Shown here: piece after piece, positions 1-26,300 of the stretch
Layout: the number at the start of each line of letters is the position of its first letter
How positions within the stretch are numbered: position 1 is the first letter of the stretch
Virus record (IMG/VR): IMGVR_UViG_2693429677_000024
Source: a virus
Lineage: Duplodnaviria > Heunggongvirae > Uroviricota > Caudoviricetes
Strand: one strand, 5' to 3'
Length of the DNA stretch: 26,300 nt
The notes under the pieces: model-generated
Seen by the model: the letters and a program-made list of their open reading frames with translations, nothing else
The model's database searches: none
Told to the model about the DNA's origin: nothing
Made by a program: the position numbers and the translations under genes

Positions 1-189
1 GTGTTCACCGCCGGCAGTGCCACGGTTACTCCGAAACTGAATGGAGTGGCTGGCCCGGCATTCCAGGTTATAAAAGACAGTCTGACACTGGGACTGAATG
101 CGCTGACGCTGACGGATGTTACAAAAAATGCAGCGTATGGCGTTGAGATAGAAAGTCTGATGCTGGAGATAAATGCACCGGCAGCATAA
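1..189 (+). CDS. C-terminal 62 codons of an unidentified protein whose 5' end lies outside the window
   Basis: Open frame runs from base 1 to TAA at 187-189; the track's initial M is GTG at the window edge, so this is probably not the true start. Acidic, Cys-free tail that does not resemble a Q antiterminator. Position (just upstream of the lysis genes) fits the cargo genes often found between Q and S in lambdoid prophages, but I cannot identify it. Confidence 0.35.
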   Translation: MFTAGSATVTPKLNGVAGPAFQVIKDSLTLGLNALTLTDVTKNAAYGVEIESLMLEINAPAA

Positions 190-197
190 TAAAAAAA

Positions 198-230
198 GCC
201 AGCGACTGACCTGAAAAAGAAGACGCTGGC
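198..230. other. Stem-loop, copy 1 of a tandemly duplicated module (GCCAGCG ... CGCTGGC, preceded by a 7-A run)
   Basis: Inverted repeat GCCAGCG (198-204) / CGCTGGC (224-230) with a 19-nt loop; A7 at 191-197. Read on the - strand this is a hairpin followed by a U-run, i.e. terminator-like. Confidence 0.4.
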
Positions 231-346
231 TAAAAGGCCTTATATGTTTGTAGAGACTTATTTTTCACAGACAGCAATGATGCCTGTCAATATATTATCA
301 ATATGCGGATTGTTTCAGTTACAGATGCCTTATTAAGGAAAAAAAC

Positions 347-381
347 AGCCAGCACTGACTTTCGGTGGAGAGGTGCTGGCT
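347..381. other. Stem-loop, copy 2 of the duplicated module (AGCCAGCAC ... GTGCTGGCT, preceded by an A-run)
   Basis: 9-bp inverted repeat 347-355 / 373-381, A7 at 339-345. The flanking sequence (TTTTCnGACAGACAG ... GATG ... TGTCAA ... ATATT) is repeated after both hairpins, about 155 bp apart. Confidence 0.4.
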
Positions 382-556
382 CAAAAGGATAGATGTACTT
401 CACATGTTGCTTCTATATGGCAGTACATTTTCTGACAGACAGTGACGGATGTTGTCAAGATATTGTGTCATTTATAACCTGAATCAGGGGAGGCCGGAAT
501 GTTATCTGGCATTTTTAGCAGAGCCTGAATGCCATAATCACGGCTCCCGGCGTTGG

Positions 557-586
557 CCGTCAGTGGGTGACACTGGCGGCTTTTTT
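557..586 (+). terminator. Intrinsic terminator about 50 bp upstream of the holin start (tR'-like position in a late-operon leader)
   Basis: 9-bp stem CCGTCAGTG / CACTGGCGG (one G-U pair), 5-nt loop, followed by TTTTTTGTTTTT. Confidence 0.55.
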
Positions 587-636
587 GTTTTTCTTTACTT
601 TCATTTTCTGTCGGCGGTGACGGAGACATACATCAG

Positions 637-843
637 ATGGAAAAAATCACAACAGGTGTGTCATACACCACGTCAGCGGTGGGGACGGGATACTGGCTAC
701 TGCAGTTGCTGGACAAAGTCTCCCCATCCCAGTGGGTGGCAATAGGCGTATTGGGTAGCCTGGTGTTTGGCTTGCTGACGTATCTGACAAACCTTTATTT
801 CAAGATTAAAGAAGATAAGCGTAAGGCTGCGAGAGGTGAATAA
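637..843 (+). CDS. S: Class II holin (pinholin), phage 21 S21-type, 68 aa
   Basis: Protein [68 protein letters not shown] is near-identical in length and motif content to the phage 21 pinholin as I recall it (two TMDs, C-terminal KIxEDxRKAARGE). GGAG at 622-625; stop TAA overlaps the R start (TAATG). Confidence 0.85.
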
Positions 844-1340
844 TGTCGCCATCATTACGCAAGGCTGTTGCTGCTGCTATTGGTGGTGGGGCTGTTGCCA
901 TAGCGTCTGTGCTCATCACTGGTCCAGGTGGTAACGATGGTCTGGAAGGTGTCAGCTACATACCATACGAAGATATCGTTGGCGTATGGACTGTATGTCA
1001 CGGACACACCGGAAAAGACATCATTCCCGGTAAAACGTATACCGAAGCAGAATGCAAAGCCCTCCTGAATAAAGACCTTGCCATGGTCGCCAGACAAATT
1101 AACCCGTACATCAAAGTCGATATACCGGAAACAACGCGCGGCGCTCTTTACTCGTTCGTTTACAACGTGGGCGCTGGTAATTTCAGAACATCGACGCTTC
1201 TTCGCAAAATAAACCAGGGCGATATTAAAGGTGCATGTGATCAGTTACGGCGCTGGACATACGCTGGCGGTAAGCAATGGAAAGGCCTGATGACTCGTCG
1301 TGAGATTGAGCGTGAAGTCTGTTTGTGGGGGCAGCAATGA
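843..1340 (+). CDS. R: SAR (signal-anchor-release) endolysin, T4-lysozyme-like muramidase, R21-type
   Basis: N-terminal Gly/Ala-rich weakly hydrophobic SAR segment ([26 protein letters not shown]) followed by a lysozyme catalytic region ([23 protein letters not shown]). Matches the phage 21 R endolysin as I recall it. Stop TGA overlaps the Rz ATG (ATGA). Confidence 0.9.
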
Positions 1341-1774
1341 GCAGGGTAACCGCAATCATCTCCGCTCTGGTTATCTGCATCATCGTCTGTCTGTCATGGG
1401 CTGTTAATCATTACCGTGATAACGCCATCGCTTACAAAGAACAGCGCGATAAAGCCACATCCATCATCGCTGATATGCAGAAGCGTCAACGTGATGTAGC
1501 AGAACTCGACGCCAGATATACAAAGGAGCTTGCTGATGCTAACGCGACTATCGAAAGTCTCCGTGCTGATGTTTCTGCTGGTCGTAAGCGCCTGCAAGTC
1601 GCCGCCACCTGTGCAAAGTCAACGACCGGAGCCAGCGGCATGGGCGATGGAGAAAGCCCAGGACTTACAGCAGATGCTGAACTCAATTATTACCGTCTCC
1701 GAAGTGGAATCGACAGGATAACCGCGCAGGTTAACTACCTGCAGGAATACATCAGGACGCAATGCCTGAAATAA
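1337..1774 (+). CDS. Rz: Inner-membrane spanin component (i-spanin) Rz
   Basis: N-terminus [31 protein letters not shown] matches lambda Rz, followed by a coiled-coil-like periplasmic domain. Start placed at ATG 1337 (the track's upstream GTG is less likely). Confidence 0.85.
1536..1721 (+). CDS. Rz1: Outer-membrane lipoprotein spanin component (o-spanin) Rz1, embedded in the +1 frame of Rz
   Basis: AAGGAG at 1523-1528, 7 nt before ATG 1536. Signal peptide with lipobox VSAC, then a proline-rich mature part ([13 protein letters not shown]). Lies entirely inside Rz in another frame, the classic arrangement. Confidence 0.75.
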
Positions 1775-1806
1775 TTTTTTTGCAAATCACAAAGTCAATT
1801 TAATGA

Positions 1807-1831
1807 GCCTCGCGATGCGGGGCTTTTTTTT
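1807..1831 (+). terminator. Intrinsic terminator downstream of Rz
   Basis: Stem GCCTCGC / GCGGGGC (one G-U pair), 3-nt loop, then T8. Confidence 0.55.
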
Positions 1832-1976
1832 ACATCTGAATTTCACAGCGTATCGCAGCGCGTAACAATCCCGAGTCTTTCAGAAAGCTGAGCCTGAGAA
1901 CTGCCGTATAGGTGAGGACCTCTCGGGGACGGCTTTTCTGTGCGAACAGGCTCAACTTTCTAAAGGAAATACCGAC

Positions 1977-2417
1977 ATGAACAAATCATTAACCGTTCTT
2001 CCTTCTGGCGAATACCCGACCATGAGCAGTCTTGAGATGGTGGATTACATTAATGCTGATCGGAAATCCAAAGCGGAGGCGGAGGGGCTTTCGTTCCCCT
2101 GTAAGAAATATCGCAAACTCGAACACCGCAGTTTCATGAAGAAAGTACCCAAGGTCCTCGGGGATGCAGCTGCAAAATTTTTTGCAACTGATACCTATAT
2201 CAACGGAACAGGTGGTGTTGTGGAGAGGGATATTTGCAATTTTCCCAAGCGTGAAGCTTGCCTCATGGCAATGAGCTACAGCTATGAGCTTCAGGCGCAG
2301 GTGTATGACCACATGACTGAGCTTGAGGGTGGGAAGGAGATTAACCTTCTCGATTTCTCTGGCCTGACCGATATGGCAATCAGCGAAATGCAAAACCGTG
2401 TCGCGGCTGCTGAGTAG
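1977..2417 (+). CDS. Rha-family phage regulatory protein (N-terminal domain ORF, 146 aa) ending at an in-frame amber codon
   Basis: AAGGA at 1963-1967 precedes ATG 1977. The pattern SSLEMVDYIN ... KLEHRSFMKKV ... FATDTYINGTGG ... ACLMAMSYSYELQAQVYDHMTELE fits the conserved Rha-family layout as I remember it. Family assignment is from recall, not a search. Confidence 0.5.
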   Translation: MNKSLTVLPSGEYPTMSSLEMVDYINADRKSKAEAEGLSFPCKKYRKLEHRSFMKKVPKVLGDAAAKFFATDTYINGTGGVVERDICNFPKREACLMAMSYSYELQAQVYDHMTELEGGKEINLLDFSGLTDMAISEMQNRVAAAE

Positions 2418-2456
2418 TTCTCATTTGAAATGCACGGTCAAGCAGGTAGCGCTCTC

Positions 2457-2573
2457 ATGACTCGTCGGAAGAAAGAGAAGAAGGCCATTAAAAAGGCTGA
2501 GCAGCTTGTGAAGGATCTTATTCAGTTCAAGCTATGTGACATGGGGGACTTCCCTGATGGTAAACCAGCATGA
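2457..2573 (+). CDS. Small basic ORF (38 aa; 47 aa if started at ATG 2430), in the same frame as the Rha ORF
   Basis: MTRRKKEKKAIKKAEQLVKDLIQFKLCDMGDFPDGKPA. Its stop overlaps the next ORF's start (ATGA). Separated from the Rha ORF by a single TAG and 13 sense codons. Below the track's size cut-off. Confidence 0.25.
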   Translation: MTRRKKEKKAIKKAEQLVKDLIQFKLCDMGDFPDGKPA

Positions 2574-2773
2574 CTCCGATTGATTTCATACATAAAAATG
2601 TAACAACCGAGTTAATAAAGCTTGGATACGACCAAAACGCGGCTATGACTGGCGCTGACATGGCGGTGGAACATTACCGCCGTTGTTCACAAGCCAGCAG
2701 AAAAGGCCGAATTTTCGATGACTGCCTGTACATTGCAAAACAGTGGGCAGGTAAACAGAAAGGGAAAAAATGA
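2570..2773 (+). CDS. Hypothetical small phage protein, 67 aa
   Basis: ATG-initiated ORF coupled to the upstream small ORF by an ATGA overlap. No motif I recognise. Confidence 0.4.
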   Translation: MTPIDFIHKNVTTELIKLGYDQNAAMTGADMAVEHYRRCSQASRKGRIFDDCLYIAKQWAGKQKGKK

Positions 2774-3039
2774 CAGTCTGAGAGCCACTTTCACAACGGC
2801 TCTCCATTACAAAGCCCATCTACTGGTGGGCTTGATAATGGCTTATACCCTACACGGGATAACTTAACTGATATCCCTTTTAACGGATAAAGGTATTCAG
2901 GCCTGACACATCATGCGCTGTATCGTCGCTGTATTTCCGCATTAACCATGACCGTAGCCCGACGGGGAACTCCTCTGCGCGAGCATGCAGGATGTTGATT
3001 CATTGCTGTGCGACCGTGGTCGCACGACGCTGGTCTGTA

Positions 3040-3300
3040 AGATATTGAATTTATTGAGAATGAACCAGAGCGCCTGCGGGTCCTTTCCGGCGATCCGGCA
3101 GGCTACGGGGCGGCGACCTCGCGGGTTTTCGCTATTTATGAGTTTTTTTGAGGTGGTGGTTGTTGTTTTATCGTTTGATATATCTACTTGATAAGTAATA
3201 AGAAAGAAAAACAAACACAACAACCTGATGAGCTTTCTTATACGAAAAAGCATGTAAAATCAGAGGGTTTTACAAAAAGCGGGGTTGTTGTATTGCTTTT
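3040..3300. other. cos: cos packaging site: cosQ-like sequence, cosN (12-nt cohesive end GGGCGGCGACCT at 3108-3119), cosB
   Basis: 3081-3140 reads GGGTCCTTTCCGGCGATCCGGCAGGCTACG|GGGCGGCGACCTCGCGGGTTTTCGCTATTTATGA, which matches the lambda right-end/left-end junction as I recall it. The sequence from about 3141 to the terminase gene differs from lambda. Confidence 0.85.
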
Positions 3301-3324
3301 TTGCCGGTGGTTTATGGAGGAGCT

Positions 3325-3802
3325 GTGGCCTTTTTATTGAATAAAAGCGACATGGCCTCCTCCATCGGTATCTCAGTACAGGCATTTGATAAATGGGGTG
3401 TCCCTCCTGTTGAGCGCCGGGGGAGAGAGGTTTTCTATGACGTTAAAACTGTACTGGAGATAGATCGCGAGCGACGTCAGCAAAACCAGAAATCTTCAGA
3501 TGGTGAAAATAACCTTGAGGAAAGGCTACTTCAGGCCAGGGTTAATCTGACGGAAGAACAGGCTATTGCTCAGCGGTTAAAAAACCAGGTTGCAGAGCAT
3601 AAAGTGATTGATACCGCTTTCTCTGTTTTTGCACTGTCCCGGTTATCCGGAGAACTGGCATCTGTTCTGGACAGTATTCCGCTTTCGATGCAAAGAAAAT
3701 TCCCTGAGTTGACAGGCAGACAATTGGCTTATCTGAAAGAGCTTGTTGCGAAGGGAGCTAATAAATGCGTTGAATCTGCTGAAAAAATGAAGGAATTTGC
3801 GG

Positions 3803-3831
<29 letters not shown>
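3325..3831 (+). CDS. nu1: Terminase small subunit (Nu1-like)
   Basis: Homologous to lambda Nu1 over the central and C-terminal region (DTAFSVFALSRLSGELASVLDSIPLSMQRKFPEL). N-terminal DNA-binding region and extreme C-terminus differ from lambda. Start is ambiguous: GTG 3325 after GGAGGA at 3316-3321 is my choice; TTG 3301 and ATG 3352 are alternatives. Confidence 0.85.
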
Positions 3832-7509
<3,678 letters not shown>

Positions 7510-7529
<20 letters not shown>

Positions 7530-8829
7530 TCTCCCGCATATTGCCAGTATGGCCTTTAATGAGCCGCTGATGCTTGAACCCGCCTATGCGCGGGTTTTCT
7601 TTTGTGCGCTTGCAGGCCAGCTTGGGATCAGCCGCCTGACTGATGCGGTATCCGGCGACAGCCTGACTGCCGGAGAGGCACCCGCGACGCTGGTGTTATC
7701 CGGTAATGATGACGGACCACGACAGGCCCGCAGTTATCAGGTCATGAACGGCATCGCCGTGCTGCCGGTTTCCGGCACGCTGGTCAGCCGGACGCGGGCG
7801 CTGCAGCCGTATTCGGGGATGACCGGTTACAACGGCATTATCTCCCGTCTGCAACAGGCTGCCAGCGACCCGATGGTGGACGGCATTCTGCTGGATATGG
7901 ACACGCCGGGCGGAATGGTGGCGGGGGCATTTGACTGCGCTGACATCATCGCCCGTGTGCGTGACATAAAGCCGGTATGGGCGCTGGCCAATGACATGAA
8001 CTGCAGTGCAGGTCAGTTGCTTGCCAGTGCCGCCTCCCGGCGTCTGGTCACGCAGACCGCCCGGACAGGCTCCATCGGCGTCATGATGGCTCACAGTAAT
8101 TACGGCGCTGCGCTGGAGAAACAGGGTGTGGAAATCACGCTGATTTACAGCGGCAGCCATAAGGTGGATGGCAACCCCTACAGCCATCTTCCGGATGATG
8201 TCCGGGAAACACTGCAGTCCCGGATGGATGCAACCCGCCGGATGTTTGCGCAGAAGGTGTCGGCATATACCGGCCTGTCCGTGCAGGCCGTGCTGGATAC
8301 CGAGGCTGCAGTATACAGCGGTCAGGAGGCCATTGATGCCGGACTGGCTGATGAACTTGTTAACAGCACCGATGCGATCACCGTCATGCGTGATGCACTG
8401 GATGCACGTAAATCCCGTCTCTCAGGAGGGCGAATGACCAAAGAGACTCAATCAACAACTGTTTCTGCCACTGCTTCGCAGGCTGACGTTACTGACGTGG
8501 TTCCAGCGACGGAGGGCGAAAACGCCAGCGCGGCGCAGCCGGACGTGAACGCGCAGATCACCGCAGCGGTTGCGGCAGAAAACAGCCGCATTATGGGGAT
8601 CCTCAACTGTGAGGAGGCCCACGGACGTGAAGAACAGGCACGCGTGCTGGCAGAAACCCCCGGAATGACCGTGGAAACGGCCCGCCGCATTCTGGCCGCA
8701 GCACCACAGAGTGCACAGGCGCGCAGTGACACTGCGCTGGATCGTCTGATGCAGGGGGCACCGGCACCGCTGGCTGCAGGTAACCCGGCATCCGATGCCG
8801 TTAACGATTTGCTGAACACACCAGTGTAA
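7510..8829 (+). CDS. C: Head maturation protease / scaffold gpC
   Basis: GTG 7510 follows a GAGGAG-rich SD and gives VTAELRNLPHIASMAFNEPLMLEP..., matching the lambda C N-terminus. Overlaps the end of B by 20 nt. Confidence 0.9.
8224..8829 (+). CDS. nu3: Scaffolding protein Nu3, from an in-frame internal start inside C
   Basis: ATG at 8224 (MDATRRMFAQ...) is in the C frame, 201 codons before the shared stop. This is the same offset as lambda Nu3 within C. Confidence 0.6.
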   Translation: MDATRRMFAQKVSAYTGLSVQAVLDTEAAVYSGQEAIDAGLADELVNSTDAITVMRDALDARKSRLSGGRMTKETQSTTVSATASQADVTDVVPATEGENASAAQPDVNAQITAAVAAENSRIMGILNCEEAHGREEQARVLAETPGMTVETARRILAAAPQSAQARSDTALDRLMQGAPAPLAAGNPASDAVNDLLNTPV

Positions 8830-8838
8830 GGGATGTTT

Positions 8839-9171
8839 ATGACGAGCAAAGAAACCTTTACCCATTACCAGCCGCTGGGCAACAGTGACCCGGCTCATAC
8901 CGCAACCGCGCCCGGCGGATTGAGTGCGAAAACGCCTGCAATGACCCCGCTGATGCCGGATACCTCCACCCGTAAGCTGGTTGCGTGGGATGGCACCACT
9001 GACGGTGCTGCTGTTGGCATTCTGGCGGTTGCTGCTGACCAGACCAGCACCACGCTGACGTTCTACAAGTCCGGCACGTTCCGTTATGAGGATGTGCTCT
9101 GGCCGGATGCTGCCAGCGACGAGACGAAAAAACGGACCGCGTTTGCCGGAACGGCAATCAGCATCGTTTAA
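8839..9171 (+). CDS. D: Head decoration protein gpD
   Basis: [27 protein letters not shown]... matches lambda D; start at the second ATG (8839). Confidence 0.95.
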
Positions 9172-9226
9172 CCTGACCCTTCATCACTAAAGGCCGCCTT
9201 TGCGGCTTTTTTTACGGGATTTTTTT

Positions 9227-10252
9227 ATGTCGATGTACACAACCGCCCAGCTGCTGGCGGCAAATGAGCAGAAATTTAAGTTTGATCCGCTGTTTCTGCG
9301 TCTCTTTTTCCGTGAGAGCTATCCCTTCACCACGGAGAAAGTCTATCTCTCACAAATTCCGGGGCTGGTAAACATGGCGCTGTACGTTTCGCCGATTGTT
9401 TCCGGTGAGGTTATCCGCTCCCGTGGCGGCTCCACCTCTGAATTTACGCCGGGATATGTCAAGCCGAAGCATGAGGTGAATCCGCAGATGACTCTGCGTC
9501 GCCTGCCGGATGAAGATCCACAGAATCTGGCGGACCCGGCTTACCGCCGCCGTCGCATCATCCTGCAGAACATGCGAGACGAAGAGCTGGCCATTGCTCA
9601 GGTCGAAGAGATGCAGGCCGTTTCTGCCGTGCTCAGGGGCAAATACACCATGACCGGTGAAGCCTTCGATCCGGTTGAGGTGGATATGGGCCGCAGTGCG
9701 GCGAACAACATCACACAGTCCGGCGGCACGGAGTGGAGCAAGCGTGACAAGTCCACGTATGACCCGACCGACGATATTGAAGCCTACGCGCTGAATGCCA
9801 GCGGTGTGGTGAATATCATCGTGTTTGATCCGAAAGGCTGGGCGCTGTTCCGTTCCTTCAAAGCTGTCAGGGAGAAGCTGGATACCCGTCGCGGCTCTAA
9901 TTCCGAGCTGGAGACAGCGGTAAAAGACCTGGGTAAAGCGGTGTCCTATAAGGGGATGTATGGCGATGTGGCCATCGTCGTGTATTCCGGACAGTACGTG
10001 GAAAACGGCGTCAAAAAGAACTTCCTGCCGGACAACACGATGGTACTGGGGAACACTCAGGCACGCGGTCTGCGCACCTATGGCTGCATTCAGGATGCGG
10101 ACGCACAGCGCGAAGGCATTAACGCCTCTGCCCGCTACCCGAAAAACTGGGTGACCACCGGCGATCCGGCGCGTGAGTTCACCATGATTCAGTCAGCACC
10201 GCTGATGCTGCTGGCTGACCCTGATGAGTTCGTGTCCGTACAACTGGCGTAA
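9227..10252 (+). CDS. E: Major capsid protein gpE
   Basis: MSMYTTAQLLAANEQKFKFDPLFLRLFFRESYPF... matches lambda E (341 aa). Confidence 0.95.
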   Translation: MSMYTTAQLLAANEQKFKFDPLFLRLFFRESYPFTTEKVYLSQIPGLVNMALYVSPIVSGEVIRSRGGSTSEFTPGYVKPKHEVNPQMTLRRLPDEDPQNLADPAYRRRRIILQNMRDEELAIAQVEEMQAVSAVLRGKYTMTGEAFDPVEVDMGRSAANNITQSGGTEWSKRDKSTYDPTDDIEAYALNASGVVNIIVFDPKGWALFRSFKAVREKLDTRRGSNSELETAVKDLGKAVSYKGMYGDVAIVVYSGQYVENGVKKNFLPDNTMVLGNTQARGLRTYGCIQDADAQREGINASARYPKNWVTTGDPAREFTMIQSAPLMLLADPDEFVSVQLA

Positions 10253-10293
10253 TCATGGCCCTTCGGGGCCATTGTTTCTCTGTGGAGGAGTCC

Positions 10294-10692
10294 ATGACGA
10301 AAGATGAACTGATTGCCCGTCTCCGCTCCCTGGGTGAACAACTGAACCGTGATGTCAGCCTGACGGGGACGAAAGAAGAACTGGCGCTCCGTGTGGCAGA
10401 GCTGGAAGAGGAGCTTGATGACACGGATGACGCTGCGGGTCAGGATACCCCTCCCGGCCCGGAAAATGTGCTGACCGGGCATGAAAATGAGGTGGTATCA
10501 GCGCAGCCGGACACCGTGATTCAGGATACGGCTGAACTGGCCACGGTCGTGGCACTGGTGACGCTGCATACTGATGCACTTCACGCCACGCGGGATGAAC
10601 CTGTGGCATTTGTGCTGCCGGGAACGGCATTTCGTGTCTCTGCCGGTGTGGCAGCCGAAATGACAGAACGTGGCCTGGCCAGAATGCAATAA
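10294..10692 (+). CDS. FI: DNA packaging protein gpFI
   Basis: MTKDELIARLRSLGEQLNRDVSLTGTKEELALRVAEL... matches lambda FI; GGAGGAG SD upstream. Confidence 0.9.
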   Translation: MTKDELIARLRSLGEQLNRDVSLTGTKEELALRVAELEEELDDTDDAAGQDTPPGPENVLTGHENEVVSAQPDTVIQDTAELATVVALVTLHTDALHATRDEPVAFVLPGTAFRVSAGVAAEMTERGLARMQ

Positions 10693-10703
10693 CGGGAGGC
10701 GCT

Positions 10704-11057
10704 GTGGCTGATTTCGATAACCTGTTCGATGCTGCCATTGCCCGCGCCGATGAAACGATACGCGGGTACATGGGAACGTCAGCCACCATGACATCCGGTG
10801 AGCAGTCCGGCGCAGTAATACGTGGTGTTTTTGATGACCCTGAAAATATCAGCTATGCCGGACAGGGCGTACGTGTTGAAGGCTCCTGCCCGTCCCTGTT
10901 TGTCCGGACTGATGATGTGCGGCAGCTGCGGCGCGGCGACACGCTGACCATCGGTGAGGAAAACTTCTGGATAGACCGGATTTCACCGGATGATGGCGGA
11001 AGCTGTCATCTCTGGCTTGGGCGTGGCGTGCCGCCTGCCGTTAACCGTCGTCGCTGA
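10704..11057 (+). CDS. FII: Head-tail connector / head completion protein gpFII
   Basis: (M)ADFDNLFDAAIARADETIRGYMGTSAT... matches lambda FII; GTG start. Confidence 0.9.
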   Translation: MADFDNLFDAAIARADETIRGYMGTSATMTSGEQSGAVIRGVFDDPENISYAGQGVRVEGSCPSLFVRTDDVRQLRRGDTLTIGEENFWIDRISPDDGGSCHLWLGRGVPPAVNRRR

Positions 11058-11068
11058 AAGGAGGAGGT

Positions 11069-11602
11069 ATGGCCATAAAAGGTCTTGAGCAGGCCGTTGA
11101 AAACCTCAGCCGTATCAGCAAAACGGCAGTGCCCGGTGCCTCCGCAATGGCCATTAACCGCGTGGCCACAACGGCAATGAATCAGTCGGCGTCACAGGTT
11201 GCCCGTGAGACAAAGGTGCGGCGAAAACTGGTAAAGGAAAGGGCCAGACTGAAAAAGGCCACGGTCAAAAATCCGCACGTAAAAATCATTGTTAACCGCG
11301 GTGATTTACCTGTCATCAAACTGGGGATACGGATCACCGGAAGTCGTCCCAACAGTACGCTACGGGCCGGTCAGCATCGTTATCAGCGGGCATTTATCCA
11401 GCGATTAAAAAATGGTCGCTGGCATGTCATGCAGCGTGTGGCCGGGAAAAACCGTTACCCCATTGATGTGGTGAAAATCCCGATGGCGGTGCCGCTGACC
11501 ACGGCGTTTAAACAGAATATTGAACAGATACGGCGTGAACGTTTGCCGAAAGAACTGGAATACGCCCTGAAACAACAACTGAGGATTGCGATAAAGCGAT
11601 GA
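11069..11602 (+). CDS. Z: Tail completion protein gpZ
   Basis: MAIKGLEQAVENLSRISKTAVPGA... matches lambda Z at both ends; AGGAGGAGG SD upstream. The central segment looks different from, and shorter than, my recollection of lambda Z. Confidence 0.85.
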   Translation: MAIKGLEQAVENLSRISKTAVPGASAMAINRVATTAMNQSASQVARETKVRRKLVKERARLKKATVKNPHVKIIVNRGDLPVIKLGIRITGSRPNSTLRAGQHRYQRAFIQRLKNGRWHVMQRVAGKNRYPIDVVKIPMAVPLTTAFKQNIEQIRRERLPKELEYALKQQLRIAIKR

Positions 11603-11994
11603 AACATACTGAACTCCGTGCAGCCGTACTGGATGCACTGGAGAAGCATGACACCGGGGCGACGCTTTTTGATGGTCGCCCCGCTGTTTTTGATGAGGCG
11701 GATTTTCCGGCAGTTGCCGTTTATCTCACCGGCGCTGAATACACGGGCGAAGAGCTGGACAGCGATACCTGGCAGGCGGAGCTGCATATTGAAGTTTTCC
11801 TGCCTGCTCAGGTGCCGGATTCAGAGCTGGATGCGTGGATGGAGTCCCGGATTTATCCGGTGATGAGCGATATCCCGGCACTGTCAGATTTGATCACCAG
11901 TATGGTGGCCAGTGGCTATGACTACCGGCGCGACGATGATGCGGGCCTGTGGAGTTCAGCCGATCTGACTTATGTCATTACCTATGAAATGTGA
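11599..11994 (+). CDS. U: Tail terminator protein gpU
   Basis: 131 aa; ATGA overlap with Z; lambda U-like. Confidence 0.9.
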
Positions 11995-12001
11995 GGACGA
12001 T

Positions 12002-12742
12002 ATGCCAACACCAAATCCTCTGGCACCGGTGAAAGGGGCCGGGACCACCCTGTGGGTTTATAAGGGGAACGGTGACCCTTATGCGAACCCGCTTTCAGAC
12101 GTTGACTGGTCGCGTCTGGCAAAAGTTAAAGAACTGACGCCCGGCGAACTGACCGCAGAGTCCTATGACGACAGTTATCTCGATGATGAAGATCCGGACT
12201 GGGCCGCGACCGGGCAGGGGCAGAAATCCGCCGGAGATACCAGCTTCACGCTGGCGTGGATGCCCGGAGAGCAGGGGCAGCAGGCGCTGCTGGCGTGGTT
12301 TAATGAAGGCGATACCCGTGCCTATAAAATCCGCTTCCCGAACGGCACGGTCGATGTGTTCCGTGGCTGGGTCAGCAGTATCGGTAAGGCAGTGACGGCG
12401 AAGGAAGTGATCACCCGTACGGTGAAGGTCACCAATGTGGGCCGTCCGTCAATGGCAGAAGATCGCAGCACGGTGACAGCGGCAACCGGCATGACGGTAA
12501 CGCCAGCCAGTGCTTCCGTAGTGAAAGGGCAGAGCACCACGCTGACCGTGGCATTCCAGCCGGAAGGCGCAACCGACAAGAGCTTCCGTGCGGTGTCAGC
12601 GGATAAAACAAAAGCCACCGTGTCGGTCAGTGGTATGACCATCACCGTGAAGGGCGTTGCTGCAGGCAAGGTCAACATTCCGGTCGTATCCGGTAATGGT
12701 GAGTTTGCTGCGGTTGCAGAAATCAACGTCACCGACAGCTAA
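12002..12742 (+). CDS. V: Major tail tube protein gpV with C-terminal Ig-like (Big_2-type) domain
   Basis: [42 protein letters not shown]... matches lambda V. C-terminal [25 protein letters not shown]...ITV repeat is Ig-like. GAGGA SD upstream. Confidence 0.95.
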
Positions 12743-12757
12743 TCCGGAGAGTCAGCG

Positions 12758-13180
12758 ATGTTCCTGAAAACCGAATCATTTGAACATAACGGCGTGACCG
12801 TCACGCTTTCTGAACTGTCAGCCCTGCAGCGTATTGAGCATCTTGCCTGGTTGAAAGAGCAGGAAAAAAAGGCTGAATCCAGTGGCAACCTGCAGGTGTC
12901 TGTAGAGGATCTTATCAGAGGCGGGGCGTTTCTGGTGGCGATGTCTCTGTGGCATAACCATCCGCAGAAAACAAAGCTGCCGTCCATGAATGAAGCCATT
13001 ACGCAGATTGAGCAGGAAGTGCTTACCACCTGGCCCACGGAGGCAATTGCTCAGGCTGAAAACGTGGTGTTACGTCTGTCCGGAATGTCTGAGTTTGTTG
13101 TGAATAATGCCCCTGAACAGACAGATGACGCCGGGCCTGCAGAGCCTGTTTCTGCGGGAAAGTGTTCGACGGTGAGCTGA
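12758..13180 (+). CDS. G: Tail assembly chaperone gpG
   Basis: 140 aa, lambda G-like; contains the slippery site near its 3' end. Confidence 0.9.
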   Translation: MFLKTESFEHNGVTVTLSELSALQRIEHLAWLKEQEKKAESSGNLQVSVEDLIRGGAFLVAMSLWHNHPQKTKLPSMNEAITQIEQEVLTTWPTEAIAQAENVVLRLSGMSEFVVNNAPEQTDDAGPAEPVSAGKCSTVS

Positions 13181-13596
13181 GTTTTGCCCTGAAACTGGCG
13201 CGTGAGATGGGGCGACCCGACTGGCGCGCCATGCTTGCCGGGATGTCATCCACGGAGTATGCCGACTGGCACCGCTTTTACAGTACCCATTATTTTCATG
13301 ATGTTCTGCTGGATATGCACTTTTCCGGGCTGACGTACACCGTGCTCAGCCTGTTTTTCAGCGATCCGGATATGCATCCGCTGGATTTCAGTCTGCTGAG
13401 CCGGCGTGAGGCTGACGAAGAGCCTGAAGATGATGTGCTGATGCAGAAAGCGGCAGGGCTTGCCGGAGGCGTTCGTTTTGGCCCTGACGGGAATGAAGTT
13501 ATCCCCGCTTCCCCGGATGTGGCGGACATGACGGAGGATGACGTAATGCTGATGACAGTATCAGAAGGGATCGCAGGAGGAGTCCGGTATGGCTGA
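12758..13596 (+). CDS. GT: Tail assembly chaperone gpGT, made by programmed -1 ribosomal frameshift at GGGAAAG (13156-13162)
   Basis: G frame reads ...S-A-G-K-C. The heptamer G GGA AAG sits in the zero frame, and the -1 frame continues open as VFDGELSFALKLAREMGRPDWRAML... to 13596, as in lambda G-T. Confidence 0.8.
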
Positions 13597-16168
13597 ACCG
13601 GTAGGCGATCTGGTCGTTGATTTGAGTCTGGATGCGGCCAGATTTGACGAGCAGATGGCCAGAGTCAGGCGTCATTTTTCCGGTACGGAAAGTGATGCGA
13701 AAAAAACAGCGGCAGTCGTTGAACAGTCGATGAACCGACAGGCGCTGGCTGCACAGAAAGCGGGGATTTCCGTCGGGCAGTATAAAGCTGCCATGCGTAT
13801 GCTGCCTGCGCAGTTCACCGACGTGGCCACGCAGCTTGCAGGCGGGCAAAGTCCGTGGCTGATCCTGCTGCAACAGGGCGGTCAGGTGAAGGACTCCTTC
13901 GGCGGGATGATCCCCATGTTCAGGGGACTTGCCGGTGCGATCACCCTGCCGATGGTTGGTATCACTTCGCTAGCGGTGGCGACCGGTGCGCTGGCGTATG
14001 CCTGGTATCAGGGTGACTCAACCCTGTCTAATTTCAACAAAACGCTGGTCCTTTCCGGTAATCAGGCGGGACTGACGGCAGATCGTATGCTGGCCCTGTC
14101 CAGATCCGGGCAGGCGGCAGGGCTGACGTTTAACCAGACCAGCGAGTCACTGACGGCGCTGGTGAATGCCGGTGTGCGTGGTGGTGAGCAGTTTGAGGCA
14201 ATCAGCCAGAGTGTGGCGCGTTTCTCCTCTGCATCCGGCGTGGAGGTGGACAAGGTCGCTGAAGCCTTCGGGAAGCTGACCACTGACCCGACGTCTGGGT
14301 TGACGGCGATGGCGCGCCAGTTCCATAACGTGACGGCGGAACAGATTGCGTATGTTGCTCAGTTGCAGCGTTCCGGCGATGGGGCCGGGGCGTTGCAGGC
14401 GGCGAACGAGGCCGCAACGAAAGGGTTTGATGACCAGACCCGCCGCCTGAAAGATAACATGGGTACGCTGGAGACCTGGGCTGACAAGACTGCACAGGCA
14501 TTCAAATCCATGTGGGATGCGGTGCTGGATATTGGCCGCCCGGACTCCTCTGCAGATATGCTCGCCAAAGCTGAAAAGGCTTTTGATGAAGCGGATAAAA
14601 AATGGCAGTGGTATCAGAGCCGAAGCCACCGGCGCGGTAAAACCTCAGCATTTCTTGCCAATCTCCGTGGAGCATGGGAGGACAGAGCGAATGCGCAACT
14701 TGGGCTTTCAGCCGCCACGTTGCAGGCCGATCTTGAAAAGGCCAGAGAGATGGCAGCAAAGGACTGGGCCGACTCTGAGGCATCACGGCTGAAATATACC
14801 GAAGAGGCGCAGAAGGCTTACGAACGCCTGCAGACGCCGCTGGAGAAATATACCGCCCGTCAGGAAGAACTGAACAAGGCACTGAAGGACGGGAAAATCC
14901 TGCAGGCAGATTACAACACGCTGATGGCGGCGGCGAAAAAGGACTATGAAGCGACGCTGAAAAAGCCGAAGCACTCCGGCGTGAAGGTGTCTGCGGGCGA
15001 TCGTCAGGAAGACAGTGCTCATGCTGCCCTTCTGACGCTTCAGGCAGAACTCCGGACGCTGGAGAAGCATGCCGGAGCGAATGAGAAAATCAGCCAGCAG
15101 CGCCGGGATTTGTGGAAGGCGGAGAATCAGTTCGCGGTACTGGAGGAGGCGGCGCAACGTCGCCAGCTGTCTGCACAGGAGAAATCCCTGCTGGCGCATA
15201 AAGATGAGACGCTGGAGTACAAGCGCCAGCTGGCTGCACTTGGCGACAAGGTTACGTATCAGGAGCACCTGAACGCGCTGGCGCAGCAGGCGGATAAATT
15301 CGCACAGCAGCAACGGGCAAAACGGGCCGCCATTGATGCGAAAAGCCGGGGGCTGACTGACCGGCAGGCAGAACGGGAAGGCACGGAACAGCGCCTGAAG
15401 GAGGAGTATGGCGATAATCCGCTGGCGCTGAATAACGTCATGTCAGAGCAGAAAAAGACCTGGGCGGCTGAAGACCAGCTTCGCGGGAGCTGGATGGCAG
15501 GCCTGAAGTCCGGCTGGAGTGAGTGGGAAGAGAGCGCCACGGACAGTATGTCGCAGGTAAAAAGTGCAGCCACGCAGACCTTTGATGGAATTGCACAGAA
15601 TATGGCGGCGATGCTGACCGGCAGTGAGCAGAACTGGCGCAGCTTCACCCGTTCCGTGCTGTCTATGATGACAGAAATTCTGCTTAAGCAGGCAATGGTG
15701 GGGATTGTCGGGAGTATCGGCAGCGCCATTGGCGGGGCTGCCGGTGGTGGCGCATCCGCGTCAGGCGGTAGAGCCATTCAGGCCGCTGCGGCGAAATTCC
15801 ATTTTGCAACCGGAGGATTTACGGGAACCGGCGGCAAATATGAGCCAGCGGGGATTGTTCACCGTGGTGAGTTTGTCTTCACGAAGGAGGCAACCAGCCG
15901 GATTGGCGTGGGGAATCTTTACCGGCTGATGCGCGGCTATGCCACCGGCGGTTATGTCGGTACACCGGGCAGCATGGCAGACAGCCGATCGCAGGCGTCC
16001 GGGACGTTTGAGCAGAATAACCATGTGGTGATTAACAACGACGGCACGAACGGGCAGATTGGACCACAGGCGCTGAAGGCTGTGTATGACATGGCCCGCA
16101 AGGGTGCCCGTGATGAAATTCAGGCACAGATGCGCGATGGTGGTCTGTTCTCCGGAGGTGGACGATGA
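13589..16168 (+). CDS. H: Tail tape measure protein gpH
   Basis: 859 aa; MAEPVGDLVVDLSLDAARFDEQMARVRRHF... matches lambda H. Confidence 0.95.
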   Translation: MAEPVGDLVVDLSLDAARFDEQMARVRRHFSGTESDAKKTAAVVEQSMNRQALAAQKAGISVGQYKAAMRMLPAQFTDVATQLAGGQSPWLILLQQGGQVKDSFGGMIPMFRGLAGAITLPMVGITSLAVATGALAYAWYQGDSTLSNFNKTLVLSGNQAGLTADRMLALSRSGQAAGLTFNQTSESLTALVNAGVRGGEQFEAISQSVARFSSASGVEVDKVAEAFGKLTTDPTSGLTAMARQFHNVTAEQIAYVAQLQRSGDGAGALQAANEAATKGFDDQTRRLKDNMGTLETWADKTAQAFKSMWDAVLDIGRPDSSADMLAKAEKAFDEADKKWQWYQSRSHRRGKTSAFLANLRGAWEDRANAQLGLSAATLQADLEKAREMAAKDWADSEASRLKYTEEAQKAYERLQTPLEKYTARQEELNKALKDGKILQADYNTLMAAAKKDYEATLKKPKHSGVKVSAGDRQEDSAHAALLTLQAELRTLEKHAGANEKISQQRRDLWKAENQFAVLEEAAQRRQLSAQEKSLLAHKDETLEYKRQLAALGDKVTYQEHLNALAQQADKFAQQQRAKRAAIDAKSRGLTDRQAEREGTEQRLKEEYGDNPLALNNVMSEQKKTWAAEDQLRGSWMAGLKSGWSEWEESATDSMSQVKSAATQTFDGIAQNMAAMLTGSEQNWRSFTRSVLSMMTEILLKQAMVGIVGSIGSAIGGAAGGGASASGGRAIQAAAAKFHFATGGFTGTGGKYEPAGIVHRGEFVFTKEATSRIGVGNLYRLMRGYATGGYVGTPGSMADSRSQASGTFEQNNHVVINNDGTNGQIGPQALKAVYDMARKGARDEIQAQMRDGGLFSGGGR

Positions 16169-16494
16169 AAACCTTCCGCTGGAAAGTGAAACCCGGGATG
16201 GATGTGACATCGGCTCCTTCCGTCAGGGAGGTGCGCTTTGGTGATGGCTATTCCCAGCGTGCGCCTGCCGGGCTGAACGCTGACCTGAAAACGTACAGCG
16301 TGACGCTGTCTGTCTCCCGTGAGGAGGCCACGGCGCTGGAGTCGTTTCTGGCTGAGCACGGGGGCTGGAAGGCCTTTCTGTGGACGCCGCCTTATGGTTA
16401 CAGGCAGATAAAGGTGACCTGCGCAAAATGGTCGTCGCAGGTCAGTATGCTGCGTGTTGAGTTCAGCGCAGAGTTTAAACAGGTGGTGAACTGA
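16165..16494 (+). CDS. M: Minor tail protein gpM
   Basis: 109 aa, lambda M-like; ATGA overlap with H. Confidence 0.9.
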   Translation: MKTFRWKVKPGMDVTSAPSVREVRFGDGYSQRAPAGLNADLKTYSVTLSVSREEATALESFLAEHGGWKAFLWTPPYGYRQIKVTCAKWSSQVSMLRVEFSAEFKQVVN

Positions 16495-17192
16495 TGCAGG
16501 ATATCCGGCAGGAAACACTGAATGAATGCACCCGTGCGGAGCAGTCGGCCAGCGTGGTGCTCTGGGAAATCGATCTGACAGAGGTCGGTGGAGAACGTTA
16601 TTTTTTCTGTAATGAGCAGAACGAAAAAGGTGAGCCGGTCACCTGGCAGGGGAGGCAGTATCAGGCGTATCCCATTCAGGGGAGCGGTTTTGAACTGAAT
16701 GGCAAAGGCACCAGTACGCGGCCCACGCTGACGGTTTCTAACCTGCACGGCATGGTCACCGGTATGGTGGAAGATATGCAGAGTCTGGTCGGCGGAACGG
16801 TGGTCAGGCGTAAGGTTTACGCCCGTTTTCTGGATGCGGTGAACTTCGTCAACGGAAACAGTGACGCCGATCCGGAGCAGGAGGTGATCAGCCGCTGGCG
16901 CATCGAGCAGTGCAGTGAACTGAGCGCGGTGAGTGCCTCCTTTGTACTGGCCACGCCGACGGAAACGGATGGCGCTGTTTTTCCGGGGCGTATCATGCTG
17001 GCCAACACCTGCACCTGGACCTATCGCGGTGATGAGTGCGGTTATAACGGTCCGGCTGTCGCGGATGAATATGACCAGCCGACGTCCGATATCACGAAGG
17101 ATAAATGCAGCAAATGCCTGAGCGGCTGTAAGTTTCGCAATAACGTCGGCAACTTTGGCGGCTTCCTTTCCATTAACAAACTTTCGCAGTAA
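16494..17192 (+). CDS. L: Minor tail protein gpL
   Basis: 232 aa, lambda L-like, with a C-terminal Cys cluster (CTWTYRGDECGY...CSKCLSGC). Confidence 0.9.
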   Translation: MQDIRQETLNECTRAEQSASVVLWEIDLTEVGGERYFFCNEQNEKGEPVTWQGRQYQAYPIQGSGFELNGKGTSTRPTLTVSNLHGMVTGMVEDMQSLVGGTVVRRKVYARFLDAVNFVNGNSDADPEQEVISRWRIEQCSELSAVSASFVLATPTETDGAVFPGRIMLANTCTWTYRGDECGYNGPAVADEYDQPTSDITKDKCSKCLSGCKFRNNVGNFGGFLSINKLSQ

Positions 17193-17196
17193 TCCC

Positions 17197-17940
17197 ATGA
17201 CAGAGACAGAATCAGCGATTCTGGCGCACGCCCGGCGATGTGCGCCAGCGGAGTCGTGTGGCTTCGTGGTGAGAACGCCGGAAGGGGAAAGATATTTTCC
17301 CTGCGTGAATATCTCCGGTGAGCCGGAGGCGTATTTCCGGATGTCGCCGGATGACTGGCTGCAGGCAACACTGCACGGTGAGATTGTGGCACTGGTCCAC
17401 AGTCACCCCGGTGGTCTGCCCTGTCTGAGTGAAGCCGACCGGCGGCTGCAGGTGCAGAGTGATTTGCCGTGGTGGCTGGTCTGCCGGGGGACGATTTATA
17501 AATACCGCTGTGTGCCGCATCTTACCGGACGGCGCTTTGAGCACGGGGTGACGGACTGTTATACGCTGTTCCGGGATGCTTACCATCTTGCGGGGATTGA
17601 GATGCCTGATTTTACTCGCGAGGATGACTGGTGGCGTAACGGTCAGAATCTCTATCTGGATAATCTGGAGGCAACGGGGCTGTATCAGGTGCCGTTGTCA
17701 GCGGCGCAGCCGGGCGATGTGCTGCTGTGCTGTTTTGGTTCATCGGTGCCGAATCATGCCGCCATTTACTGTGGTGACGGCGAGCTGTTGCACCATATTC
17801 CTGAACAACTGAGCAAACGAGAGAGGTATACCGACAAATGGCAGCGACGCACACACTCCCTCTGGCGTCACCGGGCATGGCACGCATCTGCCTTTACGGG
17901 GATTTACAACGATTTGGCCGCCGCATCGACCTTCGTGTAA
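17197..17940 (+). CDS. K: Tail tip assembly protein gpK (MPN/JAMM-like motif plus NlpC/P60-like region)
   Basis: Starts MTETESAILAHARRCA. Contains an HSHPGG...SEAD JAMM-like motif and a Cys-containing C-terminal region. Overlaps I by about 100 nt, as in lambda. Confidence 0.85.
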   Translation: MTETESAILAHARRCAPAESCGFVVRTPEGERYFPCVNISGEPEAYFRMSPDDWLQATLHGEIVALVHSHPGGLPCLSEADRRLQVQSDLPWWLVCRGTIYKYRCVPHLTGRRFEHGVTDCYTLFRDAYHLAGIEMPDFTREDDWWRNGQNLYLDNLEATGLYQVPLSAAQPGDVLLCCFGSSVPNHAAIYCGDGELLHHIPEQLSKRERYTDKWQRRTHSLWRHRAWHASAFTGIYNDLAAASTFV

Positions 17941-18485
17941 AAACGGGGGCTGAAGCCATCCGGGCGTTGTCCACACAGCTCCCGGCGTTTCGTCAGAAAC
18001 TGAATGACGGCTGGTATCAGGTGCGCATTGCCGGGCGTGATGCAGGTGAAACCGAATTATCTGCCCGTCTTAATGAGCCGCTGGCAAATGGTGCCGTGAT
18101 CCACATCGTGCCGCGTCTGGCGGGAGCTAAAAGTGGCGGTGTGTTTCAGGTGGTGCTGGGGGCGGCGCTGATTGCGGTGGCATGGTGGAACCCTGTGGGC
18201 TGGCTGGGTGCCACGGCTGTATCGGGCATGTATGCGGCAGGGGCCAGTATGATCCTGGGTGGTGTGGCCCAGATGCTGGCACCGAAAGCCCGGACGCCCA
18301 CAGCGACCAGCATGGATAACGGTAAGCAGAACACCTATTTCTCATCACTGGATAACATGGTTGCCCAGGGCAATGTTCTGCCTGTTCTGTACGGTGAAAT
18401 GCGCGTGGGGTCTCGTGTGGTTTCTCAGGAGATCAGCACGGCAGATGAAGGGGACGGTGGTCAGGTTGTGGTGATTGGCCGCTGA
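17838..18485 (+). CDS. I: Tail tip assembly protein gpI
   Basis: 215 aa, lambda I-like, with a hydrophobic central segment. Confidence 0.85.
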   Translation: MAATHTLPLASPGMARICLYGDLQRFGRRIDLRVKTGAEAIRALSTQLPAFRQKLNDGWYQVRIAGRDAGETELSARLNEPLANGAVIHIVPRLAGAKSGGVFQVVLGAALIAVAWWNPVGWLGATAVSGMYAAGASMILGGVAQMLAPKARTPTATSMDNGKQNTYFSSLDNMVAQGNVLPVLYGEMRVGSRVVSQEISTADEGDGGQVVVIGR

Positions 18486-18545
18486 TGCAAAATATTTCAT
18501 GTGAAACCGCCTCCGGGCGGTTTTGTCGTTTATGGAGCGTGACGA

Positions 18546-21500
18546 ATGGGTAAAGGCAGCAGTAAGGGGCATACCCCGCGTGAAGCGAAGGACAACCTGA
18601 AATCAACGCAGTTGCTGAGTGTGATTGATGCCATTAGTGAAGGCCCGATTGAAGGTCCGGTGGATGGATTAAAAAGCGTGCTGCTGAACAGTACGCCGGT
18701 GCTGGACACTGAGGGGAATACCAATATCTCCGGCGTCACGGTGGTGTTCCGGGCAGGTGAGCAGGAGCAGACTCCGCCGGAGGGGTTTGAATCCTCCGGT
18801 TCCGAGACGGTGCTGGGTACGGAAGTGAAATATGACACGCCGATCACCCGCACCATCACGTCGGCAAACATCGACCGACTGCGCTTTACCTTCGGTGTGC
18901 AGGCTCTGGTGGAAACCACTTCAAAGGGGGACCGGAATCCATCGGAAGTCCGCCTGCTGGTTCAGATACAGCGTAACGGTGGCTGGGTGACGGAAAAAGA
19001 CATCACCATTAAGGGCAAAACCACGTCGCAGTATCTGGCCTCGGTGGTGGTGGATAACCTGCCGCCGCGCCCGTTCAGTATCCGGATGCGCAGGATGACG
19101 CCGGACAGCACCACAGACCAGCTGCAGAACAAAACGCTCTGGTCATCATACACCGAAATTATCGATGTGAAACAGTGCTACCCGAACACGGCACTGGTCG
19201 GCGTGCAGGTGGACTCGGAGCAGTTCGGCAGCCAGCAGGTGAGCCGTAATTATCATCTGCGCGGGCGTATTCTGCAGGTGCCGTCGAATTATAACCCGCA
19301 GACGCGGCAATACAGCGGTATCTGGGACGGAACGTTTAAACCGGCATACAGCAACAACATGGCCTGGTGTCTGTGGGATATGCTGACCCATCCGCGCTAC
19401 GGCATGGGGAAACGTCTTGGTGCGGCGGATGTGGACAAATGGGCGCTGTATGTCATCGGCCAGAATTGCGACCAGTCGGTGCCGGATGGCTTTGGTGGCA
19501 CGGAGCCGCGCATCACCTGTAATGCGTACCTGACCACGCAGCGCAAGGCGTGGGATGTGCTCAGTGATTTCTGCTCGGCGATGCGCTGTATGCCGGTATG
19601 GAACGGGCAGACGCTGACGTTCGTGCAGGACCGACCGTCGGATAAGGTGTGGACCTATAACCGCAGTAATGTGGTGATGCCGGATGATGGCGCGCCGTTC
19701 CGCTACAGCTTCAGCGCCCTGAAGGACCGCCATAATGCCGTTGAGGTGAACTGGATTGACCCGAACAACGGCTGGGAGACGGCGACAGAGCTTGTTGAAG
19801 ATACGCAGGCCATTGCCCGTTACGGTCGTAATGTCACGAAGATGGATGCCTTTGGTTGTACCAGTCGGGGGCAGGCACACCGCGCCGGGCTGTGGCTGAT
19901 TAAAACGGAACTGCTGGAAACGCAGACCGTGGACTTCAGCGTGGGTGCTGAAGGGCTTCGCCATGTACCGGGCGATGTTATTGAAATCTGCGATGATGAC
20001 TATGCGGGGATCAGCACCGGTGGGCGCGTGCTGGCGGTGAACAGCCAGACCCGGACGCTGACGCTCGACCGTGAAATCACGCTGCCATCCTCCGGTACCA
20101 CGCTGATAAGCCTGGTTGACGGAAGTGGCAATCCGGTCAGCGTGGAGGTCCAGTCCGTCACCGACGGCGTGAAGGTAAAAGTGAGCCGTGTTCCTGACGG
20201 CGTTGCCGGATACAGCGTATGGGGGCTGAAGCTGCCGACGCTGCGCCAGCGCCTGTTCCGCTGCGTGAGTATCCGTGAGAACGATGACGGCACGTATGCC
20301 ATCACCGCCGTGCAGCATGTACCGGAAAAAGAGGCCATCGTGGATAACGGGGCGCACTTTGACGGCGACCAGAGCGGCACGGTGAATGGTGTCACGCCGA
20401 CAGCGGTGCAGCACCTGACTGCCGAAGTCACCGCAGACAGCGGGGAATATCAGGTGCTGGCGCGCTGGGATACGCCGAAGGTGGTGAAGGGGGGGAGCTT
20501 TATGCTTCGCCTGACCGTGGCAGCGGATGACGGCAGTGAGCGGCTGGTCAGCACGGCCCGGACGACGGAAACCACATACCGCTTCAGGCAGCTGGCGTTG
20601 GGGCGTTACACGCTGACAGTCCGGGCGGTAAATGCCCGGGGACAGCAGGGCGATCCGGCGTCGGTATCGTTCCGGATTGCCGCACCGGCAGCGCCGTCAC
20701 AGATTGAGCTGACGCCGGGCTATTTTCAGATAACCGCCACGCCGCATCTTGCGGTTTATGATCCGACGGTACAGTTTGAATTCTGGTTTTCTGAAACGAA
20801 GATTTCAGATGTCTCACAGGTGGACAAATCTGCCCGCTATCTTGGTACGGCACTGTACTGGGTAGCCTCCGGCCAGAATATTAAGCCGGGCCATGATTAT
20901 TACTTTTATGTTCGCAGTGTGAATACCGTTGGCAAATCGGCATTCGTGGAGGCTGTCGGCCAGCCGGGTAATAATCCTGAAGAGTATCTCAATTTTTTTG
21001 AAGGGAAAATAAACAGCACCCTGCTGGGGCAGGAGCTGAATGATCGTATTAATGCCTCTGCATTGCGCAGTGAAGTTGAGCAACTGGAGGATGAGGTCAA
21101 TCAGCGACTGGAGAGTGATATTGCCGGGGTGACCCAAAAAATCGGGGAAACTGAAAACAGCCTCACGCAGCTGGTTGCTAAAAAAAATGATGAGCAGTCA
21201 CTGGCCATATCCCAGGTGAGTCAGAAAGTGGACAACGTCAGTAGCGAACTCACGCAAACGGTCAGTCAGAGTAATGAGGAGAATGCACGCCAGATTGCGC
21301 AGGTTCGTCAGTATGTGGATGAAAAAAGCAGTGAAATCATCTCGACGACAGACAAAAAACTGGGCGAGCAGGAAGCAACAATCCAGCAGATACAAAAGGT
21401 TCAGACAGACACCAGTAATAACCTGAACAGTATGTGGGCCGTGAAACTGCAGCAGATGCAGGATGGTCGCCTTTACATTGCGGGTATCGGTGCCGGTATT

Positions 21501-22247
21501 GAGAATACCCCTGACGGTATGCAGAGTCAGGTGCTGCTGGCGGCAGACAGGATTGCGTTCATTAATCCGGAGAACGGTAACACCACTCCAGCACTGGTCA
21601 CGCAGGGGGGACAGACGTTTATCAATGAAGCGCTGATTAAGACCCTTATTGCTCCCACAATTACCAGTGGTGGCAATCCTCCTGCATTTTCCCTGACATC
21701 AGACGGAAAGCTGACCGCTAAAAATGCGGATATCAGTGGCAGTGTGAATGCGAACTCAGGGACGCTCAACAACGTCACGATAAATGAGAACTGTCAGATT
21801 AAGGGGAAACTGTCCGCCAACCAGATTGAAGGCGATATTGTCAAAACGGTCAGCAAGTCTTTCCCCCGCACGAGCACTTATGCCAGCGGCACCATTACGG
21901 TCACGATTAGTGATGATCAGAAGTTTGACCGACAGGTCATGATCCCGGCTCTGCTGTTTAAAGGAAGCAGGAAGGAAAATTATGGCAGTAATAATCAACA
22001 GTCTTATGTTTATTCTGTATGCCGTTTGCAGGTAACGAAAAACGGGACAGAAATTTTTAACCAGTCAACAACGGATGCTCCGGCGGTTTTTTCTTCCGTT
22101 ATTGATATGCCTGCGGGGCAGGGAACGTTGACGTTAAAGTTTACGGTCTCTTCTTCAATGGTCAATAACTGGACACCGACAACCAGTATCAGCGATTTGC
22201 TTGTTGTGGTGATGAAGAAATCCACTGCAGGTATCACGATTAGCTGA
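18546..22247 (+). CDS. J: Central tail fibre / host specificity protein gpJ, 1233 aa
   Basis: [24 protein letters not shown]... is lambda J-like over roughly the first 800 residues. The distal part keeps the [38 protein letters not shown] block but has a longer coiled-coil-like segment and a divergent C-terminus. Confidence 0.95.
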
Positions 22248-22265
22248 ATTTTATAACCCATATAC

Positions 22266-22291
22266 GGGCGCCAGAAATGGCGCCTTTTTTA
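22266..22291 (+). terminator. Intrinsic terminator after J
   Basis: GGGCGCC agaaat GGCGCC followed by T6. Confidence 0.6.
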
Positions 22292-22314
22292 TTGCAGAAA
22301 AGCGAGAGGTAATT

Positions 22315-22914
22315 ATGCGTAAAGTTTGTGCAGCCATGTTGTCCGCAGCCATCTGTCTGGCCGTATCCGGTGCGCCTGCATGGGCGTCTGAGCAGCAGGC
22401 CACGCTGAGCGCGGGGTATCTTCATGCCCGGACGAACGCTCCCGGCAGCGATAATCTTAACGGGATTAACGTGAAATACCGTTATGAATTTACGGACACG
22501 CTGGGGCTGGTGACGTCATTCAGCTATGCAGGAGACAGGAATCGCCAGCTTACCCGTTACAGCGATACCCGCTGGCATGAAGATTCTGTGCGTAACCGCT
22601 GGTTCAGCGTCATGGCGGGGCCCTCTGTGCGCGTGAATGAATGGTTCAGCGCGTATACGATGGCGGGTGTGGCTTACAGCCGTGTGTCGACTTTCTCCGG
22701 GGATTATCTCCGCGTAACTGACAACAAGGGAAAAACGCACGACGTGCTGACCGGAAGTGATGACGCTCGCCACAGTAACACCTCTATGGCGTGGGGAGCT
22801 GGCGTGCAGTTTAACCCGACCGAATCCGTGGCCGTTGATGTCGCTTATGAAGGCTCCGGCAGTGGCGACTGGCGCACTGACGGGTTCATCGTGGGTGTTG
22901 GTTATAAATTCTGA
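22315..22914 (+). CDS. lom: Outer-membrane beta-barrel protein Lom (Ail/OmpX family), a lysogen-expressed moron
   Basis: [38 protein letters not shown]... matches lambda Lom; signal peptide; ends in aromatic F. GAGAGG SD upstream. Confidence 0.9.
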
Positions 22915-22935
22915 TTAGTAGTACAGCGTGATGAA

Positions 22936-22962
22936 AGCCCGCCGGTTCAGGTGGGCTTTTTT
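22936..22962 (+). terminator. Intrinsic terminator after lom
   Basis: Stem GCCCGCC / GGTGGGC (one G-U pair), 6-nt loop, then T6. Confidence 0.6.
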
Positions 22963-22967
22963 GTGGG

Positions 22968-25900
22968 GTGAATATGACGGTTAAGATTTCAGGTGTACTG
23001 AAAGATGGGGCAGGCAAACCGGTACAAAACTGTACCATTCAGCTAAAGGCCAGACGCAACAGCACCACGGTGGTGGTGAACACGGTGGCCTCAGAAAATC
23101 CGGATGAAGCCGGGCGTTATAGTATGGACGTTGAGTATGGCCAGTACAGCGTCACCCTGCTGGTTGAAGGTTTTCCGCCTTCGCATGCCGGGACCATCAC
23201 CGTGTATGAAGATTCTCAACCCGGTACGCTGAATGATTTTCTCGGCGCAATGACGGAGGATGATGCCCGTCCGGAGGCACTGCGCCGTTTTGAACTGATG
23301 GTGGAAGAGGTGGCGCGTAACGCGTCCGCAGTGGCACAGAACACGGAAGCCGCGAAGAAGTCAGCCAGCGATGCCAGCACATCTGCCAGTGAGGCGGCAA
23401 TCCATGCGACTGATGCTGCAGACTCAGCACGCGCAGCCAGCACGTCAGCCGGACAGGCTGCATCATCTGCTCAGTCAGCATCTTCCAGCGCAGGAACAGC
23501 ATCAACAAAGGCCACTGAAGCCTCAAAAAGTGCCTCCGCAGCAGCAGACTCAAAAACAGCGGCTGAGTCGTCTGCCAGCGCCGCGTCAACAAGTGCCGGG
23601 CAGGCCTCAGCCAGTGCCACCGCCGCCGGAAAATCGGCGGAAAGCGCGTCGTCATCGGCAACAACAGCTACCGCAAAAGCGACTGAGGCGACGAGTCAGA
23701 CTACAGCCGCGAAAGATTCAGCATTGGCAGCAAAAACCTCTGAAACAAATGCAAAGACTTCAGAAGACAATGCCGCTTCCTCTAAGGCGGCAGCTGCTGA
23801 ATCTGCAAGTTCTGCGTCTGCATCAGCCACCTCGGCGTCCGCTTCAAAAGATGAGGCGATCAGGCAGGCGTCAGCTGCGAAGGGTAGTGCTTCAACGGCA
23901 TCCACGAAAGCAACAGAGGCGGCAGGCAGTGCGACGGCTGCATCTCAGAGCAAAACTGCTGCTGAATCCGCTGCGACCCGTGCGGAAGCTGCTGCTGATC
24001 GTGCTGAAGAGATTGCCGGTGCGGTTGCGATGGAAGACGCAAGCCTTACCACTAAAGGTGTTGTGAAACTTAGCAGTGCTGTCGACAGCACCAGTGAATC
24101 GCTGGCCGCAACGCCAAAGGCAGTTAAAGCAGTCAATGACAATGCGAACAGCAGGGTGCCATCTGACCGAAAAATTAACGGGAAAGCACTGACTGGGGAT
24201 ATCACATTAACGCCGAAAGATATTGGTACTTTAAATTCAGTAACGATGTCTTTCTCTGGCGGGGCTGGGTGGTTCAAACTGGCTACGGTTACCATGCCAC
24301 AAGCGAGTTCCATCGTTTACATCACATTGATTGGTGGTGCCGGATACAACGTCGGCTCCCCACAGCAGGCAGGTATTTCAGAACTGGTTCTACGAGCAGG
24401 CAATGGAAACCCCAAAGGGATTACCGGAGCTTTGTGGAAGCGTACAGCCGTCGGATTAACGAATTTCGCCTGGATCAACACATCCGGCGATACATATGAT
24501 ATTTACGTTGAGACTGGCAATTATGCGACGAGTGTAAATATCCATTGGGATTGTACCGCAAATGCGTCAGTTTCTGTTTATACATCGCCAGCCTATTCAG
24601 CGAGTAAGCCTTCCGGCGTTACCGATGGTGTTGTTTATACGATGTATAGCTCACATCAGAAACCTACACCATCAGATATTGGAGCACTGCCAACAACCGG
24701 AGGAACAGTTTCAGGTCCGTTGTCTGTTACTGGTGGGATCACCGGGGCACTGAAGGGGAACGCCGATACCGCGACGAAACTTGCGGCAGCCAAAAAAATT
24801 AACGGTGTTAAGTTTGATGGCTCGGCGGATATTAATCTCACGCCGGAAAATATTGGTGCATTTGCCCTACGTGCGACGGGGGCTTATGCGGATTCGGATG
24901 GAGCCGTTCCGTGGAATGCTGAATCCGGTGCATATAATGTCACGCGTTCTGGCGACTCCTATCTTGTTGCAAACTTTTATACCGGTGTGGGGAGTTGCCG
25001 GACTCTCCAGATTCGCGCTCATTACAAGAATGGCGGTCTGTTTTACCGTTCTTCGCGTGATGGTTATGGCTTTGAGGAAGACTGGACTCAGATTTATACC
25101 AAAAAAGACAGCATTCCGGGAGTAAATACGACAGGTAACCAGAACACTACGGGTAATGCGGCAACAGCTACAAAACTACAGACGGCAAGAACTATCGGCG
25201 GTGTGAGCTTTGATGGTACTGCGAATATTAACTTGCCTGGTGTTAATACGACTGGTAACCAGAGCACTACAGGCAATGCAGCTACTGCCACGAAGTTGCA
25301 GACAGCGCGTACTATTAATGGCGTGTCGTTTGACGGTTCGGCAAATATTTCTCTGTCACCAGCAAATATTGGTTGCCCGGCATCTCCAACTGGCTGGTTA
25401 GGCACAGGAAGTAATGGTGCATCAATAACAACGGCTCAGTTAGTGACGATATTGCAGAATAATGGTGCCTTCAATACAAAAGCATGGGTGGCACGCTGTG
25501 CCTGGGCATACGCTGACAGCGCCTCCATACCAGACAGTGAAACAGGCTGCGGCATTATTCCACTGGCGGGGGCGGTGATAGAAGTATTCAGCCACAGTGC
25601 AACTTATTACACCATTCGAATAACAACAGCCACGACGACAAGTGTCTCTGGCGCACTCACTAATGCGGAATTTATCTATGTGTTTAATGGCACAGCTTAT
25701 TCCCCCGGATGGCGTCGTGCACTGAACACAAAGAAACTGCCCACACCGCTTGAAATTGGCGCTTACAGCATATCGGAGATTAACCAACTCAATAAAAGTT
25801 TTATCACGTCATCAAAACTCGAAGGCGGCTCGTTAGATGCAAACTTCCAGACGTTAAGTTGTTATTATTTGCAAATATTCGACATTCAGACAACAACCGA

Positions 25901-26300
25901 TAGTCCTAACATGTTCGTAAGTCCGGTTGCTGGTTACAACATGGTATTTCGTTCGACTTCATCCCGTCGATACAAGACGGATATCGAGTCTTTAGAGAAC
26001 AGGTACGCGGACGAGTTGTTGAAACTTCGTCCTGTATGGTATCGCTCGACTTGTGAAAGGGACAGAAAGGACTGGGGACATTATGGCCTTATTGCAGAAG
26101 AAGTCGGAGAGATAGCACCGCAATATGTTCACTGGCGTCCTCTTACAGACGAGGATGATCCAGGTATAGCGTCTGATAATGGGATGGTTGCAGAAGGCGT
26201 GATGTATGACCGTCTGGTTGTTCCACTCATTCATCATATTCAGAAACTGACAAAAAGGGTTGAGGAGCTTGAAGCAAAGTTAAAGCTATCCGAGCTATAA
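22968..26300 (+). CDS. stf: Side tail fibre protein Stf, 1110 aa, with C-terminal intramolecular-chaperone (peptidase S74-like) domain
   Basis: N-terminus (MN)MTVKISGVLKDGAGKPVQNCTIQLKARRNSTTVVVNTV... matches lambda Stf. Followed by a long Ala/Ser/Thr-rich region, three copies of a tail-fibre repeat (GNAATATKL...GVSFDG.ANI.L) and a C-terminal SSRRYKTDIESLENR...coiled-coil region. Start is GTG 22968 or ATG 22974. The stop codon is the last 3 bases of the window. Confidence 0.9.
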   Translation: MNMTVKISGVLKDGAGKPVQNCTIQLKARRNSTTVVVNTVASENPDEAGRYSMDVEYGQYSVTLLVEGFPPSHAGTITVYEDSQPGTLNDFLGAMTEDDARPEALRRFELMVEEVARNASAVAQNTEAAKKSASDASTSASEAAIHATDAADSARAASTSAGQAASSAQSASSSAGTASTKATEASKSASAAADSKTAAESSASAASTSAGQASASATAAGKSAESASSSATTATAKATEATSQTTAAKDSALAAKTSETNAKTSEDNAASSKAAAAESASSASASATSASASKDEAIRQASAAKGSASTASTKATEAAGSATAASQSKTAAESAATRAEAAADRAEEIAGAVAMEDASLTTKGVVKLSSAVDSTSESLAATPKAVKAVNDNANSRVPSDRKINGKALTGDITLTPKDIGTLNSVTMSFSGGAGWFKLATVTMPQASSIVYITLIGGAGYNVGSPQQAGISELVLRAGNGNPKGITGALWKRTAVGLTNFAWINTSGDTYDIYVETGNYATSVNIHWDCTANASVSVYTSPAYSASKPSGVTDGVVYTMYSSHQKPTPSDIGALPTTGGTVSGPLSVTGGITGALKGNADTATKLAAAKKINGVKFDGSADINLTPENIGAFALRATGAYADSDGAVPWNAESGAYNVTRSGDSYLVANFYTGVGSCRTLQIRAHYKNGGLFYRSSRDGYGFEEDWTQIYTKKDSIPGVNTTGNQNTTGNAATATKLQTARTIGGVSFDGTANINLPGVNTTGNQSTTGNAATATKLQTARTINGVSFDGSANISLSPANIGCPASPTGWLGTGSNGASITTAQLVTILQNNGAFNTKAWVARCAWAYADSASIPDSETGCGIIPLAGAVIEVFSHSATYYTIRITTATTTSVSGALTNAEFIYVFNGTAYSPGWRRALNTKKLPTPLEIGAYSISEINQLNKSFITSSKLEGGSLDANFQTLSCYYLQIFDIQTTTDSPNMFVSPVAGYNMVFRSTSSRRYKTDIESLENRYADELLKLRPVWYRSTCERDRKDWGHYGLIAEEVGEIAPQYVHWRPLTDEDDPGIASDNGMVAEGVMYDRLVVPLIHHIQKLTKRVEELEAKLKLSEL
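25116..25355 (+). repeat. Two tandem 120-bp in-frame repeat units inside stf (each 40 aa)
   Basis: Units 25116-25235 and 25236-25355 encode PGVNTTGNQ(N/S)TTGNAATATKLQTARTI(G/N)GVSFDG(T/S)ANI(N/S)L. A third, more divergent copy lies at about 24740-24845. Confidence 0.85.

Follow-up and report, generated by a model that had tools for sequence, protein, structure and literature searches.

The sRNA gene pasA and a probable diverged tandem copy lie opposite the late genes in the esterase-holin spacer of a lambdoid prophage

Here, we present an analysis of the 447-bp spacer that separates a NanS-p/SASA esterase gene from an S21-type holin gene (positions 190 to 636) in a 26,300-nt stretch of tailed-phage DNA (Caudoviricetes; IMG/VR record IMGVR_UViG_2693429677_000024), hereafter the window. 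This spacer belongs to a lambdoid prophage of the 434/Stx1-phage type. Our analysis makes it likely that two tandem, related sRNA genes, pasA (module 2) and a diverged neighbor (module 1), lie here opposite the late genes, together with an ordinary intrinsic terminator on the plus strand. More specifically, (i) the locus of the second of two hairpins is the published sRNA gene pasA, for which the identity, strand, both 3' ends, and Hfq association come from published experiments on identical DNA; and (ii) the chances are roughly even that module 1 is transcribed independently, from a presumed promoter of its own, to give the ~68-nt Hfq-bound RNA seen as EcOnc52. The main identity of the pasA locus and of the plus strand terminator is already published or annotated, and with the locus largely described, our analysis is a modest refinement for sRNA specialists; its sole addition is to recognize module 1 as a tandem relative of pasA and to place EcOnc51 and EcOnc52 on the two modules, neither of which appears to have been reported. 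Among the accessory-genome sRNAs of EPEC, PasA is one of the most connected, its partners including transcripts for type III secretion and the bundle-forming pilus; recognizing the hairpins as sRNA 3' ends prevents misannotation of the region as a late-gene leader. The features are collected in Table 1.

Table 1. Features of the esterase-holin spacer and its borders, in window positions
Feature	Position	Strand	Basis
SASA-family/NanS-p sialate O-acetylesterase gene, 3' end	1-189	+	Stop codon 187-189; end of a long ORF; RefSeq and phage 434 annotation of identical DNA
Module 1 RNA, predicted ~68-nt sRNA of the PasA/PasC family, also the 3' part of the 236-nt PasA isoform	188-255	-	3' end published (743264); 5' end at ~255 predicted from TTGACA (290 to 285)
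Minor PasA isoform, 236 nt, read-through of terminator 2 to terminator 1	188-423	-	Published ends 743499 to 743264, mapped through sequence identity
Hairpin 1, module 1 intrinsic terminator	197-231	-	In the RNA, CCUUUU (232-237) before and U7 (191-197) after
Module 1 promoter-like block (putative)	262-296	-	AATATA-TTGACA (290 to 285), 17-nt spacer, TGAAAA (267 to 262); in register with the pasA promoter
pasA, 85-nt Hfq-dependent sRNA, major form	339-423	-	Published ends 743499 and 743415; probe match; identical DNA
Hairpin 2, PasA intrinsic terminator	347-381	-	5' arm carries the published seed GCCAGCACCU
pasA promoter region	430-470	-	TTGACA (458 to 453) at -35 to -30, 17-nt spacer, weak -10 TCAGAA (435 to 430); geometry from mapped 5' ends
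Predicted stem-loop in the plus strand leader	488-548	+	Fold of 480-600: -45.7 kcal/mol, z -2.9
Strong intrinsic terminator inside the late operon, before the holin gene	555-593	+	Annotated in phage 434; nearly invariant across alleles
RBS (GGAG, 623-626) and class II (S21-type) holin gene (637-843, 68 codons)	622-843	+	ATG at 637

Window positions 1 to 696 are 100% identical, with zero differences, to prophage PP2 of EPEC E2348/69 (NC_011601.1, 743077-743772), and a window position equals the E2348/69 record coordinate minus 743076. The spacer itself is 100% identical to that of phage 434 and 99.3% identical to those of many Stx1a phages, and beyond these phages it is found in ~12% of complete E. 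coli genomes. Bases 1 to 900 of the window have matches over most of their length in 672 complete E. coli genomes and match phage 434 at 98.4%. Downstream of the holin gene lie an endolysin gene (annotated as lysozyme RrrD) and a spanin gene. The phage 434 record already marks two minus strand terminators and one plus strand terminator at these positions. A search for relatives among late leaders of the phage 21 and 82 types returned only 29 phage records that match the spacer, all of the 434, Stx1, H-19B, or 2B8 type, and no informative distant relatives. The intergenic ORFs (468-629 minus, 449-745 plus, and 287-403 minus) have no Pfam match, and Rfam, with the AgvB and AsxR models included, gave no match with an E value of 1 or lower in 1 to 3000 and none at the gathering score across the whole window; the Pas sRNAs are absent from Rfam.

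The identity of pasA rests on two correspondences. The PasA Northern probe, GCCAGCACTGACTTTCGGTGGAGAG, and the minus strand ends of PasA, 743499 to 743415 for the major form and to 743264 for the minor form, are listed in Table S6 of Pearl Mizrahi et al. 2021 (PMC8550237). The probe matches positions 349 to 373 exactly. Because of this match and the gap-free identity to E2348/69, PasA can be placed on the minus strand with its 5' end at 423 and its 3' end at 339, and with hairpin 2 as its terminator. The 3' end of the major form is the final U of the U7 tract of hairpin 2, while that of the minor form, at 188, lies just beyond the U-tract of hairpin 1; thus, the suggestion of the earlier note that the hairpins terminate leftward transcription is borne out by published RNA ends at 339 and 188. 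As published, pasA sits between the sialate esterase gene and the holin/lysozyme operon on the opposite strand (directionality '> < >'). Its RNA, whose published seed is the 5' arm of hairpin 2, is reduced in the hfq mutant (log2FC -2.8), is supported by Northern blotting, and has 41 RIL-seq partners, all for an identical sequence (PMC8550237). Across the PasA, PasA-2, and PasC variants, the terminator stem has 9 pairs, with 100% of cells paired and compensatory changes at 3 of the 9. The RIL-seq target motif of PasA, CUGAUGCUGGA, occurs in the 3' end of the esterase gene (157-167); pairing of PasA or module 1 RNA with this 3' end, calculated with RNAduplex, was no better than with shuffled targets and is uninformative. 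When the sequence is read by eye, no ATG is seen on the minus strand between the hairpins, from which the earlier note had concluded that a small minus strand gene is unlikely. That conclusion fails because the genes are noncoding: the minus strand encodes PasA and a paralogous module.

Refolding and rescanning recovered both hairpins, a diverged tandem repeat of ~150 to 168 bp, and a strong plus strand terminator where the earlier note had placed them. In hairpin 1, 197-204 pairs with 224-231, and in hairpin 2, 347-355 pairs with 373-381. A terminator scan lists hairpin 1 on the minus strand and not hairpin 2, whose loop is above the limit of the scan. Each hairpin is followed on the minus strand by U7 (GCUGGCUUUUUUUAUU and GCUGGCUGUUUUUUU) and on the plus strand by AAAAGG. 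Both modules read CCUUUU(G)-AGCCAGC...GCUGGCU-(G)U7 and have the elements of an Hfq-binding 3' module (a U-rich tract, a terminator hairpin, and at least six U residues), in the definition of Ishikawa et al. 2012 as cited in PMC4104026. The pattern of an A-run, AGCCAGC, GCTGGCT, and AAAAGG described in the earlier note is this canonical Hfq-binding 3' module, seen from the wrong strand.

As plus strand RNA, the two hairpins are stable too (hairpin 1, -15.5 kcal/mol, z -4.7; hairpin 2, -20.8 kcal/mol, z -4.5; 0 of 200 shuffles as good in either case), and hairpin 1 begins 8 nt past the esterase stop codon. Both observations would suit an explanation in which the hairpins serve the esterase mRNA as 3' stabilizing stem-loops or processing sites and the minus strand RNAs are secondary. 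We consider this explanation improbable: the plus strand has AAAAGG in place of a U-tract, whereas the minus strand has its U7 preceded by CCUUUU; abundant published minus strand Hfq-bound RNAs end exactly at the hairpins; and 933W-type esterase genes are without either module.

The two modules are related along their length. The repeated blocks are spaced 150 nt apart at the hairpins (repeat families D6 and D9) and 168 nt apart at the TTGACA and CTGTCTGT blocks. Local alignment of module 1 with module 2 is patchy and consists of collinear blocks only (z = 5.3 against shuffles), which are, in order, AATATnTTGACA, a 10-nt gap, CTGTCTGT, CCUUUU, AGCCAGC with GUCAGUnGCUGGCU, and the U-tract. A covariance model built from homologs of module 2 only (rows for PasA, PasA-2, PasC, and a fourth type) matched module 1 over its full length (189-300, minus strand, model positions 1-132) with 36.3 bits and an E value of 3e-7, a score to which the PasC rows, with a terminator resembling hairpin 1, contribute; in the 26.3 kb, this is the sole significant nonself match. 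The duplication claimed in the earlier note is thereby confirmed. With nhmmer and without the PasC rows, module 1 had an E value of 0.015 and the promoter part alone one of 0.24, which is not significant in this whole-window search. Judging from these sequence comparisons, we conclude that the whole pasA gene unit (promoter block, body, CCUUUU, and terminator) was duplicated long ago. Repeats D1 and D3 and an nhmmer match at 103-120 prompted a search for a third, degenerate module in the 3' end of the esterase gene; at the E2348/69 locus, the covariance model found nothing there.

Whether module 1 is also a gene is more finely balanced. In the Pas papers (PMC8550237; 10.64898/2026.05.13.724894), module 1 is unnamed and is treated as the tail of the minor PasA isoform. 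Accordingly, module 1 could be not a gene but a fail-safe terminator or 3' extension of pasA, a decayed relic of the duplication whose RNA is PasA read-through or a processed fragment, and we give this alternative somewhat less than an even chance. The authors who mapped the locus report the 236-nt minor isoform with the same 5' end as the major form, the -10 of module 1 is weak, its promoter block alone does not reach significance, and a copy on a plasmid has a stem mismatch, suggesting decay. Against this stand the collinearity of the unit with pasA from promoter to terminator, with the exact -35 hexamer and spacing, the EcOnc52 peak on a copy cut off from pasA, and a module 1 to PasA fragment ratio that shifts between conditions. 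EcOnc51 and EcOnc52 were listed by Tree et al. 2014 (PMC4104026) as unvalidated Hfq-CRAC peaks of EHEC Sakai and were later lumped as 'PasA homologues', whereas here they are the two modules of one tandem locus. EcOnc52 (prophage Sp4, 1181998-1182075) covers hairpin 1 and the module 1 body; EcOnc51 (prophage Sp12), in a PasA-2 allele, maps to hairpin 2 and covers only the 3' part of PasA. The two peak areas are similar. In Sp4 (L085, from position 831), IS629 is inserted ~20 nt upstream of the module 1 TTGACA, cutting off everything beyond window position ~311, so that module 1 is still attached to the esterase gene while pasA and the holin leader are gone from there. The edges of CRAC clusters do not mark the ends of transcripts, and because Sakai has several copies of module 1, the reads could be read-through at other copies.

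In E2348/69, module 1 is single copy, and the RIL-seq chimeras there end at 191-218, have the module as RNA2 in 100% of cases, and involve 5 partners, including escD. The ratio of module 1 to PasA fragments shifts 20-fold between growth conditions in this single-copy strain, from 119/4983 to 54/116 (0.024 to 0.47), which speaks against a mere tail or relic. Altogether, the register of TTGACA, the EcOnc52 peak on the copy isolated by IS629, the RNA2-only chimeras, and the shifting fragment ratio suggest that module 1 is a gene in its own right. A plasmid copy that is 91% identical has no substitutions in 256-298; recent spread, instead of selection, may account for the near-invariance of module 1.

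A diverged tandem neighbor of the EcOnc52 type revises a published statement. Zhu et al. 2026 (10.64898/2026.05.13.724894) report that pasA copies are never in tandem, the closest pair being 22 kb apart. The neighbor was missed in that survey because module 1 is too diverged to be found when the 85-nt RNA is used as a BLAST query. A full-text literature search for EcOnc51 or EcOnc52 found no paper.

The putative promoters of the two modules follow one layout. PasC is encoded in a different prophage, yet its mapped 5' end and that of PasA fall on the homologous base, and both have a perfect TTGACA at -35 to -30, then a 17-nt spacer and the weak -10 TCAGAA. We collected 80 related loci from IMG/VR, which reduce to 41 distinct spacers, 40 of them with modules. 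Among these 40 alleles, variation is concentrated in the transcribed body (355-429), and 430-475 is nearly invariant, the pattern that would be expected, on sequence grounds, of a conserved promoter ahead of a variable sRNA body. In a consensus promoter scan, neither the pasA nor the module 1 promoter passes, and the -10 hexamers TCAGAA and TGAAAA are poor. According to Zhu, Shabalina and Storz 2026 (10.64898/2026.05.13.724894), a longer transcript may be cleaved to give the mature 5' end of PasA, in which case the TTGACA block might not be a promoter. No LexA box (CTGT-N8-ACAG) is found for the sRNA promoters in 1 to 700, and a sigma-E-type promoter was rejected by inspection only. The promoters of PasD1 (L091), PasD2 (in E2348/69; L002, 611-667, upstream of the sRNA), PasA/PasC, and module 1 have TTGAC(A/T)-N10-CTGT(C/T)T(G/A)T in common (435-458 and 267-290 in the window), at a nearly equal distance from the mapped or predicted 5' ends and with poor -10 hexamers in all. 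This block may be a shared promoter type or the site of a regulator of prophage sRNAs. In the 26.3 kb, the pattern TTGACW-N10-CTGTYTRT occurs only at the two modules, from which it was derived.

On the plus strand, the strong intrinsic terminator that the earlier note had placed just before the holin gene is supported by the fold, the scan, and the phage 434 annotation. It has an 11-bp stem (555-565/571-581), in which 7 pairs are GC, and then U6GU5 (-21.6 kcal/mol, z -3.5), and its U-tract ends ~44 nt ahead of the holin ATG at 637. The earlier note had taken it, as a tR'-like terminator at 557-586, together with a local promoter at 452-480 (TTGTCA...TAACCT), for a Q-controlled lysis switch, with the hairpins blocking stray leftward transcription. 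A strong terminator ~44 to 50 nt before the holin gene fits this proposal, and unrelated holin leaders, such as those of K-12 DLP12 and the 161-nt 933W-type spacer, carry plus strand terminators too; in a blastn comparison, the plus strand leader has no homology to the essD leader of K-12 DLP12. Several observations nonetheless make the proposal quite unlikely. Q, which was sought upstream of the window in related genomes, is located ~3.7 to 3.8 kb upstream of the holin gene both in phage 434, where an annotated terminator directly follows it, and in the closest complete genome, where ~3.2 kb separate the end of the Q gene from window position 1. The proposed promoter, TTGTCA-N17-TAACCT, fails the consensus scan, and a better reading of its first hexamer is that it belongs to the leftward pasA promoter, as the perfect -35 element TTGACA. 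The plus strand RIL-seq fragments begin ahead of the proposed start site and contain no U-tract longer than 4, and no RNA ending at the terminator was captured. Lastly, what is transcribed leftward is not stray RNA but abundant, specific sRNAs. Because Q and its terminator are far upstream, the 555-593 element is a distal terminator within the late operon and not a tR' that follows pR'.

Between Q and the holin gene lie moron genes, the sRNA PasD, and the esterase gene. In the closest genome, the stretch from Q to the esterase gene comprises a frameshifted gene, a DUF3927 gene, and a plus strand terminator at the site to which PasD2 maps in E2348/69. This terminator (L090, 5227-5245) consists of GGCTGCGCATTGCGCAGC and then U8 and stands just ahead of the esterase start. 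Together with the sRNAs, it implies that the esterase gene is flanked by sRNA genes on both sides and that late transcription crosses at least two intrinsic terminators before the holin gene. In RNA-seq of uninduced EPEC, baseMean was 102 for the esterase gene, 3.5 for the holin gene, and 3.2 for the endolysin gene; these values are not length normalized; calculated per nucleotide, expression falls by only ~3- to 8-fold, and the counts are very low. The drop in expression from esterase to holin fits a block between them.

Based on these observations, we propose the following model. Transcription of pasA would start at ~423 from the TTGACA promoter; it stops at hairpin 2 and its U7 to yield the 85-nt Hfq-dependent sRNA, while a minority of transcripts pass hairpin 2 and end at 188, after hairpin 1, as the 236-nt form. 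Module 1 (188-300), a diverged copy of the pasA unit, would give its own ~68-nt Hfq-bound RNA from the presumed promoter and would also serve as a back-up terminator, so that leftward transcription does not enter the esterase gene. On the other strand, the 555-581 hairpin and its U-tract would, in the lysogen, insulate the lysis genes against transcription of the esterase and moron genes, and we infer that it is read through in late transcription by Q-modified polymerase that has started at pR', ~3.8 kb upstream. A bolder scheme, in which the spacer is a lysis gate, can be drawn from the same elements: both sRNA genes, fully antisense to the read-through RNA from esterase to holin, and the terminator, through convergent transcription, antisense pairing, and pairing of PasB with the plus strand leader at 418-436, would tune how much late and moron transcription reaches the holin gene, with module 1 as an independent, differently regulated paralog. 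We consider this scheme unlikely.

The plus strand spacer offers several separate observations. The leader stem-loop, a long predicted structure immediately ahead of the plus strand terminator, contains a weak terminator-like hairpin at 493-510, followed by AUUUUUAG. A short G-rich tract at 486-493 (GGGGAGG here; GGGGTTGG or GGGGGGGGAG in other alleles) is the sole indel hot spot between the pasA promoter and the plus strand leader. In published RIL-seq data, plus strand spacer RNA pairs at 418-436 with PasB, an unrelated sRNA encoded by a prophage (19 fragments, activating condition). In the nonactivating condition, plus strand spacer RNA is in 798 chimeric fragments, nearly always as the first RNA.

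Tandem pairs of paralogous sRNAs have precedents in OmrA/OmrB of E. coli and PrrF1/PrrF2 of Pseudomonas, where the PrrH read-through RNA spans PrrF1/PrrF2. As in these systems, pasA and module 1 are head-to-tail units with their own terminators, conserved 3' ends, diverged 5' bodies, and a read-through RNA across both. Both terminators are used according to the published 3' ends. The units are far more diverged than OmrA/OmrB, phage borne, and antisense to an operon, and the downstream promoter is predicted. AgvB and AsxR (RF02702 and RF02703), at the lambdoid moron site, are similarly short Hfq-bound sRNAs that are encoded downstream of pR' on the strand opposite the late operon and vary in their 5' parts while their 3' ends are conserved; however, they sit upstream of the esterase gene rather than downstream, and their sequences differ, with no Rfam match here. 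By analogy, the plus strand terminator may be likened to the lambda pR'-6S RNA-tR' arrangement, in which an intrinsic terminator on the late strand before the lysis genes must be passed by Q-modified polymerase. It differs from lambda tR' in lying ~3.8 kb from Q/pR' and in being one of several plus strand terminators of the moron region, of which that of PasD is another; no promoter or Q-binding element was identified in association with the 555-593 terminator.

Within EPEC E2348/69, PasA corresponds to module 2, with identical DNA, the same orientation with respect to the esterase and holin genes, and the same terminator, while PasC represents the single-module form of the same spacer (292 nt compared with 447 nt here). 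More generally, the spacers fall into three length classes, 444 to 448 nt with two modules (29 distinct), 290 to 301 nt with one module (11 distinct), and 161 nt of the 933W type with none, and a tandem module 1 explains these two-, one-, and zero-module classes. In the PasC spacer, a hairpin-1-like terminator is joined to a module-2-like body. Judging by the repeats, a deletion between the GCTGGCTnAAA blocks 150 nt apart would yield exactly this arrangement, which we infer to be the direction of change.

Rearranged forms of the locus occur elsewhere. The last ~90 nt of the esterase gene with module 1 alone are found, at ~91% identity, on plasmid pRM10386-2 (L004, 2900-3160) and ~100 other E. 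coli plasmids of 82 to 97 kb. The pRM10386-2 fragment adjoins IS600 and the uilS lactonase gene and has its substitutions in the flanks and the stem, with none in 256-298. In phage 2B8 (L087, 2510-3469), a mobile-element gene takes the place of the segment from the middle of the esterase gene to window position ~375, and module 1 and the PasA terminator are gone. In strain N96 (L088), only window positions 503-635 of the locus remain before the holin gene. Lastly, positions 64-79 and 466-481 of the window form a 16-nt inverted repeat with 15 of 16 positions complementary, which pairs the esterase coding region with the segment from -43 to -58 relative to the PasA 5' end; such a 16-nt inverted pair occurred anywhere in 5 of 2000 dinucleotide shuffles of window positions 1 to 700.

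Follow-up and report, generated by a model that had tools for sequence, protein, structure and literature searches.

The interval described here belongs to a window of 26,300 nucleotides of tailed-phage DNA, the whole stretch that was analysed, from a lambda-like prophage of E. coli. It extends from the end of an Rz-type gene at position 1774 (Pfam Phage_lysis, 6.9e-35) to a cosN sequence identical to the known cohesive end of lambda. The position of cos coincides with the end of linear phage records, including 2B8, and a Nu1-type small terminase is encoded downstream of cosN (Pfam, 5.1e-21). The Rha-family gene of the interval starts 203 nt past Rz, on the same strand and ahead of cos and Nu1 (Table 1).

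Table 1. Features between the Rz-type gene and cos, in window coordinates
Feature	Position	Strand	Basis or remark
Intrinsic terminator GAGCCTCGC-GAT-GCGGGGCTT + T run	1805-1833	+	terminator scan; hairpin 1805-1825
Conserved structured leader RNA	1848-1976	+	~130 nt; MFE fold, covariance model
H0 hairpin	1848-1861	+	leader part
Segment A, CCCGAG	1870-1875	+	pairs with A'; helix crosses P1 and P2
P1 5' arm	1876-1896	+	leader part
P2	1903-1907 with 1929-1933	+	lengthened by AGAA/UUCU
P3	1910-1913 with 1918-1921	+	leader part
Segment A', CTCGGG	1922-1927	+	pairs with A
U-rich run	1934-1941	+	leader part
P1 3' arm	1947-1967	+	includes Shine-Dalgarno AAGGA 1963-1967
Divergent Rha-family gene	1977-2573	+	198 codons, TAG at 2415-2417 (codon 147)
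ORF of 146 aa	1977-2417	+	first part of split gene
47/38-aa ORF	2430-2573	+	C-terminal module of Rha-family gene
67-aa gene, function not assigned	2570-2773	+	ATGA overlap with upstream gene; PHROG 4439
hp0	2780-2804	+	exact 7-bp GAGAGCC/GGCTCTC (2780-2786/2798-2804), conserved 11-nt loop ACUUUCACAAC
hp1	2804-2841	+	flanks CAUUA-CA...GA-UAAUG conserved, inner stem variable
hp2	2843-2890	+	two tandem UAUCCC-loop-GGGAUAA units: 2843-2862, 2872-2890
Non-coding mosaic segments up to cos	2892-3107		breakpoints; no family matches for ORFs, both strands
cosN GGGCGGCGACCT	3108-3119	+	read from sequence; right limit of interval

The terminator that an earlier, sequence-only reading had placed past Rz forms a hairpin of 9 bp, 6 of which are GC pairs, closed by a 3-nt loop and followed directly by T8. 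Records of HK106, epsilon34 and HK639 label this hairpin 'terminator', and a terminator also precedes the leader where the latter is found among tail genes (locus L132) or past Q (L138/L139). It is the first element of a portable unit.

The same reading noted that bor and any other recognisable minus-strand gene are missing. This stands, since no minus-strand ORF in 1775-3253 matches PHROGs, and that at 2942-3253 has no Pfam match either. Just the 3' 31 codons of a relative's hypothetical minus-strand ORF remain here. The 58-aa minus-strand ORF annotated in relative L002 was rejected as a gene: it has no family support and only half of it is present in the window. Minus-strand inserts do occur in this region of relatives, for instance YlcI/YnfO between the hairpins and cos in L003. 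Mosaic breakpoints lie at ~2891, ~2992 and ~3141; the segment from 2892 to ~2992 is common to Stx2 phage 1717, 2B8, L002 and L003, and the lambda-like right end starts at ~2992.

A split Rha-family gene and its 67-aa partner

The 146-aa ORF and the 47/38-aa ORF are in the same frame and divided by a single TAG codon. In E. coli 2015C-4136CT1 the region equivalent to 1700-3350 differs from the window solely by an A for T at 2415, which gives AAG (Lys147) and one intact 198-aa gene (WP_021559711.1). The intact gene is carried by a 99.9%-identical E. coli prophage, the gene of locus L001 differs from that of the window by a single base, and the AAG to TAG change is private to the window's prophage. 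As a result of this one change the 47-aa ORF is a stranded C-terminal module and not a separate gene, and the prophage can make at most a truncated regulator of 146 aa. Judged from the sequence, the main gene of the cassette is a pseudogene in the window and the first of the two small coupled ORFs proposed earlier is an artefact of the mutation; the second, coupled through ATGA, is real. An error made in sequencing the source record could also account for the TAG.

More than 2100 homologues of ~195-200 aa carry the name 'Rha family transcriptional regulator'. PF09669 (Phage_pRha) is matched by 20 of 39 aligned homologues (61-89% identical; best E 6.7e-6), and matches to it are precomputed for many homologues. 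Searches of Pfam and NCBIfam returned nothing for the window's 146-aa product, the intact 198-aa form, the 47-aa module or the 67-aa product, and the 47-aa module by itself has no PHROG match. An AF2 model of homologue P0002 (89% identical to the intact form) features an N-terminal domain at residues 15-118 with pLDDT ~90, followed by long helices at 127-153 and 161-183. The fold of this domain resembles BFVD models of the Rha family, KilA and antirepressors (E 4e-7 to 4e-4), while sequence and fold searches of the PDB with the 198-aa model gave weak winged-helix matches (E > 0.1), none of them significant. The gene has a dN/dS of 0.04 relative to L037 and its C-terminal module one of 0.04. 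In Klebsiella phages this module is fused to a Bro-N domain (51% identity, E 1e-15).

The earlier statement that the small proteins have no recognisable motif holds for curated libraries, but the 67-aa product belongs to PHROG 4439 (1.5e-34). Its homologues form 33 protein clusters in Enterobacterales genera and share the invariant core HYRRCSQASRKGRIFDDCL. The AF2 model is a three-helix bundle (pLDDT 85) without significant PDB match by sequence or fold, the best being weak hits to RuvA domains (E ~0.5). The gene directly 5' of it always bears the C-terminal module, with the ATGA overlap. With dN ~0.2 and saturated dS, sequence comparison identifies the 67-aa ORF as a genuine gene under purifying selection; the C-terminal module is conserved too. 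Since the 67-aa gene depends on coupling, the amber codon would lower its expression in the window.

Exchangeable cargo between structured RNA flanks

The interval was proposed to be an exchange site, and megablast and blastn comparisons reveal conserved patches at 1806-1964 and 2804-2891 around unrelated cargo, as in Sf101, epsilon34, HK106, 2B8 and Stx2 phage 1717. The slot is shared among lambdoid, P22-like and HK97-like phages and accommodates about a dozen alternatives of Rha, KilA-N, T5orf172, ANT and HNH types. Pfam searches with ten cargo representatives identified Rha (+ORF11CD3), KilA-N (+ORF11CD3 or P63C), T5orf172/MUG113, ANT and HNH_3 domains. The cargo of the window is present in some related phages and replaced in others between the same flanks; it reaches position 2891 in 17 complete E. 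coli genomes among the matches listed. The unit is also found elsewhere, among tail genes or directly past Q, and in all loci its cargo points the same way as the late operon. The regulatory content anticipated by the sequence-only reading is present in the form of regulator-type genes. Its other suggestion, lysogenic conversion, is unlikely: each of the 13 cargo classes searched against a profile library is of a phage regulator or nuclease type and is read in the direction of the late operon, and a main gene reduced to a pseudogene next to an artefactual small gene makes the locus a poor candidate.

The leader, which had gone unnoticed in the earlier reading, ends 9 nt ahead of the cargo ATG. 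With a covariance model (R1) each locus yields a single copy scoring 115-170 bits; four diverged copies score 58-69 bits. In alignment A5, which was fitted to the model, pairing is kept in 94% of cells and both partners vary in 18 pairs, against 5.4 +/- 1.4 such pairs in shuffles and 2-7 in slid controls. Given 11 diverse copies in a MAFFT alignment that was not fitted, RNAalifold recovers P1 and P2, and 13 of the 21 pairs show compensatory changes. The helices are therefore kept by compensatory changes in few independent lineages: there are ~8-10 independent leader types and most copies are >85% alike, so that the covariation counts rest on few events. Relative to its composition, the leader has an MFE of ordinary stability (z = -1.45). 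Whatever the cargo, the P1 3' arm overlaps the ribosome-binding site.

Segments A and A' occur in eight different complementary versions across leader types: CCCGAG/CUCGGG, CGAGAG/CUCUCG, CCAAGAG/CUCUUGG, CCUAGAG/CUCUGGG, AGAGAG/CUCUCU, CUCAGAA/UUCUGAG, CACCGA/UCGGUG and CGUCGA/UCGACG. When the nascent transcript ends at A', the A-A' helix is part of the MFE structure in 7 of the 8 types. It is missing from the full-length MFE structure, in which the ribosome-binding site is paired and whose stability exceeds that of every fold with A-A' by 12-18 kcal/mol. Compared with composition-preserving shuffles the A-A' helices are weakly significant taken singly (p ~0.006-0.26 per type), that of the 1717 type not being significant alone. 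A-A' could also be a pseudoknot within a single functional fold. An alternative nascent helix, UUUCAG/CUGAGA, appears in some folds and was discarded because neither type 3 nor L040b conserves it. A leader peptide initiated at the conserved GUG past P2 was likewise discarded, its frames and stops differing between types.

No Rfam family matches the leader at E <= 10; the 3.2-kb search and two narrow ones, at permissive thresholds, yielded nothing beyond chance-level hits, to OmrA-B, isrJ and asX2 at the Rz terminator and to DUF2815 RNA (E 2.2). The 3' hairpins have no Rfam counterpart either. A search of IMG/VR with the pattern TGCGRNCAARGGTTCAT for further leaders of the 1717 type retrieved just unrelated sequences. 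The IHF consensus, allowing up to one mismatch, is absent from 1775-1976, and near-consensus sites are found just in coding sequence or in the cosB region. By megablast alone the leader is present in at least 220 of 5426 complete E. coli genomes, where it is unannotated. The cassette with its folded RNA flanks occurs in hundreds of phages, and these flanks are not described in the databases or literature searched.

The three stem-loops of the sequence-only reading are found where it located them. GAGAGCC/GGCTCTC and AAGCCCA/TGGGCTT are exact, and GGGATA/TATCCC (2856-2861/2872-2877) bridges the two units of hp2. They are not a peculiarity of this prophage and belong to widespread, strand-specific families of RNA hairpins, present on the late-operon strand exclusively. 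The segment 2774-2900 folds at -43.2 kcal/mol (z = -6.3), a value that none of 200 shuffles equals. The motif hp0 is present past many different upstream sequences, and its variants GGCTTTC and GGCTCTT form G.U pairs on this strand exclusively. The exact hp1 stem (2812-2818/2827-2833) extends to 15-nt arms (2804-2818/2827-2841). Among 25 distinct hp1 variants 13 of 14 pairs change on both sides; the covariation score is 0.69, versus 0.25 for shuffles and 0.06-0.13 for slid controls, in a set of variants pre-filtered for pairing. We counted 112 intergenic copies of hp1, typically 0-6 nt past a stop codon, and no opposite-strand copy in 88 leader-oriented loci. Homology to P22-like, HK97-like and Stx phages starts exactly at hp1. 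Covariation is weak in hp0, and little or none is seen in hp2, whose variants elsewhere have 7-bp UAUCCCC/GGGGAUA units; the lack of variation leaves hp2 compatible with both an RNA function and a DNA-site function.

None of the three hairpins passes the terminator scan: hp0 and hp1 have no U run and the second unit of hp2 is followed by just UUUU-AA. Phage Ayreon carries hp2 annotated as 'terminator', and a canonical terminator ends other copies of the cassette (L134, L138, L139).

Expression of the cassette and its relation to known systems

We explain these features by a portable late-operon cassette whose expression would depend on Q and whose translation would be throttled by RNA structure, an account that we place slightly on the probable side of even. 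Gating of regulator-gene translation by the leader, through the stem that buries the ribosome-binding site, is part of this account and draws on sequence comparison and predicted folds. The cassette comprises, in order, the terminator, the ~130-nt leader, the gene for a Rha-family DNA-binding regulator, the coupled 67-aa gene and the three hairpins. Polymerase modified by Q would read through the Rz terminator and transcribe it as part of the late operon. The leader would first adopt a short-lived form in which A pairs with A', blocking the P2 hairpin and outer P1. Once the 3' arm is made, it would collapse into the much stabler P1/P2/P3 form with the ribosome-binding site buried. A potentially harmful regulator would in this way be translated just briefly or at a low level, or not until some factor opens the structure again. 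The downstream hairpins may work at the RNA level, by taking part in processing or by protecting 3' ends, and as DNA they may serve as homology patches for cargo exchange.

A broader proposal is possible but falls short of probable, namely that the leader represents an undescribed family of RNA switches and forms with hp1 a cassette system in which structured RNA doubles as recombination joints. Such a switch, with A-A' competing against the stem that sequesters the ribosome-binding site, would gate translation, and perhaps transcription, of a guild of Rha, KilA-N, Bro-N, ANT and T5orf172 genes in enterobacterial and some Pasteurellaceae phages. The cassette system would loosely parallel gene cassettes that have structured sites as their boundaries.

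It is unlikely that the locus is instead an independently expressed moron, with a sigma-70 promoter of its own located past the Rz terminator and ahead of the leader, and a conversion or regulatory phenotype expressed from the prophage. The terminator would insulate such a unit from upstream transcription, clear morons (YlcI/YnfO) occupy the same site elsewhere and bor lies between Rz and cos in lambda. The sole promoter-like site, TTCACA-16-AACAAT, is found at 1842-1869, and the diverged copy L075b has a perfect TATAAT at the equivalent place. However, the site matches in 9 of 12 positions, and the promoter scan returned 2 sites against a chance expectation of 2.3. Leader types do not share the site: most of them lack the -35 element, and several have no space for one, since the T run of the terminator abuts H0. 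A transcript initiated there would also miss segment A, whose pairing is conserved. All cargo that was identified falls into phage regulator or nuclease classes, none of it being of a surface or virulence kind, and the gene is knocked out in the window. With the cargo on the late-operon strand everywhere and promoter sites at chance level, sequence data make late rather than independent expression the most likely.

Also unlikely is a dual-function leader of the IsrK/c4 kind, in which transcription would stop at P2 and the U run to release an RNA of ~60-90 nt, the readthrough mRNA would be silent, and the short RNA or another one would open the long form in trans. P2 (GCCGU/ACGGC) is indeed followed by UUUUCUGUG and the ribosome-binding site is hidden in the full-length fold. 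The logic was demonstrated for isrK-orf45-anrP of Gifsy-1, at an equivalent position past Q, where translation is silenced by a stable leader fold and becomes possible in an alternative one (PMC4825925). Cassette copies of Klebsiella phages also lie just past Q. In broad terms the cassette resembles both the Gifsy-1 locus and c4-icd-ant of P1/P7, with an RNA leader ahead of an antirepressor-type gene of a lambdoid late region. The details are different. The compound P2/P3 hairpin fails simple terminator criteria; in the MFE structure the U run pairs with GAGAA located upstream of it, this pairing covaries to GGGAAA/UUUCCC in L009b, and the run is lost in L075b (CUAUCUCUGUG). No conserved ORF resembling orf45 or icd separates the leader from the cargo start. 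The Rfam models isrK (RF01394), C4 (RF01695) and c4-a1b1 (RF03163) all match Gifsy-1, which served as positive control, and none matches the window at E <= 5 to 10, so that homology to IsrK/C4 is ruled out; model R1 in turn finds nothing significant at the Gifsy-1 locus.

It is slightly less likely again that the leader is a ligand or protein sensor, akin to a riboswitch or a protein-binding leader, whose A-A' pairing is stabilised by a cellular or phage factor that turns translation on. Two mutually exclusive conserved pairings, strongly conserved unpaired stretches such as GAGCCUGAGAA and the GUG-containing junction, and an ON-like fold too unstable to last without help, given the energy gap stated above, would agree with such a switch. 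The conserved unpaired sequences are nevertheless lost in the most diverged copies (1717, L134, L136, L040b), the diversity of cargo speaks against autoregulation by the encoded protein, and we know of no candidate ligand or binding protein.

That the flanks are mere recombination linkers with incidental palindromes is improbable: breakpoints do coincide with the patch edges (1806, 1964, 2804-2806, 2891), hp1 copies bracket the cassette in L042 and the patches are very similar across distant phages, but double compensatory changes preserve pairing in P1, P2, P3, A-A' and hp1, the G.U pairs would be C.A mismatches on the opposite strand, where hp1 is never found in oriented loci, and P1 meets the ribosome-binding site irrespective of cargo; moreover, RNA and recombination roles are compatible.

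Few unexplained accessory genes of temperate phages are as common as those of the Rha, KilA-N and antirepressor types. A shared structured leader would provide a common, testable control point for unrelated cargo genes, with a reach that covers many lambdoid, P22-like, HK97-like and Stx phages. The conserved flanks fix the exact boundaries of the cargo, which is useful for annotation of prophages and for the study of module exchange.

The phenotype of rha has been known since the 1980s and, to our knowledge, lacks a mechanism. According to work cited in PMC4936722, rha of phi80 and P22 is a late-operon gene that harms phage growth in the absence of its regulator IHF. The gene of the window is similarly located past the lysis genes and ahead of the packaging genes, and it belongs to the same family according to NCBI naming, the PF09669 matches of its homologues and the Rha/antirepressor fold matches. 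Typical Rha+ORF11CD3 genes follow the same leader in most related loci. In contrast, the 198-aa subfamily is too divergent for the Pfam and NCBIfam models, has its own C-terminal module in place of ORF11CD3, is accompanied by the 67-aa partner and is amber-truncated here. The phi80/P22 phenotype is growth inhibition on IHF-deficient hosts, whereas the leader has no IHF site, which leaves the reported regulation of rha by IHF unexplained.

The predicted behaviour of the leader and the form of hp1 have parallels in other phages, by analogy and not by sequence relationship. In the MS2 maturation gene the ribosome-binding site is free just on nascent RNA, before long-distance pairing takes place, a kinetic control that the leader may resemble. 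The intercistronic RNase III hairpins of T7 have an internal loop and a conserved shape, and hp1 might be likened to them.

The KilA-N genes found past Rz in HK620 and Stx2 phage 1717 occupy the same slot between the same flanks. A diverged copy of the same leader is present in Stx2 phage 1717, which also has hp1-hp2 downstream, and in Klebsiella phages. The N-terminal DNA-binding domains of the KilA-N, Bro-N, T5orf172 and ANT regulators differ from that of the window's gene, and the small downstream genes of the HK620p39 type have no relation to the 67-aa protein. Lambda bor and the YlcI/YnfO genes of DLP12/Qin type share the same variable map position. These bor and ylcI-type genes are minus-strand and independently expressed; the window has none such, and its cargo is oriented with the late operon.

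A widespread cassette slot in the late region

At its start the window covers part of the late region of a lambdoid prophage from E. coli; the features around the interval between Rz and cos are listed in the table. Its closest matches are E. coli chromosomes, three of them at least 99.8% identical across 1700-3350.

Positions of genes, RNA elements and sites around the interval between Rz and cos
Feature	Position	Remark
SASA/NanS-p-type esterase gene, 3' end	1-189	start of window
Two repeats (A-run, GC-rich hairpin, AAAAGG)	191-235, 341-385	150 nt apart
Holin gene, phage-21-type	637-843	
Lysozyme gene	843-1340	
Rz spanin gene	ends 1774	
Terminator after Rz	1805-1825	9-bp stem, then T8
5' conserved patch	1806-1964	non-coding
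Segment A	1870-1875	six nt, directly 5' of P1
P1	1876-1896 with 1947-1967	
Segment A'	1922-1927	3' side of P2/P3 internal loop
Rha-family gene, first ORF	1977-2417	
Rha-family gene, second ORF	2430-2573	
67-aa gene	2570-2773	
Hairpin block	2774-2900	
hp0	2780-2804	
hp1	2804-2841	
3' conserved patch	2804-2891	non-coding
hp2	2843-2890	
Perfect palindrome	3008-3025	GTGCGACC-GT-GGTCGCAC, ~85 nt 5' of cosN
cosN	3108-3119	GGGCGGCGACCT, right of interval
Terminase genes	after cosN	Nu1-type small, then large
cosB-like region	3143-3300	unlike that of lambda
GGTTGTTGT copies	3158-3166, 3283-3291, 3217-3225	third copy inverted
IHF-consensus sites (two)	3168-3180, 3181-3193	minus strand, 1 mismatch each

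The esterase gene cut by the window start (SASA family, NanS-p-like carbohydrate esterase) is named from the annotation of a near-identical genome. Genes of this kind usually lie 3' of stx in Stx phages, e.g. phage 1717. The 450-nt non-coding gap between the esterase end and the holin gene holds the two repeats, whose hairpins (GCCAGCG...CGCTGGC and GCCAGCAC...GTGCTGGC) have no match in Rfam. At the other side lambda-like homology ends at ~3141, and the three GGTTGTTGT copies near cos are candidate R sites for the small terminase.

The locus is one example of a widespread cassette slot. In local alignments the two conserved patches flank unrelated cargo, and both are present in Sf101, epsilon34, HK106, 2B8 and Stx2 phage 1717. 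Each occurs in 176 phage records, which come from phages of Escherichia, Salmonella, Shigella, Klebsiella, Enterobacter, Hafnia and Citrobacter and from one Actinobacillus phage. In the 91 loci that have the leader, Rha+ORF11CD3 is the commonest class of gene to come next after the 5' patch; the other classes are KilA-N (alone or with ORF11CD3 or P63C), T5orf172/MUG113, a 228-aa Rha, ANT/KilAC, HNH_3 and the 198-aa type of the window. The unit lies amid tail genes in a Klebsiella phage, with the terminator still 5' of it. The cargo boundaries, which the sequence-only reading had proposed to define by comparing related prophages, fall at ~1965-1976 (left) and ~2774-2804 (right). Three related loci (L134, L138 and L139) have the canonical terminator AGCCTCG-loop-CGGGGCTTTTT, a hairpin of the same type as the one after Rz, directly 3' of the 67-aa gene stop; their cassette is therefore flanked by two similar terminators and not by hp0-hp2.

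A terminator had been read after Rz and is present. The accompanying view that the interval has neither bor nor a minus-strand gene holds as far as profiles show, because the searches with minus-strand ORFs matched nothing (all were compared with PHROGs, one also with Pfam). Of a hypothetical minus-strand ORF annotated in a relative, the window retains just the final 31 codons. As far as its genes go, the locus is a variable one of an ordinary and already known type, partly decayed in this prophage.

An interrupted Rha-family gene and the coupled 67-aa gene

The three ORFs recognised earlier exist, and the first two share one frame with a single TAG between them. E. coli 2015C-4136CT1, in which the region is annotated as a single 198-aa protein, differs from the window at one of 1651 bases, with A for T at 2415. 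The gene is also intact in strain 377323_2f and in more distant relatives. The window therefore has a nonsense allele private to it, K147amber, with a sequencing error as a possible alternative. Across Enterobacterales the family counts more than 2100 members of ~195-200 aa, and the C-terminal part is therefore a normal portion of the protein. A separate gene at 2430-2573 is ruled out, this ORF being in frame with the preceding one and part of one gene in relatives. The two small coupled ORFs of the sequence-only reading are thus a conserved 67-aa gene, joined by an ATGA overlap, and the stranded 3' part of a longer gene. The pseudogene call and the component identities are secure.

At NCBI the family goes by 'Rha family transcriptional regulator'. 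The 198-aa sequence itself reaches no Pfam or NCBIfam model, but PF09669 is matched by 20 of 39 aligned homologues. The small proteins had been said to lack a recognised motif, which holds for curated libraries; the 67-aa product is PHROG 4439. In the AlphaFold model of a homologue with 89% identity, residues 15-118 form a confident N-terminal domain (helix-helix-beta hairpin-helix-helix), and two long helices come after it (127-153 and 161-183). The model matches Rha family, KilA and antirepressor proteins among predicted viral structures (E from 4e-7 to 4e-4) and, in the PDB, weakly, winged-helix proteins and nothing else. K147amber is positioned within the first long helix; a protein ending there would be left with the putative DNA-binding domain and without the C-terminal module.

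The 67-aa gene is a real gene. Its homologues form 33 clusters from Enterobacterales genera with the invariant core HYRRCSQASRKGRIFDDCL, dN is ~0.2 with dS saturated, and the predicted structure is a three-helix bundle (pLDDT 85). In every locus examined its start overlaps the stop of the upstream gene (ATGA), which always ends in the same ~53-aa module (dN/dS = 0.04). Klebsiella phages carry this module and the 67-aa gene behind a Bro-N-like N-terminal domain, between Q and holin. The module and the 67-aa protein are reasonable candidates for physical partners. To judge by the sequence, the 67-aa ORF lacks a convincing ribosome-binding site, and K147amber, 155 nt upstream, should for this reason also lower its expression.

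The gene coding Bro-N and the C-terminal module, upstream of the 67-aa gene, is broken into ORFs of 152 and 70 aa in a Klebsiella pneumoniae contig (L138, 2430-3004) and is intact, with 191 aa, in L139. In a further locus (L037) an in-frame TAA interrupts the 67-aa gene around codon 58. The gene pair thus seems to have been inactivated repeatedly in prophages.

The structured leader and the 3' hairpins

The 5' patch forms a structured leader; there and in hp1 a conserved RNA structure is well supported. In the predicted leader fold the long stem P1, whose 3' arm contains the Shine-Dalgarno AAGGA, encloses the compound hairpin P2/P3 and is preceded by the small hairpin H0. The covariance model, built from 68 copies, finds a single copy in each locus and in addition four diverged ones, one of which precedes the KilA-N gene of Stx2 phage 1717. 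In the model-fitted alignment 94% of cells are paired and 18 of 32 pairs have changes on both sides, against 5.4 +/- 1.4 in shuffles and 2-7 in slid controls. P1 and P2 are also recovered independently when RNAalifold is run on 11 diverse copies in an unfitted alignment, 13 of the 21 pairs being compensatory. Diverged copies have entire helices exchanged: L040b has CACAUAG/CUAUGUG as the outer part of P1, and GCCG/CGGC of P2 becomes CGGC/GCCG in L134 and GAAAUAUC/GAUAUUUC in L040b. The overall stability z-score of the leader is ordinary. The leader model also gives a weak match (E 0.14) on the minus strand of phage Gifsy-1, at 33272-33382 downstream of isrJ, which may be a leader remnant because an H0-like hairpin and CCAUAGAGCCUUUCAGAAG are kept and P2/P3 are missing.

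Segment A is complementary to A', with eight different complementary pairs across leader types (one with U.G), e.g. CACCGA/UCGGUG versus CGUCGA/UCGACG within the 1717-like subgroup; the independent lineages behind this support are few and the per-type shuffle tests weakly significant. A-A' crosses both P1 and P2 and, since A abuts P1 directly, excludes the full P1. When the transcript ends at A', A-A' is in the minimum free energy (MFE) fold for 7 of 8 leader types. At full length the MFE fold has P1/P2/P3 and a paired ribosome-binding site, and it is favoured over any fold containing A-A' by 12-18 kcal/mol. As modelled, this pattern is a signature of co-transcriptional (kinetic) folding or of a factor-dependent switch.

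The three stem-loops reported earlier after the 67-aa gene are present and, as described then, no proper U run follows hp0, hp1 or hp2. The hairpin block folds at -43.2 kcal/mol versus -23.8 +/- 3.1 for shuffles (z = -6.3). In hp1 the flanks CAUUA-CA...GA-UAAUG are kept and the inner stem varies freely: in the 25 distinct variants both partners have changed in 13 of 14 pairs, and G.U pairs are frequent. The variants were gathered through a pairing filter, so the paired percentage is uninformative and the covariation still informative. The fetched loci hold 112 copies, 109 of them intergenic and mostly 0-6 nt downstream of a stop codon; all are on the late-operon strand in the 88 loci that the leader orients. 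Homology to other phage groups begins exactly at the 5' edge of hp1. The 11-nt loop of hp0 is conserved, with only G.U-type variation. Hp2 is a tandem pair of UAUCCC...GGGAUAA units, linked by the stem first noticed; it has no covariation and may act as an RNA element or as a DNA site. In an IMG/VR contig (L042) one hp1 lies 503 nt before the leader 3' end and another 523 nt after it, as near-identical direct repeats CATTACAGCAGGCATTCACTGA[A/G]TGCCTGTGATAATG around leader and cargo. Judging from this arrangement, hp1 may delimit an exchangeable unit on either side.

Expression and relation to known systems

On the most likely reading the cassette would be expressed late in a Q-dependent manner, translation would be held down by a ribosome-binding site that is sequestered except in a transient open state, and the hairpins would aid RNA processing or stability and act as joints for recombination. 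The sequence speaks against independent expression in the lysogen: the promoter-like site does not exceed chance expectation and lacks conservation, and several leader types have the terminator T run directly against H0.

Rfam 15 gave no match to the leader or the 3' hairpin element at permissive thresholds, and open-access literature text yielded no description of the leader or hp1. The RNA architecture, common to hundreds of phages, appears undescribed; this conserved architecture is the interest of the locus and is directly testable. Rfam models place isrK-orf45-anrP of Gifsy-1 in the P1 c4-icd-ant family; in this locus the structure that the leader adopts, out of alternative ones, decides whether an antirepressor-like gene after Q is translated or silent (PMC4825925). 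The two systems are not homologous, and the Gifsy-1 one relies on a small upstream ORF and a trans-acting short RNA, neither of them in evidence here; in function it is the closest system described.

Follow-up and report, generated by a model that had tools for sequence, protein, structure and literature searches.

Does the reading frame opened by the ATG at position 1977 encode a complete phage protein, and if its internal amber codon cuts the product short, is that codon an accident or a functional element? The window (the whole 26,300-nt stretch of DNA that was analysed) carries at this position a frame whose first stop is TAG 2415-2417. The frame then continues through 51 sense codons, reading FSFEMHGQAGSALMTRRKKEKKAIKKAEQLVKDLIQFKLCDMGDFPDGKPA, to TGA 2571-2573, a stop that overlaps ATG 2570-2572 of a 67-codon ORF as ATGA. 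The initial annotation had described this locus as a Rha-like frame with a single amber codon, 51 further codons and a TGA overlapping the next ATG, and every coordinate was confirmed. It had suggested a recent nonsense mutation, a product made only in amber-suppressor hosts, or deliberate low-level read-through giving two isoforms. We find that a dispensable accessory gene of the prophage has very probably lost its function here, through a recent polar nonsense mutation caused by a single A-to-T change. The elements of the locus are as follows.

1977-2417, + strand: Rha-like phage regulator gene, present as a truncated allele with 146 of 198 codons, from the ORF list and from the PGAP intact CDS with the same start
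2415-2417, + strand: amber codon TAG, assigned by alignment with relatives to an A-to-T transversion at 2415 in an ancestral AAG (Lys147)
2418-2573, + strand: orphaned 3' end of the Rha-like gene (51 codons plus TGA), from DNA identity and the conserved tail
2570-2773, + strand: 67-aa ORF, function unassigned (phrog_4439), its ATG overlapping the TGA of the upstream gene as ATGA

The start codon at 1977 is preceded by AAGGAAA, with an anti-Shine-Dalgarno pairing energy of -5.6 kcal/mol (median of the window background: -2.8 kcal/mol). The open run after the stop is, taken alone, weak evidence for a disrupted gene: base composition gives a 10% expectation for a run of 51 codons, and across the six frames of the window 13% of the intervals between stops reach at least this length. 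It is homology that decides, and the run is judged to be beyond chance because it matches an intact gene and has a conserved tail. An antisense ORF of 134 aa with a TTG start (1989-2393, - strand) lies fully within the Rha-like gene and is most likely a shadow ORF.

The origin of the TAG can be addressed by consideration of the closest relatives. The gene is present in 17 of 5426 complete E. coli genomes, five of which were fetched and aligned with the window. All five carry AAG (Lys) at the position of the TAG, which is the sense codon the initial annotation had proposed to look for in related prophages. In the nearest relative, 2015C-4136CT1, the A/T exchange at 2415 is the sole difference across 821 aligned nt, and the DNA of the 51-codon tail is 100% identical to the 3' end of the intact 597-nt gene. 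A 71-nt probe centred on the TAG gave no perfect match in the 17 gene-bearing complete E. coli genomes (28 places), with one mismatch in 16 records and two in one record. Four of the five fetched relatives have the intact copy annotated by PGAP as a single 597-nt CDS of 198 aa and, where the 67-aa ORF is called, it follows this CDS with a 4-nt overlap.

Being a single-base difference from the nearest complete genome, the TAG could also stem from an error in sequencing or assembly, with A as the actual base at 2415. Over 5417 nt, the window matches the E. coli contig CYBT01000028.1 (GCA_001277775.1) at 100% identity, and the same 597 nt including the TAG are found in JOQR01000048.1 (GCA_000714185.1) and in the Logan assembly of run ERR134532. 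Furthermore, position 2415 lies outside any homopolymer run, and an artefact is thus exceedingly improbable. The exact 146-aa product is deposited under two NCBI accessions (CTS76624.1 and CTU33602.1). An engineered amber mutation was considered as well and rejected, the sources being ordinary isolate assemblies. Three assemblies that were retrieved independently (two from NCBI, one from Logan) carry the allele in identical form, which identifies the TAG as a real, inherited nonsense allele rather than a read error or a conserved recoding site, although the assemblies that share it may represent a single clone. The allele is placed as very young because the orphaned 3' part is otherwise unchanged. 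One disabling change separates the window gene from its intact orthologues and the rest of the frame remains alignable, which is how a pseudogene or nonsense allele is recognised by sequence. This is a known kind of event, here in an already annotated gene family.

In public assemblies, the orphaned tail has been called as separate 47-aa and 38-aa 'uncharacterised proteins' (2430-2573 and 2457-2573; e.g. CTS76654.1 and KEL44848.1). These calls are annotation artefacts of disrupted gene copies.

A wider view was obtained by searching with the repaired 198-aa sequence, which returned 2108 proteins at E ≤ 1e-3. The best 120 of these 2108 are mostly 190-207 aa in length with ~100% query coverage, and come from Escherichia, Citrobacter, Klebsiella, Salmonella, Pantoea, Serratia and Xenorhabdus, as well as Edwardsiella, Yersinia, Providencia, Morganella, Arsenophonus and others. 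The initial annotation had held that its reading would fall if all homologues ended with the 146-aa ORF and did not resemble the downstream frame. Instead, position 147 is occupied by a sense residue in every one of the 57 aligned homologues (Lys in 46, Ser in 5, Arg in 3, Gln in 1 and Asn in 1), with no stop, gap or protein end at this residue in any of the 57, and at least 40 of the 51 tail columns are filled in 56 of them. Together with the AAG of the E. coli relatives, the conserved and alignable tail bears out the recent nonsense mutation that had been proposed.

Few parts of the protein are as well conserved as the tail, which contains a basic RRKKEKKAIKK stretch, has a DFPDG end and supplies the remainder of a long conserved helix. 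In the 57 aligned homologues, S149 and L160 do not vary, and E146, H153, G154, G157, S158, R164, E167, I171, A174, E175, V178, Q183, D188, G190 and F192 are at least 90% conserved. A comparison to Erwinia phage Midgardsormr38, the only isolated phage recovered by tblastn of the tail alone, shows 32 of 153 nt to differ and only 5 of 51 aa (dN 0.07, with synonymous sites saturated). These substitution patterns indicate that the tail is under purifying selection.

An undamaged frame for 51 codons past the TAG, leading into a tail that is clearly functional in the family, is also what a programmed or regulated read-through site would display, with 146-aa and 198-aa isoforms made in a set ratio. 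A functional recoding site should be conserved as a stop, and none of the 57 homologues has one here, nor is the TAG context matched exactly in any of the 17 complete E. coli genomes; the intact tail is explained by recency, the nearest copy being one base apart in 821 nt. The base following the TAG is T, and UAG-U is an efficient termination context in E. coli, so that only trace read-through is expected. An Rfam scan of the whole window found no known RNA family. Hence, regulated read-through with two isoforms is extremely unlikely, and the idea is abandoned here because the stop is conserved in no relative.

A full-length protein whose synthesis depends on hosts or conditions with an amber suppressor tRNA is also very unlikely. 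Amber is the class of stop most often suppressed. Suppressor alleles are nonetheless uncommon in natural E. coli, a tRNA gene scan of the 26.3-kb window returned none, and the relatives give no hint of such a system beside the gene. The suppressor-only product that had been put forward is not favoured as a result. The preferred reading thus remains a young nonsense allele, and the question becomes what kind of protein it truncates.

Assignment to the Rha family could only be made remotely. Neither the 146-aa product nor the 198-aa read-through protein has a Pfam or NCBIfam match at E ≤ 1, and the same scan of the 51-aa tail and the 67-aa ORF gave only an insignificant RMF match (E 0.054) for the 67-aa ORF. 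The PHROG matches comprise phrog_26415 (6.7e-45, over the N-terminal 60 residues) and, more loosely, phrog_4936 'transcriptional regulator' (5.6e-11) and phrog_63 'anti-repressor Ant' (5.8e-11). It was found that 28 of 58 close homologues match PF09669 Phage_pRha at E ≤ 0.01 (best 5e-6). The two homologues scored individually against this family, P0023 (26.5 bits) and Midgardsormr38 gp91 (20.4 bits), are both below its gathering threshold of 29.9 bits, and the window protein does not belong to PF09669 by score.

These differences can be related to the architecture of the head. Residues 16-118 (approximately) form a putative N-terminal DNA-binding domain, the middle of which (residues about 46-90; window about 2112-2246) is mosaic, with two or three sequence variants placed between conserved flanks. 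The family members that match PF09669 carry a different variant of this middle segment from that of the window protein. PGAP names for the family alternate between 'hypothetical protein' and 'Rha family transcriptional regulator' because only some mosaic variants reach PF09669.

The AF2 model of an 89%-identical homologue (P0002) has pLDDT block means of 78-91 for residues 11-110 and 73 for residues 111-120. The head elements are ordered helix, helix, beta-hairpin, helix, helix, and are followed by a single long helix spanning residues 128-187 at moderate confidence (54-77). Foldseek against the BFVD predicted viral structures gave nine matches at E ≤ 1e-3 (range 1e-7 to 1e-3), including 'Bacteriophage regulatory protein, Rha family' (1.5e-4), 'Antirepressor protein KilAC domain' (2.4e-5) and 'KilA protein' (1.2e-4). 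The modelled head fold is therefore like that of recognised Rha/antirepressor proteins, in a comparison of predictions with predictions. Foldseek against the PDB returned no match at E ≤ 1e-3 and only weak matches of winged-helix type, and a family-alignment profile found nothing below E 0.2 among PDB sequences. An hhalign comparison of the family alignment with P22 Rha gave E 0.39, a weak test given its single-sequence target and low-diversity query (Neff about 2).

The gene lies between lysis and packaging genes, the late-operon position of Rha-type genes. Because predicted fold and gene position agree with such a relationship, despite the sub-threshold Pfam scores, we call the protein a remote Rha/antirepressor-like regulator. 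The 'Rha family' label given by the initial annotation thus holds only in this remote sense: the PF09669 matches of 28 of the 58 homologues, the fold and the position support it, while the window protein lacks a Pfam or NCBIfam match and the individually scored homologues stay below threshold.

The gene position follows from the surrounding features of the window, which is the late region or arm of a lambda-like E. coli prophage.

637-843: class II holin
843-1340: lysozyme
1325-1774: Rz-type lysis protein
1805-1833, + strand: terminator-like hairpin and T-run between the Rz and Rha-like genes, a 9-pair stem with 6 G-C pairs (hairpin 1805-1825) followed by TTTTTTTT
3108-3119, + strand: exact lambda cosN 12-mer GGGCGGCGACCT (0 mismatches), between the 67-aa ORF and terS
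3301-3831: Nu1-type small terminase terS

Beyond terS lie a GpA-type large terminase, a portal gene and a full set of head and tail genes, all open. About three chance matches to the cosN 12-mer are expected at two or fewer mismatches, a figure that does not apply to exact matches such as this one. Because cosN and the terminase genes follow, the Rha-like gene and its 67-aa neighbour form the final cargo of the late operon and occupy the right end of the chromosome as packaged. Expression of this pair from the late transcript would need antitermination or a promoter of its own, because the strong hairpin separates Rz from the Rha-like gene; a promoter scan around the Rha-like gene found sites no more numerous than in shuffled sequence. 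Downstream of the pair, more than 2500 E. coli genomes share a non-coding stretch of ~96 nt (2804-2899) at 90-100% identity, though the genes preceding it vary by prophage. It contains a hairpin (AAGCCCA...TGGGCTT) that lacks an Rfam match, and may belong to the cos/packaging region.

In its normal state, the intact gene encodes a 198-aa, two-part regulator. This consists of a Rha/antirepressor-like putative DNA-binding head and a C-terminal helix that is long, conserved and partly basic, and the gene is probably coupled in translation, via the ATGA, to the 67-aa ORF. In the lineage of the window, an A-to-T transversion has converted the Lys147 codon AAG to amber TAG, about one third along the predicted helix 128-187. 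Ribosomes would halt at 2417 and release a 146-aa protein with a complete head and only the first third of the tail helix. Lost with the remaining two thirds would be the RRKKEKKAIKK stretch, the DFPDG end and the AEQLVKDLIQF segment, which is conserved. The long, conserved and solvent-exposed helix most likely mediates oligomerisation or partner binding, and for this reason the 146-aa product is probably inactive or altered. It could still bind DNA, the head domain being complete.

The truncation presumably extends to the neighbouring ORF. ATG 2570 has an anti-Shine-Dalgarno pairing energy of -3.1 kcal/mol against the background median of -2.8 kcal/mol, and the 4-nt overlap is annotated in the E. 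coli relatives, in Midgardsormr38 gp91/gp92 (72% DNA identity) and in E. coli cM8a. As the ATGA overlap is conserved and ATG 2570 lacks a Shine-Dalgarno sequence of its own, the arrangement suggests that the 67-aa ORF is probably translated by termination-reinitiation, coupled to the upstream gene. The coupling suggested by the initial annotation thus gains weight from the persistence of the overlap in distant relatives. Ribosomes released 153 nt upstream would fail to reach the ATGA junction, and the 67-aa ORF would probably be under-translated.

Two re-initiation candidates lie within the orphaned tail: ATG 2430, 13 nt after the TAG, and ATG 2457, which has an SD-like AGG (-5.8 kcal/mol). 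Re-initiation at either might, in principle, restore both a tail peptide and the coupling. In its fullest form this would make the locus a working split gene, with a 146-aa head working by itself (binding DNA as a monomer or with a dominant-negative effect, for example), a re-initiated 47- or 38-aa tail, and the 67-aa ORF kept coupled. Such an arrangement fits the observation that tail and small ORF form a separable module, also found behind a Bro-N head, and is nevertheless quite improbable. Loss of function by a polar nonsense change is retained as the interpretation in what follows.

Other disrupted copies of the gene were also encountered. E. coli STEC299 has a 5-nt insertion in the gene and is flagged as frameshifted by PGAP, transposase genes replace the 5' part of the gene in Shigella flexneri SFJ17B, and two short-read assemblies have 2-nt and 1-nt deletions that are possibly assembly errors. 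This pattern fits ordinary decay of an accessory prophage gene. Independent disruptions of the same gene could also indicate selected inactivation, in which knock-outs are favoured because the lysogen or phage pays a cost for the gene or for its coupled partner. A precedent for such a cost is available: the Rha of phi80 and P22, a late-operon product, is described as blocking phage growth in IHF-deficient hosts (PMC4936722, citing Mozola and Friedman 1985). The literature search otherwise yielded only general background on Rha.

Selection for inactivation is rather unlikely when the remaining evidence is considered. Of the 17 complete E. coli genomes (five inspected directly), STEC299 is the only one in which a disruption is flagged, the family is under strong purifying selection across genera, and the indels seen in contigs from short reads or metagenomes may be due to faulty assembly. 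The same pattern moreover arises when accessory genes of prophages decay neutrally. The disruptions are compatible with mild selection against the gene, an explanation we regard as having a small chance of being correct.

A modular nature of the locus is suggested by three complete genomes in which the small-ORF stretch occurs at 76-80% DNA identity behind a different gene. The matching stretch begins about 26 nt before the small-ORF ATG in cM8a and about 6 nt before it in the other two. In cM8a, the upstream gene encodes a product of 190 aa with a Bro-N head (gene and small ORF at 1458-2230 of the fetched cM8a segment). From these comparisons, an exchangeable head (Rha-like or Bro-N), the conserved helical tail and the coupled 67-aa ORF appear to form a recurring cassette. 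This cassette is uncharacterised and widespread in Enterobacterales prophages, as the last late-operon cargo before cos, and a natural amber allele that parts head from tail would offer a convenient starting point for studying it. For annotation purposes, the 146-aa, 47-aa and 38-aa ORFs of these assemblies should be joined into a single gene that is marked as containing an internal stop, and 'Rha family' should be taken as a remote, sub-threshold relationship. The significance of the allele beyond annotation is slight.

A comparison to the classical Rha proteins places the window gene in a familiar slot. The Rha genes of P22 (orf201, NP_059624.1) and phi80 are late-operon genes located between the lysis cassette and the terminase genes, and encode products of about 200 aa. 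P22 rha is found between the Rz/Rz1 genes and gene 3, which is equivalent to the position of the window gene. In contrast, P22 Rha has no detectable sequence similarity to the window family, and P22 is absent from the tblastn matches. The window head has an insertion of about 20 residues (AEAEGLSFPCKKYRK) relative to Rha, as judged by eye from the sequences rather than from an alignment, and its tail is unrelated to that of P22 Rha.

The closest known counterparts are two E. coli prophage proteins of 198 aa, WP_021559711.1 ('hypothetical protein') and WP_160517898.1 ('Rha family transcriptional regulator'). Both represent the same gene, at 99.8% (1 of 597 nt differs) and 98.5% DNA identity respectively, with the same start and the same neighbours (Rz upstream and the overlapping 67-aa ORF downstream). 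They differ from the window in being full length, with AAG in place of TAG. Erwinia phage Midgardsormr38, the only isolated phage in the collection with a full-length homologue, encodes gp91 (YP_010667177.1, 'Rha family transcriptional regulator') at 77% amino acid identity over 100% of the query. Its gene occupies the same slot after the spanin genes and has a 4-nt overlap with the small ORF gp92, as in the window. In contrast, gp91 is 195 aa in length, carries a different mid-head variant (PF09669 at 8e-4) and is free of the stop codon.

The BRO-N protein WP_032188747.1 of E. coli cM8a has the tail in common with the window protein and a different head. The C-terminal ~110 residues are common to both (35% identity, E 2e-18), in a region that spans the TAG position and continues through to the ...DLGDFPDGESA end, while the head is Bro-N (PF02498, 33.5 bits, above the cut-off) and not Rha-like. 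The homologous small ORF then follows, again overlapping by 4 nt, and the slot after the lysis genes is also that of the window gene.

Follow-up and report, generated by a model that had tools for sequence, protein, structure and literature searches.

Modular exchange of the C-terminus of J, the tip attachment protein and central tail fibre of lambda-type phages, is textbook knowledge on lambdoid phages, and engineered delivery vectors already make use of it; in lambda, a few substitutions in J are enough for the use of OmpF to be gained. The lambda protein itself (gpJ, P03749; PDB 8iyk, 8xck, 8xcj) is a LamB binder whose shaft, a domain name that we take over from the structural study, is a three-helix bundle in which residues 841-861 become strands in the open state (PMC11101478). 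The A8 gpJ module uses OmpC for delivery into a strain deleted for lamB, and the A8 and 1A2 modules have unlike OmpC-variant profiles (PMC11338833). The A8 chimera (Brodel et al. 2024), solved in a closed form (PDB 9wca) and in complex with OmpC of EDL933 (PDB 9wcb), was engineered as a fusion to lambda J at aa 964 and accordingly has the short shaft of lambda. The Stx2a siphophage vB_EcoS_phi330 (PV189401), which belongs to the genus Pankowvirus, is OmpC-dependent as judged by Keio knockout and complementation, and in AlphaFold3 predictions residues E953-S962 of its central tail fibre lie inside the OmpC barrel and A1015-P1020 at its rim (PMC12502783). In the more distant F2-type pyocin, the shaft of the J homologue has been solved as a coiled coil of three strands, and trimers of the side fibres attach to this long shaft at a glycine kink (PMC13455828).

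Here, a J gene within a stretch of 26,300 nucleotides of DNA (hereafter the window) is compared with these systems. The distal third of this intact lambda-type gene has very probably been recombined among lambdoid prophage alleles, and appears to combine a long trimeric shaft of 29-residue repeats with a tip of the A8/phi330 class that would most likely act on OmpC.

The J gene and its conserved proximal part

The J gene (18546..22247; 1233 aa and a stop codon, from the ORF list and its translation; this and all other features described here are on the + strand) lies in the DNA of an E. coli prophage and encodes a lambda-type tail-tip protein of modular make-up. Among the complete E. coli genomes, none matches the window exactly, the best match covering 92% of it at 96.9% identity. 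The tail genes are arranged in the order H-M-L-K-I-J-lom-stf (from the ORF list, with Lom and Stf recognized by Pfam), which is the order also found around J in lambda, phage 21 and PhiR49_2. A terminator-like hairpin with a T-run, detected by a consensus scan and in the sequence (22266..22295), begins 19 nt past the J stop codon, and a terminator is annotated at the corresponding position in phage 21. Six of six Pfam models (Phage-tail_3, FNIII-A_GpJ, Ig_J, Ig_J_second, Phage_Tail_Tip and Ig_GpJ_C) match J above their curated cut-offs, in the order expected for a lambda-type tip attachment protein.

The hub domains and the first FNIII/Ig domain (aa 1-715; 18546..20690; GC about 0.60) constitute the conserved chassis of the protein, in which 698 of the 715 residues (98%) are identical to lambda J and amino acid identity to lambda, phage 21 and PhiR49_2 is 97-98%. 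The second FNIII/Ig domain (aa 716-818; 20691..20999; Pfam Ig_J_second at 716-818) is 79% identical to its lambda counterpart; a variable, lower-GC region starts near nt 20750-20800, and at 20796 the DNA identity is down to 70%. The beta-prism, or 'central straight fibre' (aa 963-1085; 21432..21800; Pfam Phage_Tail_Tip at 945-1073), is 70% identical to lambda, can be aligned with the chains solved for lambda and A8 gpJ713 and includes the [10 protein letters not shown]...NANSG block, so that the conserved block which an earlier reading of the sequence alone had placed ahead of the C-terminal domain was indeed found. The same block, the gene position, the domain order with two FNIII domains and the convertible shaft segment are shared with lambda gpJ, which differs in having a shaft 101 residues shorter and a tip that is 43% identical with loop indels. 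From the N-terminus, the protein comprises a conserved hub with FNIII domains, a long alpha-helical shaft, the beta-prism and an Ig-like receptor-binding domain.

A long helical shaft with diverged 29-residue repeats

At 1233 aa, against 1132 aa in lambda, J is longer by a net 101 aa in the alignment, in agreement with the estimate of about 100 extra residues in the sequence-only reading. The 101 residues that lambda J lacks form a single alignment gap (aa 839-939; 21060..21362); the other indels relative to lambda, all in the C-terminal domain, are -4, +5 and -1 and sum to zero. The block sits in the alpha-helical shaft, here in a long form (aa 819-962; 21000..21431, supported by the AlphaFold2 monomer model and the hydrophobic period), with the second FNIII domain on one side and the beta-prism on the other. 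The extra length had been attributed to a Q/E/S-rich segment at about 21030-21440, and the gap falls inside it, Q, E and S making up 36% of J826-962 vs 17% of J1-800. In the Pfam scan, aa 819-944 matched no model. A structure prediction shows J826-960 as one continuous helix (pLDDT 70-82) in the AlphaFold2 monomer model, which has a pTM of 0.35 and a low-confidence beta-prism and is unable to tell a straight trimeric bundle from a folded-back shaft. The shaft includes two glycines, G861 and G867, six residues apart.

The hydrophobic periodicity of the shaft, whose predicted helix is amphipathic, peaks at 3.64 residues, a value matched by 0 of 1000 shuffles, and the heptad signal at 3.5 residues is not above background, 340 of 1000 shuffles being as strong. 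The period of 3.64 results from an internal repeat of 29 residues, which correspond to 8 helical turns: self-similarity delineates about four diverged tandem copies (aa 842-957; 21069..21416), with z=6.9 at offset 29 and z=4.0 at offset 58, the best offset being reached by none of 1000 shuffles. Given this period and the 8-turn repeat, a canonical heptad (7/2) left-handed coiled coil was rejected, and the initial description of the segment as heptad-like has to be abandoned. Tandem Repeats Finder detected no DNA-level tandem repeat in 20900-21600, and on these grounds the idea that the long shaft arose by recent DNA-level tandem duplication was rejected; since the repeats are visible at the protein level only, they are old. 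The 101 residues are not an integer multiple of the 29-residue repeat, which counts against the interpretation given next.

We infer that the shaft, with about four such repeats, forms a trimeric bundle of helices, in which the 8 core positions per 29 residues would amount to one heptad and two hendecads and would accordingly yield a nearly straight bundle. If the shaft is continuous as in the monomer model, it would extend the central fibre by roughly 15 nm relative to lambda. The equivalent of lambda residues 841-861 is retained and aligns directly after the 101-residue insertion; because this convertible segment is kept, opening is probably triggered as in lambda.

When the shaft alone was compared with the PDB, nothing informative was found except lambda and A8 at its C-terminal end, and matches to the J homologues of T1 and pyocin arise only with the beta-prism in the query. 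The J-like proteins of F2-type pyocin (PyoF10, PDB 25vf) and T1 (PDB 9l9p) also have an extended shaft before the beta-prism; they are distant relatives that align weakly with J aa 862-1033 (E 1e-7 to 7e-6). The T1 protein (9l9p_S) contains tandem helical repeats in the segment that aligns with the shaft repeats described here, with a repeat of about 33 residues (counted by eye) vs 29. In the F2 pyocin, unlike the present case, the shaft bears side fibres and an insertion domain, and the J homologue is devoid of a receptor-binding domain of its own. By analogy with this pyocin, in which the side fibres sit at the G955 kink of an exceptionally long three-stranded shaft (PMC13455828), the long shaft might be more than a spacer and provide a docking platform for extra fibre proteins. 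This proposal draws on the weak alignment of the pyocin homologue to J 891-1032 (E about 7e-6) and on the presence of two shaft glycines, but appears very unlikely considering that the monomer model of the shaft is free of a kink, that no PyoF13-like gene is seen in the window (which ends at 26300), and that the sole downstream fibre gene seen carries a lambda-type N-terminal attachment domain (PF08400), of a kind which in Ur-lambda surrounds the tail tip, and not the shaft, as a collar (PMC12617516).

The receptor-binding tip and its likely receptor

The receptor-binding domain (aa 1086-1233; 21801..22244; Pfam Ig_GpJ_C), for which the model shows a beta-sandwich (pLDDT 71-95), is of the A8/phi330 class and a predicted OmpC binder. 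Over these last 148 aa, the identity of J amounts to 43% with lambda, 73% with phage 21 and 64% with PhiR49_2, and the alignment to lambda J aa ~990-1132 (42-43% identity) requires loop indels of -4, +5 and -1. The tip thus lacks the close similarity and equal loop lengths that define a LamB-type lambda J domain, and the divergence of the last ~150 residues from the LamB-binding domain, suspected from the sequence, is confirmed: in place of a close lambda alignment at equal length, the comparison yields 43% identity in the tip and 101 additional residues.

The A8-derived part of PDB 9wca/9wcb, in contrast to lambda, is identical to the tip at 154 of 176 positions (87.5%); the A8 protein sequence used was that of the PDB alignment, the A8/1A2 DNA in the Nature supplement being OCR-damaged. 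The phi330 tip is 87.2% identical, and Foldseek matches the domain to 9wcb ('A8 gpJ 713 ... with OmpC') with 87% identity and a TM of 0.72. Similarity to phi330 extends to the hairpins whose OmpC contacts are AlphaFold3 predictions (PMC12502783): by alignment, [10 protein letters not shown] (aa 1144-1153; 21975..22004), the equivalent of phi330 E953-S962, retains 8 of 10 residues and holds a 5-residue insertion (NQQSY) that lambda lacks, and VNNWTP (aa 1206-1211; 22161..22178), the equivalent of A1015-P1020, retains 5 of 6, for a total of 13 of 16 identical residues at equal lengths. Upstream of the tip, phi330 carries another allele. The tip of PhiR49_2 is of another type, which resembles, by eye and in the OCR-damaged supplement sequence, the module of 1A2 gpJ, also an OmpC binder.

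The likeness of the tip to A8 and phi330 (87-88%), together with the demonstrated use of OmpC by both, makes OmpC the likely receptor by homology, and the tip, as a trimer, would most likely dock on this trimeric porin rather than on LamB. The earlier suggestion that the phage may use a receptor other than LamB is thereby supported. One could argue that the tip still binds LamB, its divergence being drift inside a LamB-binding family with the host range of lambda, given that it shares the Pfam family (Ig_GpJ_C) and the fold of the lambda domain and is 73% identical to the tip of phage 21, the receptor of which was not found in the literature searched. With only 42-43% identity to the lambda domain, indels in three loops, and OmpC use by the two closest characterized relatives, one of them in a lamB-deleted strain (PMC11338833, PMC12502783), this is extremely unlikely.

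The specificity within the porins deserves separate consideration. Of the 176 positions, 22 carry substitutions with respect to A8; these are grouped at aa 1135-1147, 1155-1168, 1179-1180 and 1205-1206, and several of them lie in or adjoin the predicted contact loops (aa 1135-1147, 1205-1206), so that the range of OmpC alleles recognized, or even the porin, could differ. Binding to another outer-membrane protein (OmpF, PhoE or other) or to a narrow subset of OmpC alleles would be compatible with this clustering, with the three changes within the two hairpins predicted to touch OmpC and with the different OmpC-variant profiles of A8 and 1A2 (PMC11338833), but seems unlikely because 13 of the 16 hairpin residues are kept, the NQQSY insertion included, and because phi330 and A8, which both use OmpC, have dissimilar sequences in the shorter TSTY/TNSY loop. 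No paper on the receptors of the PhiR phages was found in the literature searched.

Mosaic structure and base composition of distal J

Sliding identity and mismatch maps against the J genes of an E2348/69 prophage and of STECUZB006 reveal a mosaic. The long-shaft J of E2348/69 shows a single difference from the J gene studied here in 20490-21667, which covers the long shaft, and from 21773 to the stop codon 226 differing columns (about 52% identity). The short-shaft J of STECUZB006 (1160 aa) has one difference from 21519 to the stop codon, which covers the tip, and left of 21415 is divergent, with 311 differing columns in 20957-21415 and 219 nt fewer. On the mismatch maps, the left junction zone, where identity to STECUZB006 passes from divergent to near-identical, is at 21416..21518, and the right junction, where identity to E2348/69 ends, is at 21760..21773. 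Both junctions fall in conserved linkers, the right one a few codons past the conserved block at which the gpJ chimeras of Brodel et al. were fused (lambda aa 964; PMC11338833). The long shaft and this tip are not always found together, as each of the two compared genes shares one of them, and distal J therefore consists of at least two independently assorting modules, the shaft and the tip. J would have been assembled via homologous recombination among lambdoid prophage J alleles. The original proposal that the receptor-binding module was acquired by recombination is thus supported, through the mosaic seen in the identity maps, but neither the picture of a single acquired module nor the argument from GC content holds.

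The GC content of J drops from 0.596 in 18546-20747 to 0.480 in 20748-22247, and GC3 from 0.65-0.78 to 0.52-0.57, so that distal J is AT-richer, as had been judged by eye. The drop starts near 20750, a position in the second FNIII domain that precedes the shaft. However, it is not specific to this phage: an equivalent decrease is seen in lambda (0.59 to 0.54) and phage 21 (0.595 to 0.49) and also in the J genes of PhiR49_2, E2348/69 and STECUZB006. Being common to every lambdoid J tested, it does not mark recent acquisition, and low GC as a sign of such an event was rejected. In the window, 38 of 496 tiles of 1500 nt are as GC-low as distal J. A recent import of the distal segment into this phage alone, from a lower-GC non-lambdoid donor, could be read from the contrast in GC (0.48 vs 0.60) and GC3 (0.54 vs about 0.72), but is highly improbable in view of the same step in all five compared genes, the similarly low GC of distal stf (0.477) and the fact that the nearest relatives of all distal segments are E. 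coli lambdoid J alleles with 99-100% identity.

Distribution of shaft lengths and implications

Of 5426 complete E. coli genomes, 771 (about 14%) have J genes that are matched by a 309-nt probe spanning the extra block (21057-21365). Among sequenced phages, the long-shaft stretch matched just two, PhiR40_1 and PhiR49_2, both with a long-form J of 1232 aa; PhiR49_2 has the same long shaft as the J studied here, at 71% identity. The J proteins of E. coli thus fall into shaft length classes, with lambda the shortest, phage 21 (J of 1160 aa) longer by 28 aa and the long form by 101 aa. This length polymorphism, of which no description was found in the literature searched, has a 29-residue repeat basis and assorts independently of the tip.

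The number of 29-residue repeats could conceivably act as a second dial of host range, either with a length selected for the tip to reach the porin through O-antigen or capsule layers of varying thickness or with the long shaft giving accessory fibres a place to dock, like that of the F2 pyocin, although we rate this as rather unlikely. The length forms that such a dial would set, those of lambda, phage 21 and the long J, would differ by up to about 15 nm. Should shaft length affect access to the porin on smooth or encapsulated strains, it would offer an extra design parameter for lambda-based vectors and an aid to the prediction of prophage host range.

OmpC is reliably expressed by E. coli in the gut. 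The main result of the comparison is a confident annotation, drawn from homology, of a prophage that most likely adsorbs via OmpC and not via LamB.

Domain organization of J and its genomic context

The J gene of the window (18546..22247, + strand) encodes 1233 aa, as given by the ORF list and translation, and its distal third is the region of interest. It is embedded in a lambda-like late operon of an E. coli lambdoid prophage, with terminase, portal, head and tail genes upstream; on the downstream side, an Ail/Lom gene occupies 22315-22914 and the gene for a side tail fibre 22968-26300. Pfam recovers the full J architecture, namely Phage-tail_3, FNIII-A_GpJ, Ig_J (aa 610-714), Ig_J_second (716-818), Phage_Tail_Tip (945-1073) and Ig_GpJ_C (1110-1233), with no Pfam model covering aa 819-944. 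The hub is intact and lambda-type, the beta-prism (aa 963-1085) is lambda-like, and the tip (aa 1086-1233) is Ig-like and belongs to the class of A8 gpJ 713, an engineered chimera on lambda J.

A strong terminator-like hairpin (22266-22295; 8 bp stem with 6 GC pairs, then a T-run) is located between the J stop, 19 nt away, and lom, and in phage 21 the matching position is annotated as a terminator. Nothing suggests that the four minus-strand ORFs of 80-107 aa overlapping distal J (20814-21137, 21527-21778, 21756-21998 and 22010-22261) are genes. The side tail fibre ORF (1110 aa) ends at the window edge. Its lambda-type attachment domain (PF08400) spans aa 3-136; the protein also has a Phage_fiber_2 repeat and, at its C-terminus, an intramolecular-chaperone domain of the Peptidase_S74 family (aa 998-1054). 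By this architecture the fibre is of the self-cleaving endosialidase/T5-pb1 type, not of the lambda Stf/Tfa type.

An extended shaft built of 29-residue repeats

J was aligned with the homologs from lambda (1132 aa), phage 21 (1160 aa) and PhiR49_2 (1232 aa). The extended segment, divergent C-terminus and lower GC emphasized in the sequence-only reading are all real. The extra length of about 100 aa over lambda J maps to a single gap in the protein alignment (net +101 residues; aa 839-939, nt 21060-21362); phage 21 J possesses 28 of these residues, and the long form of PhiR49_2 J is identical in kind to that of the window. Identity to lambda J is 98% over aa 1-715, 79% in the second FNIII domain, 26% of alignable residues in the shaft, 70% in the beta-prism and 43% in the receptor-binding domain, so that the last ~150 residues indeed differ from the LamB-binding domain of lambda.

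The extra segment had been described as heptad-like and Q/E/S-rich. The composition holds (Q+E+S share of 36%, vs 17% in proximal J) but the heptad does not: the hydrophobic power spectrum of the shaft peaks at 3.64 residues, a peak reached by none of 1000 shuffles, and shows no signal at the heptad period of 3.5. The shaft, predicted to be a long amphipathic helix, departs from the heptad because it consists of a 29-residue internal repeat. BLOSUM self-similarity stands out at offsets 29 (z=6.9) and 58 (z=4.0), with the observed maximum reached by no shuffle, and four repeats align with conserved core positions when J is laid out in 29-residue rows from aa 842. We read these rows as 8 core positions per 29 residues, equal to one heptad plus two hendecads; an undistorted alpha-helix has nearly this period. 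The AlphaFold2 monomer model shows a single continuous helix at J826-960 (pLDDT 70-82). The near-undistorted period fits the "alpha-helical shaft" of lambda J, which is a three-helix bundle (PMC11101478). No tandem repeat was detected in the shaft at the DNA level, and the repeats are therefore old.

The tip and its probable receptor

By sequence, distal J matches A8 gpJ 713 (9wca, 9wcb) better than any other PDB entry, lambda gpJ included, with 154 of the 176 A8-contributed residues identical (87.5%). Foldseek matched the modelled tip domain to 9wcb (87% identity, TM 0.72), entitled [quoted passage not shown]. A8 was selected on delivery into a lamB-deleted strain (PMC11338833; see also bioRxiv 10.1101/2025.02.28.640725) and recognizes most of 23 OmpC variants (PMC11338833). 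The tip is also 87.2% identical to that of the Stx2a siphophage phi330, which does not plate on the Keio ompC mutant unless complemented and whose predicted OmpC-contact hairpins are E953-S962 and A1015-P1020 (PMC12502783). The equivalent predicted contacts in the alignment, J aa 1144-1153 and 1206-1211 (VNNWTP), are identical to phi330 at 13 of 16 residues, and the tip hairpins contain a five-residue insertion that lambda lacks. Identity to the lambda and phage 434 tips is 42-43% each; phage 434 uses OmpC as well, with another tip type. Thus, the proposal of a receptor other than LamB is supported by homology. Because some of the 22 residues that differ from A8 are clustered close to the predicted contact loops, we infer OmpC as the best-supported receptor rather than assign it.

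Independent assortment of shaft and tip

Pairwise mismatch maps reveal a mosaic. Compared with the E2348/69 prophage gpJ, the window J has one difference in 20490-21667, but between 21773 and the stop 226 columns differ. Compared with STECUZB006 J (1160 aa), it is divergent over 20957-21415, where the window is 219 nt longer, and has a single difference from 21519 to the stop. The long shaft and the tip therefore have different nearest relatives, with junction zones at ~21416-21518 (left) and ~21760-21773 (right). At least three tip types occur with the long shaft (those of the window, E2348/69 and PhiR49_2), and the window's tip type is found with short shafts too (STECUZB006, phi330). The suggestion of recombination is accordingly correct, yet describes ordinary lambdoid mosaicism. 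The E2348/69 gene (EPEC; L004 848-4562), which combines the window's long shaft (1 difference over 1178 nt) with another tip type, is annotated as frameshifted, i.e., a pseudogene.

GC content falls from 0.596 in 18546-20747 to 0.480 in 20748-22247, and GC3 from 0.65-0.78 to 0.52-0.57. Distal J is thus AT-richer, as had been noticed by eye, but this is not peculiar to the window phage: GC drops within J also in lambda (0.59 to 0.54), phage 21 (0.595 to 0.49), PhiR49_2, E2348/69 and STECUZB006, and we reject the drop as a mark of recent import. The distal half of stf (24051-26300; 0.477) shows this drop too. It characterizes the ends of these genes that serve host recognition and are exchanged fast. 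GC is also low (0.475) in the leftmost part of the window (1-3300), before the terminase genes, where the lowest-GC 1500-nt tiles of the window lie, around 1950-4000.

The distal J allele recurs at 100% identity in a gpJ gene of E. coli 377323_2f, and six further genomes carry it at 99.7% identity or more; the whole window has no exact match among complete E. coli genomes (best, 92% coverage at 96.9% identity). Of 5426 complete E. coli genomes, 771 have J genes that match the long-shaft insert; among sequenced phage isolates, only PhiR40_1 and PhiR49_2 match it. In 377323_2f (NZ_CP039404), the identical allele (L006 17847-21548) resides in a prophage with another head module, a ClpP-like protease/major capsid fusion, and a second prophage (1683145-1706261) matches the window head and tail genes at 98% identity, with 90% of the query covered. 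Either the allele moves between lambdoid chassis or co-resident prophages recombine.

Proposed role of the long shaft

The J trimer would form the tail tip and central fibre, with the three shaft helices in a straight bundle that could lengthen the fibre by up to ~15 nm (101 residues x 0.15 nm). The tip trimer would dock on the OmpC trimer, and the signal would be relayed upward through the beta-prism to the segment at the C-terminal end of the shaft that corresponds to lambda 841-861, opening the tube. In the open state of lambda J, this helical segment has become a strand (PMC11101478); in the alignment, its equivalent is kept directly after the 101-residue insertion. The simplest idea is that the long shaft is a spacer to reach the porin through surface polysaccharide. 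A dock for side fibres, as on the long shaft of the F2 pyocin (PMC13455828), appears less likely given that the fibre encoded downstream of J has a lambda-type N-terminal attachment domain.

Close counterparts of the long shaft are known from PhiR49_2 and from hundreds of gpJ genes annotated in E. coli; likewise, lambda J is a close counterpart of the chassis, and A8 and phi330 of the tip, so every component of J has a close known counterpart. The J-like proteins of the F2 pyocin, solved as three-stranded, and of phage T1 have long shafts too. In the literature searched, we found no discussion of a 29-residue repeat basis of shaft-length classes or of their assortment independent of the tip. 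The C-terminus of 1A2, a second engineered OmpC-binding module, resembles the PhiR49_2-type tip (L002 3844-7539; …WPSGTITV…YSSC…), as read from OCR-damaged text in the supplement of PMC11338833. If 1A2 has this tip, both long-shaft tip types in isolated or engineered phages would bind OmpC. The T1 protein (PDB 9l9p_S) contains, at aa 928-1000, a near-perfect tandem repeat of ~33 residues (ETEALSREIDQLKAQIGDDIQASLTDIRE…, twice) in the segment that aligns with the shaft repeats of the window J. Repeat-based variation of shaft length may be general in J-like proteins.

Follow-up and report, generated by a model that had tools for sequence, protein, structure and literature searches.

The side tail fibre gene (stf) described here lies at the end of a 26,300-nt stretch of DNA from a tailed virus (IMG/VR record IMGVR_UViG_2693429677_000024), which is called the window below. 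Its closest described relatives include the fibres of phages lambda, Mu and T5 and the tailspike of phage K1F, each of which resembles part of the protein.

In lambda (Ur-lambda), Stf is encoded after J and lom and consists of an N-terminal anchor, an Ala/Ser/Thr-rich shaft and a distal domain, followed by a separate tfa gene (orf-194). The present gene shares this position and an Ala/Ser/Thr-rich shaft after the anchor, and over its first 129 residues it shares 90% identity with lambda orf-401, which represents the N-terminus of Stf. In contrast, its distal half is unrelated to that of lambda, ends in a Peptidase S74 domain and is not accompanied by tfa. The Mu fibre S/S' (PDB 8JU3, 5YVQ) is homologous to the Phage_fiber_2 element and to residues 626–712 and 800–920. 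However, the domain order is reversed here, and where Mu has its own tip and a Tfa-type partner, the present fibre has a tip plus S74 module.

The C-terminal chaperone of the K1F endosialidase (PDB 3GW6), the founding member of Peptidase S74, resembles the end of the present fibre in its i, i+5 Ser-Lys dyad, its C-terminal trimeric helix and its beta-hairpin tentacle. It belongs, however, to an enzymatic podovirus tailspike, is only 12–15% identical and gives a weak Foldseek match (E 0.03). T5 pb1 is, like the present protein, a long lateral siphovirus fibre with an Ala/Ser-rich helical N-terminal region, a beta-structured distal part and a C-terminal S74 chaperone, which in T5 is cut between Thr and Ser, with a Lys at +5 from the Ser. 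The sequence match between the two spans the entire chaperone. The differences are a different N-terminal anchor and receptor-binding domain, a chaperone of 133 aa in T5 versus 113 aa here, the lack of a counterpart of the T5 Arg1250 sensor at equal spacing, and low identity: pb1 was found with a profile of 95 homologues (E 3.6e-08), and a single-sequence PDB search with the C-terminus returned only a weak T5 match (E 0.015).

The cleavage-site role of T1263-S1264 and K1269 in T5 pb1 has been described (PMC4690869), as have the roles of S911/K916 in endoNF and S587/K592 in MyRF (PMC8326128). An Arg from the neighbouring chain serves as a "folding sensor" 14 residues before the Ser; it is R897 in endoNF (PMC8326128) and R1250 in T5 (PMC4690869). 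On Stf-type fibres with an intramolecular chaperone, the literature searched yielded nothing more specific than the general remark that fibres often end in S74 domains.

Here, we describe the gene domain by domain. Its product is very probably the side tail fibre of a lambda-like E. coli prophage, put together by module shuffling and ending in an S74 chaperone.

Gene extent and genomic setting

The stf gene directly follows J (18546–22247) and lom (22315–22914), as the third gene of the lambdoid J-lom-stf order. The first codon of its frame is GTG 22968, which the first-pass annotation had given as the start. ATG 22974, two codons further on, is the likely start, because the N-terminus read from it, MTVKISGVLKDG, is like that of lambda Stf, a Shine-Dalgarno-like GGGGTGA precedes it with 5 nt spacing, and RefSeq begins at the same codon. 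Residues are therefore numbered from M1 at nt 22974 (Table 1). At the other end, the TAA stop occupies 26298–26300, the final bases of the window, as noted earlier. A search for promoters and terminators around stf yielded nothing notable besides a hairpin located between J and lom. Upstream of position 16491 the prophage is a mosaic when compared with complete E. coli genomes.

Table 1. Domains and repeats of the side tail fibre gene.
Feature	Residues (aa)	Position (nt)	Strand	Basis
stf (side tail fibre)	1–1108	22974..26300	+	1108 codons + TAA stop
Lambda-type Stf N-terminal tail-attachment domain	1–134	22974..23375	+	Pfam PF08400 (phage_tail_N), E 3.6e-72
Ala/Ser/Thr-rich shaft	~115–352 (238 aa)	23316..24029	+	Composition, A+S+T fraction 0.68–0.80
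Phage_fiber_2 repeat, single	357–396	24042..24161	+	Pfam PF03406, E 1.3e-18
Beta-rich domain, no assigned fold or function	400–583	24171..24722	+	phrog_21552, phrog_3299
~40-aa repeat "ATKL..INGV.FDG.A.INL", copy 1	584–623	24723..24842	+	Read from translation
Mu S'-like domain, second (more distal) type	626–712	24849..25109	+	phmmer i-Evalue 5.6e-22
~40-aa repeat, copies 2 and 3, in tandem	716–755, 756–795	25119..25358	+	TRF, direct repeat D1
Mu S'-like domain, first type	800–920	25371..25733	+	phmmer i-Evalue 3.7e-26
Distal tip, candidate receptor-binding end	921–995	25734..25958	+	Conserved with chaperone, 95 homologues
Peptidase_S74 intramolecular chaperone	996–1108	25959..26297	+	Pfam PF13884

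N-terminal anchor and heptad shaft

A lambda Stf-like N-terminus of about 120 aa had been recognized from the translation. The identity to lambda Stf and the PF08400 match over residues 1–134, which like those to PF03406 and PF13884 exceeds its Pfam cut-off, bear this out, and residues 1–94 also match the "Tail fiber protein" of PDB 9e7m (E 5.8e-51).

The region that follows had been described as about 250 aa of Ala/Ser/Thr-rich low-complexity sequence. Its composition and approximate length hold, but it is not of low complexity: a featureless stretch is ruled out by a periodicity test, which revealed a strict heptad repeat. The sequence autocorrelation peaks at lags of 7, 14, 21, 28 and 35 residues (z 6.5–9.4, highest at lag 7 with z = 9.4), the Fourier peak lies at 3.49 residues, and the shaft as a whole consists of 34 heptads without interruption. 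Because the heptads are unbroken, it is reasoned that the shaft is a coiled coil. A full-length AF2 monomer (42-sequence alignment) places helices at 102–201, 218–286 and 291–351 with low confidence; since its mean pLDDT is 41.5, the model was used for secondary structure only and was dropped as a query for fold searches. The shaft is thus predicted to be an alpha-helical, presumably trimeric, coiled-coil rod, which would be about 35 nm long if helical throughout. Against NCBIfam, the fibre gave only spurious coiled-coil matches (SMC, TopJ), far under the cut-offs.

Repeats and beta-structured middle domains

The Phage_fiber_2 repeat, which matches residues 105–156 of Mu tail fibre S in PDB 5yvq (E 2.1e-08), marks the switch from the helical shaft to a beta-structured fibre. 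The AF2 model gives the domain behind it (residues 400–583) a beta-stranded structure, with low confidence. Its two PHROG families carry no functional annotation, and a PDB sequence search with it gave no match.

The first-pass annotation counted three tail-fibre repeats in this region. Three copies of the ~40-aa motif can indeed be seen by eye; the Pfam Phage_fiber_2 repeat is a separate, single element. Copies 2 and 3 are identical at 35 of 40 residues when their translations are compared, and TRF reports them as a 120-nt period with 1.9 copies and 73% matches (25116–25349). The copies are interspersed with two Mu S'-like domains. The counterpart of residues 626–712 is formed by residues ~324–410 of PDB 8ju3, and that of residues 800–920 by residues ~195–320 (whole-chain E 9.1e-56), so that the two domains stand in the opposite order to Mu.

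Distribution and integrity of the gene

Of 5426 complete E. coli genomes, 4890 carry the DNA of the N-terminal part and only four the full-length gene (at least 98.6% identity). The same middle and distal modules are found on other anchors, without PF08400, for instance in phage Cyrano and in P0173 and P0194. Together with the reversed order of the Mu S'-like domains, this distribution agrees with the modular chimera proposed earlier. The combination of an Stf anchor with an S74 end is widespread in prophages of E. coli and E. albertii. The protein itself is identical to RefSeq WP_077764199.1 and to that of contig L008 (GCA_047272025.1), in which J is of equal length, and it falls in a 90%-identity cluster (P0121) of 99 member sequences. 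The arrangement is common, and databases already show it; it is real but ordinary.

The rarity of the full-length gene could also be read differently. For the last ~180 aa, most of the nearest relatives are encoded as stand-alone genes of 225–234 aa, and a stand-alone tip plus chaperone may have been fused in frame to stf by accident, leaving a non-functional product in a decaying prophage. However, four genomes carry the ORF in intact form, at two integration sites, and changes between genomes are mostly synonymous (32 synonymous and 14 non-synonymous codon differences from strain A25). The size of the cluster, the abundance of other fused Stf plus S74 architectures and the completeness of the structural module, from terminase to fibre, within the window argue in the same direction. 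An accidental fusion is thus highly improbable, and we treat the gene as a functional, module-shuffled fibre.

Distal tip and S74 chaperone

The first-pass annotation suggested that the C-terminus resembles a peptidase S74 chaperone followed by a short coiled coil, and it named a profile search as a check. That search supports the suggestion: PF13884 scores 34.0 bits over residues 996–1052 (gathering cut-off 22; E 3.7e-08), with positions 1–57 of the 58 in the profile covered. The domain, which starts with an SSRRYK motif at nt 25959, forms the extreme C-terminus of the protein.

An AF2 monomer of residues 923–1108 has pLDDT values of 93–98 across the chaperone. It contains two strands (1052–1056 and 1071–1076) that form the beta-hairpin "tentacle" and a C-terminal coiled-coil helix at about residues 1078–1107 (156–185 of the 186-residue model), with pLDDT 94–98 over residues ~1082–1105. 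When the chaperone model was compared with the PDB by Foldseek, the only matches were 7dc3, 3gud and 3gw6. The best of them is 7dc3, the MyRF ICA (E 9.5e-06, probability 1.0); the others are the intramolecular chaperones (IMC) of GA-1 gp12 and K1F endoNF. As modelled, the S74 fold is present with its alpha/beta body, hairpin tentacle and long C-terminal helix.

The tip that precedes the chaperone has low pLDDT in the monomer. Conservation among 95 homologues reaches at least 90% at T973, T974, N979, R993, S994 and T995 of the tip, which ends in a conserved RSTS at the predicted scissile bond. By analogy with T5 pb1 (PMC4690869), the tip is a candidate for the receptor-binding end; in the mature fibre, it would be the C-terminal part.

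Predicted cleavage site

A conserved cleavage-site Ser had been proposed as a further check, and S996 answers to this description. T995-S996 and K1001 align with T1263-S1264 and K1269 of T5 pb1, and the +5 spacing of S996 and K1001 is the same as in endoNF. K1001 is invariant among the 95 homologues, and S996, like the three residues before it, is at least 90% conserved. Based on this alignment, cleavage is predicted between T995 and S996 and would free the last 113 aa. In the literature we found no experimental processing of this protein or of any Stf-type fibre.

The position 14 residues before the Ser, at which endoNF and T5 use an Arg, is occupied by V982, and the closest conserved Arg is R993 at -3. 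Therefore, the sensor part of the mechanism may differ here. The missing Arg, and the fact that cleavage is predicted from sequence, leave room for an S74-like domain that trimerises the fibre and is then kept uncut, serving permanently as a cap or trimerisation knob. Against such a cap, conservation in the 95 homologues includes the Ser, the Lys and the RST in front of the Ser; this would not be expected of a dispensable catalytic site, and in T5 a chaperone that is left uncleaved masks receptor binding (PMC4690869). We consider a permanent cap improbable and favour a chaperone that is cut off after folding.

Absence of tfa

If the fibre carries its own chaperone, as was suggested in the first pass, a separate tfa gene would not be needed. 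The region downstream of the window was read from other strains in which the gene is 98.6–100% identical, the window's own genome being absent from the complete genomes searched. No tfa is annotated downstream of stf in four independent genome contexts at two integration sites; the gene is followed there by AT-rich cargo and then by the end of the prophage. Likewise, tblastn searches with lambda Tfa and a DUF4376-type protein, over the 26.3-kb window and 3–8 kb downstream at the four loci, gave nothing better than E of about 1 (best 1.3). An intact tfa directly downstream is also missing in other S74-ended Stf variants. Since no cognate tfa lies downstream, the protein is of the Stf type in its anchor alone, and it is proposed that no tfa accompanies the fibre because its folding help is built in.

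The Mu S'-like domains derive from a fibre that in Mu uses a Tfa-type chaperone (8ju3), and the fibre might on this ground still depend on an unrecognised assembly factor acting in trans from elsewhere, for example from a helper prophage. However, the target of Tfa proteins is the distal tip, and in the present fibre this part is the S74-associated module; moreover, neither the 26.3-kb window nor the 3–8 kb downstream at the four loci gave a tfa-like sequence. Such a factor is very unlikely, and built-in folding help is the reading that we retain.

Proposed assembly of the fibre

Based on these comparisons, it appears that the fibre would be built in the following way. Three chains would bind the tail tip via the lambda-type N-terminal domain, from which the ~240-residue coiled-coil shaft would point outward. 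Beyond the shaft would lie the beta-structured distal half, made of shuffled repeats, the two Mu S'-like domains and the small tip. The S74 chaperone would trimerise via its C-terminal helix and template the folding of the intertwined tip. Correct folding of the tip would then allow Ser996, with Lys1001 as its activator, to cut the T995-S996 bond; release of the chaperone would then expose the putative receptor-binding end.

Stand-alone S74 genes and implications

The tip plus chaperone module occurs more often as a stand-alone gene of ~230 aa. In lambdoid prophages and Drexlerviridae, stand-alone S74 proteins share 50–62% identity with the fibre across ~90% of its last 186 aa, and the RSTSSxRYK site is common to both. 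An example is KarlJaspers bas06_0035, annotated as "putative lateral tail fiber chaperone". Many E. coli prophages carry the separate form, and so do Drexlerviridae, in which this label is its only annotation. Unlike the module described here, which is joined in frame to the rest of the fibre gene, these proteins are encoded by separate genes two ORFs after the fibre gene and have their own N-terminus of ~45 aa. The ORFs of 93 and 95 aa that flank the stand-alone gene do not correspond to parts of the window fibre (E above 0.8).

It is conceivable, though rather doubtful, that tip plus S74 forms a mobile cassette able to function either when joined to a fibre, as here, or when encoded on its own, in a ~230-aa gene placed two ORFs behind the fibre gene. 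If so, the fused form would be a natural "Rosetta stone" for the stand-alone proteins: they would cooperate physically with the upstream fibre, as subunits of its distal part or as S74 chaperones working in trans. In the literature searched, we did not find the S74 domain described in this role, as a separate gene cooperating with a fibre.

The finding carries little weight beyond annotation. The current label, "prophage tail fiber N-terminal domain-containing protein", is better replaced by side tail fibre with C-terminal intramolecular chaperone and predicted processing at T995/S996. Stand-alone S74 genes beside fibre genes could merit separate study. Since S74-ended fibres would need no partner gene, they may be convenient donors for lambda-based particles with new host ranges, and the heptad shaft, the 40-aa repeats and the "GAYS/YTKTE" junction before the tip would offer natural splice points.

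The C-terminal chaperone domain

The side tail fibre protein (Stf) was proposed in the first-pass annotation to end in a peptidase S74 intramolecular chaperone, and several lines of evidence bear this out. The C-terminus scores 34.0 bits against Pfam PF13884 (gathering score 22), and a profile of the C-terminal 186 aa, built from 95 homologues, matches T5 pb1 (8hqz) over the whole chaperone (E 3.6e-08). Pairwise alignment with T5 pb1 places T995-S996 on the scissile bond T1263-S1264 and K1001 on K1269. This same Ser-Lys dyad at i, i+5 has been demonstrated by mutagenesis in endoNF (S911/K916) and MyRF (S587/K592) (PMC8326128). All 95 aligned sequences have K1001, and R993, S994, T995, the cleavage-site S996, and S997 are each at least 90% conserved. 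The AF2 model covering aa 923-1108, with pLDDT 93-98 throughout the chaperone, combines an alpha/beta body with a beta hairpin and a terminal helix of 30 residues. When this model was searched against the PDB with Foldseek, taking matches of probability > 0.1, only intramolecular-chaperone structures were returned: the MyRF ICA 7dc3 (E 9.5e-06, probability 1.0), GA-1 gp12 3gud, and K1F endoNF 3gw6. Judged from the profiles and the predicted fold, the S74 domain is real. One difference is noteworthy: endoNF and T5 carry a folding-sensing Arg at -14, whereas Stf has V982 there. The conserved R993 at -3 may or may not substitute for it.

Features of the side tail fibre gene and its neighbours (aa, Stf residues counted from ATG 22974; nt, window positions)
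Feature	Position	Remark
J	nt 18546-22247	upstream of lom
lom	nt 22315-22914	upstream of stf
Lambda-type Stf anchor	aa 1-134	Pfam PF08400, E 3.6e-72
Ala/Ser/Thr-rich stretch	aa ~115-352	A+S+T fraction 0.68-0.80
Phage_fiber_2 repeat, single	aa 357-396	Pfam, E 1.3e-18
Beta-rich domain	aa 400-583	matches only PHROG families without assigned function
~40-aa units, three	aa 584-623, 716-755, 756-795	'ATKL..INGV.FDG.A.INL'
Mu S'-like domains, two	nt 24849-25109, 25371-25733	
Small tip	aa 921-995	
S74 domain	aa 996-1108	

Absence of a separate tfa gene

The accompanying suggestion that no separate tail fibre assembly gene (tfa) is needed was examined in three annotated chromosomes and contig L008 (GCA_047272025.1), which encodes an identical Stf. 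At these four loci an AT-rich gap of 329-371 bp lies directly 3' of stf. Beyond it come first a gene for a nitroreductase-DUF1653 fusion, next an opposite-strand alpha/beta hydrolase gene, and finally the prophage end, which adjoins prfC or ybhB/bioA depending on the locus. None has tfa downstream, and neither lambda Tfa nor a DUF4376-type protein, used as tblastn queries, gave a match at E < 1 in the window or the four loci. Nor was an intact tfa found directly downstream of the other S74-ended Stf variants examined.

The cargo between stf and the prophage end (11334-14300 in L001, the locus of strain 377323_2f, just past the window end) has 37% GC versus 54.5% in the window. It encodes a 292-aa fusion protein and the opposite-strand hydrolase, and occurs at both integration sites, on the prfC side and the ybhB/bioA side. 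In one of these variants (L014-L016, 3001-8638), the S74-ended Stf of 942 aa precedes a Caudo_TAP (tfa) remnant of only 24 aa, after which come another Stf, of 590 aa, and a DUF4376 protein. The arrangement is one of fibre cassettes in tandem, with a recombination scar.

Proposed maturation

For Stf itself, the analysis establishes which domains are present, the conservation of the dyad, the fold, and the lack of tfa; trimerisation, folding guidance, cleavage, and release of the chaperone are proposed by analogy with T5 pb1 and endoNF. The terminal helices of the chaperone would trimerise, and its hairpins would next direct how the intertwined tip folds. Cleavage of the T995-S996 bond by Ser996 would occur only after the tip has folded. 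The 113-aa fragment would then depart and unmask the receptor-binding end, as in T5, where the uncleaved form does not block infection (PMC4690869).

Gene start, anchor, and shaft

The order J-lom-stf is common to the window and lambda. The J-lom intergenic region has a terminator-like hairpin (22266-22285; 8 pairs, 6 of them G-C, then a T-run). The ORF had been placed at 22968-26300. Its end holds, with TAA at 26298-26300 as the window's final bases, but GTG 22968 only opens the longest frame, and ATG 22974 on the + strand is the probable start, giving 1108 aa. Three points favour it: the resulting N-terminus, MTVKISGVLKDG, agrees with lambda Stf; a Shine-Dalgarno-like GGGGTGA precedes it by 5 nt; and RefSeq starts the identical WP_077764199.1 there.

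The N-terminus, of which ~120 aa had been called lambda Stf-like, is indeed so: besides the PF08400 match, aa 1-129 are 90% identical to lambda orf-401, and aa 1-94 match PDB 9e7m, 'Tail fiber protein' (E 5.8e-51). The next ~250 aa had been read as Ala/Ser/Thr-rich low complexity. The composition stands, but featureless low complexity is ruled out by a lag-7 periodicity. Residue autocorrelation has its only peaks at lags 7, 14, 21, 28, and 35 (z 6.5-9.4 versus shuffles), and the Fourier spectrum of the Ala positions peaks at 3.49 residues. Since these periodicities define 34 heptads in a single register, the stretch is predicted to be a coiled-coil shaft, and aa 102-351 are also helical in an AF2 model of the entire protein, which is of low confidence.

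Middle modules and chimerism

Three central repeats had been noticed, and they correspond to the ~40-aa units. The last two form a 120-nt tandem repeat (25119-25358) with 35/40 residues identical but DNA only 73% identical, nearly all differences being synonymous, which is what an old duplication, or selection against identical repeat DNA, would produce. The regions between and after the units include two domains with homology to Mu tail fibre S' (PDB 8ju3). The first (Stf aa 629-749) corresponds to 8ju3 residues 324-440 and the second (aa 758-921) to residues 168-320, the opposite order to that in Mu.

The view of Stf as a modular chimera is upheld, as different segments are common to different relatives. 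E. albertii Stf proteins (934-936 aa) have aa 1-655 in common with this Stf (88%), and homologue P0122 has aa 121-1108 (88%). Fibres of ~110-kb elements (e.g. phage Cyrano) and homologues P0173 and P0194 have middle or distal parts in common and no PF08400 anchor. The 5' part of stf has an 80-90% match in 4890 of 5426 complete E. coli genomes; the whole gene occurs at >= 98.6% identity in only four (100% in 377323_2f, 99.4% in two JNE strains, 98.6% in A25). The four copies differ patchily and mostly synonymously (32 synonymous and 14 non-synonymous codons versus A25).

The prophage is likewise a mosaic, because its head and tail genes best match other prophages without this stf, and L001 matches only from 16491 onward (99.05%), 1-16490 being different. 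The tape-measure protein has 859 aa in the window versus 1021 aa in 377323_2f.

Distribution of the architecture

Most of the closest relatives of the C-terminal ~180 aa are stand-alone proteins of 225-234 aa that share the RSTSSxRYK site. Their genes (5587-6291 in the lambdoid prophage locus L003, 4827-5504 in L005, 4875-5558 in L006; relatives of window 25740-26297) encode ~230 aa with their own ~45-aa N-terminus, two ORFs downstream of the fibre gene. Both lambdoid prophages (L003, phage PhiR55_1) and Drexlerviridae carry them; the annotation in KarlJaspers, one of the latter, is 'putative lateral tail fiber chaperone'. No description of their function was found in the literature searched. 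Of 5426 complete E. coli genomes, ~980 contain a match (~72%) to DNA of this chaperone type. The tip-plus-S74 module is more often a separate gene than fused, and the window stf is its fused form.

PF08400 and PF13884 occur together in ~70 of the best 120 full-length homologue clusters, from E. coli and E. albertii, and the exact protein is already in RefSeq and UniRef with both Pfam hits precomputed. No description of a processed Stf-type fibre specifically was found in the literature searched. Many classes of fibre are described as commonly ending in S74 domains (PMC12143355; PMC11990801; PMC4122784). The S74-ended Stf is a correct annotation within an already known kind.
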